43,746 nucleotides of DNA from Bacteroidia bacterium (lineage in GTDB: Bacteria; Bacteroidota; Bacteroidia; UBA4408): positions 1 through 43,746 of the forward strand of contig JBEBIC010000001.1 in the NCBI GenBank assembly GCA_040080595.1, given 5' to 3'. The notes under the pieces are model-generated. The model did not search any database, was not told the DNA's origin, and saw only the letters and a list, made by a program, of their open reading frames with translations. This document shows positions 1-43,746 of this stretch, one piece after another. How positions within the stretch are numbered: position 1 is the first letter of the stretch; each line of letters begins with the position of its first letter. The position numbers and the translations under genes are program-made.

Positions 1-912
1 ATTAATACTTCCGCCTAAGTTGTCTAAGCCTAAGCCAAAACTTCTTATACCGTTATTGTTATATACCTCTTGTGTTACTTGTTTTGTTTTTGCGGTTACA
101 CTTTCCCATTGCTCTGTAGTAACCGTGCCTTTGCCTTGGTAGCTGTAGCCTAAGGTATATCCAAATTCTCCGCCTATTGATATTTTTGGAGCAAAGAAAT
201 ATTCCACACCTACAAAGCCACGCGCACCTATACCAAAGGTAGCTCCTGTTTTTTCCGAAACTTTGCGCACATCAGCTCTTGGAGCTACACCCGCTACTAT
301 ATTATTGTTGCCTAAATTGGTGGTTAATGGAGCATTGTTTATAGAATCCATAGTGTTACCATACGTATAGTTAAAATTGAGCGTAGAAAAATTTAAAATC
401 CCCTCAAACCCATATATACCTTGCACTCTACCTTTTCCTCTACGCCATTCTTTACCCGCAGCCAGTACTATATCGTTGCGTTTTATGGTTTGAATATCGG
501 TTACAAACTTAGGATCTAGCGTTGTACCAAAAGCGGTGTCTTGCGCTATTGTAGCTCGGTTTGATACTGTACCTAAATTCATTAACAAACGTGCACGATA
601 AGCCGTTTTAGTAAAACCTTGAGGCAACATTTTTTTGCCAAACAAAGCAATATTGTTTAACGGATTGCCTGGTGTAGCAAATGCAGGCGAACTACTTGTT
701 GCTGTACCATGAAAGAAATTTCCTACATATCCCAAAAATGGATTAGCAGCCACTCCCAAAGCATATTCGCCTGTTTCAGGCAATATGGGAGTACCTTTTT
801 TTGATTTTAATGTAGGGTCTTCGGTTGTTGCTGTGGTAGTGGTGCTTTGCGCATTTACTACAGTAGCTATTACCAACGACGAGTACAATAAAATATGTTT
901 TTTAATAGTCAT
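1..912 (-). CDS. Putative outer-membrane beta-barrel (porin-like) protein, 3' end cut by window edge
   Basis: Absent from the supplied ORF track because it has no stop in the window. Hand translation of the reverse strand from the ATG (CAT at 910-912) stays open for all 304 codons to position 1: MTIKKHILLYSSLVIATVVNAQSTTTTATTEDPTLKSKKG... The signal peptide ends VNAQ. It is followed by Gly/Tyr/Phe/Thr-rich alternating stretches (GARGFVGVEYFFAPKISIGGEFGYTLGYSYQGKG) typical of OM barrel strands. Family not recognised. Confidence 0.6.
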   Translation of the reverse strand, partial: MTIKKHILLYSSLVIATVVNAQSTTTTATTEDPTLKSKKGTPILPETGEYALGVAANPFLGYVGNFFHGTATSSSPAFATPGNPLNNIALFGKKMLPQGFTKTAYRARLLMNLGTVSNRATIAQDTAFGTTLDPKFVTDIQTIKRNDIVLAAGKEWRRGKGRVQGIYGFEGILNFSTLNFNYTYGNTMDSINNAPLTTNLGNNNIVAGVAPRADVRKVSEKTGATFGIGARGFVGVEYFFAPKISIGGEFGYTLGYSYQGKGTVTTEQWESVTAKTKQVTQEVYNNNGIRSFGLGLDNLGGSIN

Positions 913-954
913 GCTATTTTTATTATTAAGTGATTAAATATAAAATTGTGCTCG

Positions 955-1422
955 TTAGTTTAATGTAAAATCTTGTATAAATGCGCCTGTAGCAAATACG
1001 TTTACCATAGCCGAATTAGCTTTAAACACATGCACATCAGTTTGTGTAGCGCTTAGTGTACGAGTAGTTTCAAAGTCACCAATTCTAATTTCTACATTCA
1101 TAGGTTTTTGTCCTATTGCAAAGTTTGCAAACGTAAATTTACCGTTACCATCGGTAGTAGTTTTAAGTACTGTACTTGCGTAAGTAATAGTGCTAGAGGG
1201 GTTAAGAGCAAGATCTTTAGTGTCAATAATTAAATATACTGTTGCACCTGCTGCTTTGTCTATTTTAGTGTTGGTAAAGTCTATCTCGGCATTTAATGTA
1301 CCCGATATACTTGCTGTTGGTGCTACTGCTGTGGTGGCAGTATCGGTTGTTTTTTTCTTTTTGCAACTTTGTGTTGCTACTAATGTAGCTACTACAGCTA
1401 CTGCTAACATTACTTTTTTCAT
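955..1422 (-). CDS. Small lipoprotein, all-beta, carboxypeptidase-regulatory-like composition; function unknown
   Basis: 155 aa. Signal peptide with lipobox (LVATQSC) followed by a KKKK/Thr-rich tether. The body has a TTTDGNGKFTFANFAIGQ motif resembling CarboxypepD_reg/transthyretin-like sandwich domains. It lies 42 nt upstream of the barrel gene at 1-912, so co-transcription is likely. Confidence 0.6.
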   Translation of the reverse strand: MKKVMLAVAVVATLVATQSCKKKKTTDTATTAVAPTASISGTLNAEIDFTNTKIDKAAGATVYLIIDTKDLALNPSSTITYASTVLKTTTDGNGKFTFANFAIGQKPMNVEIRIGDFETTRTLSATQTDVHVFKANSAMVNVFATGAFIQDFTLN

Positions 1423-1656
1423 TGTTGTGTTTATTTATTAGTTAATATAATTTCAAAGATAGTATTTATTTGTTTGAACTGTCTTTAATAACATATAAAT
1501 TTAACTACAACGGCTTTATTAAACATTCATATAAAATAAACACCACCAGAAATGTCCACTTGAACTAAACGTATGTAAAAAAACACTAGAAACGTCTATT
1601 ACACCAATAATTTTAATTTATTTAATGCTTTAATAAACACAGCACTCTTGCGCATT

Positions 1657-2919
1657 TTAACGCATAGACTGTAACCTATGTGCATCTAACTTTACATAAA
1701 TAAACAACAATATAGTAAATGCCCATAACGAAGAGCCTCCATAACTAAAAAATGGTAGTGGAATACCTATAACTGGTGCTAGGCCTATTGCCATACCAAT
1801 ATTAATAAACATGTGTATAAACAGTATGGAGGCTACCGCATAACCATACACTCGTGTAAAGGTAGAGCGTTGCCGTTCGGCACTTAATATTATAGCTATT
1901 AATAAAAGTACAAACGTTGCTATTACTACTGTACAGCCCACAAAGCCCCACTCCTCTCCTACGGTGCAAAATATAAAATCGGTACTTTGCTCAGGCACAA
2001 AGTTGTATTTTGTTTGCGTACCTTGCAAGTAGCCCTTGCCCGAAAAACCACCACTACCAAAAGCTATAAGCGATTGATTTACATTGTAACCTACACCTTT
2101 CTTATCTTCCAGCTTACCCAACAATACATTTATACGGTTGCGCTGATGTTGCTGCAACACTTTATTAAATACATAGTCCACGCTAAATATCATACCCGAA
2201 CACAGTACAAATATTCCTGCTACTAAAAAAAAATCTTTCCAACGCTTGCGCATAGGTATAAATGCAAGTGCGCACAATACGCCTATTATACTTATTAAAA
2301 TAACTTTATCAAACAGCAATGCTAACACAAACAAGAATGCCGCTAACACGCCCAGCAATAGTATGTTTCCGCTTAATCCCTCGCGGTAAAGCACCAATAT
2401 AAATGCTGCAAATACAAGTGTAGAACCTGTATCGTTTTGCATGAGTATAAGTACTGCGGGTATGCCTATTATAACTGCCGAAATTATACGTGTGCTTGCA
2501 TCTTGCATACGTATGCCCACTTGACTGAGGTATTTGGCAAGTGCCAATGCAGTGGCAAACTTAGCAAACTCGGAGGGTTGCACTTTAAATGGCCCTATAT
2601 TAAACCAACTATTTGCACCATTAGTGGCTGAAGTATAAGCGAGCGTTATAATTAATAAAAATAAAAAGAATCCATAAATAGGATACGCAAATGTGGTAAA
2701 AAAGTTACCATCAACCAATAGTATAAATGTAGCCAATGCCACAGCACCTACTATCCACATAAGTTGGCGACCATAACTTTGCGATATATCCAATATGTTG
2801 GCGTGCTCCTCGTTGTACACGGCAGCATATATATTTAACCAACCCATAAACACTAGTATGGCATACAAGCCTACTATTTGTTTATCAATGCCTACGAATA
2901 ATTTTTTTTGGTTTGACAT
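1657..2919 (-). CDS. rodA: Peptidoglycan glycosyltransferase RodA (SEDS family, FtsW/RodA/SpoVE)
   Basis: 420 aa polytopic membrane protein with the SEDS C-terminal signature (GIPLPFFSYGGSSL). It sits immediately downstream of mrdA and overlaps it by 35 nt, the classical mrdA-rodA pairing. Confidence 0.9.
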   Translation of the reverse strand: MSNQKKLFVGIDKQIVGLYAILVFMGWLNIYAAVYNEEHANILDISQSYGRQLMWIVGAVALATFILLVDGNFFTTFAYPIYGFFLFLLIITLAYTSATNGANSWFNIGPFKVQPSEFAKFATALALAKYLSQVGIRMQDASTRIISAVIIGIPAVLILMQNDTGSTLVFAAFILVLYREGLSGNILLLGVLAAFLFVLALLFDKVILISIIGVLCALAFIPMRKRWKDFFLVAGIFVLCSGMIFSVDYVFNKVLQQHQRNRINVLLGKLEDKKGVGYNVNQSLIAFGSGGFSGKGYLQGTQTKYNFVPEQSTDFIFCTVGEEWGFVGCTVVIATFVLLLIAIILSAERQRSTFTRVYGYAVASILFIHMFINIGMAIGLAPVIGIPLPFFSYGGSSLWAFTILLFIYVKLDAHRLQSMR

Positions 2920-4741
2920 GCATTTTATTTAAAAGATTAGCTTCCATCATTCTTTTTTCTACATCGGGGCGAGAGGTAGCAGTATCGGGGCGTAAATATT
3001 TTTCGAGCATTAAACTGGCTATTGGCACAGCGTAACTATTACCAAAACCTGCATTTTCTACCATTATGCCTATGGCTATTTTAGGGTCTTCGGCAGGTGC
3101 ATAACATACAAATAGCGAGTGGTCGTTACCATGCGGGTTTTGTGCTGTACCTGTTTTGCCTGCTACGGTTATGCCTCTAATCTTAGCATTGGTAGCCGTT
3201 CCGCTGGTTACTTTGCTCATACCTTCTATTATAGGATCAAAATATTTGGCAGCTACTTTAGTATAGTTTTTAGTTTGAAATTCTTTTTTCAAAAACTTTT
3301 TATCGCCCACCGATTTTACAATGTGTGGCGTGTAATAGTAACCACGATTGGCAATAGTACTGGTAATATTAGCCATTTGCAATGGTGTAATACCTAGCTC
3401 TCCCTGCCCAATACTCAATGATATAATGGTGTAAGCATTCCAATGTCCTTTACCAAAATATTTATTGTAATACGCCACAGTAGGTATGCGTCCTTTAAGC
3501 TCTTGGCTTCCTAAGTCGGTATTTATTTTACGTCCAATACCAAAACTCTCTACGTAATCGCGCCATGCAGCATACGCCTGCTCGGTATTAGGGTATTTAG
3601 GGTTTTGAATTATACTACGATACACGTACGCATAATAACTGTTGCAGGAGTTCATAACCGAGCCTGGCAAATTAAGCGGAGTAGGGTGCTGATGGCAAGC
3701 AGGATGTCCGCCACCTACAGGCCAGCCTCTATTGCAGCCATACATAGTGTTAGCGTGCAATACGCCCTCTTGCTCGGCAACTAATGCGTTTACCAATTTA
3801 AACGTAGAACCTGGTGGATAATACGCCATAAGGGCACGGTTAAACAAGGGTATGTGGTCGGCTTTTAATAATTCGCTATAATTTTTGGACCTGTTGCGTC
3901 CTACCAATAAATTAGGGTCGTAACTCGGGCTACTAATAACAGCAAGTATTTCGCCTGTTTTGGGTTCAATGGCAACTATACCTCCTACTTTGTTTTTCAT
4001 TAATTGCTCGCCGTACAATTGCATATCGGCATCTAACGAAGTAATAATGCTACTGCCCGCTACTGCCATGGTATCGTACATTCCATCTTTAAAATGTCCT
4101 TTGGGGCGGTTGTGTACGTCCACCATCATTACCTTAACTCCTTTTTGCCCACGCAATTCTTTTTCGTAACTCTGCTCTACACCAGTAATACCAATATAAT
4201 CGCCAGGCGAATAGTAATTGTTTTTGGCTGCTAATGCTTCGGTAACTTCGCCTATGTAGCCCAATACGTGCGCCGCAGTAGGTATTGGGTACTTGCGTAA
4301 GGTGCGACTTTGTACAAAAAAACCTTCCATTTTGTACAATTTTTCTTGCAATATGCCATACGTTGCGGCACTTATTTGGCGCTCAAATACGGAGGGTTTA
4401 TACTTTGAATATTTTTTTATTTTGGTAATGCGTTTTAAAAATTCGTCTTTAGGAATGTTTAAAATTTTGCATAAATCGTTAGTGTCTAAGTTTTTTATTT
4501 CTTTGGGCACTACCATTAAATCGTAGGCAGCTTCGTTATATACAAGTAACTTTCCCTTGCGGTCTAGTATTAAGCCACGTGCAGGAAACTCAGTCATATA
4601 GCGCAATACGTTGTTATTGGCTGATAGTGTATATTTATCATTAAGGACTTGTACATAAAACAAGCGTAACAAAAATATAGCTGCTATGGCTACTATAATG
4701 CCAATAACTACAAATCGGCGGTCGGTAAAAGCGTTGTTCAC
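2885..4741 (-). CDS. mrdA: Penicillin-binding protein 2 (elongasome transpeptidase)
   Basis: 618 aa. N-terminal TM anchor (FVVIGIIVAIAAIFLL), PBP dimerisation region, and transpeptidase motifs SxxK (GSTFK), SxN (SCNSYY) and KTG (GKTGTA). The start codon is GTG (CAC on the + strand at 4739-4741); no in-frame ATG precedes the TM anchor. Confidence 0.9.
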   Translation of the reverse strand: MNNAFTDRRFVVIGIIVAIAAIFLLRLFYVQVLNDKYTLSANNNVLRYMTEFPARGLILDRKGKLLVYNEAAYDLMVVPKEIKNLDTNDLCKILNIPKDEFLKRITKIKKYSKYKPSVFERQISAATYGILQEKLYKMEGFFVQSRTLRKYPIPTAAHVLGYIGEVTEALAAKNNYYSPGDYIGITGVEQSYEKELRGQKGVKVMMVDVHNRPKGHFKDGMYDTMAVAGSSIITSLDADMQLYGEQLMKNKVGGIVAIEPKTGEILAVISSPSYDPNLLVGRNRSKNYSELLKADHIPLFNRALMAYYPPGSTFKLVNALVAEQEGVLHANTMYGCNRGWPVGGGHPACHQHPTPLNLPGSVMNSCNSYYAYVYRSIIQNPKYPNTEQAYAAWRDYVESFGIGRKINTDLGSQELKGRIPTVAYYNKYFGKGHWNAYTIISLSIGQGELGITPLQMANITSTIANRGYYYTPHIVKSVGDKKFLKKEFQTKNYTKVAAKYFDPIIEGMSKVTSGTATNAKIRGITVAGKTGTAQNPHGNDHSLFVCYAPAEDPKIAIGIMVENAGFGNSYAVPIASLMLEKYLRPDTATSRPDVEKRMMEANLLNKMHVKPKKIIRRH

Positions 4742-4845
4742 GTGGAGGAGGAGAAAATAAAGTGTATGCTATAAAAGTAAACACAAGTGGTTAATACGTA
4801 CCGCTATGCGCTACTATATTTGTAACAATGGTTTGTTAGTAGTGG

Positions 4846-5409
4846 TTAATCTAAATCGGCAATGCCACCGCTTACAATAAATTTCATTACATCGGAGCTT
4901 GAAGCTGTTATAGGTTTTACGTTTTGTTTGGGAACTATTGCTACATAACCACTAAAGGCGTAGCTGTGCGGAAAATACACTGCTACCACATCTTCGGTTA
5001 TACCTAGGTGTTGTTCTATATCATCGTTGGTAATAAAACCTATGCGGTATTCTTCGTCGTGCTTATTTAATTTTACAAGTACGGGTTTATTAAATTTTTT
5101 GTCCTTGCCCATCAACGCCGATGTTAAATCTTTAACCGAAGTATATATTATTTTTATGCCTGGAGTTTTTACTAATACGCTATCAAAATAATCTAATACA
5201 GGTTGTGTAATAATACTTGAGCCCAAAAAACCTATGGCTGTAATGGCTGTTATTACTATTAAAAAACCTAAGCCTGGTATATCTATGGGTATAATACCAT
5301 CAACCAATGCCAAGGCACGCATTATTAAATAAAATGTAAGCGCAATGGGTATTATAAATATTGCGCCTTGTATAAAATAACGTAACAAGCGATTTAAAAC
5401 TGATGTCAT
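4846..5409 (-). CDS. DUF502 family membrane protein
   Basis: 187 aa. Two N-terminal TM helices, then a conserved soluble part (GFITNDD...VAVYFPHSYAFSGYVAIVP...) matching the DUF502 architecture as I remember it. Confidence 0.75.
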   Translation of the reverse strand: MTSVLNRLLRYFIQGAIFIIPIALTFYLIMRALALVDGIIPIDIPGLGFLIVITAITAIGFLGSSIITQPVLDYFDSVLVKTPGIKIIYTSVKDLTSALMGKDKKFNKPVLVKLNKHDEEYRIGFITNDDIEQHLGITEDVVAVYFPHSYAFSGYVAIVPKQNVKPITASSSDVMKFIVSGGIADLD

Positions 5410-5495
5410 TGTAGTTGTTTTAGCTGTTGTAAATGTAAAACGAGTGTACTGAAACTATTATAATTCAATACACTCGTTGTTTGTTGGTTTAATAA

Positions 5496-7562
5496 CTATC
5501 CTGCGTTAAGACCTGTATCTACTGGGCTAACGGTAATTTCGGGTGTTGTTTCTGTTTTAATTTCGGCGGTAATTGGTATTACTTTATCAAACGGACGCTT
5601 GCCTAATAATGCTTCCAAATCTTTTTGAAACAATACTTCTTTCTCTAATAATTTTTGTGCTAATACTTCTAACAAATCACGTTTAGAATTTAATAATTCT
5701 TTGGTGCGTTCGTACATAGTTTCTATTATTAAGCGTACTTCGTCGTCTATTATTTTTGCTAATGCTTCGGAGTATGGCTTGCCCGAAAACTCATTGCGGT
5801 TAGGGTCGTAAAACGATACGTTACCTACTTTTTCGCTCATACCATACATAGTTACCATACCGTAAGCAGTTTTAGTTATGCGTTCTAAATCGCTTAAAGC
5901 GCCTGTACTTATTTTACCAAATACTAATTGCTCAGCAGCACGTCCACCAAGGGTCATACACATAGTGTCATTTAATTGTTCTACTGTGTATAAAAATTGT
6001 TCTTTAGGTAAATATTGTGCGTAACCCAATGCAGCTATGCCACGTGGTACTATCGATACTTTTACCAATGGGTCGGCGTGTTCTAAGAACCAACCTGCCA
6101 ATGCGTGTCCTGCTTCGTGGTAGGCTACAATACGTTTTTCTTCAGGTGATATTAGTTTGTTTTTCTTTTCTAATCCACCAATAACTCTGTCTACCGCATC
6201 TTGAAAATCGTCCATACTTACCGCAGCATGTCCTCTACGTGCGCCTATTAGTGCGGCTTCGTTACATACGTTAGCTATTTCTGCTCCTGCAAAACCAGGT
6301 GTTTGTTCGGCCAATTGCAAGGCTGATACATTTGATTCTAATTTTAATGGTTTTAAATGCACGTTAAATATCGCTTCACGCCCAACAATATCAGGTTTAT
6401 CAATGCTTATTTGGCGGTCGAAGCGTCCTGGGCGCAATAGAGCTGCGTCCAATACATCGGGGCGGTTAGTTGCTGCAAGTATTATAATACCTGAGTTTGT
6501 GCCAAATCCGTCCATCTCTACTAACAATGAGTTTAGTGTGTTTTCACGCTCATCATTTCCTCCGCTAAATGTACCTTTTCCACGGCTACGTCCTACGGCA
6601 TCTATCTCATCTATAAACATAATACATGGTGCTTTGGCTTTGGCTTGTGCAAATAAATCGCGTACACGAGCAGCTCCTACACCTACAAACATTTCAACAA
6701 AGTCTGACCCACTCATACTAAAAAATGGAACATCGGCTTCGCCCGCTACCGCTTTGGCAAGTAATGTTTTACCAGTACCTGGAGGCCCTACAAGCAATGC
6801 GCCTTTAGGTATCTTAGCACCAAGGTCGGTAAATTTTTTAGGGTTTTTTAGGAACTCTACTATCTCTTGTATTTCTTCTTTTGCCTCTTCTAAACCCGCT
6901 ACATCTTTAAAAGTGATGTTTATTTTATCGTCTTTATCAAACAAAGTGGCTTTGGATTTGCCTATGCTAAATATACCAGAAGCACCGCCGCCGCCCATAC
7001 CGCCGCTCATTTTGCGCATTACAAACATCCAAATACCACCAAACAACACCAATGGCAATACCCATGTAAGTAAAAACTCACCCATCCAGTCTGAATGCTT
7101 TTCGTAGCTTACTTCTATTTTATCTTGTGGTGCAAATGTTTGTTGTGCAACTTCAAGTTTTTTATCAAAACTCTCTATAGAACCAATATTAAATTTAAAC
7201 TGTGGTTCAAGTTCGCCTGTTAATGAATTTTTTTTCTTGTTTACGTTTTTGTACGCAGGTTTAGTAAGCGATGTAGTTTTAATATACACCTCAGCTATTT
7301 CTTTATTTACAATAACTACACGTTGTATGTCTTTGGTTTGCAACATTTCATTTTCAAACTTTTGAAACGTTATTTCCTTAGGCCCAGTACCACTGTCGTT
7401 TACCAAATTAAGCCCAACCAAGGCAATGAGTATTATACCATAAATCCAATAAAAATTAAAGCCACCGCCCTCATTTTTTTTGTTGTTATTACTGCCTTTA
7501 GTAATTTTTGGTTTTAATTTAGCGAGCGGTGTTGTAGGCTCTTTTGTTGCTTCTGCTGACAT
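5496..7562 (-). CDS. ftsH: ATP-dependent zinc metalloprotease FtsH
   Basis: 688 aa. Two TM helices, AAA+ Walker A GPPGTGKT, Walker [10 protein letters not shown], and zinc site HEAGHAL. Confidence 0.97.
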
Positions 7563-7670
7563 TTTTTTATAGTTGTATAAATAAGGTTTTACTAATTAAT
7601 TTGTTCAATACCTTGAGCAATTAATACGCCGAATAGCGCAACGTGAATTAGCAACGCCAATATGGCACGT

Positions 7671-8297
7671 TTAGTCTTTAATACGTGTAATAACGGCTTC
7701 GCTCCACAGTTTTTCTAAGTTGTAATGTTCGCGTGCGTCAGGCTGAAATACGTGCGCAACCACGTTTACGTAGTCAAGCAGTACCCATTCGGCAGCACCT
7801 TTTCCTTCAATATGAAACGGTTTTTCGTCAGCATTTTTACGTACCTCTTCCCATACACTATCTGCAATGGCAGCTACTTGCGTGGTAGATTCGGCTTGAC
7901 TTATTACAAAAAAATCGGTTACTGCATTTTCTACATCACGCAAGTCCATTACGGTTATGCGTTGTGCTTTCTTTTCTTGCATACCCATTATTATATGCTC
8001 TACTAACAGCTCAGCATTATCTACAGTTGCTTTCTTTTTCTTTTTGCTTGTCTTGCTAGGTAATTCTACTTTTGCAGGACTTACTTTTTTAGCTACAGCT
8101 TTTTTTGCAGCTACCTTTTTAGCAGCAACTTTCTTAGGAGCTACTGTTTTTTTAACAGCAGTTTTTTTAGGCGCAACTACTTTTTTAGCGGCATTTTTTT
8201 TAGCTGGTACAGCTTTTTTGGCGGTTACTTTCTTTGCCGCTACTTTTTTTACTGCAGTTTTTTTAGCTGCAACTGGTTTGGTTATCTTTGATGTCAT
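7671..8297 (-). CDS. rsfS: Ribosomal silencing factor RsfS (iojap) with a ~90-residue N-terminal Lys/Ala-rich histone-H1-like extension
   Basis: The C-terminal ~110 aa (LVEHIIMGMQEKKAQRITVMDLRDV...DFFVISQAES...WVLLDYVNVVAHVFQPDAREHYNLEKLW) is a clear RsfS/iojap domain. Residues 1 to ~92 (8022-8297) are AAKK/VAKK/APKK repeats. No Met lies upstream of the first RsfS helix other than M1, and using M1 leaves only a 60-nt gap to divergent birA. The position upstream of ftsH is conserved synteny as I recall it. Confidence 0.85.
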   Translation of the reverse strand: MTSKITKPVAAKKTAVKKVAAKKVTAKKAVPAKKNAAKKVVAPKKTAVKKTVAPKKVAAKKVAAKKAVAKKVSPAKVELPSKTSKKKKKATVDNAELLVEHIIMGMQEKKAQRITVMDLRDVENAVTDFFVISQAESTTQVAAIADSVWEEVRKNADEKPFHIEGKGAAEWVLLDYVNVVAHVFQPDAREHYNLEKLWSEAVITRIKD

Positions 8298-8306
8298 TAT
8301 ATGAAT

Positions 8307-8314
8307 TACGTTTG
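8307..8314 (+). promoter_or_regulatory. Candidate Bacteroidota sigma-A -7 box (TACGTTTG = TAnnTTTG) for birA
   Basis: Exact match to the TAnnTTTG consensus, 44 nt upstream of the birA ATG in the 60-nt divergent gap. Confidence 0.35.
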
Positions 8315-8357
8315 TATATTGTGTGCGAATTTAGGGTTTAATTAATTACCAATTGCA

Positions 8358-9107
8358 ATGAATACGTTATTTATAGGACAACATTTAATAACTTTAGATG
8401 AAACGGCATCTACCAACAGTTTTTTACAACTGTATATGCGCGAAAATGAAGGGGTAGCCGAGGGTTTGGTGGTAAGTGCCAAACACCAAACAGGTGGGCG
8501 TGGGCAACGAGGAAACTCTTGGCAAGCCACGCCAAATATGAATTTACTAGTAAGTATATTATTTAAACCAACGTTTATAAAACCTACAGAGCAATTTTAT
8601 TTTAACGCCGCCATTGCTTTGGGTGTACATCAATACATAAAAAGTAAATTGCCCAATAATGATGTAAAAATAAAATGGCCCAACGATATATTGGTTGATG
8701 GACAAAAAATAGCGGGTATATTAATAGAAAATCAGTTGAGCGGAAGCACCATTAGCACTAGTATTGTGGGTATTGGTATAAATATTAACGAACTAAATTT
8801 TGAACATTTACACAAAGCTACTTCGTTGCACGCCATTACTAACGCTCCTTATTCCCTTAGTAAAGAGCTTGATACTATGTGCGCGCACCTAGAGGCGCAG
8901 TACATAACACTGCGTAGCAACCCAAATAAAGTTTGGGAACTGTACCACGAACATTTATACCAAAAAAATATGCTGTGTAATTATATGCACAAATCGCAAC
9001 GTATGCAAGCTACTATTGAGGGCGTGCAAAAAGGCGGCAGACTGCAACTACGTAAGGATAGCGGCACTATAATTTCGTGCGATTTGCAAGAAATAAAATA
9101 TTTATAA
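8358..9107 (+). CDS. birA: Biotin--[acetyl-CoA-carboxylase] ligase, class I (no HTH)
   Basis: 249 aa. Biotin/ATP loop GGRGQRGNSW and KWPNDILVDGQKIAGILIE motif. There is no N-terminal DNA-binding domain. Confidence 0.85.
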   Translation: MNTLFIGQHLITLDETASTNSFLQLYMRENEGVAEGLVVSAKHQTGGRGQRGNSWQATPNMNLLVSILFKPTFIKPTEQFYFNAAIALGVHQYIKSKLPNNDVKIKWPNDILVDGQKIAGILIENQLSGSTISTSIVGIGININELNFEHLHKATSLHAITNAPYSLSKELDTMCAHLEAQYITLRSNPNKVWELYHEHLYQKNMLCNYMHKSQRMQATIEGVQKGGRLQLRKDSGTIISCDLQEIKYL

Positions 9108-9120
9108 AATTGATTTTAAA

Positions 9121-10125
9121 ATGAACACAAGCGCATTAAATAAACATCAACCAGTTGGTTGGTTACTGGCAGGAGCAATAATACTAACTGGTTGTGCTAT
9201 ACCCAAAACAACACAACAGTACGCTATAGCCAATAAATACTACACCTCTGGAGGTGCAGAGGATATAGTAATAGATACTATAACCAATGCAAGTGCACCA
9301 CGCTTAATAGCTTCCTGTGCCGATTATGCCAACAAGGGCACTACTAACGCTATACAAGCAATAGAATTAACTACTAAACGTGTACACTCATTTATACGTA
9401 TAAACGAACCTGCTAATATGCCATTTAAACCCCATGGAATAGACCTTGGCAGGTTTAACGACAGCTTATTTTTATATGTAATAAACCACGAAAATGAAAC
9501 GCTAACGAGTATATTAACTTATTATGTAAAAGACACTACTTTATTATTAACCAAACGATTTGTATCTCCATTGCTTATTAGCCCTAATGATATAAGTGTA
9601 AATAATAAGCGAGAATTATACATAAGCAACGACCGCTCACGTAAGTACAATACCTTGGGAGTATTGCTAAAGCTAAAAAAAGGAACGGTTGTAAAAATAG
9701 CAAATGATGTATGTTCTGTTTTTTCAACAGGCTATTGTTATGCTAATGGTATGCTTGCCTGCGATAGTGGTGTGTATGTATCAACCGTTCGGTTAAATAA
9801 GTTGTTTTTTATAAAATATAATTCGGGTATATATAAAAAACAAGTTGTGGCAAAATTTAAGGGGCAAGATAATATTACATTTAGCAACAATAAGTTGTAT
9901 GTAACAAGCCACCCAAAACAAATAAAATTTATTCGTCATGCTAAAAACCAAGCAATAACAAGTCCAGCGGTAGTATATGAAATAGATTTAACAACTAAAC
10001 ATAAGCGAGTAGTATATAGCAATAGCGGAAAACAAATAAGCGCAGTAACTACTGCGCTTATGTTTAAGAATAAAATGTATTTAAGTCAATTGTTTGTACC
10101 TTTTGTATTGGAGGTTAGTAATTAA
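9121..10125 (+). CDS. Paraoxonase/arylesterase-like (PON family) six-bladed propeller lipoprotein
   Basis: 334 aa with lipobox LTGC. Collinear motif matches to mammalian PON1 as I remember it: FKPHGIDL..LFLYVINH (PON1 FNPHGIS..YLLVVNH), SPNDISV (NLNDIVA), YANGM (FANGI), GQDNITF (LVDNISV), LYVTSHP..IKF (LWVGCHP..IFF), and a C-terminal TTAL.FKNKMYLSQLF (TVASVYKGKLLIGTVF). Confidence 0.7.
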   Translation: MNTSALNKHQPVGWLLAGAIILTGCAIPKTTQQYAIANKYYTSGGAEDIVIDTITNASAPRLIASCADYANKGTTNAIQAIELTTKRVHSFIRINEPANMPFKPHGIDLGRFNDSLFLYVINHENETLTSILTYYVKDTTLLLTKRFVSPLLISPNDISVNNKRELYISNDRSRKYNTLGVLLKLKKGTVVKIANDVCSVFSTGYCYANGMLACDSGVYVSTVRLNKLFFIKYNSGIYKKQVVAKFKGQDNITFSNNKLYVTSHPKQIKFIRHAKNQAITSPAVVYEIDLTTKHKRVVYSNSGKQISAVTTALMFKNKMYLSQLFVPFVLEVSN

Positions 10126-10232
10126 CCAATTGGTTAATTATTTAAAACCGTAAAATACATACACCTTTTATTTTATTATTAAAAATATTGATAAAGGATT
10201 TGAACTTACTAAATAAACTAGTAAGTAATTTC

Positions 10233-10487
10233 TTATTTTACAATTACGGCATTACATGTAATTGTTACTCCTTTAGCACCATTGGCAGTAGCTTGTGTAC
10301 CTACTTCTGTGCATATTGCAGTAGCGCTACTCTCGTTAGATTTAAACTCGCCTGGTAAATTAGTAGGGTTAGTACTTGCTGTACCTGCGCTAGTTGTTGA
10401 ACTTGCTACGCATTCGCATTTATAAGTTTTGTCGCAAGAGGTTAATGCTACTATTAAAAATGAAGCGGATAAGATTATGTTTTTCAT
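10233..10487 (-). CDS. Small Thr/Ser-rich lipoprotein with four additional Cys; function unknown
   Basis: 84 aa. Signal peptide plus lipobox (ALTSC), then CECV and two further Cys. No recognisable family. It lies downstream of the BNR-repeat T9SS gene. Confidence 0.5.
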   Translation of the reverse strand: MKNIILSASFLIVALTSCDKTYKCECVASSTTSAGTASTNPTNLPGEFKSNESSATAICTEVGTQATANGAKGVTITCNAVIVK

Positions 10488-10535
10488 GAGATGTAAATTT
10501 TATTAGTTATGTAATTTAAGTTGTTTTTTTAACAT

Positions 10536-10565
10536 ACAAAAGGGAGCTATTACACTCCCTTTTGT
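10536..10565 (-). terminator. 11-bp perfect hairpin downstream of the 10591-11991 gene (possible terminator)
   Basis: ACAAAAGGGAG (10536-10546) pairs with CTCCCTTTTGT (10555-10565) around an 8-nt loop. There is no clean U-run on the minus strand, so the call is tentative. Confidence 0.4.
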
Positions 10566-10590
10566 GTTTAATATAGTTATGTTGTTAAAC

Positions 10591-11991
10591 TTATTCTTTG
10601 ATAAATTTCTTAGTCAATTTAGTTTTGCCATCTATTACTTGTACTACATAAGCACCACTTGTATAGTTGGTAATATCTAATGTTAAACGACCATCATTAA
10701 CAGCAGTAGTATATACCATTTCGCCCAACATGTTATATACAATAACTTGTGCTTTTTTGCTTGGTACTAATACATTTAATACATTGTTAGCAGGGTTAGG
10801 ATATACTGATAATGAGTTGGTAGCAGCTACTACGCTTGCTAATTTAACCAATGGTGCATCAGCCCATTTGTACACACCTTTACTACCACCAGCAGAACTA
10901 ACACTGCCGCCTGCATACCCTACAGTATCATTAACAAATGCAACACTTGTTAATAAATTGATAGAATCTTGATAGCCAAATGTAGCACCACCGTCAGTAG
11001 AGATAGTAGAACCTACTTGGTAAGTAAATGCAGGGGCTAACTGTAAACTATTTACCGTAATTACGTTATTAGTACCTGGCACAAAACATACATCGCTAGG
11101 GTTCCACTGACCTGCATAGTTCCATTTTGTAAATGTAGCACCTCCGTCAATAGTTAATTGTACGTTTACAGTATCTACTTGGTTACTTGTAACATGTTGG
11201 CTAACAATAACACCTACAGTATCGTTTTTAAATTGAATAGTAGTAAATGCTTGTGTAGTGTTACCTAATGCCGAAAAGCCTGATGCAGAAACTGTCCAGG
11301 TCATACCATAATCAGTAGATTTGAACAAGCGACCGTGGTTGGTACCAAACCATACTAAACCATTAGGTTGTGCGTCAAATAAGTTTACTATACCATATTC
11401 ATCAACATCTGTAGGTATTAATACAGGCATCATAGTAGTATCAATACGTGTCCAAGTTGTGCCACTATCAGCAGTGGTGTATATTTCAAACCCACCATTA
11501 GCAGGGTCGCCCATACATACACCTTTGGCTTTGTCCCAAAAATGAACCCAGTTTACAAACGATGAACCTGCTGTAAATTTACCTACTGTTGATTTTGTCC
11601 AGCTAAGTCCACCATTTACAGTTTTGTATATACCTTGGTTAGTGGCAGTAGCCGCTGGCGGATATAACGATGCAAAGGCATAATTACTATCAATAACCGA
11701 CATGTTAGCTATTTCTAAGTTAGTAATAGTTAAGCCTGTAGCAGTTAATGTTTTTGGTTTCCAAGTAGTACCACCATTGGTTGTGTATGAATACTGACGT
11801 AAGTTAGTAGTGGCTACCGAACTACGAAACCATGCCCATACGTTGTCTTTATCTACCACGTTTATGTCGTTTGCAAATTTTGTAGTAGTACCAGTTACAG
11901 GTATTAAGGTAGCTTGCGGTACCCATTGTTTTTGTGCGTTAGCAGTTAGGGCTGTGCCTAAAGCTACTGTTAATAATAGATTTTTTTTCAT
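10591..11991 (-). CDS. T9SS-secreted BNR/Asp-box (Ycf48/sortilin-like) beta-propeller protein
   Basis: 466 aa with a signal peptide (..TANAQ). Six S/T-x-(D/N)-x-G-x-(T/S)-(W/F) boxes (TTNGGTTW, TVNGGLSW, TADSGTTW, STDYGMTW, TIDGGATF, STDGGATF). Type-A T9SS C-terminal domain (LSVYPNPANNVLNV...GAYVVQVIDGKTKLTKKFIKE). Confidence 0.8.
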   Translation of the reverse strand: MKKNLLLTVALGTALTANAQKQWVPQATLIPVTGTTTKFANDINVVDKDNVWAWFRSSVATTNLRQYSYTTNGGTTWKPKTLTATGLTITNLEIANMSVIDSNYAFASLYPPAATATNQGIYKTVNGGLSWTKSTVGKFTAGSSFVNWVHFWDKAKGVCMGDPANGGFEIYTTADSGTTWTRIDTTMMPVLIPTDVDEYGIVNLFDAQPNGLVWFGTNHGRLFKSTDYGMTWTVSASGFSALGNTTQAFTTIQFKNDTVGVIVSQHVTSNQVDTVNVQLTIDGGATFTKWNYAGQWNPSDVCFVPGTNNVITVNSLQLAPAFTYQVGSTISTDGGATFGYQDSINLLTSVAFVNDTVGYAGGSVSSAGGSKGVYKWADAPLVKLASVVAATNSLSVYPNPANNVLNVLVPSKKAQVIVYNMLGEMVYTTAVNDGRLTLDITNYTSGAYVVQVIDGKTKLTKKFIKE

Positions 11992-12063
11992 TTTGATTAT
12001 TGTTATTGTTTTAATTGTTTAATTATTTTAATGCGAATATACTACAAAATAACATTGGTTTTA

Positions 12064-13983
12064 CTACGCCTCCATTACATCAGCCTTTGCACTGTTTTCT
12101 TCCCATTGTGCGTAGTAGCCTTTTAGTTCTGTTTTAAGTTTATTGTAGTTAGCTGTAAATGTAGCGTCTTTAAATAATGCGGGCTTTGCAAGCAACTCTT
12201 CGTCCATTGCTTTTATTTTGGTTTCGTTACGCTCTATACCTTCCTCTATTTTTTTAACTGCATTTTGTAGTTTACGTAATTCTTTTTCTTGTTCTTTTTT
12301 AGCTAGATATTGGGCTTTTCCATCAGTAACACTATCAGTAGATTTTGCTTCGGCTATTGATGTAAAATTATTTTCTTTTTTACGATGTGCTAAGTACTCA
12401 TCTATATCGCCAATAAATTCTTTTAGCTTTCCGCCTTTTAGCTCTATTACTTTTTCGGTTATGCCACGTAGGAAATCACGGTCGTGAGATACCAGTAATA
12501 ACGTACCCTCAAAGCTTTTTAGTGCTTTTTTAAGTAAGTCTTTGGAAAGTATATCCAAGTGATTGGTAGGCTCATCAAGTATTAAAAAATTGTAAGGTTC
12601 TAATAATAATTTGGCTAATGCCAAGCGTGTTTTTTCTCCACCCGAAAGCACTTTTACTTTCTTGGTAATATCATCTCCTTTAAATAAAAACGAACCTAAT
12701 ATATTACGCACACGTGTACGCACTTCGCCTACGGCTACTTCGTCTATGGTTTCAAATATTGTTTTTTCTTTGTCTAAATCGTCAGCATGGGTTTGTCCAA
12801 AATAACCAATGCGCACCATGTGGCCTGGTGTAAGCACGCCCGATGTGGCTTGTAGCTCATCTACTATTATTTTTATAAGCGTACTCTTACCTTGTCCGTT
12901 TTGCCCAACTATGGCAATTTTTTCGCCACGTGCTATTAAAAAATCTATGTTGTCTAATACCTTTTTAGTTTCAAATGATTTGCTCAAGCCCACAGCCTCA
13001 ATACTTACCTTACCACTGTGTGGCGCAACAGGGAATTTAAAACTAAGGTTAGATACATCTTCATCGTCTATTTCCACAACTTCTAGTTTATCCAACTTTT
13101 TCATTAATTGCTGTGCAAACGCTGCTTTTGAAGCCTTTGCCTTGTATTGGTCAATTAATTTTTGAGTGGTTTCAATATACTTTTCTTGGTTCTTTTGTTT
13201 TTGTAATAGTTGCTCTTTGCGCTCTTGTTTAAGTACAATGTGCTTGCTGTAATTGCACGGATACTCAGTAAGTACACGGTTTGCTATTTCAAATGTTTTG
13301 TTGGTAAGGTTATCCAAAAACATACGGTCGTGCGATATAAGTACCACTGCACCTTCATAAGTTACTAAGTGATTTTCTAACCAGTCAATAGCCTCAATAT
13401 CCAAGTGATTGGTAGGCTCATCTAGCAATAATAAATCGGGGTTTTGTAGTATTAGTTTCGCTAATTCTACACGCATACGCCAACCTCCGCTTAGCTCATT
13501 CATACTAAAATGAATACTTACACCGTTAAATCCTAAACCAAACAACACTTGCTCTATGCTTGCATCTATATTGTTTGCGCCCAGTATATTAAGCCTATCC
13601 ATACAGTGTTGGTAATCGTCCAAAGCGTCCATGTAGGCTTGGCTTTCGTAATCTTCGGCGTGTGCTATGTAATCATTAAGTAATTCTATTTTAGCTTCTA
13701 CTGAGGCCAATTCTTTTAATGATTGTTTAACTTCTTGCTGTACAGTAAGGTCGCTATAGTTAAATAACTCCTGTGGCAAATAACCCATACTAAACTCTTT
13801 GGGAGTACTTATAACTCCGCTCGAAGCCTCTTGCGCGCCTGCCAATATTTTTAAAAATGTAGATTTTCCTGCACCATTTTTGCCTGTAAGCCCTACACGC
13901 TCGCGCTTGTTTATTACTACGTTAATATCCGCAAATAGTGTTGTACCACCAAACTGTACTGTTAAATCGCTTACTGAAACCAT
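12064..13983 (-). CDS. ABC-F family ATPase (soluble, translation-factor type)
   Basis: 639 aa. Two ABC cassettes (Walker A GKNGAGKST and GQNGQGKST; signatures LSGGWRMR and LSGGEKTR), a charged inter-domain linker, a C-terminal coiled-coil tail, and no TM domain. Confidence 0.9.
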   Translation of the reverse strand: MVSVSDLTVQFGGTTLFADINVVINKRERVGLTGKNGAGKSTFLKILAGAQEASSGVISTPKEFSMGYLPQELFNYSDLTVQQEVKQSLKELASVEAKIELLNDYIAHAEDYESQAYMDALDDYQHCMDRLNILGANNIDASIEQVLFGLGFNGVSIHFSMNELSGGWRMRVELAKLILQNPDLLLLDEPTNHLDIEAIDWLENHLVTYEGAVVLISHDRMFLDNLTNKTFEIANRVLTEYPCNYSKHIVLKQERKEQLLQKQKNQEKYIETTQKLIDQYKAKASKAAFAQQLMKKLDKLEVVEIDDEDVSNLSFKFPVAPHSGKVSIEAVGLSKSFETKKVLDNIDFLIARGEKIAIVGQNGQGKSTLIKIIVDELQATSGVLTPGHMVRIGYFGQTHADDLDKEKTIFETIDEVAVGEVRTRVRNILGSFLFKGDDITKKVKVLSGGEKTRLALAKLLLEPYNFLILDEPTNHLDILSKDLLKKALKSFEGTLLLVSHDRDFLRGITEKVIELKGGKLKEFIGDIDEYLAHRKKENNFTSIAEAKSTDSVTDGKAQYLAKKEQEKELRKLQNAVKKIEEGIERNETKIKAMDEELLAKPALFKDATFTANYNKLKTELKGYYAQWEENSAKADVMEA

Positions 13984-14163
13984 CTATGTGTAATTGTTTA
14001 TTGTTTTTTTTATGAAAGATGCAAAAATAGCAAGTTAAACCACAATTTAGTGCAATGTGCATTTTTATTATAGGTATAGCCTAATTTTTATTTTTGTATA
14101 GGGTTATTATTTCTCCAATAGTACATCAATAATTCATTTTTTTTTAGTTGCCATTTTATACAA

Positions 14164-14206
14164 ATAAAAAAACGGGCTATGTGTTGTACATAGTCCGTGT
14201 TTTTAT
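14164..14206. terminator. Bidirectional intrinsic terminator (A-run / hairpin / T-run)
   Basis: ACGGGCTATGT (14172-14182) pairs with ACATAGTCCGT (14188-14198), 10 of 11 bp. It is flanked by an AAAAAA run on the left and GTTTTTATTT on the right. It lies 25 nt downstream of the aquaporin relic stop and is the first terminator after the 1616-aa gene. Confidence 0.6.
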
Positions 14207-14222
14207 TTACAACTATTTTAAA

Positions 14223-14360
14223 TTATTCTGCTTTCAAAAACTTATATACTACCCCTGCTAATGCAGCGCCAGCAATAGGTACAAGCACAAATAACCACAA
14301 CTGACCCATTGCCCAGTCGCCAACAAATAATGCTTGGCTTATACTATTTGCTTGTTTTTT
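14223..14360 (-). pseudogene. Relic of an aquaporin/MIP-family gene (C-terminal ~40 codons only)
   Basis: Hand translation of the reverse strand between in-frame stops at 14361-14363 and 14223-14225 gives KKQANSISQALFVGDWAMGQLWLFVLVPIAGAALAGVVYKFLKAE. It aligns with the last helix of AqpZ-type channels (E. coli ...AIFQGGWALEQLWFFWVVPIVGGIIGGLIYRTL...). The only Met is internal, and the rest of a ~230-aa channel is absent. Confidence 0.6.
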
Positions 14361-14377
14361 TTATTAAATTATAAGTA

Positions 14378-17300
14378 CTATTTAGTGTGTATTATTTTAA
14401 ATGTTTTTATGCCTTGGGCACTTTGCAAACTTATGTAATAATATCCAGCTGCATAATTAATAAAGGGAACGTTAATAATTGAATTACTAACCAAATAATC
14501 GTTGGTTGATAGTATTTTACCGTTCCCCTCTAATACGCTTACGCTAACCCTTGTATTTGTAGGATAATCAAACAGTAATTGATACTGCCCATTGTTGCTA
14601 GCTAATTTTATGTATTCGTTTGTTTTTGTTTTATTAAGAATAGTTATAACTCCTCCTTTTGTAGTGTCAATAGGTTCGGTTGCAAACAAGGAATCTATTA
14701 CTACAATAACGGTTTGTGCAGTATCGGTACAGCCGCTTATTTCTGTAATGAGTGTTGTGGTGTATGTTCCAAACGTACTGTATTGGTGTACTGGTGTGGC
14801 ATCGTAGCTAGTTGTACCATCGCCAAAATTCCATGTGTAATTTACATTAGGTGTTGAATAATTGTTAAACGTAACATTGGCTTGGTACAAAAACACACTG
14901 TCGTTAGTAATATTAAAATTAGCATCAACCACATTAGTAGGATTTATTGCGTAGTTAAAATTCTGCACACAATTATTTGCATCGGTTATTTGTAATGTGT
15001 AATTACCTGTGCTTATGCTTTGTAATGCGTTAGTGGTGTTACCATTATTCCATAAGTAAGTATAAGGTGCAGCGCCTTGTGTTACGGTGTTTATGGCTAT
15101 TGCGCCGTCTGTACTTGCGTTACAACTATTATTAGTTATGGTTTCGTTTAATGCAAATGGTGCAGGATTAGTTATTTGTATAGTATCAGTAAGTGTGGCA
15201 CAACCTCCTGTATTACCATTTACTATAACGGTATAAATGCCCGCTGTTGCTACTAAAGTATCGTTGCCTATAACATTGGTTGATGTTTTAACTACTGCAT
15301 TATTGGCATCGTACCACGTGTAAGTATGCGCATTGCTACCTGCTCCTATTGCTATGGCTTGTCCGTTAGTACCATTATAACACGTAGGATTAACGCGGTC
15401 TTTAGCCAAGGCATTACCAAAGTGTAACAAAAAGCGTGGCGCTTTAGTAGTGTCTAGTATATTAAAACTATAGGTGTAATTTTGCGTTAAATCGGTTATG
15501 GTATTGGTTAATTTATCTTCCAAGGTTATACATACATTTTTAGTAAGATTAATAGCAGAATCTCGCACTATAGTATAGTTTCCTGATGCTGTAACCACAG
15601 CACGTAAAGGTATAGTAATAGCGCCATTAAGCGGAGGCAAACTATTAATAGAATAATCGGTACTGTTGTGCATTACTGAGCTAAAGCGTGGCGAACCTGA
15701 GTAAGGGTCGTATAGTTTGTTGGCATCTAATTCGTTGTCAAACAAATCGGTACCATTGTTATGGAAACGTATTGCAATTTCGTCGGTAGTGCCATTACCT
15801 TTTAATGATAGTTTAAATACATCAGTAATAGCTTGTGGTGCTGCACTTCGCATAAACGCTTGGTCCACGGTAGCCTTACAGTTTTCAGTACTGCTTAGTG
15901 CGGGACTTGCAGCGTTGGCTTTTATCCAAAATGCTTGCGACGACGGTATGTATTGCGTGCCGCCATTTACACCCACACCTGCCACGTACGATGCGTAACT
16001 ACTGCTATTAGGATTCCATACGTGTACTTCGTTATTAAGATTTGTTTTGCTCCAAGCGGCGGCCGTCCAGTCTATTGACGATGGATAAGGATTGCCCACA
16101 AAATTCCAGCCGTCGTTGTTTATATTTCCACTATTGGTAAAAGTTACAGGGATAGTTTGTGCAAATTTTACAGGAGTACCAACGGTTTCCATTGTAATTG
16201 GTACAGGCCCAACATAGCAGTAGTAGCCTCTGTTATTTACAATAGTATTACTAATGTCAGTAGCTGGTATGTAACCAAAATCCCACAAATCGCCAGGTGC
16301 AGTTTCGTCATAATGATACACACTATTAAATGTAAACGTAGGCGCTTGCGAACCTGGAAAGCCCGACATAGCAAAGTCGTCGCTCCAATCGGCAAGCGTG
16401 TTAGCACCTGTACACGATGCCAACATACGCCAGTTGGTAGCACCAGGCGCTAAGTAGCGTTGCATAGTTATGTTACCCGCAATATCTCCGCCTGTTATAG
16501 CGTCTATACGTGCTGTGCCTGTAGCGTTAGATACTAATGTAAATACTTTGCCTGTGGTAGTAAACACGCCTGCTGTTAGTTTTAATGTGCTTGTTAAATT
16601 AGCATCAGTCAGTAATGATACGCCTGCCGTATTGTTGGTTGTAAGATTATGAAAGTTAGTAACAGTACTTCCACCAATAGTAGATGCTGCTGTTCCGTTA
16701 AATTCTACTAATGCCGTGCGTGGCGTAAACGTACCGTTGTTTATCCAATTGCCTTTTACAAACGTAGCGTAATTGCTTACTGACGCATCAAACGTAGCAC
16801 CTGCATTTATAGTTAAATTACCATTAGTAGTAACTGGTGCGCCTAATGTTTTTAAACCCGAATTAGCAAATGTTAAGTTGTTAAATGTTTCGCCTCCTAC
16901 TTTGGTTATGGTTTGTGTAACTGTACCGTTAAACGTGGTGGTGTTAGTGCCTGGCGTGTATGTGCCTGCGTTAGTCCAATCGTCGCCTACTGTAATATCT
17001 AAATTATTTGCTAATAATGTTCCTGCTAGTATGTTTACATTTTTTACGGTTATGGCGTTGTTTATCAAATTAGCGGTAACGTTAGCACTATTTACGACCA
17101 AACTACCCAATGCGTAAGTAGTGTTTATTGATATTATTTGTGCCAATGGAGTAGTGGCATTACCTATTTGCAATGTGCCACCATTTACTACACCTCCAGT
17201 ACTACCCGTATTTACATACCCTAAATCTTGCGCACCATTACCACCCTCACGTAGTATAAGTATGGTACCACCCGTCATACTAAAGTTAGACCCTACGCCT

Positions 17301-19228
17301 GTAATATTAAACGGCGGTATAGTGGTAGATGTAGAACCTATGGTAGGTAAATTTAACGCAGCTGTACCGCCTATACTAAAGTTGGCTAAGTTGTTTATAC
17401 CATTAATATAATAACTGCCTGCAATATTCATTATAGCCGTACCACTTAATGCCACTGTACCTCCCAACGATTGTAGGTTTTCATCGGCTGCATTACCTAT
17501 GTTAAAAGTACCTGCGCTTACAGTTATGTTACCCGATAAATTAATAGGATCGTTGCTTGTAAGCGTAGTGGTAGCGCTGTTTAACCATAGTTTTGTTTTA
17601 TTACTCATTGCTACTGCCGCCCCAGTGTTAAATGGTATTGCGGTTACAGTACCAGTGTTACTAAATTTAATAGTACCATTAGTTAGTGTTAAAAAGCCTG
17701 TAGCGGCACTAAAATTAGTACTTGCAATATCCAACGTGTTATTTATTGATGCACCTAAGTTTAGAGTTATTCGGTTGTAATTATTAGTAGTGGCCGTACC
17801 TGTTATACTTTGGTTTCCATTTTTATTAAACACTACGTTACACAAGTTAGTAGCAGAGTTAAAATTAATAGTACCATTATTTACTATGTTGCCTTGTGTA
17901 GTAAGCGTGTGTGTGGTGTTTGATGCAGCGTTTACTCTAAATATTGCGCCTGCATTTACTGTAATATCTTTAAAATTCATAGCTAAAGCAGTAGCATTAG
18001 TGCCTATTTGCAATATACCTGATGTGCCTTGTCCTACGGTTAAATTATTACACGTAGCGTTATTTACATTTATAGTTATAGTGTGTCCGTTGGCTATGGT
18101 TACATTGTCGCCTGCTGTGGGTACACCTGTAGGTAGCCAACTACCTGCTGTATTCCAGTTGCCAGTAGTTACGTTAGACACTTTATTACCACCTGCTAAC
18201 GTAGCCTGCGTACCGTCTTTTGATGTACTTAGTGTACCTTCAGTTACTGCATATACTTTCCAAAAATAATTAGTACCAGGCAATAAGCCTGTAGCAGCAT
18301 AAGTTATAGCATTAACAGCGGTTTGCGCTACAAAATTATAATTTACACCATCAGTTGAGTTATATACCACATAGCCTATTTCGTTGGTAGCCCAGTTAGT
18401 AGTCCAGTTTACATTCATACTTGTACTAGTTACTCCTGTAAATGCAAGTGCACCAGTAGGGTTAGCAGGCAATGGCGGAGTAAAACCTATTAGGTTATTG
18501 GCCGTAGGCATGGTAGATAAATTATTTTGTGCCGTATTGTTAAACGTAGTTCCGTTAGCGGTTTGCTGCATTTTTAAATTGGCTGCACCTGTACCGCCAG
18601 CAGCACTATTAATACCGCACGAGTAACTAAATGTGTGTGTACCAGACGTCATTGTGCCGTAAGCAAATTCTATTTTACCTGTAGTTTCGTATAATTTTAC
18701 TTGGTAATTAAGGCTTGGTGTAGTGTTTAAATACACCGCCATATTTATCCATTCTATAGTTAATACACGGTTAGGAGCAATGCCTGTAGTTAAATATTTA
18801 ATACTTGTACCCAAAGCACCTACTCCGCCTTGTGCTGTTAAATCATCATAAAAAGGGGTTATTGCATTAGTGGTTTGTCCAGCTGTAGTAAATGCAGTAT
18901 TGGAAAAGCTGTAAGGAGCAGGAGGGTTTCCTGATCCATTAGCGTTTGAGTTAGAAAAATCAATAAACCCATTACTAGAAACACTAAACTGCGTGTAACG
19001 TACACCATTATACCAAAAATCAAAACCAATATCAGAAAAATCGCTACGGTTGTCATCTTGAGAAAAACCACCTGTGTTACGCCAACTGCCAAACGGTGTG
19101 CCTGTTGTAGCTATAGAATTATAAGTTACACCTGTAGTTAATGCGGTGGTGTAATTAGCTATTGATTGTGCTTTGGTAGTAATTGCAACTACAAGCAATG
19201 CTATAATTAGAGTGTATATATTTTTCAT
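14378..19228 (-). CDS. Giant T9SS-secreted adhesin-like protein (FN3, long parallel-beta-helix-like repeat region, SprB repeats, PKD, T9SS CTD)
   Basis: 1616 aa with a signal peptide (..TTKAQ). FN3-like segment (PANPTGALAFTGVTSTSMNVNW...GTNYFWKVYAV). About 600 aa of N/G/T-rich ~20-25-aa turns (GDNVTIANGHTITIN..., NGTINFNS..., NGNLTINAGATF...). Two Cys-containing SprB-type repeats (PTCYNGTNGQA...YTWYDANN; NNSCNASTDGA...YLWNNGNTT...DANNCV). PKD domain (WNFGDGTTSYDATPVHQYSTFGTYT). Divergent C-terminal sorting domain (..GYYYISLQSAQGIKTFKIIHTK). Confidence 0.9.
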   Translation of the reverse strand: MKNIYTLIIALLVVAITTKAQSIANYTTALTTGVTYNSIATTGTPFGSWRNTGGFSQDDNRSDFSDIGFDFWYNGVRYTQFSVSSNGFIDFSNSNANGSGNPPAPYSFSNTAFTTAGQTTNAITPFYDDLTAQGGVGALGTSIKYLTTGIAPNRVLTIEWINMAVYLNTTPSLNYQVKLYETTGKIEFAYGTMTSGTHTFSYSCGINSAAGGTGAANLKMQQTANGTTFNNTAQNNLSTMPTANNLIGFTPPLPANPTGALAFTGVTSTSMNVNWTTNWATNEIGYVVYNSTDGVNYNFVAQTAVNAITYAATGLLPGTNYFWKVYAVTEGTLSTSKDGTQATLAGGNKVSNVTTGNWNTAGSWLPTGVPTAGDNVTIANGHTITINVNNATCNNLTVGQGTSGILQIGTNATALAMNFKDITVNAGAIFRVNAASNTTHTLTTQGNIVNNGTINFNSATNLCNVVFNKNGNQSITGTATTNNYNRITLNLGASINNTLDIASTNFSAATGFLTLTNGTIKFSNTGTVTAIPFNTGAAVAMSNKTKLWLNSATTTLTSNDPINLSGNITVSAGTFNIGNAADENLQSLGGTVALSGTAIMNIAGSYYINGINNLANFSIGGTAALNLPTIGSTSTTIPPFNITGVGSNFSMTGGTILILREGGNGAQDLGYVNTGSTGGVVNGGTLQIGNATTPLAQIISINTTYALGSLVVNSANVTANLINNAITVKNVNILAGTLLANNLDITVGDDWTNAGTYTPGTNTTTFNGTVTQTITKVGGETFNNLTFANSGLKTLGAPVTTNGNLTINAGATFDASVSNYATFVKGNWINNGTFTPRTALVEFNGTAASTIGGSTVTNFHNLTTNNTAGVSLLTDANLTSTLKLTAGVFTTTGKVFTLVSNATGTARIDAITGGDIAGNITMQRYLAPGATNWRMLASCTGANTLADWSDDFAMSGFPGSQAPTFTFNSVYHYDETAPGDLWDFGYIPATDISNTIVNNRGYYCYVGPVPITMETVGTPVKFAQTIPVTFTNSGNINNDGWNFVGNPYPSSIDWTAAAWSKTNLNNEVHVWNPNSSSYASYVAGVGVNGGTQYIPSSQAFWIKANAASPALSSTENCKATVDQAFMRSAAPQAITDVFKLSLKGNGTTDEIAIRFHNNGTDLFDNELDANKLYDPYSGSPRFSSVMHNSTDYSINSLPPLNGAITIPLRAVVTASGNYTIVRDSAINLTKNVCITLEDKLTNTITDLTQNYTYSFNILDTTKAPRFLLHFGNALAKDRVNPTCYNGTNGQAIAIGAGSNAHTYTWYDANNAVVKTSTNVIGNDTLVATAGIYTVIVNGNTGGCATLTDTIQITNPAPFALNETITNNSCNASTDGAIAINTVTQGAAPYTYLWNNGNTTNALQSISTGNYTLQITDANNCVQNFNYAINPTNVVDANFNITNDSVFLYQANVTFNNYSTPNVNYTWNFGDGTTSYDATPVHQYSTFGTYTTTLITEISGCTDTAQTVIVVIDSLFATEPIDTTKGGVITILNKTKTNEYIKLASNNGQYQLLFDYPTNTRVSVSVLEGNGKILSTNDYLVSNSIINVPFINYAAGYYYISLQSAQGIKTFKIIHTK

Positions 19229-19360
19229 GCTAATTGTATTTTTAAAAGATTACATAAATATACGTATCTTTTAAATACAAAGATTGTGAAAACATAGCTT
19301 AATATCGATAATAGTATTTTTATTACCGATTAACAACGTTTATTTTTTAGCCATGAAATT

Positions 19361-20938
19361 TTACACCATTGCCATTACACAATTTTCGCCATCAATAGCT
19401 GCACTTACTATGCCTCCTGCAAATCCAGCTCCCTCGCCACATGGAAACAAATTAGTAATACTTGTGTGATGATATTTCTCTCTATCTCTTGGTATGCGTA
19501 CTGGCGATGAAGTGCGTGATTCGGGTGCTACTATCAATGCTTCATTAGTATAATAATCAGGCATTTTTTTAGCATATTGTTTAAAGCCTTGTTGCAAATT
19601 TTGTACAATGTAACGAGGCAATGCTTCTCGCATATCCATACTTTTTAAGCCTGGTTGGTACGAACAATCGGGCAACGAATTAGATATTTTGTTGTTGCAA
19701 AAATCAACCAAACGTTGTGCTGGTGCTATTTGCGACTTGCCCGCTACCTCAAAGCAACGTTGCTCTACCCATTGTTGATAGCGCAGTGCCGCTAATGCGC
19801 CGTGGCTTTCAAACTGTTTGTATTGTGCCTCGCTAATAGTAGTTACAATACCTGAATTAGCATACGGATTATCTCGCTTGCTAGGACTCCAACCGTTAGT
19901 TACAATATCATTACCATCAGTTGCGCACGGTGCTATAATTCCACCAGGGCACATACAAAAACTATAAACGCCTACGCCTTGCACTTGCTCTACCCAACTG
20001 TATGCAGCAGGGCCTAAGTATTGGCGAACCTCATCAAGTTGTTCATCAGTAGTGCAGTGGTATTGACGTTTGTCTATTATACGTTGTGGGTGTTCTACAC
20101 GTACGCCCAATGCGTATGTTTTTGCTTCTATTGTAATATTACGTTTATCTAATAATTCAAAAATATCTCGTGCCGAATGTCCTGTTGCTAACAACACTTG
20201 TTGCACTTGCACATCGGTCTGTGCCTTGGTATCAGTGTTTTCTACAATTAGTGTAGTTATTTTATCTTTAGTTATTTTAAAGTCAATTAGTTTAGTATTA
20301 AACAAAATTTCGCCACCGCAATCCAAAATAGTTTGGCGCATATCGGCTATTATTTTGGGTAATTTGTTTGTGCCAATGTGTGGGTGCGCATCTACCATTA
20401 TATTAGCATCGGCACCATGTTGCACAAGTACTTGTAATATTTTGTCAATGCTGCCACGCTTGCCCGAGCGAGTGTATAATTTACCATCGCTGTAAGTACC
20501 TGCGCCACCTTCGCCAAAACAATAGTTACTGTTGGTATTTACACCTTGGTTACGGTTAATGGCAGCTAAATCTCTACGGCGGTCTTGCACATTTTTACCA
20601 CGTTCTATTATTATTGGTTTTTTGCCTAACTCTATACATTTTAATGCTGCAAACATTCCCGCAGGGCCACAACCAATAATGTGTACAGGCGTACCATTGC
20701 TTACGTTGGTATAAGTTACATACTTTGTTACTTGCTCTGGCATAGGTTCGTTTACATACACTTCGCATTTTATATTTACAAGTAACTTACTACGGCGTGC
20801 ATCCAACGATTTTTTAAGCACACGCACTCCATTTATACTATTGATATCTATGCCTTCGATAACGGCTATATAGTTGTGTAAATTTTCGGGCGTATGCGCT
20901 ACTTCGGGCGCTACTGTAAGCGTTAGTTCTTTAATCAT
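19361..20938 (-). CDS. FAD-dependent oxidoreductase (COG2509-type, substrate unknown)
   Basis: 525 aa. Dinucleotide-binding GxGxxG (IIGCGPAGMFAAL) after an N-terminal ~80-aa domain. Overall layout matches the uncharacterised FAD-dependent dehydrogenases of that group. Confidence 0.8.
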   Translation of the reverse strand: MIKELTLTVAPEVAHTPENLHNYIAVIEGIDINSINGVRVLKKSLDARRSKLLVNIKCEVYVNEPMPEQVTKYVTYTNVSNGTPVHIIGCGPAGMFAALKCIELGKKPIIIERGKNVQDRRRDLAAINRNQGVNTNSNYCFGEGGAGTYSDGKLYTRSGKRGSIDKILQVLVQHGADANIMVDAHPHIGTNKLPKIIADMRQTILDCGGEILFNTKLIDFKITKDKITTLIVENTDTKAQTDVQVQQVLLATGHSARDIFELLDKRNITIEAKTYALGVRVEHPQRIIDKRQYHCTTDEQLDEVRQYLGPAAYSWVEQVQGVGVYSFCMCPGGIIAPCATDGNDIVTNGWSPSKRDNPYANSGIVTTISEAQYKQFESHGALAALRYQQWVEQRCFEVAGKSQIAPAQRLVDFCNNKISNSLPDCSYQPGLKSMDMREALPRYIVQNLQQGFKQYAKKMPDYYTNEALIVAPESRTSSPVRIPRDREKYHHTSITNLFPCGEGAGFAGGIVSAAIDGENCVMAMV

Positions 20939-20971
20939 AAATTTAAAATATGTGTGTAAAATATATGCAGA

Positions 20972-21688
20972 CTATTCAAAATAAACTGAAACCATCCAGT
21001 ACTTGCCTCTAAGTCCGTTTAGAGCATTGGAGTATATGTTTCCGTCGTGTATTTGTATATCGTTAAGCCCAATTCCGTATCTAAACTCAGGCGAAAATTT
21101 AAAATAATTGGTATAAAAATCAAAACCAAAACCCAATGTAGTACTGTACTGATGTGGCTTTAGACGAACAATATCAGTAGCTGCCGATTTTTTTAAACCA
21201 CGAGCCGATAGTAAATCATAATCGTACTCGCCTCCTGCCAAAGCATAGGCTCTAAAATTATTTAAACGGCGCGATTTGTATTTTACCAACACAGGAAACA
21301 TCAATAATGTAGATTCTACATTTTTAGTTTCGGTGTAATTAGCACCTTTAAAATAACTATAATACGTAAAATTAAGCTGGCGACTGCACAAACTCAAGCC
21401 TGGCAAAAAACGAATATTGGTGTATTCGCCCAAGGCAAAATCGCTTACTATATTAAAACTAAAGCCTGGAGTAGCTGTAGCAGTAACGTTTAGCAAGGTA
21501 TCGCCTATTTGTGCATTGCCAAAATGGTTTACCGAAAAATCTTGATAATTGAGCATAAATGCAAAACCAAAATGTACTTTTCTTTTGTCGTATTTGGGGT
21601 AATTAAGTACTTTTTGTTTTTGTGCATAGGTAGTACTTACGCATAATAACGTGCCAATAATTGCGAGAAATAAAATGTGTTTTTTCAT
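20972..21688 (-). CDS. Outer-membrane beta-barrel protein, PorT/SprT-like (candidate T9SS component)
   Basis: 238 aa. Signal peptide (..TTYAQ), alternating aromatic/Gly strands, and a C-terminal ...YWMVSVYFE. The size and the position directly downstream of ubiE match the ubiE-porT pairing I recall from Bacteroidota genomes. Family assignment is from memory and was not searched. Confidence 0.55.
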   Translation of the reverse strand: MKKHILFLAIIGTLLCVSTTYAQKQKVLNYPKYDKRKVHFGFAFMLNYQDFSVNHFGNAQIGDTLLNVTATATPGFSFNIVSDFALGEYTNIRFLPGLSLCSRQLNFTYYSYFKGANYTETKNVESTLLMFPVLVKYKSRRLNNFRAYALAGGEYDYDLLSARGLKKSAATDIVRLKPHQYSTTLGFGFDFYTNYFKFSPEFRYGIGLNDIQIHDGNIYSNALNGLRGKYWMVSVYFE

Positions 21689-21719
21689 AAGGTATTAACG
21701 CAATTTTGTAGCAAATATT

Positions 21720-22442
21720 TTATTTTGATGCCGTGTAAATATTAGCCACACCAAACGTAAGCGATATGGCTTTACTGTTGGTATAACCCAATGATGACAA
21801 TATCCCCACAAACTCTGCACCATACGGAAACGCTTTTACGCTATCGGGCAAATAAGTATATGCTGCAGTATCTTTTGATATTAATTTACCAATAACAGGC
21901 AATATACGCTTAAAATAAAAATTATACACCTGCTTTATTGGGAACTTTTCGGGCTGTGCAAACTCAATAATAACAAGCGTTCCGTTAGGTTTAAGTATGC
22001 GTAACATTTCGGCTAAGCCTAGTTGTAGGTGTTCAAAATTACGTACGCCAAACGAGCAAGTTATGGCATCAAAACTATTGGTGGCAAAGTCCAGTTTTTC
22101 GCAATCGCCGTAGCTTAATGTAATGCGTTGTTGTAAGTTTTTCTTTACTATTTTTTCTCTACCAATAGCCAACATTCCTTCCGAAATATCTACCCCAACA
22201 ATTTTATCAGGGTTAAGACTTATTGCCTCAATAGCAAAGTCGGCGGTGCCTGTGGCTATGTCCAATATAGTTTTTGGATTTTTGGCTTGTAATATTTTTA
22301 TGGCTTTGCGTCGCCACAGTACATCAATACCTGCCGAAAGTGTGTGGTTTAAAAAATCGTATTTGGGTGCAATGTTGTCAAACATGGTTTCTACTTGCAC
22401 TCGTTTACTGTCGCTATTGTTTTTATAAGGTACTACTGCCAT
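21720..22442 (-). CDS. ubiE: Demethylmenaquinone / ubiquinone C-methyltransferase UbiE/MenG
   Basis: 240 aa. N-terminal VQVETMFDNIAPKYDFLNHTLSAGIDVLWRR block and SAM motif I (ILDIATGTADFA), typical of UbiE/MenG. Confidence 0.9.
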   Translation of the reverse strand: MAVVPYKNNSDSKRVQVETMFDNIAPKYDFLNHTLSAGIDVLWRRKAIKILQAKNPKTILDIATGTADFAIEAISLNPDKIVGVDISEGMLAIGREKIVKKNLQQRITLSYGDCEKLDFATNSFDAITCSFGVRNFEHLQLGLAEMLRILKPNGTLVIIEFAQPEKFPIKQVYNFYFKRILPVIGKLISKDTAAYTYLPDSVKAFPYGAEFVGILSSLGYTNSKAISLTFGVANIYTASK

Positions 22443-22576
22443 AGTGTTGTATTATTTGTTTTTTTTTGAAAGTGTAAATGTAATAAAATAGGTACGGTTA
22501 ATCTCATCTATTTTAGCATAACTCAATATCAAATGAATTATAAAACTACTTACTTGCTTTTTAATTCAAAAACAGT

Positions 22577-22584
22577 ATATTTGA
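22577..22584 (+). promoter_or_regulatory. Candidate -7 box (TATATTTG) for the acyl-CoA synthetase gene
   Basis: Exact TAnnTTTG match 73 nt upstream of the ATG at 22657. An 8-bp palindrome, ACAACTAT-CAAA-ATAGTTGT (22592-22611), lies between the box and the start codon. Confidence 0.35.
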
Positions 22585-22656
22585 AATTCGTACAACTATC
22601 AAAATAGTTGTTTTATCTATTTTAACTTTAAGCTCACTTATTTAATAATTAAACAC

Positions 22657-24456
22657 ATGCAACAAATAGCCTCAGAACCATTACAAAACCTACGTTTGTT
22701 CGATTTTTTAACTCGCTTAGCAGCACGCCCACACAAGGAAGATGCTTTAGCTGCCAAAGAAAACGGTGCATGGCGCAAATATAGCACACAGGAGTTTTTG
22801 GATACTGCCACTAACGTTGCACACGGTTTATTAGCTGCAGGATTACAAAAAGGCGATGCCGTAGCGCTTATTGCTAACAACCGCCCCGAGTGGAATTTTG
22901 TAGATTTTGGTTGTTTGATGACAGGCATACTTAACGCACCTATTTATCCAACAGTAAGCGACCACGATTTAAAATTTATTTTGGACGATGCCAATGCTAA
23001 AATGGCAATAGTTTCTACCAAAGAATTGTACGACCGTGTAATAAAAATAGGAGAAGAATTAAACAAAACAATAAGCGTATATACACTTAATAAAACCGAA
23101 GGTGTACCCCACTGGAGCGCCTTAGTAGAGTTAGGAAAAGCCAATGCTGATGTGGCTAAATTAGAAGCAATAAAAGCAACTATAAAACCTACTGATGTGG
23201 CCACACTTATATACACATCGGGTACTACGGGCAACCCTAAAGGAGTAATGCTTTCGCACCTAAACTTAACAAGCAACATAGAGGCTACCTATAGTTTAGC
23301 TCCATGGAATGATATAAAACGTGCATTGAGTTTTTTACCACTTAACCACGTGTACGAACGTATGGTAAGTTACCTCTATATTAATTTTGGCGTATCTATT
23401 TATTATGCCGAAAGTATTGAAGCCATTGGCGATAACCTTAAAGAGGTACAGCCTAATATGTTTGTAACCGTACCTCGCTTGCTTGAGAAAGTATATGACA
23501 AAATAGTAGCCAAGGGCGAAGAACTTACTGGCGTTAAAAAAGCATTGTTCTTTTGGGCATTAAATTTAGGACACAAACATGAGCAGAATCGTGCAAACGG
23601 CTGGTGGTACGAAACACAATTAAAACTAGCCAACAAACTTATATTTAACAAATGGCGTGAGGCATTAGGTGGCAACGTAATAGTAGTAGCAAGCGGTGGA
23701 GCTGCTTTACAAGAGCGTTTGGCACGTGTATTTACCGCAGCGCAAATACCCGTATTGCAAGGTTACGGACTTACCGAAACATCGCCAATATTAGCTGTTA
23801 ATAATTATTTTGAAGGTGGAAATAGATACGGAACAGTAGGGCCAATAATTGATAACGTAAAAATAAAAATAGCCGAAGACGGCGAAATTTTAGCCAAAGG
23901 GCCAAACATAATGGTAGGCTACTACAAGCGCCCTGACCTTACTGCCGAGGTTATAGACAGCGAAGGTTGGTTTCATACAGGAGATATAGGCGAAGTGGGC
24001 GAAAATAATTTTTTGAGAATAACCGACCGTAAAAAAGAAATATTTAAAACCAGTGGTGGTAAGTACATTGCTCCACAAATGATAGAAAACAAACTTAAAG
24101 AAAGTCGTTTTATAGAGCAAGTAATGGTAGTAGGCGAAAACGAAAAGTTTCCATCAGCGTTTATTGTACCTTCATTTTTGTTTATAAAAGAATATTGCGC
24201 ACTCAAAAAAATACCATTTACCACCAATGCCGAAATTATTAAAAACCCAATAATAGTAAAGCGTATAGACGAAGTGGTAGAAAAAATAAATAAGAATTTA
24301 GCGCAATACGAAAAACTAAAACGTACCGAACTTATGCCACGTGAGTGGAGTATAGAGCGCGATGAAATGACGCCAAAAATGTCGTTAAAACGCAAAAAAA
24401 TATTAGCGGCAAATACGGAGGCTTATGCACGTATTTATACTACTACCGAAGCCTAA
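22657..24456 (+). CDS. Long-chain-fatty-acid--CoA ligase (AMP-dependent synthetase)
   Basis: 599 aa. AMP-binding motif YTSGTTGNPKGV, GYGLTETS and TGDIG..ITDRKKEIFK motifs, and the ~600-aa FACS-type length. Confidence 0.85.
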   Translation: MQQIASEPLQNLRLFDFLTRLAARPHKEDALAAKENGAWRKYSTQEFLDTATNVAHGLLAAGLQKGDAVALIANNRPEWNFVDFGCLMTGILNAPIYPTVSDHDLKFILDDANAKMAIVSTKELYDRVIKIGEELNKTISVYTLNKTEGVPHWSALVELGKANADVAKLEAIKATIKPTDVATLIYTSGTTGNPKGVMLSHLNLTSNIEATYSLAPWNDIKRALSFLPLNHVYERMVSYLYINFGVSIYYAESIEAIGDNLKEVQPNMFVTVPRLLEKVYDKIVAKGEELTGVKKALFFWALNLGHKHEQNRANGWWYETQLKLANKLIFNKWREALGGNVIVVASGGAALQERLARVFTAAQIPVLQGYGLTETSPILAVNNYFEGGNRYGTVGPIIDNVKIKIAEDGEILAKGPNIMVGYYKRPDLTAEVIDSEGWFHTGDIGEVGENNFLRITDRKKEIFKTSGGKYIAPQMIENKLKESRFIEQVMVVGENEKFPSAFIVPSFLFIKEYCALKKIPFTTNAEIIKNPIIVKRIDEVVEKINKNLAQYEKLKRTELMPREWSIERDEMTPKMSLKRKKILAANTEAYARIYTTTEA

Positions 24457-24476
24457 ATTATATATAGCGTAAATAG

Positions 24477-25172
24477 TTGAATTATTTATTTATTTTATTG
24501 GTAGCATTGCCCGTACTTGTTGGTGCGGGCTATACTTACTTGCATGCGCTTAATAAGCAATATGCTAAGCCTATATCTATATTTACGGCAGCATTACTGT
24601 TGTGTATTACGGTTATTAATTTTTTGCCCGAAGTGTTTGAACACGTACCTAATAAGTCGTATGCGGGTGTAGTTATTTTACTGGGATTATTGCTACAACT
24701 GGGCTTGGAGCGTTTTAGCAATGGCTTGGAACATGGGCATGTGCATAACGCAGGGCAAGTAAAATTTTATATAAGCTATATTGCATTATTGTTGCACAGT
24801 TTTGTGGAGGGCACACCATTACTTATAAGCGTTAATGGCAATAGTTTATTAGTAGGTTTAATAGTGCACAATGTACCTGTTACTATTATATTAATGCAAC
24901 TTATAAAGCACCTCAACTACAGCACGTTTACTAGCTTATCTCTTATAAGTATGCTAGGTATAAGCACTGTTGGCGGGGCATTTGTAGCACAATACATTAC
25001 ACAATACACACACCTAGTGTTTGATGTACATTATGTATTGGCATTTGTATGCGGTTTGTTTTTACACATTGGCACATCATTATTATTTGAATTTAATAGA
25101 GGTAAACAACAATTAGTACTAAAACTATTTTTAGTAGCCCTTGCATTGGGTTTATGTTTATTATTAAGATAA
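24477..25172 (+). CDS. ZIP-family divalent metal permease (ZupT-like)
   Basis: 231 aa with a TTG start at 24477. Multiple TM helices, a His-rich loop (LEHGHVHNAG), and LHSFVEGTP / VHNVPVT motifs resembling the ZIP metal-binding helices. Confidence 0.7.
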   Translation: MNYLFILLVALPVLVGAGYTYLHALNKQYAKPISIFTAALLLCITVINFLPEVFEHVPNKSYAGVVILLGLLLQLGLERFSNGLEHGHVHNAGQVKFYISYIALLLHSFVEGTPLLISVNGNSLLVGLIVHNVPVTIILMQLIKHLNYSTFTSLSLISMLGISTVGGAFVAQYITQYTHLVFDVHYVLAFVCGLFLHIGTSLLFEFNRGKQQLVLKLFLVALALGLCLLLR

Positions 25173-25226
25173 ATTTTTTATCTTATTTAATGTGCAACTC
25201 CCTCCTCTTTTATACTAAACTTGGTG

Positions 25227-25817
25227 TTAGTATTTAAAACTTATTCCAGCTTGTAGTAGTGGTCCGCCTAAGCCTGACTCTATGTTTAAATTTATATTGT
25301 TAGCTAAGGGGTAATTAAAACCAAAACTCATTTTAAACGCAATAGGTAATAGTTCTGATAAGTTACCTCTTTCATAATAATAATTTAGGTGTTTATTAGC
25401 ATAAAATAATTTAATGCCCACTCCAGCACAAGCGTACGTAGTTAGTTTTTCTCGTACTTTTTGAATTTTGCTAAATCTAAACACAAATCTATGTTTGCTA
25501 AATTCTTCTCTATAAATATTACCACTATTTATTGTACTTACCACACTTTGTGCAAACGTATATTCAAATCCAAAGCCTCTGTTGTTAGTCTTGTTTTGCT
25601 CCAGTTTAATACCAATATGATTAGTACTATGTAACGTGTATTTGGCAGAATATGGTTGTCCGTAGGCGTTTGTACCTTTTACATTAGTTGTTCCATTCAT
25701 AAGAAACTCTCCATTATTTAAAAAAGGCCATCCTGTAAAAATAGTTACACTGCTATTTTGAGCAACTGTAGCTCTACAAACAAATGCACCTATCAAAACT
25801 AAAAATAATGCTTTCAT
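25227..25817 (-). CDS. Small outer-membrane beta-barrel protein (8-strand size class)
   Basis: 196 aa. Signal peptide (..ATVAQ), alternating strand pattern, and a terminal ...LQAGISFKY aromatic C-terminus. Confidence 0.65.
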   Translation of the reverse strand: MKALFLVLIGAFVCRATVAQNSSVTIFTGWPFLNNGEFLMNGTTNVKGTNAYGQPYSAKYTLHSTNHIGIKLEQNKTNNRGFGFEYTFAQSVVSTINSGNIYREEFSKHRFVFRFSKIQKVREKLTTYACAGVGIKLFYANKHLNYYYERGNLSELLPIAFKMSFGFNYPLANNINLNIESGLGGPLLQAGISFKY

Positions 25818-25838
25818 AACGTTATATGTTTTTTAAAT

Positions 25839-25879
25839 AGTTATGTGTATGCCTTACTGAATAAGGCATACACATAACT
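25839..25879 (-). terminator. 18-bp perfect hairpin separating the leader-box array from the small barrel gene
   Basis: AGTTATGTGTATGCCTTA (25839-25856) pairs perfectly with TAAGGCATACACATAACT (25862-25879) around the loop CTGAA. It starts 6 nt after the stop of the 25885-27018 gene. There is no U-run. Confidence 0.6.
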
Positions 25880-25884
25880 AAAGT

Positions 25885-27018
25885 TTAATTATGGTTTTTA
25901 GCATTAAAGCCTAACGAAACACCAATTCTAAATCCACTTTTGGCAGGTACTACGTACGCATTTACAGGTAAGTTAAGTTTGCCCGATTTAAACGTACGAC
26001 CAACAGCTAGTATAAAACCCGAATTTAATTTTACATTGCCACGGCTATCCAAACGTTCAATAATTTCGTACGGATTGGCAATGCCTGCATTATCTTTATT
26101 CCACTCACCCTCTCTGCGCCAATCGCCATTGGAATCGTAATAGCCGTATGCTTTGGTAATAATATTAATGGTAGGGCCTAAGGCAAATTCCCAACCATTT
26201 ACATTGCTACGCAAACCATGCAAAAGCGAAAAGCTGGGTATAAACAAACCTTGGTCAAGCCCTGTTATCATTGGTAAAAATTCAAACAATGCTTGTACGT
26301 TTCCTTCGTTTAAATATTGTTTTTCAAACTGATAACCAAACTGAAACATTACAGGATAGCCGTCAAACCCACCTGACGCTTTTGATTGTTGTAACACTTT
26401 ACCTGTGTTACCTGTAAAGCCAACAAAACCAAGGCGAGGGCCATCAAGTTGCAAACGGTCTTGGTTAGGATTATTTGATGAATTGTCAAAGCCATCTACT
26501 TTGGTAAGTTTGGCTAACAAATTAGCATCAACAGGTTTGCCAAACATTGTTTGTACTATAATAGCTGTAAGGCTTTGCAGTTCTTCAGGCAAATTCAAAA
26601 ACTCTATAACGGTTGTTTTTTCTATGCTTTTGCTTTTTACATCTATTAAGCGGAGGGTATAAATAATAGATTTTGGATATTTTTCAATACTACCGCTAAG
26701 CATCTTGTCCGATTTTATTATTTCGCCTATTTCGGTAAGGCATATTTTCCCAAAACAGTTGTCTATTTTTACTTTGTTTTTTTCTACCATATACGCCACG
26801 TCGTACCTGTCCATTACTTGATAGTTGTCGAGTTTTTCTAACTCTATACGTACCAAATTGCCCACTTGCTCGGAGTTGGCAATACCGCTTAAACCGCCAG
26901 CATCAACAGATAGCACAGTAAGTGTTTGTTTGGGTAATAATGAACCTTGCGCATTAACAATAAACGCTGTTATGCTTAATGCAGTAGTAATTACTATTGT
27001 TTTTAGTGTAGTTTTCAT
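25885..27018 (-). CDS. P1: secreted protein with N-terminal CsgG/LpoB/FlgO-like (TolB-N-like) domain and C-terminal beta-barrel-like region; shares leader and 5' UTR with P2
   Basis: 377 aa. It starts MKTTLKTIV like P2 but ends in an SPI-type site (VNAQG). Residues ~30-150 fit the periplasmic alpha/beta pattern of CsgG/LpoB/FlgO-type domains (LTVLSVDAGGL...GNLVRIELEKLDNYQVMDRYDV...EIGEIIKSDKMLSGSIEK...YTLRLIDVKSKSI). The C-terminal ~190 aa is Gly/aromatic-rich and strand-like (GFVGFTG..., MFQFGYQFE..., FRIGVSLGFNA). Confidence 0.7.
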   Translation of the reverse strand: MKTTLKTIVITTALSITAFIVNAQGSLLPKQTLTVLSVDAGGLSGIANSEQVGNLVRIELEKLDNYQVMDRYDVAYMVEKNKVKIDNCFGKICLTEIGEIIKSDKMLSGSIEKYPKSIIYTLRLIDVKSKSIEKTTVIEFLNLPEELQSLTAIIVQTMFGKPVDANLLAKLTKVDGFDNSSNNPNQDRLQLDGPRLGFVGFTGNTGKVLQQSKASGGFDGYPVMFQFGYQFEKQYLNEGNVQALFEFLPMITGLDQGLFIPSFSLLHGLRSNVNGWEFALGPTINIITKAYGYYDSNGDWRREGEWNKDNAGIANPYEIIERLDSRGNVKLNSGFILAVGRTFKSGKLNLPVNAYVVPAKSGFRIGVSLGFNAKNHN

Positions 27019-27035
27019 TTTTATTGGGGTTTAGT
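26990..27035 (-). repeat. Shared start/5'-UTR block, copy at P1
   Basis: ATTACTATTGTTTTTAGTGTAGTTTTCATTTTTATTGGGGTTTAGT is near-identical to 27718-27765 apart from single-T indels. It covers the first 9-10 codons and ~17 nt upstream. Confidence 0.8.
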
Positions 27036-27065
27036 GTTTAACTTAAATTGTTGTTTTATAAACTA

Positions 27066-27746
27066 TTACATCACAATTAAACTTATAAGCATAAGTAGCG
27101 CAATAAGTGCAAGAGGTACTGTAGCTATAAGTGCAATTGTATTGCCTTTGTATTTTTGTTTATTTTTCTTTATAGCTATAAGAGCTATTATTCCAAAAAT
27201 GCCACCCGTTACTAAACTTGCAGCCGCAGCAAATAGGAATAAAGCTCCAAATATTACAGCTACTAAATCAGCAGTTATAATTAGTATTGCACCCAATATT
27301 GTTAGTATAGCACCAATAATTGTAAATGTTAATCCGCTAATGGCGGCAGGGTGCGTAACTATTTGTTCGGTAGCTTTAGCGGAGTTATTGGTATTATTAG
27401 GTTGCGTTCTTATATAGTCGCTAGAGTCTTGCTTAGCTATTGTATTATTACGTTTAGTAATGTGGCGAGTTATTAATGGTGGAGTAGTTTTTGGTGGAGT
27501 GATAATCATTTCGCTGTTGTTGTTTAGCATATTTGTGCTGGCAGAGGTTGTAGCTTCATCTTGTGGTTGTGTGGTAGGTAATTCACTTTCTATAGTGGCT
27601 AACTGTTGTGGTTTAACTTTATTTATTTTGCTATTCCAGTTAATGTTGTAACCGTTGCTGTACATGCGTTTTTGCACAGAGCACGATGTTAGTAGTGTTG
27701 ATGCAACTATTATTGCCATTACTATTGTTTTTAGTGTAGTTTTCAT
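27066..27746 (-). CDS. P2: leader-box membrane protein paralog, type-A C-terminal module
   Basis: 226 aa. MKTTLKTIVMAIIVASTLLTSC lipobox, then SVQKRMYSNGYNINWN. A T/N/Q/P-rich spacer follows. The C-terminus has 3-4 G/A/I/L-rich helices with a basic KKNKQKYKG loop. Confidence 0.75.
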   Translation of the reverse strand: MKTTLKTIVMAIIVASTLLTSCSVQKRMYSNGYNINWNSKINKVKPQQLATIESELPTTQPQDEATTSASTNMLNNNSEMIITPPKTTPPLITRHITKRNNTIAKQDSSDYIRTQPNNTNNSAKATEQIVTHPAAISGLTFTIIGAILTILGAILIITADLVAVIFGALFLFAAAASLVTGGIFGIIALIAIKKNKQKYKGNTIALIATVPLALIALLMLISLIVM

Positions 27747-27765
27747 TTTTTATTGGGGTTTTAGT
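27718..27765 (-). repeat. Shared start/5'-UTR block, copy at P2
   Basis: See 26990-27035. Further upstream, AGTGTTTAA(C/T)T..TTGTT..TATA is also shared. Confidence 0.8.
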
Positions 27766-27811
27766 TGGTTAATTTTGTTTAGTGTTTAATTGAAGTTGTT
27801 TATATTAAAAG

Positions 27812-28438
27812 TTAAAGCGTTAAAAAATTATCCATTGTAGATGTATTCATAAAATAGATTATCCCTATTACCAAAAGAATTGGCATTACTATAAGATATA
27901 CCCAAAATGCTTTTACTGCAAATTTTGCACGCTTTTTAGTTTTAGTTACGTGGGGGTATTTATCTATTTCTCTCAATACACGCTTTGCTAATACAAAACT
28001 TATTATTAGGGCTAAAGGCGACATTGTAAATAAAAATATTGACCCTAACGATATTGAAAATGCTACATTGGCTTCCCTTATTAGTTTTTCCTGTTTTTTT
28101 AAATCATCTTGCTCAGTTCCAATAACCGTATCCAACTTTGTTACTACATTTTTAACCGTATTTAATTTTGTTTTTTTAACAGTTGTTAAACTTATCTTTT
28201 CAGTTTTAGTAACTGTTATTTTGGTTTCGATTGATGCCACGTAGTCGTCTGTTACTAAGCTATCATTAGCTGAGGCTGTTTTAATCTTGTTACTATTTGT
28301 ATCAGTTATGATTGACTTAGGAGCATTGTGTTTATTCATATTCCACGTAAAATTATACCCAGGGCTATACATACGTTTTTGTACGCTACACGATGTAAGT
28401 GTTAGTAATACTATTGTAATTGTGAGTGTAGTTTTCAT
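27812..28438 (-). CDS. P3: leader-box membrane protein paralog, type-B C-terminal module
   Basis: 208 aa. MKTTLTITIVLLTLTSC, then SVQKRMYSPGYNFTWN. The spacer is collinear with P4 up to residue ~104. The C-terminus has helices around the loop VLAKRVLREIDKYPHVTKTKKRAKF. Confidence 0.75.
   Translation of the reverse strand: MKTTLTITIVLLTLTSCSVQKRMYSPGYNFTWNMNKHNAPKSIITDTNSNKIKTASANDSLVTDDYVASIETKITVTKTEKISLTTVKKTKLNTVKNVVTKLDTVIGTEQDDLKKQEKLIREANVAFSISLGSIFLFTMSPLALIISFVLAKRVLREIDKYPHVTKTKKRAKFAVKAFWVYLIVMPILLVIGIIYFMNTSTMDNFLTL
28127..28264 (-). repeat. Internal near-identical block shared by P3 and P4 (copy in P3)
   Basis: Encodes DSLVTDDYVASIETKITVTKTEKISLTTVKKTKLNTVKNVVTKLDT. By eye there are about a dozen mismatches over 138 nt against 28802-28939, including a ~75-nt stretch with a single mismatch. 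Confidence 0.85.
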
Positions 28439-28453
28439 TTTGAGTTTTGTTTA
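28326..28453 (-). repeat. 128-nt leader + 5'-UTR repeat, copy at P3
   Basis: Covers TAAACAAAACTCAAA-ATG plus codons 1 to ~37. It aligns without gaps to 29001-29128 and 29740-29867. The TAA of this block is the stop codon of P4. Confidence 0.85.
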
Positions 28454-29113
28454 TAATGTTGTTATAAAACTAAGAAAGTATAAAAACAGAATTATACTGG
28501 ATAATATAGCTATGATAGAGGGTACGTACCCTTTATATTTTTTATGGTTTGAAATTATTTTCACTAAAGAAAACAAACCTAATAAACCTGCAGCTAAACC
28601 AATAATTAAACCAGTAACAGCTAATACATATAATACAAGTGCAGTTAATATACCATCAACTACTACAAAATATAGTCCTAAATGGAATAGCAATAAACCT
28701 GCTAAAGCACTTATTGCACTCGGTATTGCTGCTTCATAATTTATCTTGTTACTTGTATTTGTTTGTGCATCTCTTTGGTATAGTAATTCTGTTCCATTAA
28801 TTGTATCCAACTTTGTTACTACATTTTTAAACGTATTTAATTTTGTTTTTTTAACAGTTGTTAAACTTATCTTTTCGGTTTTAGCAATAATTATTTTGGT
28901 GTCTGTTGATGCCACGTAGTCGTCTATTACTAAGCTATCATAATGTGTGGTTTCTGCAATTTGATTATTATTTGCAGCAGTTGTATTATGTGTAGGAGTA
29001 TTGTGTTTATTAGTATTCCATATAAAATTATACCCAGGGCTATACATACGTTTTTGTATGCTACACGATGTAAGTGTTAGTAGGGCTACTATAACTGCGA
29101 GTGTAGTTTTCAT
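28451..29113 (-). CDS. P4: leader-box membrane protein paralog, type-A C-terminal module
   Basis: 220 aa. MKTTLAVIVALLTLTSC, then SIQKRMYSPGYNFIWN. The C-terminus has 3-4 G/A/L-rich helices with the loop ISNHKKYKG, as in P2. Its stop lies 12 nt from the P3 start. Confidence 0.75.
   Translation of the reverse strand: MKTTLAVIVALLTLTSCSIQKRMYSPGYNFIWNTNKHNTPTHNTTAANNNQIAETTHYDSLVIDDYVASTDTKIIIAKTEKISLTTVKKTKLNTFKNVVTKLDTINGTELLYQRDAQTNTSNKINYEAAIPSAISALAGLLLFHLGLYFVVVDGILTALVLYVLAVTGLIIGLAAGLLGLFSLVKIISNHKKYKGYVPSIIAILSSIILFLYFLSFITTL
28802..28939 (-). repeat. Internal near-identical block shared by P3 and P4 (copy in P4)
   Basis: Encodes DSLVIDDYVASTDTKIIIAKTEKISLTTVKKTKLNTFKNVVTKLDT. See 28127-28264. 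Confidence 0.85.
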
Positions 29114-29128
29114 TTTGAGTTTTGTTTA
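29001..29128 (-). repeat. 128-nt leader + 5'-UTR repeat, copy at P4
   Basis: See 28326-28453. Confidence 0.85.
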
Positions 29129-29150
29129 AAGAGATGAATATTTTGCTTTT

Positions 29151-29852
29151 TTATATTACAAATGAACCTACACTCATACTAAAAAGACTTATTAACGAGC
29201 CAATAATAAGTGAAAGCCAAAATAATAATAGAGCTATGTTAGCATATTGTTTTGCTGTACGCACCGTTTCCTCTAAATCGTATTCATTATTCACTTTATG
29301 AGGGTTTTCTTTTATTAATTTTAATGTTTTTTTAGCCCATGATTTAGCTAAAAAAGCCGTAACTAACGATGTAGTATAAATTAGTGAAAAAACGAGAATG
29401 AAAATTTCGTTATTAGTATAGTTTAAAAAAAACACATACATAATTCCACCCGTAATAACACCTATTAATGATGCAATTGCGATTTGTTTACTAATTTTTC
29501 CAGTTTTAACAATGTATTTAATTTGTTTAGCACTAACTGTTTTTTTACTTATAAATAGAGTTGAGTCTAACAGTGTATTTTTCTTATGTCTTTTTTGTGG
29601 TAATATATATACGATTTTGGTTTTTTCTTTTTTTGGTAACTCCACATAATCATTAGTGTTTGCTAAAACAGTACTTTCTTCAACACTATTATTTACGCTA
29701 TCTATTTTATATTCAGTTACATTGTTATAAGTTGGGTTATTATGTTTATTAGTATTCCAAGTAAAATTATACCCAGAGCTATACATACGTTTTTGCACAT
29801 TACACGATGCAAGCGTTAGTAATGCTATTATAACAGTGAGTGTAGTTTTCAT
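29151..29852 (-). CDS. P5: leader-box membrane protein paralog, type-B C-terminal module (first gene of the array)
   Basis: 233 aa. MKTTLTVIIALLTLASC, then NVQKRMYSSGYNFTWN. A K/N-rich spacer follows. The C-terminus has helices around the loop FLAKSWAKKTLKLIKENPHKVNNEYDLEETVRTAKQY. Confidence 0.75.
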   Translation of the reverse strand: MKTTLTVIIALLTLASCNVQKRMYSSGYNFTWNTNKHNNPTYNNVTEYKIDSVNNSVEESTVLANTNDYVELPKKEKTKIVYILPQKRHKKNTLLDSTLFISKKTVSAKQIKYIVKTGKISKQIAIASLIGVITGGIMYVFFLNYTNNEIFILVFSLIYTTSLVTAFLAKSWAKKTLKLIKENPHKVNNEYDLEETVRTAKQYANIALLLFWLSLIIGSLISLFSMSVGSFVI

Positions 29853-29867
29853 TTTGAGTTTTGTTTA
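29740..29867 (-). repeat. 128-nt leader + 5'-UTR repeat, copy at P5
   Basis: See 28326-28453. Confidence 0.85.
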
Positions 29868-29878
29868 ATTTTCTGGTA

Positions 29879-29886
29879 CAAACATA
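29879..29886 (-). promoter_or_regulatory. Candidate -7 box (TATGTTTG on the minus strand) for the P5-P1 array
   Basis: CAAACATA on the + strand is the reverse complement of TAnnTTTG. It ends 26 nt upstream of the P5 ATG. I found no comparable box in the 12-65-nt gaps between P5, P4, P3, P2 and P1. Confidence 0.4.
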
Positions 29887-29988
29887 TACCACCACAGTGG
29901 GCTATTAAAACGGTTTTGTAGCCCTGCTTTTTTAAAAGTTGCATAAAACAATAATTTGGAGTACTAAAAAATGTAAAAGCTCAATTAT

Positions 29989-30003
29989 TTGCAATAAATG
30001 CAA
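29989..30003. promoter_or_regulatory. Operator-like palindrome, site 1 (TTGCAATAAATGCAA)
   Basis: Half-sites TTGCA/TGCAA separated by 5 nt. Identical to site 3 and the reverse complement of site 2. It overlaps a TTTG (29988-29991) in about the right place for a -33 element of the regulator promoter. Confidence 0.55.
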
Positions 30004-30014
30004 CTGCCCCCTTA

Positions 30015-30022
30015 TACTTTTG
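30015..30022 (+). promoter_or_regulatory. Candidate -7 box (TACTTTTG) for the HTH regulator gene
   Basis: Exact TAnnTTTG match 50 nt upstream of the ATG at 30073. It overlaps operator-like site 2. Confidence 0.45.
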
Positions 30023-30034
30023 CATTTATTGCAA
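30020..30034. promoter_or_regulatory. Operator-like palindrome, site 2 (TTGCATTTATTGCAA, flipped)
   Basis: Starts exactly 31 nt after site 1 and overlaps the -7 box. Confidence 0.55.
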
Positions 30035-30050
30035 ATAATAATTACCTTAG

Positions 30051-30065
30051 TTGCAATAAATGCAA
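30051..30065. promoter_or_regulatory. Operator-like palindrome, site 3 (TTGCAATAAATGCAA)
   Basis: Starts exactly 31 nt after site 2 and ends 7 nt before the regulator ATG, in the leader region. Confidence 0.55.
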
Positions 30066-30072
30066 ATAAAAT

Positions 30073-31077
30073 ATGCCTAAAAATATACAAGTAGAAATGC
30101 AGGAAGTGTTTGTACAGCACTTAAAACAAAGCGTACCCACCAATGTTTCGCTTGCCGATGATATTGCCGAACTCCTAAACATTAGCAACGACAGTGCTTA
30201 CCGCCGTTTGCGTTGCCAAACTGAGTTTACGCTTGATGAAACCTATAAAATATGTACCAAGTATCGCTTATCGTTAGATTCTATATTTTCCAACAAAGGC
30301 AATATGGTTACGTGCCATTATAACAAGCTAACCAACTCGGCACAAAGTTTTGAAACGTATTTAACCAGCCTATTGCATCAAATACAACAAATGCAAAAAA
30401 CTGAAGGTGCTAAGCTCATTTATGCTGCCGAAGAAGTGCCTATTGTGCGTTCGTTTCATTCAGCTAAATTGGCCGCTTTTAAGCTATTTTACTGGCAACG
30501 CTCGGTTTTAAACGTACCCGAATATCAACACGAAAAATTTACGTGGGACGTTATTCCCCAAGCACAGTTAGATATAGCACAGCAAATAAACACAGGCTAT
30601 ACACAAATAGAAAGTACCGAAATATGGACAAGCGATACCATACAAACCAATATAAAACAGGTAGAATATTATTTTGAGTCGGGGGCTTTTAAACACCGCG
30701 AAGATGCTATAGCAGTGCTTATGGAGTTAAAAACAATGTTGCAATTAATGAGTAATGATGCCGAAATAGAAAATAAAAACACGAATATAAATGGCACAGT
30801 AGTACCATTTAGCCTATATTACAGCGATTTGATGATTGGTACTAACTGCATACACATTAATAGTAACGATAGCTTACTGTCGTACATATCGTTTAACTCG
30901 CTTAACTCATTAGCTACCGCCAACCAAGAATTTTGTGGAGAAATAGACCAATGGATGAAAAATTTAATAAAAAAATCAACCTTAATAAGTGGTGTTGCCG
31001 AAAAACAACGTTTTCAGTTTTTTAACAAAGCCCACAAAGCCATTGACGATTGTATAGACCGCATCAATAATAGTTAA
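30073..31077 (+). CDS. Helix-turn-helix transcriptional regulator with large uncharacterised C-terminal domain
   Basis: 334 aa. Residues ~24-72 (VSLADDIAELLNISNDSAYRRLRCQTEFTLDETYKICTKYRLSLDSIF) have the XRE/cI-type HTH layout. The remaining ~260 aa carries no motif I recognise. It is transcribed divergently from the array. Confidence 0.75.
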   Translation: MPKNIQVEMQEVFVQHLKQSVPTNVSLADDIAELLNISNDSAYRRLRCQTEFTLDETYKICTKYRLSLDSIFSNKGNMVTCHYNKLTNSAQSFETYLTSLLHQIQQMQKTEGAKLIYAAEEVPIVRSFHSAKLAAFKLFYWQRSVLNVPEYQHEKFTWDVIPQAQLDIAQQINTGYTQIESTEIWTSDTIQTNIKQVEYYFESGAFKHREDAIAVLMELKTMLQLMSNDAEIENKNTNINGTVVPFSLYYSDLMIGTNCIHINSNDSLLSYISFNSLNSLATANQEFCGEIDQWMKNLIKKSTLISGVAEKQRFQFFNKAHKAIDDCIDRINNS

Positions 31078-31104
31078 ACACATAAAACATATTTTGACTT
31101 AAAT

Positions 31105-31139
31105 AAAAAAGAGAAGCAAATATTGCTTCTCTTTTTTTG
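31105..31139 (+). terminator. Intrinsic terminator of the regulator gene
   Basis: GAGAAGCAA (31111-31119) pairs with TTGCTTCTC (31123-31131). The stem can be extended by the flanking A-run/T-run and is followed by TTTTTTT. Confidence 0.7.
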
Positions 31140-31357
31140 TGTGGGAGATACTGAGTTTGAACCACTGCCCCCCCAATTATAAACAGGGAAGTGCTGAACC
31201 AATTAATTAAACTATTGTTTCGTAAAAAGGAAAACTACTGCATTAACTTATAAAATTGCTTTTTATTGTACCACAGTGTAAAAATATAGTTGGTATTTAT
31301 TTATACTAAAACAATGCAACCCTCGTTATTACTATCGTATTAACCAACTTTAAAAAA

Positions 31358-32260
31358 ATGAAAACGAACAAAATTCTTTCAACAGCAGCGTTATTAACTA
31401 TTGCACGTATAGTAGTTGCGCAGGAACAAACGCAACAACTAAAACAACTAAAAATAACAGACTTGTATGTGCACAATGGTTTTTTTGTAAATAGCACAAC
31501 TAACGGTAGTTTACAAGATTTTAAAACGCTTGCTCCACAATCTGTATTACTAAAAAATGATTTGAGTGCTTACTCACAATCCAATGGGTATTCGTTTGAT
31601 GGCAGAAGTATGCTTAGTGCATTGCTTGGTGTACAACTTAGAGATAAAAACAAAACAGGTTATAGAAAATCGCCTTTGTTGCGCTTAGGCGTTGGCTATT
31701 ATTCGGTGAGTGGCATCGCAACTAATTTTTACACCACAAAAACAATTACTTACGACACGCTAAAATCAACTAAATCTAGTGAAGTAACTTACTTGGATTC
31801 AGTAAAAAGAAAAAATTACAACATGGATTATTCAGCTAATCAATTACGGTTAGATGCTTCGTTAATTTTTAGAACCAATGCAGATGCACGCTGGTCGGCA
31901 TTTGCGGGCATTGGCATTAATGCGGGGGCATCGTTAAACTCAAGTACAAGAATTAGTTACTATGAAACAGAAGACAAAGAAGCAAGGAATACCGCAGGAG
32001 AGCATTATACAACCAATTATTACTCAAGCACGGTAGTAAATAGTAAGAGTGAAATAGCCAACAACAAAACCAATTTTACCTGCGCCGCTTATGTTCCTGT
32101 TGGTGTTGATTTTAGAATAGGCAAAAAAAGAGCGTTTTGGAAACATACACATTTGTTTTACGAGTTGCGCCCAAGCGTTGCTATTACTGCTATACCTGAG
32201 TTACGCACCTTTGCTGATGCAGGTGTACAACAAGGTATTGGGTTGCGAGTTACGTTGTAA
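31358..32260 (+). CDS. Outer-membrane beta-barrel protein, function unknown
   Basis: 300 aa. Signal peptide (..RIVVAQ), then repeated strand-like segments rich in Y/G/S/T (LRLGVGYYSVSG, LDASLIFRTN, FAGIGINAGASL, CAAYVPVGVDFRIG, VQQGIGLRVTL). Confidence 0.6.
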   Translation: MKTNKILSTAALLTIARIVVAQEQTQQLKQLKITDLYVHNGFFVNSTTNGSLQDFKTLAPQSVLLKNDLSAYSQSNGYSFDGRSMLSALLGVQLRDKNKTGYRKSPLLRLGVGYYSVSGIATNFYTTKTITYDTLKSTKSSEVTYLDSVKRKNYNMDYSANQLRLDASLIFRTNADARWSAFAGIGINAGASLNSSTRISYYETEDKEARNTAGEHYTTNYYSSTVVNSKSEIANNKTNFTCAAYVPVGVDFRIGKKRAFWKHTHLFYELRPSVAITAIPELRTFADAGVQQGIGLRVTL

Positions 32261-32276
32261 GTAGTCTAAAATAAAA

Positions 32277-32303
32277 TCGCCCTAACACAATGTGTTAGGG
32301 CGA
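32277..32303. terminator. 27-nt palindromic hairpin, copy 1 (TCGCCCTAACACAATGTGTTAGGGCGA)
   Basis: 12-bp perfect stem with a 3-nt loop, between convergent genes (31358-32260 + and 32333-34450 -). It is identical over all 27 nt to 34734-34760. Confidence 0.65.
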
Positions 32304-32332
32304 TTATTAATTAAAGCTATTTATGTGTACTC

Positions 32333-34450
32333 TTACTTACTTATAGCTAAGCGTTGTACTGCCTGTCCTTGATTAGTAATTGTTTTAACAAAATAAATCC
32401 CGTTAGCATCATTACTTAAATCAATAGTTTGTTTGCCTGCGTTTATAGTGTTAGTCATTATAACTCGTCCTAAAGCATCAGTAATAATTACTTGCGTAGT
32501 TACATTTGCATTAATAACAAAAATACCTGTGCTTGGGTTTGGATTAATTGTAATTGATTGCACTTTATTTTTAGCTGATAAACCAACTGGTGTTAATGAT
32601 ACACACGTACTTGTATCCGAACAGTTTCCTATAGTTACTATTACAGCATAACTACCACTTACAGTTGCAACATAATATTGATTTGTAGCTCCTGCTATTG
32701 CAGAGTCTCCCATTGTACAATCTATCCATTGATAAGTTGCACCTGTGGCGTTTGCCGTTACAGTATCTTGATTAACGGTAGTGGTTACATCTATAACTGT
32801 ACCTACTGTTAGGTTAGTAGTTACTATACTGTCGCAACCGTTTATAGCCATTAGTGTATCGGTGTAAGTTCCTGTTGTGTTATAAACATTAGTTCCTACT
32901 GTAGTTGATTGCCCTGCACACAATACTAACGTTTGTGAGCTTGACAAAGGCGTGCAGCTATTTAAAATAGGGCGAATAACATGTGATTTAGCAAAAGTAG
33001 CACCAAAATTTTCAACAGGTGTCCACGCTTGTCCTGTCCAACTAGCGAATGCTGTATTTGGAGTAAATATGTCGTTAGTTACAGCTAAACCAATATTGGT
33101 ATTGTACTCTGTTATTGCTACTAAATAGTTGCCAGGTTGTAACATTAGGTTAGCGCCTCCTATAGCTTTTATAGCATGTGTGCGTAATACTAGCCCTAAG
33201 GTGTCTGCAGGAGTAAATACATAATTAGCCGATGTGCCTATAATAGCATTAGGTAAGCCCGCTGCAAAATCATAAATAACTACTTTAGTTGAATCGCCAA
33301 CGCCATTTCCATTTCCAGAGCCAGGTTTATTTAAACCAACTAACACCGAATCTATGTAAGTAGCTGCATTTACAGTAAACATAGTACCTAAATAACCAGT
33401 AGGGCCTGCGCCTATTCCATAAGCGGTAGATACAGTACCATTATCTCTAGCGTACTCTCCATTACTTACCGTAAATGTATAAGAACTAGTGTCGGCTGCT
33501 GTAGCTGTATTATTAGTACACGATGATATGTATTGTACCATATAATCGCCAGTGGTTGTGGGTGTAAATGTTCCTGTATTAATTACAGCGTTGGCTGAAA
33601 TAGCCAAACTTACAGTTGCCGAAGTTGCTGTAAATACGGGTGTAGTAAAATTAGGTACTTTGTATACATTGGCGGTTAAAGTAGCGTCGGTAGTTGCTGT
33701 AGCTCCATTGTTTGTAACGGTTGATTCCATAGGAATAGCCACAACTTGTGTAAGAGGGACAATTGTATATGGCATTGGGTTATTTGCTACTATAACATCA
33801 GCATTGCCACCTGCAGGTGTATAGGTAAAATCATCAATACCTATATTGTCGCTAGCAGTACCAGTAGGACCTCCATTAGTTACATAGTATCTAAATGCCA
33901 TGCGCCCAGTCATAGCCATTGGTAAGCCACTTACGATTAGTGTATATTTTGTCCAAACGCTAGGGTAGCTACCTGTGCCTGTAAGAGTTAATGTTGGGTT
34001 AATGTCCAACAATAGCGTAGAAAAATCTCCAACAGAAGATGCTGTAGTACCTACATTAGTACTAGTTCCATTTACGGACAATCGTACTTGCATTCTATCT
34101 GCATAAGTAGGTACATCTACCGTTCTACTATAAAACGTAACTACATCTCCATTGTTAAACGTGCGTGCAGGTGTTATTAACCAACAACTAATATCTCCAG
34201 CACTAGCAACCATATTATAATTACCATTAATAAACCCTGTACCCGCATTTGGAGCAAAAGGAGTAGTACCTGTTCCTTGAAACCAATCAGTAGTTGTACC
34301 TATTGGGGTACTTAGGTTGTTTGTTGCCCAGCCACTCGTGGCAAGGGTTGTTATGTCATCAAACGATTCGGTAATCGCCTGTGCCGATACGCTTGAAGTA
34401 ATAGCAAGACCTGCGCCTATGCTTAACATGTTTTTGTAGATTTTTTTCAT
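32333..34450 (-). CDS. T9SS-secreted protein with N-terminal choice-of-anchor-J-like domain
   Basis: 705 aa with a signal peptide (..SVSAQA). The N-terminal block ESFDDITTLATSGWATNNLSTPIGTTTDWFQG...GDISCWLITPARTF resembles the choice-of-anchor J domain as I remember it. The middle is Thr/Asn-rich and Ig-like, with Cys-containing repeats. Type-A T9SS CTD (ITINPNPSTGIFVIN...GIYFVKTITNQGQAVQRLAISK). Confidence 0.8.
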   Translation of the reverse strand: MKKIYKNMLSIGAGLAITSSVSAQAITESFDDITTLATSGWATNNLSTPIGTTTDWFQGTGTTPFAPNAGTGFINGNYNMVASAGDISCWLITPARTFNNGDVVTFYSRTVDVPTYADRMQVRLSVNGTSTNVGTTASSVGDFSTLLLDINPTLTLTGTGSYPSVWTKYTLIVSGLPMAMTGRMAFRYYVTNGGPTGTASDNIGIDDFTYTPAGGNADVIVANNPMPYTIVPLTQVVAIPMESTVTNNGATATTDATLTANVYKVPNFTTPVFTATSATVSLAISANAVINTGTFTPTTTGDYMVQYISSCTNNTATAADTSSYTFTVSNGEYARDNGTVSTAYGIGAGPTGYLGTMFTVNAATYIDSVLVGLNKPGSGNGNGVGDSTKVVIYDFAAGLPNAIIGTSANYVFTPADTLGLVLRTHAIKAIGGANLMLQPGNYLVAITEYNTNIGLAVTNDIFTPNTAFASWTGQAWTPVENFGATFAKSHVIRPILNSCTPLSSSQTLVLCAGQSTTVGTNVYNTTGTYTDTLMAINGCDSIVTTNLTVGTVIDVTTTVNQDTVTANATGATYQWIDCTMGDSAIAGATNQYYVATVSGSYAVIVTIGNCSDTSTCVSLTPVGLSAKNKVQSITINPNPSTGIFVINANVTTQVIITDALGRVIMTNTINAGKQTIDLSNDANGIYFVKTITNQGQAVQRLAISK

Positions 34451-34470
34451 TGTTTTTATTTTGGGTTAAT

Positions 34471-34695
34471 TTAATTGTTTTTGGGTTTGGGTCTTTCGCC
34501 TGTATTCGGTTTTGGGGCTGATAAAGCGCCACTTATTTTTTTTGTACTATCTGCTTTTATTTCAAATAATTTTTTGGGTGCTTGTGTATTTGTTGATGTA
34601 ACTCCCTGTTTATACCTCTCTTCTTTACTGTTAGTTTTAGTTGATTTGCAGGCGCATACAAACATAGCAAAAAGGAACATAATTAGTTTAACCAT
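34471..34695 (-). CDS. Mini-lipoprotein (74 aa), Lys/Thr/Pro-rich, function unknown
   Basis: Hydrophobic N-terminus with a lipobox-like FVCAC, followed by a low-complexity charged tail. It ends 20 nt upstream of the T9SS cargo gene start. Coding status is uncertain. Confidence 0.45.
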   Translation of the reverse strand: MVKLIMFLFAMFVCACKSTKTNSKEERYKQGVTSTNTQAPKKLFEIKADSTKKISGALSAPKPNTGERPKPKNN

Positions 34696-34724
34696 AATTT
34701 ATATTTTAAATAGGTGTGTTTTTT

Positions 34725-34769
34725 AACTATTCATCGCCCTAACACAATGTGTTAGGGCGATGAATAGTT
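34725..34769 (-). terminator. 27-nt palindromic hairpin, copy 2, with stem extended to 21 bp
   Basis: AACTATTCATCGCCCTAACAC-AAT-GTGTTAGGGCGATGAATAGTT. The core at 34734-34760 is identical to 32277-32303. It lies 21 nt downstream of the dehydrogenase stop. Confidence 0.65.
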
Positions 34770-34789
34770 ATTATTATTTTACTGAAAAA

Positions 34790-35893
34790 TTAACGAGTTG
34801 CTCTTATTTTTGCAATATCGTCAATTCGTTTTATAGCAAGACGCTTGGCAGCTTCGTGGGTAGTTATACCTTGTGCTGTTGCCGCATCAAATATTTTAAG
34901 TGTGGTATTGTATATATTCTCTGCTTGGCGCATTGCATTATCACGGTTATAGCCTGTAAGTTCGCTATAAACGTTTATAATTCCACCTGCGTTTATCATA
35001 AAATCGGGAGCATACAACAATCCTTTTTCAAGCACAGCTAAGCCATGTACGTTTTCATCTAACAATTGGTTATTAGCAGCACCTGCTATAATGCTACATT
35101 TTAAACGGCTAAGTGTAGCATCGTTAATAGTAGCACCCAATGCACATGGAGCGTATATATCCATATCTACATCATAAATAGCATCGCCTAATACTACCTC
35201 TGCACCAGTTTCTTTGCTTAATGCTTGTAAGCGCTCTTCGTTAATATCATTAATATATACTTTAGCGCCTTCTTTGGTTAAGTACTTAACCAAATTTTGC
35301 CCAACATTTCCAATACCTTGTACGGCTACTTTTTTGCCCGCAAGGCTATCATTACCCCAGCGTTTGTTAGCGCAGGCTTTCATACCCATATACACGCCAA
35401 ATGCAGTAACAGGGCTTGGATCGCCACTACCGCCCATACTTTCGGGTATGCCCGTAACGCTGTCGGTTTCCATTTTTACATACACCATATCTTGTGTGCC
35501 TATTCCTACATCTTCGGCAGTAATGTACTTACCCGCAAGGCTGTTTACAAACTTACCAAAACGGCGCATTAACGCTTCGTTTTTTTGTGTTTTACTATCA
35601 CCAATTATTACCGCTTTACCACCACCAAGGTTTAAACCCGCAAGCGATGATTTGTACGTCATACCTCTTGATAAACGAAGCACATCGGTAATGGCTTCCA
35701 TTTCGTTGGTGTAGTTCCACATACGGGTACCGCCCAATGCTGGGCCTAGTACGGTGTTGTGTATTGCTATTATTGCTTTTAAGCCTGTTTCGTTATCGTT
35801 GCAAAACACAATTTGTTCGTGATTATTTTGCATCATTTGCGATATCACTGGGTTTTGCGCCAAGTGCGAATCTTTAAGGGCAGTTACTTCCAT
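34790..35893 (-). CDS. Leu/Val/Phe-type amino acid dehydrogenase (Glu/Leu/Phe/Val dehydrogenase family)
   Basis: 367 aa. Catalytic Lys block (LAGLNLGGGKAVIIGD) and NAD Rossmann motif (VQGIGNVGQNL). The length is typical of Leu/Val/Phe dehydrogenases rather than GDH. Confidence 0.85.
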   Translation of the reverse strand: MEVTALKDSHLAQNPVISQMMQNNHEQIVFCNDNETGLKAIIAIHNTVLGPALGGTRMWNYTNEMEAITDVLRLSRGMTYKSSLAGLNLGGGKAVIIGDSKTQKNEALMRRFGKFVNSLAGKYITAEDVGIGTQDMVYVKMETDSVTGIPESMGGSGDPSPVTAFGVYMGMKACANKRWGNDSLAGKKVAVQGIGNVGQNLVKYLTKEGAKVYINDINEERLQALSKETGAEVVLGDAIYDVDMDIYAPCALGATINDATLSRLKCSIIAGAANNQLLDENVHGLAVLEKGLLYAPDFMINAGGIINVYSELTGYNRDNAMRQAENIYNTTLKIFDAATAQGITTHEAAKRLAIKRIDDIAKIRATR

Positions 35894-36028
35894 TAGTATT
35901 GAGTTTTTTTCTTATTAAAATTAAACGCTTTATGAGTTGGATTGCTTTAGTAATGTGGCGGTAAAAGTAGGTTTATTATTAGTACCGCAAAATTTTAATT
36001 GTACCGCATTATTTACTAGCAAATAACA

Positions 36029-37321
36029 CTACTTAGCAATACTAAATTTAGTACTCGTAGTAGTGGTTTTTATAACGTAAATACCATTTGTTAAGTGTGC
36101 AACATCAACTGTATTTACGCCATTTACTAGCTGTAATTCCAACACTTTATTACCCATATAGTTGTATATGTATATTTTTTGATTTTGATTGCTCTGTAGC
36201 GTAATTAACCCTTGCGATGGATTAGGATAAACGCTTATAGCATTGGTTTCGCTTTTATAATTAATAGCATTGGTACAACTCAATTTATTAATATAATCCC
36301 ACAACACATTATCAAACGCTGAGCCAGCAAAACTAAAGCCTCCTGCACTATTGCCCTGTCTTATTACTACTAAATTTTGGCTTGGTACTACGTATATTTT
36401 TTGGTCGTTTTTACCTAATGCACAATACATATCGTTAGGAGCATTGGGTATTAACGAGCCTGGCACAGCTATTTGTGAGAATGGTGCCATTGCGCTACTT
36501 TTTCCATTTAACCACCACAAGTAACCATACGAATTATTTAGTGCCTGCGAGCTATTAATCATAGCATTAAAATACGATGTATCTTTCATTAATGTATCCG
36601 TTTTCCAAATTCCTTTATTTAAACTCAATAAGCCAAAGCGAGCCATATCTCGTGCTTTGCTATAATATATTTGCTGGCTCCATGCTCCGCCCATTCCTAT
36701 TTTAGATTTTATCCAGTTGGTTGTAATTGCATTGTACGATAGCCCAACAGCAGCACTTACCACATCTTGCACATGGTAATAAGCACCTGTGTGATAGCCC
36801 CAACGTGTGCCTGCATCAGCTTTGTATATTAAACAGGCTTTGGCGGTATCGAGGTGGTCGCAAGGTAAGGGTGGTTGGTCATCTAAACCACTATTCATAC
36901 TTAATAAATGTTTAATGGTTATTAAATTTTCTTTAGCTAAAAGCTCCGAAGTCCAGCCAGTACCAATGTACTGCGACACCTTGTTGTTGATGTTGATATA
37001 ACCTTTTTGTTGTGCTACACCTGTTATAAAACTAGCTAAGCTCTTACTTGCCGATGCCCAATACCACAATGAATCTTGTGTGTAAGTGCCAAAATATTTT
37101 TCTAATACTATTTTTCCATCTTTTAATACGATGAATGATTTAGAATTTTTGGCTTGCAAATAATTATACAACGAATCAACACGAGGTTGGCAATACCCAA
37201 GTAATGATGGCGACAAGGTATCCCACGTAGTACCAACAGATGGTGGAAAATACAAACTTTGAGCTTGTGCGTAAGCTACTGAAATGCAAAATAAGAAAGG
37301 AAGTAAAATTAATTTTTTCAT
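36029..37321 (-). CDS. T9SS-secreted serine hydrolase of the beta-lactamase/PBP4-like family (start corrected)
   Basis: The track ORF runs to 37558, but the first 79 codons are junk-like and would overlap the DPP-IV start. The ATG at 37319-37321 gives MKKLILLPFLFCISVAYAQAQ, a clean signal peptide. SxxK nucleophile motif (WASASKSLASF). T9SS CTD (ISVYPNPSQGLITLQ...GIYVIKTTTTSTKFSIAK). Confidence 0.8.
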   Translation of the reverse strand: MKKLILLPFLFCISVAYAQAQSLYFPPSVGTTWDTLSPSLLGYCQPRVDSLYNYLQAKNSKSFIVLKDGKIVLEKYFGTYTQDSLWYWASASKSLASFITGVAQQKGYININNKVSQYIGTGWTSELLAKENLITIKHLLSMNSGLDDQPPLPCDHLDTAKACLIYKADAGTRWGYHTGAYYHVQDVVSAAVGLSYNAITTNWIKSKIGMGGAWSQQIYYSKARDMARFGLLSLNKGIWKTDTLMKDTSYFNAMINSSQALNNSYGYLWWLNGKSSAMAPFSQIAVPGSLIPNAPNDMYCALGKNDQKIYVVPSQNLVVIRQGNSAGGFSFAGSAFDNVLWDYINKLSCTNAINYKSETNAISVYPNPSQGLITLQSNQNQKIYIYNYMGNKVLELQLVNGVNTVDVAHLTNGIYVIKTTTTSTKFSIAK

Positions 37322-37512
37322 AAGTGTTGATGTAGTTTTAAATAAAAGTAATAGTTTTTTAGTAATAACGATACTCATTTTAACGAACCATTTTTTTTTA
37401 ATTGTACTTGCAAAATAAAGCGTGTGTAAATATAATTTATTACACGCTTTTTGTTTTTTTAAACAGTAATACACTACATTCGTATAATCATAATTTATAA
37501 CACAATTAAAAA

Positions 37513-39714
37513 ATGAACTTCGTAAAACTAATAACAACATTTGCCTTAGTAATAGCAATTACAACTATACAAGCACAAAAACAAAATATTACGCTAGAGG
37601 ATATTTGGAAAGGGAGTCAGTTAAGAGCCAAAAATATAGATGGGCTTAATAATATGAATGATGGCGAGCATTACACCGTGTTGGAAGATGACGGCGAACA
37701 TGCTGTTATTAATAAATACAATTACAAAACAGGCAAAAAAACTGCCACTTTATTATCATCGGCTACGTTGCACAATCCTATTAACAACGAAGAAATTTTG
37801 TTTGATGATTATGCCTTTGATGCTACTGAAACCAAGCTAATACTTACTACCAACAAAACATCAATATACCGCCATTCGTTTGATGCAGCGTATGTAATAG
37901 TGGACTTAACAACCAACAAAGTAGAATTATTAGACGATGTTATAAAACAACAATTACCCGCATTTAACCCGCAAAGTACCGCCATTGCTTATGTGCAAAA
38001 AAACAATTTATTTGTAAAAAAAATAGGCACTAACGCTGCCCAACAAATAACGTTTGACGGTAAGCGCAACAACATAATAAACGGCACTACCGACTGGGTA
38101 TATGAAGAGGAGTTTGGTTTTGATAGAGCTTTTTATTGGAGCAACGATGGTAAAAAAATAGCCTATTTTAAATTTGACGAAAGCGCAGTAAAAGAGTTTA
38201 ACATGACTATGTTTACAGGGCTTTACCCAGCTGATAATAAATTTAAGTATCCTAAAGCAGGCGAAAAAAATAGTGTAGTAACAATACATATTTACGATGT
38301 AGAAAAAGGCACAACTACCAAAGCCAACATTGATGCGGCGCAGTACGAATACATACCCCGCATAGCATGGCATCCATTGGGCAAGCTTATGGTAAGTACC
38401 CTAAATCGTGCGCAAAACAAATTAGATATTTACACTATTGATGCCACCAATGGCAATGCTAGCAAGTGGTACACGCGTACCGATGAAAAATACATTGACA
38501 TAAGCGAAGGACAAGAAAACTTTTTTTACCCTACCGCCGATGGCAAAAATGTACTTATGCTTTCCGACGAAGATGGCTACATACATCTATACAACTACGA
38601 CTATGCCACAGGTGCTAAAACCCTCATTACCAAAGGTAATTTTGATGTAAAAAAACTACATGGTATAGACGAAAAAAACAAACGTATCTATTACAGCAGT
38701 ACCGAAGTGCACCCAAGCGAAGACCACACCTATGTGATAGACTTTAAGGGAACTAACAAGCGCCAACTCACTACTAAGAAAGGTGCTAACACAGTTAGTT
38801 TTAGTGCTAATTACGCTTACTTTATATGTACCAATAGTGCATTTGGTGTTCCGTTTAATATTGCATTGTACGAAACTAAAACAGGCAAGGCGGTACGCGT
38901 GTTAGAAGATAACGCAACACTATTATCAACCATAACAAACATAAACACAAGCCCTGTAGAAATGATAACCGTAAAAACGACTGATGGTACGTTACTAAAC
39001 GGTTATATGATAAAACCTACCAATTTTGATGCAACTAAAAAATACCCAGTGTTTCAAACCTATTATGGCGGGCCAGGTAAGGCAGAGGTAGAAAGCGAAT
39101 GGGGTGGAGCAAACTATTGGTGGCATCAGTTTTTGGCACAAAAAGGCTACATTGTAGTGTGTGTTGATAATAGAGGCACGCCTAATAGAGGTAACGCATT
39201 TAAAAAAGCTACGTACAAAAATTTAGGTAAACTGGAAGTGGAGGATCAAATAGAAGTAGCAAAATATTTAGGTACATTACCCTATGTTGATAAAACCCGC
39301 ATAGCCTGTATGGGCTGGAGTTTTGGCGGATATTTAACTTCATTGTGTATGACCAAAGGCGCAGCTTATTTTAAAGCAGGTATAGCCGTAGCACCTGTTA
39401 CCAATTGGCGTTATTACGATAGTATTTATACAGAGCGTTTCCTACTAACGCCACAAGATAATGCTAAGGGCTATGATGATAATTCTCCCATAAATTTTAC
39501 GGATAGTTTGAAAGGCGCATTCCTATTAGTACACGGCAGTGCCGATGATAATGTGCATGTACAAAACTCCATGGAAATGAGTACCGCCCTTGTAAAATCT
39601 AACAAACCGTTCGACCAAATGATATACACCAATAAAGCACATGGCATATCGGGCGGAAACACTCGTTTGCATTTATACACCAAAATGTTCGATTTTTTAC
39701 AAAAGAATTTATAG
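37513..39714 (+). CDS. Dipeptidyl-peptidase IV (S9B prolyl peptidase)
   Basis: 733 aa. Signal peptide, DPP-IV propeller region (TTDWVYEEEFGF), and an S9 catalytic domain with GWSFGGY, GSADDNVH and NKAHG. Confidence 0.9.
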   Translation: MNFVKLITTFALVIAITTIQAQKQNITLEDIWKGSQLRAKNIDGLNNMNDGEHYTVLEDDGEHAVINKYNYKTGKKTATLLSSATLHNPINNEEILFDDYAFDATETKLILTTNKTSIYRHSFDAAYVIVDLTTNKVELLDDVIKQQLPAFNPQSTAIAYVQKNNLFVKKIGTNAAQQITFDGKRNNIINGTTDWVYEEEFGFDRAFYWSNDGKKIAYFKFDESAVKEFNMTMFTGLYPADNKFKYPKAGEKNSVVTIHIYDVEKGTTTKANIDAAQYEYIPRIAWHPLGKLMVSTLNRAQNKLDIYTIDATNGNASKWYTRTDEKYIDISEGQENFFYPTADGKNVLMLSDEDGYIHLYNYDYATGAKTLITKGNFDVKKLHGIDEKNKRIYYSSTEVHPSEDHTYVIDFKGTNKRQLTTKKGANTVSFSANYAYFICTNSAFGVPFNIALYETKTGKAVRVLEDNATLLSTITNINTSPVEMITVKTTDGTLLNGYMIKPTNFDATKKYPVFQTYYGGPGKAEVESEWGGANYWWHQFLAQKGYIVVCVDNRGTPNRGNAFKKATYKNLGKLEVEDQIEVAKYLGTLPYVDKTRIACMGWSFGGYLTSLCMTKGAAYFKAGIAVAPVTNWRYYDSIYTERFLLTPQDNAKGYDDNSPINFTDSLKGAFLLVHGSADDNVHVQNSMEMSTALVKSNKPFDQMIYTNKAHGISGGNTRLHLYTKMFDFLQKNL

Positions 39715-39815
39715 CTAAAACACACGTAAATTGGACTGAATTTTCTTTAGTGCAATAAATAAAATATTATGGTAATTTTACCGTTAATAGTATTCAGTTA
39801 CCTCCATTTATAAAT

Positions 39816-40313
39816 ATGAACACCAACATAAAAACCATAACTACCCAGTACCAAGTTTTTGCTAATGTAGCAGCACTCTCTGCACAAGAGCAAGAACTAT
39901 TTACACAAGCCAAACAAGCCGCTACACAAGCATACGCACCTTACTCGCAGTTTAATGTAGGCTGCGCATTATTGTTAGATAATGGTAAAATAGTATTGGG
40001 TAACAATCAAGAAAATGCTGCGTACCCAAGTGCCATGTGTGCCGAGCGTGTAGCCGTATTTAGCGCATCAGCACTGTACCCTACAGCCAAAGTAGTTACG
40101 GTATTTTTATCAGCGTTTTCGCCCAATTACAAACTCATACAGCCTATAACGCCTTGTGGCTCGTGCCGTCAAGCATTAGCGGAGTATGAATACAAACAAA
40201 AACAAAAAATAAAAGTGTATATGACCTGCGACAACGACGAAATATGGATGACCGAAAGCGTTTTCGATTTGCTACCACTGGCATTTAATTCAGATAGTTT
40301 AAAAGGAAAATAA
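39816..40313 (+). CDS. cdd: Cytidine deaminase
   Basis: 165 aa with zinc motifs CAERVA and PCGSCRQ. Confidence 0.85.
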   Translation: MNTNIKTITTQYQVFANVAALSAQEQELFTQAKQAATQAYAPYSQFNVGCALLLDNGKIVLGNNQENAAYPSAMCAERVAVFSASALYPTAKVVTVFLSAFSPNYKLIQPITPCGSCRQALAEYEYKQKQKIKVYMTCDNDEIWMTESVFDLLPLAFNSDSLKGK

Positions 40314-40335
40314 TTTTTTAACACACACATTCAAT

Positions 40336-42258
40336 ATGGAAATTAAAGCAGGCCCATTATTAGAAAACATTGTAACTCCGCACGATTTGCGCCAATTAAA
40401 TGAGCGTCAATTAAAACAAGTATGCGATGAGTTGCGCCAATACATTATAGATGTAGTATCCACCAAAGGTGGGCATTTTGGCGCAAGCCTTGGTGTAGTA
40501 GAGCTTACGGTAGCATTGCACTATGTGTTTAACACGCCAACCGACCAATTGGTATGGGACGTGGGACATCAAGCATACGGACACAAAATACTTACAGGAC
40601 GTAGAGCCAATTTTGCTACACAACGTGTGTACAAAGGCTTGTCGGGCTTTCCTAAACGTACCGAAAGCGAGTACGATACTTTTGGTGTAGGACACTCAAG
40701 CACCAGTATTGGTGCAGCTTTGGGTATGGCGGTTGCTAACCGTTTGCAAAATGATAACCGCCAACACATAGCCGTAATAGGCGATGGCGCTATGACAGCA
40801 GGTATGGCGTTTGAAGCCCTAAACCACGCAGGTGTTGAAAACAGTAACTTGCTGGTAGTATTGAATGATAACTGCATGAGCATTGACCCTAATGTAGGGG
40901 CGTTGAAAGAATATTTAACTGATATTACCACATCAAAAACATACAACAAAGCCAAAGATAAAATATGGGATTTGTTGGGCAAGGTATCTAAGTTTGGACC
41001 TAATGCGCAAGAAATAGCAAGCAAGATAGAGAACGCTGTAAAAACTTCGTTGCTATCGCAAAGCAATATGTTTGAATCGTTAAGCTTTAGGTATTTTGGC
41101 CCTGTTGATGGGCACGATGTAGATTATTTACAAAAAGTATTAGCCGATTTAAAAGAGATACCAGGCCCTAAAATATTGCATGTACTTACCAAAAAAGGTA
41201 AGGGTTACAAGTTTAGCGAAGAAGGCAACGAAACCGTGTGGCATGCACCAGGCTTGTTTAACAAGGATACTGGCGAAATTATAAAATCAATACCAACATC
41301 GCCACAACCACCACGTTACCAAGATGTATTTGGACACACCATAGTAGAATTGGCCGAAATGAACGATAAAATTGTGGGCGTAACTCCTGCTATGCCATCA
41401 GGTTCATCGCTTAATATAATGATGAAAGCCATGCCCACACGTGCGTTTGATGTAGGCATAGCTGAGCAACACGCAGTTACATTTAGTGCAGGTATGGCCA
41501 CACAAGGTATGATACCGTTTTGCAACATCTATTCGTCGTTTATGCAACGTGCCTACGACCAAGTAGTACACGATGTTGCCTTACAAAAACTACACGTAGT
41601 ATTGTGCTTAGATAGAGGAGGGCTTGCTGGTGCTGATGGACCTACACACCACGGTACGTTTGATATGGCGTACTTTCGTTGCATTCCTAATATGATAGTG
41701 AGCGCACCTATGAACGAGGAAGAATTGCGTAACCTTATGTACACCGCACAGGCCGAAAATCACGGGCCATTTAGCATACGTTATCCTCGTGGTAATGGTG
41801 TTATGGTAAATTGGAAAACGCCATTTAAACTACTTAAAATAGGTACAGGGCGCAAAGTAAAAGATGGTAACGATATAGCAGTATTAAGCATAGGGCACAT
41901 AGGCAACGAAGTTACTAAAGCTATGGAAACCCTTGCTACACAAGGCATAAGCGTAGCACACTACGATATGCGTTTTGCTAAACCTATTGATGAATTATTG
42001 TTGCACGAAGTGTTTACTAAATTTAATAAAGTAATAACCTTGGAAGACGGTTGCTTAATGGGCGGTATGGGTAGTGCTGTTATAGAATTTATGGCAGATA
42101 ATAATTACACCGCACAAGTTACTCGCCTTGGTATTAAAGACGAATGGATTGAACACGGAGAGCAAGCACAGTTATACGCCGAATGCAACATTGACGCAAA
42201 CGCAGTAACAGCAAGCGTTATCAAAATGATGAACAATGGTAAAAGCCAAACGGCTTAG
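40336..42258 (+). CDS. dxs: 1-deoxy-D-xylulose-5-phosphate synthase
   Basis: 640 aa. N-terminal GGHFGASLGVVELTVALHYVF, TPP motif GDGAMTAGMAFEALNH...LNDN, and a transketolase-like C-terminus. Confidence 0.95.
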   Translation: MEIKAGPLLENIVTPHDLRQLNERQLKQVCDELRQYIIDVVSTKGGHFGASLGVVELTVALHYVFNTPTDQLVWDVGHQAYGHKILTGRRANFATQRVYKGLSGFPKRTESEYDTFGVGHSSTSIGAALGMAVANRLQNDNRQHIAVIGDGAMTAGMAFEALNHAGVENSNLLVVLNDNCMSIDPNVGALKEYLTDITTSKTYNKAKDKIWDLLGKVSKFGPNAQEIASKIENAVKTSLLSQSNMFESLSFRYFGPVDGHDVDYLQKVLADLKEIPGPKILHVLTKKGKGYKFSEEGNETVWHAPGLFNKDTGEIIKSIPTSPQPPRYQDVFGHTIVELAEMNDKIVGVTPAMPSGSSLNIMMKAMPTRAFDVGIAEQHAVTFSAGMATQGMIPFCNIYSSFMQRAYDQVVHDVALQKLHVVLCLDRGGLAGADGPTHHGTFDMAYFRCIPNMIVSAPMNEEELRNLMYTAQAENHGPFSIRYPRGNGVMVNWKTPFKLLKIGTGRKVKDGNDIAVLSIGHIGNEVTKAMETLATQGISVAHYDMRFAKPIDELLLHEVFTKFNKVITLEDGCLMGGMGSAVIEFMADNNYTAQVTRLGIKDEWIEHGEQAQLYAECNIDANAVTASVIKMMNNGKSQTA

Positions 42259-42298
42259 TTATACACAACCCACTTAAAAATATACATACAACTACAAA

Positions 42299-43708
42299 AT
42301 GACAACATTAACACAAAACTACCGTGTAGAACACGATACCATGGGCGAGGTAAAAGTACCTGCCAACAAGTACTGGGGCGCACAAACAGAACGTAGCCGC
42401 AACAATTTTAAAATAGGTGCAGAAGCAAGTATGCCTATAGAAATTATACACGCATTTGCTTACCTAAAAAAAGCTGCAGCTATTACTAACTGCGAACTTG
42501 GTGTATTACCTGCTGATAAAAAAGACTTAATAGCAACTACTTGCGATGAAATACTTACTGGTGCTTTAGATAGCGAGTTTCCATTAGTAATATGGCAAAC
42601 AGGTTCGGGTACACAAAGTAATATGAACTGCAACGAAGTAATAGCCAACCGCGCACATGTTATTAATGGTGGTAATTTGGCCGATGATAAAAAAATATTG
42701 CACCCTAATGATGATGTAAACAAATCGCAAAGTAGTAACGATACATTTCCTACGGCTATGCACATAGCGGCTTACAAACAAACAGCCGAAATAACCTTAC
42801 CAGGCATTACCTTATTACGAGATACATTACAAGCTAAAGCCGAAGAATTTAAACACATAGTAAAAACAGGCCGTACCCACTTTATGGATGCTACACCGCT
42901 TACCTTAGGGCAAGTGTTTGGTGGCTTTGCACAACAATTAACCAACAGTATGCGTGCTATTGATAACGCATTAGTAATGGTAAGCGAACTTGCACTAGGC
43001 GGTACAGCAGTAGGCACAGGGCTTAACGCACCTAAGGGCTACGATGTACTGGTAGCTAAGCACATAGCTACCCTTACGGGTTTGCCATTTGTAACCGCTC
43101 CTAATAAGTTTGAAGCCCTTGCAGCACACGATGCTATGGTTGAATTATCAGGCGCATTAAAACGTGCGGCAGTAGCGCTTATGAAAATAGGCAACGATGT
43201 GCGTATGTTAAGCTCAGGCCCACGTAGCGGTATAGGCGAAATTGTTATTCCTGACAACGAACCAGGTTCGTCTATTATGCCAGGTAAAGTTAATCCTACA
43301 CAACCCGAAGCACTTACTATGGTATGCGCACAAGTTATGGGTAACGATGTAGCCGTGAGTATTGGCGGTAGCAACGGACACTTTGAACTAAATGTATTTA
43401 AACCATTAATAGCCGCTAACGTATTACAATCCGCACGCTTGCTGGGCGATGCGTGTGTAAGTTTTACTGTAAATTGTGCAGCAGGTATTACTGCCAACGA
43501 AGCTATAATTAAACGCCACTTAGATAACTCGCTAATGCTTGTAACGGCACTTAACCGCTACATAGGGTATGATAACGCTGCTAAAATAGCTAAGACTGCT
43601 CACAAAGAAAACACTACACTTAAAGAAGCAGCAGTAAAATTAGGCTTAGTAACCAACGAACAATTTGACGAATGGGTAAAACCAATTGAAATGGTTGGGA
43701 ATTTTTAA
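42299..43708 (+). CDS. fumC: Class II fumarate hydratase
   Basis: 469 aa. Signature [13 protein letters not shown] and the N-terminal [23 protein letters not shown] block. Confidence 0.95.
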
Positions 43709-43746
43709 ACTAAACAATAATTGTATCGCCCGCATAACTAAAGTTA

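What the first reader, a model, noticed from the sequence alone, without database searches (positions are those of the whole stretch)
25227..32260. Candidate self-contained envelope module: HTH regulator + operator triplet + leader-box array + three barrel-type proteins
About 7 kb between the ZIP permease gene and the hairpin at 32277 has no recognisable housekeeping role, and it is tightly organised. In order it contains a small OM barrel (25227-25817) and an 18-bp perfect hairpin. Next come P1, a CsgG/LpoB-like domain plus barrel-like region, and P2-P5. These five look like one transcription unit: the gaps are only 47, 65, 12 and 37 nt, and a single TAnnTTTG box lies upstream of P5. A 220-nt divergent control region with three identical palindromes follows, then a 334-aa HTH regulator with its own terminator, and finally a 300-aa OM barrel. 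The inner-membrane-type tails of P2-P5, the periplasmic CsgG/LpoB-like domain of P1 and the OM barrels would together touch every envelope layer. No enzyme, ATPase or known transporter is present, so this is not a recognisable secretion, efflux or defence system. My inference is a regulated envelope or surface-remodelling or exclusion-type module of unknown function. This is the best candidate for something undescribed in the window.
Basis: inference. Interest (0 to 1): 0.72.

Follow-up and report, generated by a model that had tools for sequence, protein, structure and literature searches.

The report
Regulator-controlled envelope-protein operon, function unknown
This stretch of an uncultured Bacteroidia genome holds a previously unnamed DNA-binding regulator with a conserved operator, facing an operon of unnamed cell-envelope proteins; the regulatory design is ordinary, the protein families are undescribed, and their function remains unknown.

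Summary
The conserved core is smaller than the claimed 7-kb module.

**Core**
- A 334-aa regulator (REG), with an XRE-type helix-turn-helix (HTH) and an unclassified alpha/beta C-terminal domain.
- Its palindromic operator, TTGCR-N5-YGCAA.
- A divergent promoter.
- A variable slot of small lipid-anchored membrane proteins (P2-P5).
- P1, often but not always present. P1 is an outer-membrane 8-stranded barrel carrying a periplasmic LpoB/TolB-N-like domain.

**Evidence for the core**
- The operator lies just upstream of REG in 40 of 71 related loci, about 1300-fold enriched over flanking DNA.
- Its variants change symmetrically.
- P1 lies in the divergent operon in 14 of 38 informative loci, down to 34% REG identity.

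**What is not part of it**
- The two flanking barrel genes are not conserved partners.
- The P2-P5 "leader box" is a lipoprotein signal plus the motif S[IV][EQ]KRxYxxGYx[IV]xWN. It belongs to a widespread family (at least 466 clusters) that usually occurs without REG.
- The module is not self-contained. In relatives the same promoter also drives phospholipid-synthesis, SPOR (peptidoglycan-binding domain) and outer-membrane genes.

No link to phage, plasmid or defence systems was found. Best reading: an autoregulated one-component switch controlling an envelope operon. The families are new; the logic is familiar.

The parts
25227..25817 (-). OMP196: exported small outer-membrane beta-barrel candidate. 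It neighbours the operon and may be read through from it, but it is not a conserved partner.
   Evidence: It has a signal peptide ending A|Q and a C-terminal ...GISFKY. Its only homolog in the loci examined is the tandem-fused 440-aa gene next to REG in L007. That gene passes Pfam OMP_b-brl, 34.4 bits against a cut-off of 28.7. The PorG match is far below its cut-off.
25838..25880 (.). Perfect 19-bp hairpin between P1 and OMP196. It is a likely RNA 3'-end or stabilising stem; only a weak T-tail follows it on the transcribed strand.
   Evidence: -28.8 kcal/mol, z -9.0
25885..27018 (-). P1: outer-membrane protein. Its parts are a signal peptide (cleavage ...VNA|QG), a periplasmic LpoB/TolB-N/GNA1162-fold domain (about residues 30-172), a flexible linker, and a C-terminal 8-stranded OmpX/Ail-like barrel (about residues 193-377).
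   Evidence: The AF2 model has pLDDT 78.5. Foldseek matches LpoB at E 2e-5, TM 0.65-0.69, rmsd 2.9-3.9, and OmpX/Ail at E 4e-4, TM 0.52-0.57. There are 1644 homologs, all named hypothetical and none in Pfam. It sits in the REG-divergent operon in 14 of 38 loci.
27066..27746 (-). P2: leader-box lipoprotein with four C-terminal transmembrane segments.
27812..28438 (-). P3: leader-box lipoprotein with two C-terminal transmembrane segments.
   Evidence: It shares a 300-nt repeat at 85% identity with P4.
28451..29113 (-). P4: leader-box lipoprotein with a DUF4190-like C-terminal transmembrane hairpin.
   Evidence: Members of its family carry PF13828.
29151..29852 (-). P5: leader-box lipoprotein and first gene of the divergent operon. 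In sister strain L001, P4 and P5 together are replaced by a single different cassette.
29879..29886 (-). Bacteroidota-type -7 box (TATGTTTG) of the divergent promoter.
   Evidence: Its position is conserved in relatives whatever the first gene is, together with an upstream GAAACGG block.
29989..30003 (.). Operator O1, TTGCAATAAATGCAA.
   Evidence: In most relatives only the left half-site is present at this position.
30020..30034 (.). Operator O2, TTGCATTTATTGCAA. This is the ancestral central operator and overlaps an exact TAnnTTTG match at 30015-30022.
   Evidence: It is conserved at fixed offsets in nearly all loci with REG identity of 53% or more, and it has symmetric TTGCG..CGCAA variants. 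Enrichment over flanking DNA is about 1300-fold.
30051..30065 (.). Operator O3, TTGCAATAAATGCAA. It lies just downstream of a conserved -7-like box, TACCTTAG, at 30043-30050.
   Evidence: At this position relatives carry the related palindrome TAGTA-N5-TACTA.
30073..31077 (+). REG: one-component transcription regulator. It has an N-terminal XRE-type HTH (about residues 1-75) and a C-terminal alpha/beta domain of unclassified type (about residues 90-334).
   Evidence: The AF2 model has pLDDT 79. Foldseek matches the N-domain to SinR, ClgR and C.BclI at TM 0.55-0.67, rmsd 2.3-2.7. The C-domain matches PLD-fold proteins and TrmB only weakly. The Pfam BetR match is just below its cut-off. There are 1844 homologs. 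Most positions of the predicted recognition helix, residues 38-47, are invariant.
31105..31137 (+). Intrinsic terminator of REG.
31358..32260 (+). OMP300: exported protein and possible beta-barrel. It is adjacent to the conserved unit but not part of it.
   Evidence: It is found only in strains with 96% identical REG, L001-L003. It has no family or PDB match.
32275..32305 (.). Bidirectional terminator hairpin that closes the region.

Best explanation
The region is the local version of a conserved regulator-plus-divergent-operon unit of an uncultured Bacteroidia lineage.

**Regulatory part (well supported, but inferred).**
- REG is an XRE-type HTH protein with an uncharacterised alpha/beta C-terminal domain, presumably a sensor or oligomerisation domain.
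- REG is inferred to bind, as a dimer, the palindrome TTGCR-N5-YGCAA in the 220-nt intergenic region.
- In this lineage the single ancestral operator has grown to three full sites 31 bp apart, about three helical turns, so all lie on one face of the DNA.
- These sites overlap or flank the REG promoter and lie upstream of the conserved divergent promoter.
- REG therefore most likely represses its own gene cooperatively. In response to an unknown signal it also sets the level of the divergent transcript P5-P4-P3-P2-P1, possibly reading through the hairpin into OMP196.

**Products (shown by sequence or model).**
- Four paralogous inner-membrane proteins. Each has an N-terminal lipid anchor, the basic-aromatic motif S[IV][EQ]KRxYxxGYx[IV]xWN, a roughly 100-aa low-complexity periplasmic linker, and C-terminal transmembrane hairpins.
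- P1, an outer-membrane 8-stranded barrel that presents an LpoB/TolB-N-type domain to the periplasm.

**Function (inferred from context only).** The likely role is cell-envelope organisation or homeostasis. P1 would act as an outer-membrane-anchored periplasmic adaptor. The variable lipoproteins would be exchangeable inner-membrane partners or cargo.

OMP196 and OMP300 are neighbours, not conserved components.
For: **HTH**
- Structural matches to SinR, ClgR and C.BclI.
- A BetR match at E 1e-3.
- PF08667 precomputed for two homologs.

**Operator**
- Three exact copies within 77 nt.
- The same palindrome lies at fixed offsets upstream of REG in 40 of 71 loci, 4.8 per kb against 0.0036 per kb elsewhere.
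- Symmetric variants TTGCG...CGCAA keep the dyad.
- Seven of the ten positions of the predicted recognition helix, residues 38-47, are invariant in 38 homologs and two more are nearly so.

**Divergent promoter**
- The -7 box and an upstream block are conserved irrespective of the first gene.
- The first upstream gene is divergent in 37 of 38 loci.

**REG-P1 linkage**
- P1 is present in 14 of 38 loci: 8 of 16 at REG identity of 60% or more, 4 of 5 at 50-60%, and also at 34% identity.
- Starting from P1 homologs, REG is recovered next to two of three tested.
- Locus tags in public MAGs are adjacent or lie within three genes of each other.

**Small membrane proteins in the first slot**
- Leader-box types occur next to REG in the window lineage, in L007 and in the 44-46% identity clade: L054, L055, L061 and L083.
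- Related non-canonical types (c18, c22, c46) fill the slot elsewhere.

**Envelope theme**
- Relatives' operons contain CDP-OH_P_transf, Acyltransferase, CTP_transf_1, SPOR and outer-membrane proteins.

**P1 fold:**

**Lipobox:** the Cys is invariant and the preceding Ser nearly invariant in 50 diverse family members.
Against: - There is no experimental or transcript evidence. REG binding, the sign of regulation and co-transcription are all inferred.
- P1 is absent from the REG-divergent operon in about half of the closest clade: L010-L013, L021, L027 and L066. It can also occur without REG or the operator, as in L080.
- In REG clades below 50% identity the divergent genes are an aldehyde dehydrogenase, a DnaJ-domain protein, a glyoxalase-type protein and a ferredoxin. 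The family is therefore not tied to envelope genes.
- Leader-box proteins are mostly solitary genes elsewhere.
- The REG C-terminal fold matches are all weaker than E 1e-3.
- The P1 model is least confident (pLDDT 61-68) over residues about 231-260, which overlap part of the run of invariant residues 225-237.
Confidence: 0.6

Rival explanations
1. REG only autoregulates, or regulates distant genes. The minus-strand genes are then an independent, constitutively expressed set of envelope genes that happen to abut it.
For: - All strong operator copies lie closer to REG than to P5.
- The content of the divergent operon differs widely between loci.
- P1 can exist without REG.
Against: - The divergent arrangement is kept in 37 of 38 loci.
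- The divergent -7 box and the upstream block are conserved together with the operator, whatever gene follows.
- The REG-P1 pairing persists down to 34% REG identity.
Confidence: 0.15
2. P1 and the leader-box lipoproteins form a trans-envelope contact system. It would act like the Lpo activators or Tol-Pal: an outer-membrane-anchored LpoB-fold domain reaches inner-membrane partners or peptidoglycan synthases to coordinate wall and outer-membrane growth.
For: - The P1 N-domain has the LpoB/TolB-N fold.
- Relatives' operons carry SPOR-domain and OmpA-like proteins.
- P2-P5 have periplasmic linkers of about 100 aa that are long enough to span the periplasm.
Against: - The fold is generic; CsgG, GNA1162 and TolB share it.
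- P1 has no lipobox and no long N-terminal linker, unlike LpoB.
- No penicillin-binding protein gene is linked to the module. The PBP2/RodA genes of the window lie 21 kb away.
- Leader-box proteins occur widely without P1.
Confidence: 0.12
3. P1 oligomerises into a CsgG-like outer-membrane channel that exports or anchors a surface product. In this reading the monomeric 8-stranded barrel is a modelling artefact.
For: - The P1 N-domain has a CsgG-type periplasmic fold.
- Thirteen consecutive invariant residues, 225-237, cover both faces of a predicted strand. Model confidence drops from about residue 231.
Against: - No curli, amyloid or polysaccharide genes are nearby.
- P1 is not a lipoprotein.
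- Foldseek gives coherent matches to monomeric 8-stranded barrels.
Confidence: 0.05
4. The region is a mobile, defence or superinfection-exclusion island.
For: - G+C dips to 0.28-0.32 over 27-30 kb.
- The array differs between strains whose flanking genes are 96-99% identical.
Against: - No integrase, tRNA or repeat boundaries.
- No PADLOC or PHROGs family.
- No relatives of REG or P1 in phage records or viral contigs, and none of P1 in plasmid records.
- REG and P1 are vertically conserved core-like genes, 60-75% identical across many MAGs.
- The low G+C matches the N/K/T-rich linkers.
Confidence: 0.04

Closest known systems
Lambda CI/Cro-type (XRE-family) switches and C-protein controllers: HTH repressors with several phased palindromic operators between divergent promoters
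   Same: - A five-helix XRE-type HTH.
- Dyad-symmetric operators: three phased sites in a roughly 220-nt region between divergent promoters, overlapping the regulator's own promoter.
- Autoregulation is implied.
   Different: - The unit is chromosomal and vertically conserved, not from a phage or restriction-modification system.
- The C-terminal 250 aa form an alpha/beta domain with no S24 peptidase and no known sensor family.
- The operator is 15 bp with a 5-bp A/T spacer.
- Most relatives have a single full operator.
LpoB (outer-membrane activator of PBP1B in enterobacteria) and the TolB N-terminal, GNA1162 and CsgG periplasmic fold
   Same: The P1 N-domain superposes on the LpoB C-domain at TM 0.65-0.69, rmsd 2.9-3.9 A. 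The domain is held at the outer membrane and faces the periplasm.
   Different: - P1 is anchored by a C-terminal 8-stranded barrel, not by an N-terminal lipid.
- There is no sequence similarity.
- There is no evidence of PBP binding.
- A conserved Cys pair, C88/C93, is present.
OmpA, OmpX and Ail small 8-stranded outer-membrane barrels
   Same: The P1 C-terminal half is predicted as an 8-stranded barrel matching OmpX, Ail, NspA and OprF-N at TM 0.5-0.57. Like OmpA, P1 combines a barrel with a periplasmic globular domain.
   Different: - The domain order is reversed, with the periplasmic domain first.
- The periplasmic domain is not OmpA_C.
- The barrel is unusually conserved on both faces.
- No Pfam barrel family matches.
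DUF4190, TM2 and Pmp3 small membrane-hairpin proteins
   Same: The C-terminal hairpins of P2 and P4 align with family members that carry PF13828.
   Different: - The window copies themselves do not reach any Pfam threshold.
- They carry the N-terminal lipobox plus KRxYxxGYxxxW leader and a long low-complexity linker.
- Four tandem, rapidly exchanging copies are present.
RRNPP quorum-sensing regulators (Rgg, PlcR, PrgX): XRE HTH plus a peptide-binding domain
   Same: Similar size, with an N-terminal XRE HTH. They appear among the Foldseek hits.
   Different: - TM scores are only 0.16-0.20.
- The REG C-domain contains beta-sheets instead of an all-helical TPR array.
- No small peptide gene is conserved nearby.

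Membership tests
XRE/Cro-CI-type HTH transcription regulators | Five-helix HTH_3-type DNA-binding domain | tested here: met
   AF2 helices lie at residues 3-73. Foldseek matches SinR-N, ClgR and C.BclI at TM 0.55-0.67, rmsd 2.3-2.7 A, probability 0.99-1.0. At the sequence level the result is only borderline: BetR scores 19.4 bits against a cut-off of 21.6.
XRE/Cro-CI-type HTH transcription regulators | Binding to a dyad-symmetric operator near its own promoter | tested here: inconclusive
   A conserved palindrome, enriched about 1300-fold and varying symmetrically, lies upstream of REG. Physical binding cannot be tested with these tools.
RRNPP (Rgg/PlcR/PrgX) regulators | C-terminal all-helical TPR-like peptide-binding domain | tested here: not met
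   The model has five strands of three or more residues within 114-282. TM scores to Rgg, PlcR and PrgX are 0.11-0.20.
LpoB (PBP1B activator) | Globular domain with the LpoB fold | tested here: met
   Foldseek gives E 1.9e-5 to 3e-5, TM 0.65-0.69.
LpoB (PBP1B activator) | N-terminal lipobox with lipid anchor, and a long disordered linker before the domain | tested here: not met
   The P1 signal peptide ends ...IVNA|QGS with no Cys, and the domain starts about 8 residues later.
LpoB (PBP1B activator) | Binds the UB2H domain of PBP1B and stimulates it | not testable with these tools
   No class A PBP gene is linked to the module. The only PBP in the window is a PBP2-type gene at 2885-4741.
CsgG curli secretion channel | Lipoprotein, nonameric 36-stranded channel, and csgE/csgF/csgA/csgB neighbours | tested here: not met
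   P1 has no lipobox, no Pfam CsgG match and no curli genes nearby. Its oligomeric state is not testable here.
Small 8-stranded outer-membrane barrels (OmpX/Ail/OmpA-N) | Eight antiparallel amphipathic strands closing a barrel, with both termini periplasmic | tested here: met
   The P1 model has eight long strands within 193-370. It matches OmpX, Ail, NspA and OprF-N. This is a model only; pLDDT is 61-68 in strands 2-3.
Bacterial lipoproteins (P2-P5) | Signal peptide ending in a lipobox, [LVI][ASTVI][GAS]C | tested here: met
   The lipobox is L-T/A-S-C at residues 14-17, or 19-22 in P2. The Cys is invariant and the Ser nearly invariant in 50 diverse family members. Lipidation itself is not testable.
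DUF4190 (PF13828) | Significant match to the Pfam model | tested here: not met
   P2-P5 have no PF13828 hit. 24 of 50 proteins carrying the same leader do, as do 4 of 47 full-length relatives. The C-terminal motif ...NxxKYKG aligns.
T9SS PorG (for OMP196) | NCBIfam NF052316 at or above its cut-off | tested here: not met
   14.4 bits against a cut-off of 130.
Known anti-phage defence systems | Match to any PADLOC model | tested here: not met
   The only match is one chance-level hit, E 0.022. There are no significant PHROGs hits.

The most novel reading that the evidence does not exclude
P1 and the leader-box lipoproteins could be parts of a so far unrecognised trans-envelope system of Bacteroidia. 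P1 would be an outer-membrane barrel carrying an LpoB-fold domain. The leader-box proteins would be lipid-anchored, long-linker, hairpin-anchored inner-membrane proteins whose conserved KRxYxxGYxxxW leader acts as a docking or sorting signal. The system would couple the outer membrane to inner-membrane or peptidoglycan processes. It would be switched by a new class of XRE regulators whose PLD-like C-domain senses an envelope or lipid-derived signal.
Probability: 0.12. Interest if true: 0.7.

Novelty: new variant of a known kind. Interest (0 to 1): 0.4.

Why it matters
**Three sizeable protein families with no Pfam or NCBIfam model and no named function in any source**
- REG, about 1,800 sequences.
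- P1, about 1,600 sequences.
- The leader-box family, at least 466 clusters at 50% identity.

**What this work adds**
- An operator consensus for REG, TTGCR-N5-YGCAA, that can be tested directly.
- A first domain assignment for P1: an LpoB/TolB-N fold fused to a small barrel. That architecture was not found in the libraries and papers searched here.
- A conserved N-terminal leader on many small Bacteroidota membrane proteins that may be an anchoring or sorting signal.

If P1 proves to be a periplasmic adaptor for wall or outer-membrane assembly, it would fill a gap, since to my knowledge Lpo-type activators have not been reported in Bacteroidota. As it stands, this is a well-defined but functionally blank regulon in uncultured organisms.

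Tried and rejected
**Searches that found nothing usable**
- Pfam, NCBIfam, PADLOC and PHROGs scans of all eight proteins gave nothing above the curated cut-offs.
- Rfam gave nothing at gathering score over the whole window. At relaxed E-value over the region it gave only hairpin artefacts.
- Profile searches of PDB sequences with the P1 and REG alignments gave no usable hit.
- REG and P1 were searched against phage records, P1 against plasmid records, and both alignments against IMG/VR viral contigs. No relatives were found.
- Two literature searches, one on LpoB/beta-barrel/Bacteroidetes and one on DUF4190/TM2/lipoprotein, found no description of these families.

**A wasted call**
- The single genome-contig scan was run with one protein instead of an alignment and returned only 2 loci. 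The metagenome scan with the alignment made up for it.

**Ideas tested and rejected**
- The second 334-aa ORF of the window (9121-10125) is not a REG paralog.
- REG is not an RRNPP-type regulator.
- No HxK(x)4D motif is visible in the REG sequence, so if its C-domain is PLD-like it is non-catalytic.
- OMP196 is not PorG.
- The 424-aa, 450-aa and 730-aa envelope proteins of the relatives' operon are not present elsewhere in the window.
- P1 without REG (L080) does not retain the operator.
- TAnnTTTG is not enriched in the window. The promoter assignment rests on position and conservation, not on the match itself.

Full report
**1. Where the window comes from**

The window is a complete 43,746-nt contig of a public metagenome-assembled genome labelled "Bacteroidia bacterium". 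The genes of the finding are ABL940_00100 to ABL940_00135, and every one looked up is annotated "hypothetical protein". The rest of the contig is ordinary chromosome. It carries RodA, PBP2, FtsH, RsfS, a biotin ligase, an ABC-F ATPase, a SprB/PKD giant adhesin, UbiE, an acyl-CoA synthetase, a ZIP permease, several T9SS cargo proteins, an amino-acid dehydrogenase, DPP-IV, DXS and fumarase. There are no tRNAs, no Rfam matches and no integrase.

**2. Check of the observation**

- The gaps between P1, P2, P3, P4 and P5 are 47, 65, 12 and 37 nt.
- The hairpin after P1 has 19-bp perfect arms.
- REG has a strong intrinsic terminator, z = -6.8.
- The control region is 220 nt and contains three exact TTGCA-N5-TGCAA palindromes at 29989, 30020 and 30051, spaced 31 bp apart. 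Only one other exact copy exists in the window.
- A minus-strand TAnnTTTG box lies 26 nt before the P5 start. The motif by itself is at chance frequency in the window, so the single match is not evidence on its own.
- None of the eight proteins reaches the curated threshold of any Pfam, NCBIfam, PADLOC or PHROGs model.

**3. The regulator and its operator**

REG has 1,844 detectable homologs. The best 120 are 59-96% identical. Nearly all are unnamed and, apart from two with a precomputed BetR-type HTH hit, none carries a Pfam domain.

An AF2 model built on 38 homologs (pLDDT 79) shows two parts.
- An N-terminal five-helix bundle superposes on the XRE-type HTH domains of SinR, ClgR and C.BclI at TM 0.55-0.67, rmsd 2.3-2.7 A.
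- A 250-residue alpha/beta domain has only weak best matches, all E > 1e-3. They are PLD-fold proteins (BJ-TSA-9, NucT, Nuc) and TrmB.
- RRNPP regulators appear among the hits, but with TM of only about 0.16-0.20, and the model is not all-helical. That class is rejected.

I fetched 71 metagenomic loci with REG homologs of 31-69% identity, plus further loci found through individual proteins.
- The relaxed palindrome TTGCR-N5-YGCAA occurs in the 150 nt upstream of REG in 40 of 71 loci: 51 hits, 4.8 per kb.
- It occurs only three times in all other fetched DNA, 0.0036 per kb.
- It sits at fixed offsets from the start codon: -54, -66, -37, -47 or -83.
- Its variants change both arms together, TTGCG...CGCAA. 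That is the behaviour expected of a site read by a symmetric dimer.
- Most positions of the predicted recognition helix (residues 38-47, ISNDSAYRRLR) are invariant in the family.

An alignment of the intergenic regions of the 61-70% identity clade shows the following.
- The central operator, O2 of the window, is conserved in every aligned locus, exactly or with changes in the arm positions next to the spacer.
- The O1 position usually holds only a TTGCAA half-site.
- The O3 position holds a related palindrome, TAGTA-N5-TACTA.
- A -7-like box, TAccTTtA, lies between O2 and O3.
- On the other strand, a -7 box (TAATTTTG or TATGTTTG) and a GAAACGG block precede the first divergent gene, whatever that gene is.

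Full triplication of the TTGCA palindrome is specific to the window lineage: the window itself, L001-L003 and L006. This supports a one-component, autoregulated switch that also serves a divergent promoter. Binding, and whether regulation is negative or positive, remain inferred.

**4. P1**

P1 has 1,644 homologs, again unnamed and without Pfam domains. They are 53-99% identical over the full length. The AF2 model (pLDDT 78.5) has these parts:
- a signal peptide;
- an alpha/beta domain at about residues 30-172;
- a low-confidence linker;
- eight long strands between residues 193 and 370, with an extracellular insertion.

Foldseek matches the first domain to LpoB (E 2e-5, TM 0.65-0.69), TolB and GNA1162. 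It matches the second to OmpX, Ail, NspA, OprF-N and PagL (E from 4e-4, TM about 0.5).

P1 is not an LpoB or CsgG family member. It has no lipobox, no N-terminal linker and no sequence similarity, and its anchor is a C-terminal barrel.

Conservation is unusual for a barrel. For example, 13 consecutive residues, 225-237, are invariant. The model is least confident from about residue 231 to 260. The barrel may do more than anchor, or the protein may oligomerise. I could not test this.

**5. P2-P5**

Each protein has the same layout:
- a lipoprotein signal, L-T/A-S-C;
- the motif SVQKRMYSxGYNFxWN directly after the Cys;
- about 100 residues of N/T/K-rich low-complexity sequence;
- two to four C-terminal hydrophobic segments, with a DUF4190-like ...NxxKYKG loop in P2 and P4.

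A full-length profile finds only 47 relatives, four of them with PF13828. A 45-residue profile of the leader alone finds 466 cluster representatives among 1.84 billion proteins, nearly all 190-300 aa long. In a sample of 50, the Cys is invariant and S, K, Y, Y and W are nearly invariant. The C-terminal parts of that sample are DUF4190 (24), TM2 (9), DUF2207_C (9) or Pmp3 (3).

The "leader box" is thus a widespread N-terminal module of small Bacteroidota membrane proteins. It is conserved at the protein level and is not a device peculiar to this locus. Elsewhere such genes are solitary, with neither REG nor P1 nearby.

Within the window the array shows recent duplication and mosaicism: a 300-nt repeat at 85% identity and a 144-nt repeat at 86% identity, both including the 5' untranslated bases.

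In sister strain L001, the array is collinear with the window through P3, while P1 is 99% identical and REG 96%. P4 and P5 are then replaced by one gene with a P5-like 5' end and a different 3' half. The conserved leaders evidently act as recombination points for cassette turnover.

**6.

Counts below are from 38 roughly dereplicated loci with at least 3 kb upstream of REG.

| Feature | Loci with the feature (of 38) |
|---|---|
| First upstream gene divergent from REG | 37 |
| P1 in the divergent operon | 14 |
| Strict leader box | 4 |
| OMP196 homolog | 1 |
| OMP300 homolog | 1 (a near-identical strain) |

- P1 is present in 8 of 16 loci at REG identity of 60% or more, 4 of 5 at 50-60% and 2 of 17 below 50%. 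One of these loci has only 34% REG identity.
- Starting from P1 homologs, two of three had REG divergent with one variable gene between. The third, a 425-aa subfamily, had neither REG nor the operator.
- The first slot after the divergent promoter usually encodes a small protein with a signal or lipobox and C-terminal transmembrane hairpins, of several unrelated sequence types (c10, c18, c22, c30, c46).
- In the closest clade the operon commonly continues. It adds a CDP-alcohol phosphatidyltransferase-like gene, a 424-aa outer-membrane protein, a roughly 450-aa protein, a roughly 730-aa SPOR protein, an 85-aa protein and a TonB-dependent-type barrel. Some loci carry an acyltransferase, a CdsA-like gene and a second CDP-alcohol transferase gene in place of P1. 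None of these genes is in the window.
- In REG clades of 44-48% identity the divergent genes are metabolic.

The conserved unit is therefore REG, the operator and the divergent promoter. Envelope or lipid genes are its usual cargo in this clade, and P1 is the most frequent single partner. The 7-kb "module" is one lineage-specific composition of that unit, and the two flanking barrel genes are not part of it.

**7. Mechanism**

Shown:
- the sequence features;
- the predicted folds;
- conservation and dyad covariation of the operator;
- conserved divergent promoter elements;
- facultative but deep REG-P1 linkage;
- the lipobox and transmembrane architecture of P2-P5.

Inferred:
- REG dimers bind O1-O3 cooperatively, since 31 bp is about three helical turns.
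- Binding occludes the REG promoter. O2 overlaps an exact TAnnTTTG at 30015-30022, and O3 follows the conserved -7-like box at 30043-30050.
- REG controls the P5-P1 transcript in response to a signal sensed by its C-domain.
- The products act in the envelope.

Speculative: P1 contacts the lipoproteins or wall-synthesis proteins through its LpoB-fold domain.

From general knowledge rather than a test here, three points fit Bacteroidota biology:
- the TAnnTTTG -7 consensus;
- signal-peptidase I cleavage before Gln, seen here in P1, OMP196 and OMP300;
- the positive-inside rule, which places the KYKG loop in the cytoplasm and the linker in the periplasm.

**8. Rivals**

- Fortuitous adjacency is unlikely for the core, but it holds for OMP196 and OMP300.
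- A defence, exclusion or mobile reading has no support. The dip in G+C fits the low-complexity linkers.
- A channel reading and an Lpo-like reading of P1 remain open at low probability.

**9. Verdict**

The regulatory logic is of a known kind: an XRE-type, autoregulated divergent switch. REG, P1 and the leader-box proteins belong to families that are not described in any library or paper I could search.

Interest is moderate. The result gives a directly testable operator-regulator pair and a new outer-membrane architecture, but no function and no cultured host.

Noticed in passing
window 28451-29852 against L001 2772-3434: Between strains whose flanking genes are 96-99% identical, P4 and P5 are replaced by a single gene. 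That gene keeps the P5-like leader but has a different C-terminal membrane part. The conserved 5' leaders, which are 144-300-nt direct repeats, look like recombination points for cassette exchange.
   Followed up: partly
L004 2399-8877, L079 9140-17131, L081 9191-17131, L016 and others: In relatives the REG-divergent operon continues with a conserved set. It comprises a CDP-alcohol phosphatidyltransferase-like gene, a 424-aa outer-membrane protein with aspartate-rich (DxDxDG-type) repeats, a roughly 450-aa protein, a roughly 730-aa SPOR-domain protein, an 85-aa lysine-rich protein and a TonB-dependent-type barrel. Apart from the transferase-like gene these proteins are unnamed, and as a conserved set they may merit their own study.
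   Followed up: partly
L011, L012, L027 and L066, first 3-4 genes upstream of REG: Some loci carry a phospholipid-synthesis trio right after the REG-controlled promoter, in place of P1: a CDP-OH_P_transf gene, a CTP_transf_1 (CdsA-like) gene and an acyltransferase. This hints that the regulator's signal could be lipid-related.
   Followed up: partly
L054, L055, L061, L083 and proteins P0241-P0286: A subfamily of leader-box proteins carries an extra small central domain, ...CGD...KVxEIxxxxIKYKRCDNxxGPxYxIxKxxVxxIKYANG. The same domain occurs without the leader in the c22 proteins next to REG (L004, L018). It has no Pfam match.
   Followed up: no
L083 4880-5842: The REG homolog next to a leader-box gene in MAG GCA_016714245.1 is split into three reading-frame pieces. 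This is either a pseudogene or an assembly error. The operator is still present at 5899.
   Followed up: no
window 32333-34450; L003 2812-3915: The 705-aa T9SS cargo gene (choice-of-anchor J plus Por_Secre_tail) to the right of OMP300 is absent in sister strain L003, where the dehydrogenase gene follows OMP300 directly. L001 and L002 have a different gene there. This is a second strain-variable spot.
   Followed up: no
window 7671-8297 (-): The ribosomal silencing factor RsfS carries an N-terminal extension of about 90 aa that is lysine/alanine-rich and histone H1/HC2-like (34 bits, below the Pfam cut-off).
   Followed up: no
window 9121-10125 (+): A second 334-aa ORF has no Pfam family. It is not related to REG (BLASTP E 2.2).
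   Followed up: yes
window 1116-1130 and 2014-2028: Two further matches to the relaxed operator TTGCR-N5-YGCAA lie inside coding regions: the unannotated 155-aa ORF at 955-1422 and RodA. They are probably chance matches, since neither lies in a promoter position.
   Followed up: no
window 36029-37558 (-): A beta-lactamase-fold (serine hydrolase) protein carries a T9SS C-terminal sorting domain, so it is a secreted or surface-attached hydrolase. Its long TTG-start ORF overlaps the DPP-IV gene start by 46 nt, so the real start is probably further downstream.
   Followed up: no

Follow-up and report, generated by a model that had tools for sequence, protein, structure and literature searches.

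Four consecutive minus-strand genes, P5, P4, P3 and P2, in the window (the whole stretch of 43,746 nucleotides that was analysed) encode fast-evolving members of a widespread Bacteroidota membrane-protein family that was previously undescribed. This family is large, uncurated and fixed in a four-part architecture: a signal, a box, a length-constrained linker and a hairpin. P2–P5 themselves would most likely be SPII lipoproteins with anchors at both ends, and the explanation as a whole, that of a double-anchored lipoprotein family whose members act as periplasm-spanning tethers, could equally well prove right or wrong.

P5, P4, P3 and P2 are real paralogous genes, because dN/dS, calculated against the orthologous locus L002, amounts to 0.34 in P3 and 0.35 in P2, the head and the tail being more constrained than the spacer. 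The ORF list contains exactly these four minus-strand ORFs, with the coordinates and lengths of the original prediction (Table 1), and a six-frame regex scan of the window confined the box to them; in the NCBI annotation, P5 starts at V19 (P0137). When P2–P5 were aligned, 19 of the first 40 residues proved invariant (MKTTL, L, S-C, QKRMYS, GYN, WN), a similarity far beyond chance, and thus the common leader and near-invariant box that had been proposed, C-S-V-Q-K-R-M-Y-S-x-G-Y-N-F-x-W-N, were recovered. The leader of P2 has a 5-residue insertion relative to those of P3–P5, and the synonymous sites of its head are saturated in comparison with theirs; the box is nonetheless kept. A point against the overall explanation is that AF2 models the box with no confident structure (pLDDT ~65). 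Searches of the curated families (Pfam, NCBIfam, PADLOC, PHROGs and PDB sequences) gave no match for the array proteins or the box, in agreement with the earlier failure to recognise a characterised family, apart from a weak match of P5 to NCBIfam CCC_membrane (E 3.5e-4).

Table 1. Features of the array and its surroundings (positions in the window;., no strand).
Feature	Position	Strand	Description
P5	29151..29852	-	233 aa; leader 1-16, lipobox LASC (Cys17), box 29754-29804; unique spacer; type-B tail ~29154-29483, loop LAKSWAKKTLKLIKENPH
P4	28451..29113	-	220 aa; leader, LTSC, box 29015-29065; spacer common to P3; type-A (DUF4190-like) tail ~28454-28732
P3	27812..28438	-	208 aa; leader, LTSC, box 28340-28390; spacer common to P4; type-B two-helix tail ~27815-28066, loop LAKRVLREIDKYPH
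P2	27066..27746	-	226 aa; longer leader MKTTLKTIVMAIIVASTLLTSC (Cys22), box 27633-27683; unique spacer; type-A (DUF4190-like) tail ~27069-27350
Repeated 5' cassette DNA	28113..29868	-	29868-29725, 29129-28986, 28453-28325; 86-89% identity
P1	25885..27018	-	377 aa; last operon gene; SPI-type signal (MKTTLKTIV...VNAQG)
Perfect 19-bp hairpin	25838..25880	.	directly after P1 stop codon
OMP196	25227..25817	-	196 aa; predicted small outer-membrane beta-barrel
Putative Bacteroidota-type -7 promoter box	29879..29886	-	TATGTTTG (TAnnTTTG); 27 nt upstream of P5 ATG
Operator-like element	29989..30065	.	three exact TTGCATTTATTGCAA copies: 29989-30003 (-), 30020-30034 (+), 30051-30065 (-); 31-nt spacing, alternating orientation
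REG	30073..31077	+	334 aa; divergent, regulator-like, N-terminal HTH

Behind the box, each window protein has a linker of at least ~84 aa (the spacers, measured from the end of the box to the first hydrophobic run, are 91, 95, 92 and 95 aa) and a C-terminal hairpin of 2-3 uncharged hydrophobic runs. The AF2 model of P3 consists of a leader helix, a coil (17-92) and helices at 93-136, 142-159 and 165-207. The two alternating kinds of tail were found as described, in the order B-A-B-A: those of P2 and P4 are rich in G/A/I/L with a KKNKQKYKG (P2) or SNHKKYKG (P4) loop, and those of P3 and P5 have an LAK...(Y/N)PH loop. The proposed resemblance to DUF4190 (PF13828) is real, but it is weak in P3 and P5, where it had been placed, and strongest in P2 and P4: hhalign, whose scores in TM-segment profile comparisons are inflated by composition, gave 97% (E 1e-10, 60 columns) for the type-A tails against the DUF4190 tails of other box proteins and 80% (E 1.4e-5, 41 columns) for the P3/P5 tails against DUF4190. 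The P2/P4 tails also stand in register with those other DUF4190 tails, including the loop I-K-x-N-x-x-x-Y-K-G, and are divergent DUF4190 hairpins; the P3/P5 tails are a second class. There are differences: P2 and P4 have an extra hydrophobic segment, the Pfam family lacks the N-terminal box, and the Pfam HMM itself failed to match any of P2–P5, even with the cut-off relaxed to E<=1.

The family beyond the locus was explored with a head-only profile of 40 positions built from the four array proteins (E<=1e-3, clusters at 50% identity), which imposed no bias on linker length. Matches lay at the extreme N-terminus of proteins that were nearly all 190-260 aa long, and the family-wide head consensus, [ST]S-C-[ST]-[IV]-[QE]-K-R-x-Y-x-x-G-Y-[HN]-[IV]-x-W-[NK], is covered by no Pfam or NCBIfam model; all four window proteins carry this box directly after the lipobox Cys. 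Numbered from the Cys (+1) in 132 members, K+5 and G+11 are present in all, W+16 in 128, R+6 and Y+8 in 127 each and Y+12 in 124. The Cys is at position 16-24, is preceded by Ser in 121/132 and otherwise by another member of the Ser/Ala/Gly set, and has L/F/I/V at -3; the n-region has 1-2 K/R and the hydrophobic core 13-15 residues in 94/132. The linkers, rich in K/N/S/T/E and of unconserved sequence, have a median length of 109 aa (IQR 102-129) and a positive net charge (median +4). Tails come from several unrelated families, with Pfam matches among 140 members to DUF4190 (57), TM2 (23), DUF2207_C (22) and Pmp3 (8), and with the DUF4190-related NCBIfam model NF040945 ('CCC motif membrane protein') matched by 29/140. 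It had been considered that the leader box might be a generic, scattered lipoprotein N-terminus. This is partly borne out, as box heads are found in at least 362 cluster representatives, but they are always coupled to a C-terminal hydrophobic tail (117/117 full-length members) and are therefore no generic N-terminus. Three other sampled members are solitary, in unrelated housekeeping neighbourhoods; the array is a lineage-specific expansion inside a conserved operon, tandem arrays being the exception.

The lipoprotein-type leader of the original prediction held up: by a rule-based reading that requires a basic n-region, a short hydrophobic core and the lipobox [LVI][ASTVI][GAS]C, an SPII signal is present in all four window proteins (MKTTL, an 11-14-residue core and L-T/A-S-C), and the lipobox pattern is family-wide. 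The Cys is thus probably SPII-processed and lipidated, with the box and linker in the periplasm and the hairpin in the inner membrane, its basic loop facing the cytoplasm. A linker on the outside is supported by the basic last loop of the family tails (median 3 K/R vs 0 after the last helix) and by the topology of TM2 proteins, which begin with a signal sequence and a divergent extracellular region and end in a pair of TM helices whose connecting loop is intracellular (PMC8714088). The box-family members with TM2 tails share this layout, although the window proteins have no TM2 domain and the metazoan TM2D1-3/almondex proteins (PF05154) are not lipoproteins and lack the box. The basic +5/+6 residues speak against the lipoprotein reading, since such residues are uncommon so close to a Sec cleavage site.

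Another possibility, which the original prediction had also raised, is that the leader is an uncleaved signal anchor, that is, a transmembrane helix with the K-R box in the cytoplasm. More basic residues follow the hydrophobic segment than precede it (K-R plus a K-rich flank), and the net positive charge of the linkers would agree with such an orientation, as would canonical DUF4190 tails, whose three hydrophobic segments would put the linker in the cytoplasm if each of them crosses the membrane. In the homologs at loci L006 and L007, moreover, the leader is internal because a further TM segment lies upstream; this extra N-terminal segment ahead of the 'signal peptide' is translated (omega 0.21), which is awkward for SPII processing, while the leader and box together are the most constrained segment when L006 is compared with L007 (omega 0.08). 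However, with only 13-15 residues the core cannot span the membrane stably, a plain anchor leaves unexplained the invariant Cys after Ser/Ala/Gly in a lipobox with L/F/I/V at -3, and the linker has to be outside both in TM2-tailed members and wherever two helices joined by a basic loop form the tail. For these reasons, the uncleaved anchor is disfavoured, and we regard it as improbable.

If the double-anchored lipoprotein reading is adopted, there remains the choice of membrane for the lipidated end. In the mechanism that we prefer, tentatively and at somewhat less than an even chance, the hairpin would remain in the inner membrane and the N-terminal lipid and the box would reach the outer membrane, on its inner face. 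Each array protein would then connect the two membranes across the periplasm, as a tether or adaptor that has the same topology as a phage unimolecular spanin. The conserved box would serve for docking at the outer membrane, with the LpoB/TolB-N-like domain of P1 or the OMP196 barrel as possible partners, and the interchangeable tails would offer different ends in the inner membrane, with REG controlling their expression. The precedent is T1 gp11, with an N-terminal lipoylation signal, a C-terminal TMD and between them a periplasmic segment for which an extended, non-globular form is predicted; the protein has been proposed as a link between the inner and the outer membrane (PMC6139136). The array proteins likewise combine an N-terminal lipoprotein signal with a C-terminal membrane domain. 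They differ from u-spanins in having tails of 2-4 helices instead of a single TMD and in lying within a chromosomal regulator/outer-membrane-protein operon instead of a lysis cassette: around their genes lie those for a regulator and outer-membrane proteins as well as housekeeping genes, with no holin or endolysin, and no kinship was detected by sequence similarity, by PHROGs (nothing meaningful) or among viral contigs (0 box matches). A further analogy is the surface-export signal (LES) of Bacteroidota lipoproteins, an acidic motif of ~5 residues whose acidic positions lie at +3 to +6 after the Cys (C-X-K-(D/E)2-X, SDDDD, SDDFE; PMC5080379). In both cases a conserved short motif directly follows the Cys (lipidated by prediction in the array), which suggests a sorting or docking role. 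As had been pointed out, K-R after the Cys is unlike the acidic C-X-K-(D/E)2 (PMC5080379); the array box (C-S/N-V/I-Q-K-R-M-Y) is basic and aromatic, has no acidic residue in its first 16 positions, is ~16 residues long and is always paired with a C-terminal hairpin.

The tether is supported by the linker, which is never shorter than 84 aa despite a search blind to length, and by the predicted nature of the operon partner, an outer-membrane barrel with a periplasmic protein-binding fold. In the AF2 model of P1 (mean pLDDT 82), residues ~30-160 would form an LpoB-C/TolB-N/GNA1162-like alpha/beta domain and ~190-377 an 8-stranded barrel like those of Ail, OmpX and OmpA. The alpha/beta domain superposed on LpoB-C (4q6l), GNA1162 (4hrv) and the TolB N-domain (7mx5) with a Foldseek probability of 1.0 and TM-scores (target) of 0.60-0.69 (4q6l 0.69, 4hrv 0.60), a similarity of fold only that does not imply function; a further Foldseek match of the P1 model, to 3qra, scored 0.59. 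There is no similarity to these proteins at the sequence level, and P1 would be anchored by its own beta-barrel, not by lipid. A specific box-P1 interaction is conjecture, because in L005, L015 and L016 P1 is found with neither REG nor box genes and the sampled box proteins elsewhere are solitary. It also counts against the tether that ~90 residues, one third of them predicted helical, would barely suffice to cross the periplasm, and that Lol-type transfer of a protein with a multi-helix inner-membrane tail is unproven. Alternatively, both anchors might lie in the inner membrane, with the lipid in the outer leaflet beside the protein's own hairpin, the linker as a periplasmic loop and the basic/aromatic box as an interfacial membrane-binding or retention (Lol-avoidance-type) element. 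The hairpin does anchor the protein in the inner membrane, K/R and the Y/W residues typical of membrane interfaces abound in the box, the box is strictly coupled to inner-membrane tails, and solitary genes in unrelated contexts have no family-wide conserved outer-membrane partner. We nevertheless think this arrangement somewhat less likely than the tether: a loop needs no minimum length, a 16-residue retention signal would be superfluous in a protein held by two to four helices, and the u-spanin precedent makes a C-terminal TMD compatible with outer-membrane targeting of the lipid end.

The layout of the array had also suggested a diversifying locus, and the strain comparison agrees with this part of the proposal. 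Direct repeats of ~130-145 nt, including 15 identical upstream bases (TAAACAAAACTCAAA), cover the heads; that of P4/P3 runs on through the spacer (29128-28788 vs 28453-28113, ~342 nt, 86%), and the 5' UTR and first 9 codons of P2 are common to P1. L002, with flanks 95% identical, has three box genes instead of four and one tail replaced without DNA similarity to its window counterpart; homology breaks at 29738, the end of the P5 head. Two adjacent L002 heads have a dS of 0.00 and are 96% identical, vs 90% for the P3 orthologs, so that the comparison shows gene conversion at the leader. The array originated by tandem duplication together with leader-mediated recombination and gene conversion, in the slot between the promoter/REG and P1.

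That the paralogs are inner-membrane immunity or exclusion proteins against toxins or phage, with tails diversified by selection, is a different matter. Immunity proteins are typically small multi-helix membrane proteins, as the array proteins are; gene gain and loss between strains, the replaced tail and conversion at the conserved head would also fit, and dN/dS in the array is 3-8 times that of neighbouring genes (REG 0.06, P1 0.04). Yet it is below 1 throughout, no toxin, effector, recombinase, phage, mobile element or defence family was found near the array, PADLOC and PHROGs gave no meaningful match, and a scan of 2.9 million viral contigs with the family box pattern gave 0 matches. In the family at large, single-copy genes in housekeeping neighbourhoods predominate, and the array itself lies within a conserved regulator/outer-membrane-protein operon, with REG/P1 synteny in several lineages. 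We therefore consider a protective function highly improbable.

P5–P2 are probably co-transcribed with P1. Their putative promoter is based on TAnnTTTG, which we take to be the Bacteroidota -7 consensus; it lies inside a block, AAAACCGTTT...TATATGTTTG, that L002, L005 and L010 have conserved ahead of their first operon gene; in L006/L007 the block reads TAATTTTG. The hairpin behind P1 is the likely end of the transcription unit, its terminator function being only inferred because the T-run after it is short. REG has a weak BetR-domain match (Pfam E 0.0012, below cut-off), and in L002, L005, L006, L007 and L010 homologs of 65-96% identity are likewise divergent from the operon and upstream of it. 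The operator-like element between them is identical in L002, with TTTGCAA half-sites at equivalent positions in the other four; exact copies of TTGCATTTATTGCAA occur nowhere else in the window, and with <=3 mismatches there are 24 matches vs 7.9 expected from shuffles. REG, the promoter block and P1 (1,644 homologs, 0 annotated) are conserved around a variable slot in all five loci. OMP196 has a weak NCBIfam PorG-like match, and in L010 the first operon gene is a tandem-duplicated homolog of it (440 aa; blastp of both halves, E 4e-15 and 8e-11), while P1 is flanked there by one A-type and one B-type box protein.

Four consecutive minus-strand genes, P5, P4, P3 and P2, carry a common leader and a conserved box, and the open reading frame list reproduces exactly the coordinates of the original prediction. 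In an alignment of the four proteins, 19 of the first 40 residues are invariant; this head runs from MKTTL through a short hydrophobic stretch and L-(T/A)-S-C to the box, (S/N)-(V/I)-Q-K-R-M-Y-S-x-G-Y-N-(F/I)-x-W-N. A six-frame scan of the 43.7-kb window found no box outside these four ORFs. The C-terminal membrane hairpins, or tails, fall into two classes, type A (P2 and P4) and type B (P3 and P5), which alternate as B-A-B-A along the array, as first described. Two plus-strand ORFs over the array (127 and 150 aa) are taken to be non-coding shadows of the minus-strand genes. The public annotation of P5 (P0137, 215 aa, MQKRMYSS...) apparently starts at Val19 and leaves out the conserved leader; the 233-aa ORF is the more plausible gene model because the leader and 15 upstream bases are common to P4 and P3.

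Features of the window and of related contigs (L004 to L016)
Feature	Contig	Position (nt)	Strand or orientation	Description
P5	window	29852-29151	minus	233 aa
P4	window	29113-28451	minus	220 aa
P3	window	28438-27812	minus	208 aa
P2	window	27746-27066	minus	226 aa; leader longer by five residues
Operator-like repeats	window	29989-30065	alternating	three exact TTGCATTTATTGCAA copies, 31-nt spacing, just 5' of the REG start codon
Hairpin	window	25838-25880		perfect 19-bp inverted repeat, 5-nt loop, between the P1 stop and the 196-aa OMP gene
OMP gene	window	25227-25817		196-aa predicted barrel
Repeat protein	window	14378-19228		1,616 aa; SprB, PKD and fn3 repeats
T9SS C-terminal sorting domains	window	32333-34450; 36029-37558		one in a beta-lactamase-fold protein
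Extended slot homologs	L006; L007	5976-6788; 5974-6789		extra N-terminal hydrophobic segment and basic loop
MKTTTLKK ORF	L006; L007	6822-6989; 6814-6981		55 aa, short Cys-containing tail
Double barrel	L010	6665-7987		440 aa, two tandem copies of the 196-aa barrel
VNYTRKxNHFFVFF protein	L007; L015; L016	8140-8871; 7364-8038; 7774-8508		about 240 aa, membrane protein, 3' of P1
Divergent family member	L004	1966-2598		hairpin tail; contig of 2.7 kb

The reach of the box was established by an exhaustive HMMER profile search of 1.84 billion cluster representatives with the 40-residue head as the only query (E<=1e-3). It matched 362 proteins, nearly all of them 190-260 aa long and aligned with the profile at their extreme N-terminus. 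From 132 of the best matches, in fixed register, the family consensus is [LI][LF][ST]S-C-[ST]-[IV]-[QE]-K-R-x-Y-x-x-G-Y-[HN]-[IV]-x-W-[NK], in which the K, R, Y, G, Y and W of the box each occur in 124-132 of the 132 members and the Cys lies at position 16-24. A C-terminal hydrophobic tail is present in all 117 full-length members, the 15 proteins without one being fragments of at most 152 aa. Because every full-length member carries such a tail, the box is the head of one fixed architecture: the possibility that it is a generic, scattered lipoprotein N-terminus is borne out as to its wide scatter but not as to its being generic.

As the original prediction supposed, no characterised family accounts for these proteins. 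The four array proteins have no match above threshold in Pfam, NCBIfam, PADLOC or PHROGs, the Pfam matches to TauE, DUF2232 and Claudin_2 being below cut-off and due to hydrophobic composition. A Pfam scan of 140 members identified tails of the DUF4190 (57), TM2 (23), DUF2207_C (22) and Pmp3 (8) families, and no Pfam or NCBIfam model spans the box in these members. The tail domains are thus catalogued DUFs; Pfam and NCBIfam lack the box, its strict coupling to a hairpin and the length-constrained linker, and we found no paper on any of these three in the literature, where a DUF4190 search gave nothing relevant. A word-indexed search of proteins with the head alignment (40 aa) gave one candidate and no matches. 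The genome-contig scan, which used lineage-strict box patterns and is silent on the looser family box, gave as sole "relative" a chance match, SGGYNFTWN, in a prophage capsid-like ORF of a Pyrinomonadaceae MAG. A metagenome scan added one divergent single-copy member, on L004 (MKNFTLLLVSILLLFASC-SVQKRMYRPGFTVQW...), which adjoins a small lipoprotein and an HTH-like ORF and whose ORF is probably annotated with a start 22 codons too far upstream.

In profile-profile comparisons, in which scores are inflated by hydrophobic composition and call for caution, the P2/P4-type tails match the DUF4190 tails of the family (probability 97%, E 1e-10), with a register that holds through the loop (IKKNKQKYKG versus IKxNPExYKGKG), whereas the P3/P5-type tails match them weakly (80%, E 1.4e-5). 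The DUF4190 resemblance was first placed in P3 and P5; it belongs to P2 and P4. Similarity between types A and B was not detectable by this comparison.

Between the end of the box and the first tail helix lies a linker of at least 84 aa across the family (median 109, interquartile range 102-129), a floor that the head-only search could not have selected for, being blind to protein length. Its sequence is unconserved and its composition is K 13%, N 9%, S 9%, E 8% and T 8%. The window linkers measure 91, 95, 92 and 95 aa, even though the P5 and P2 linkers have no sequence relationship to the P3 and P4 linkers. A length floor combined with free sequence is what would be expected of a spacer or ruler. 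Some family members (P0134, P0136, P0139, P0146, P0149, P0156 and P0213) carry a small, conserved Cys-pair module in the linker, approximately C-D-(V/I)-I...G..I.(A/V)-K-V-x-E-I....I-K-Y-K-x-C, which is absent from the window proteins.

Sequence rules were used to read the topology. In 94 of the 132 members the leader has a hydrophobic core of 13-15 residues, the length of a signal peptide and not enough to cross a membrane; the Cys never varies and is preceded by Ser at -1 (121/132) and by L/F/I/V at -3, as in a lipobox. The short core and the invariant lipobox both argue against an uncleaved anchor with the box in the cytoplasm, which we consider highly unlikely. The tails have a median of three K/R in the last loop and a median of zero after the last helix, so that, by the positive-inside rule, the last loop would be cytoplasmic and the C-terminus outside; the linker would therefore be periplasmic in proteins with two-helix tails, such as P3, and in those with TM2 tails. 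TM2 proteins have been described with a signal sequence followed by a divergent extracellular region and by a pair of helices with an intracellular loop (PMC8714088). In an AF2 model of P3 (pLDDT 70), a leader helix precedes a coil over residues 17-92 (least confident at 48-70), after which come a long juxtamembrane helix starting at 93 and a helical hairpin; even with the family alignment, box and linker have no confident structure in it.

There are difficulties. Canonical DUF4190 tails have three hydrophobic segments, which would put the linker in the cytoplasm if each of them crossed the membrane. The SPII reading has to accommodate the K-R of the box close to the cleavage site; as the original prediction pointed out, this basic box clearly differs from the acidic surface-export signal of Bacteroidota, C-X-K-(D/E)2 (PMC5080379). 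In L006 and L007, the slot homologs have an extra hydrophobic segment and a basic loop before the "signal peptide + SSC". This extension is translated and under purifying selection (omega 0.21), which is awkward for a lipoprotein topology: because it precedes the leader, the lipobox-like Cys there follows an internal hydrophobic segment. On balance, the family members are probably SPII lipoproteins whose box and linker face the periplasm and whose hairpin sits in the inner membrane.

Among 5.8 billion proteins, the array proteins have only two non-self close homologs, on contigs L001 and L002, both syntenic with the window. The dN/dS values against L002, a close strain, are 0.34 for P3 and 0.35 for P2, which marks the array genes as coding and as subject to purifying selection; this selection is 3-8-fold more relaxed than in the neighbouring P1 (0.04), REG (0.06) and OMP300 (0.11); within the array genes, the spacer is less constrained than head and tail.

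The array differs between the window and L002, whose flanks are about 95% identical. On the side of REG, the divergent regulator gene, the alignment to L002 ends at 29738, the end of the P5 head, and restarts at the P3 start. The L002 array has three genes; in the first, a head resembling that of P5 (92% across 38 codons from the start) is followed by a spacer of the P4/P3 kind (87%) and by an A-type tail without DNA similarity to any window tail. In the window, the heads are repeated at the DNA level too, over about 130-145 nt with 86-89% identity; the repeat takes in the 15 identical upstream bases, and P4 and P3 have 342 nt of head and spacer in common. Head dS among P5, P4 and P3 is 0.14-0.39. 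The adjacent L002 heads (dS 0.00, 96% identical) are closer to each other than are the P3 orthologs (90%), and so show a gene-conversion signature. The P2 head is saturated at synonymous sites relative to the others and has kept the box, which is therefore maintained by selection on the protein. There are two classes of 5' cassette, TAAACAAAACTCAAA-ATG in P5, P4 and P3 and CTAAACCCCAATAAAA-ATG-MKTTLKTIV in P2 and P1, and the leader is therefore a recombination substrate, probably copied from or to the signal peptide of P1.

P1, the 377-aa outer-membrane barrel gene 3' of P2, has 1,644 homologs at 53-99% identity; they come from uncultured Bacteroidota, and none is annotated. Its AF2 model (pLDDT 82) has a periplasmic alpha/beta domain of the LpoB-C/TolB-N/GNA1162 fold (TM-score to target 0.60-0.69) and a C-terminal half forming an Ail/OmpX/OmpA-like 8-stranded barrel; neither P1 nor REG (334 aa, HTH) matches PDB sequences. 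REG lies upstream of the array across a 220-nt intergenic region, where the three TTGCATTTATTGCAA copies are likely an operator; TTTGCAA half-sites occupy equivalent positions in L005, L006, L007 and L010. A conserved intergenic block ends in TAtgTTTG, which we take to fit the Bacteroidota -7 consensus TAnnTTTG. With gaps of 37 nt (P5-P4), 12 (P4-P3), 65 (P3-P2) and 47 (P2-P1), no minus-strand terminator-like site inside the array and a hairpin after P1, the array and P1 likely form a single REG-controlled transcript. The hairpin is probably a terminator, though the T-run after it is short. No Rfam model passed its gathering score between 24500 and 32500.

Other lineages keep REG, the promoter block and P1 but differ in what occupies the slot that these enclose. 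The slot is empty in L005 (P1 76% identical) and holds one B-type homolog (270/271 aa, degenerate box SSC-STSKFLNRKYTFGRF) in L006 and L007/L008 (P1 67-72%); in L010-L012 (P1 74%, REG 71%), the order is duplicated OMP homolog, A-type box protein, P1 and B-like box protein. L015 and L016 (P1 54-61%) have neither REG nor box genes beside P1. Since the other members sampled, on L009, L013 and L014, are solitary genes in unrelated neighbourhoods, the four-gene array is a lineage-specific expansion, plausibly from an ancestral A+B pair; the family as a whole is not marked by tandem arrays. The 55-aa ORF that separates the slot gene from P1 in L006 and L007 starts MKTTTLKK, an MKTT-type leader; it may encode a small membrane protein or be a leader-cassette remnant. 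The double barrel gene comes first in the REG-controlled operon of L010. The VNYTRKxNHFFVFF protein follows P1 even without REG and box genes and is not beside P1 in the window.

Against the observed architecture, family, operon context and mode of diversification, the location of the lipid end can be weighed. We tentatively prefer a trans-envelope tether because of the minimum linker length, P1 as operon partner and the precedent of phage T1 gp11, a unimolecular spanin whose N-terminal lipoylation signal and C-terminal TMD are proposed to link both membranes (PMC6139136), likewise a lipoprotein with a C-terminal anchor. The lipidated N-terminus would lie in the outer membrane and the hairpin in the inner membrane, joined by one polypeptide whose linker of at least 84 residues would serve as a length ruler. 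The box would be a new signal following the Cys, used for sorting or docking, the periplasm-facing counterpart of the acidic surface-export signal, and the array a REG-controlled set of interchangeable tethers working with P1, which would hang a protein-binding domain from the outer membrane. That all of this holds jointly, with cellular inner-outer membrane links throughout the Bacteroidota, a ruler linker, a new box signal and a P1-partnered, regulated tether array, is rather unlikely.

Nearly as likely as the tether, though itself doubtful, is that the lipid end stays in the inner membrane; the linker would then form a loop, and the box would serve at the membrane interface or in retention. 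A preprint on Bacteroidetes LolA/LolB contains none of the terms "avoidance", "retention" or "inner membrane lipoprotein". The original prediction had likened the layout to diversifying loci, and the strain variability agrees. An immunity or exclusion array would fit that variability; however, it finds no toxin, mobile-element, phage or defence support, and we regard it as the least probable reading. A phage, spanin or superinfection-exclusion origin was rejected (0 viral-contig matches, no meaningful PHROGs match), as were known defence systems (no PADLOC match).

Lipoprotein sorting in Bacteroidota is only partly understood, and to our knowledge the acidic surface-export signal is the sole post-Cys signal described. 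The box is a second, much longer conserved motif right after the putatively lipidated Cys, in hundreds of protein clusters, and its constant pairing with a hairpin and a length-constrained linker may mark either a dedicated element for sorting or docking or a trans-envelope tether. It offers a working architecture for some of the numerous DUF4190, TM2 and Pmp3 proteins of Bacteroidota that lack annotation. If these are plain inner-membrane lipoproteins of minor function, the result reduces to a new uncurated domain and a local gene expansion. The array alone is of modest interest, as an illustration of diversification by recombination at a conserved 5' cassette; the family pattern is a concrete lead for Bacteroidota envelope biology.

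The family is placed taxonomically by its T9SS-domain neighbours, which were seen in L013, L014 and the window. The window contig, an NCBI MAG labelled "Bacteroidia bacterium", otherwise carries housekeeping genes, T9SS cargo and the SprB-repeat giant protein, and its SprB and T9SS proteins are consistent with a T9SS-bearing Bacteroidota genome.
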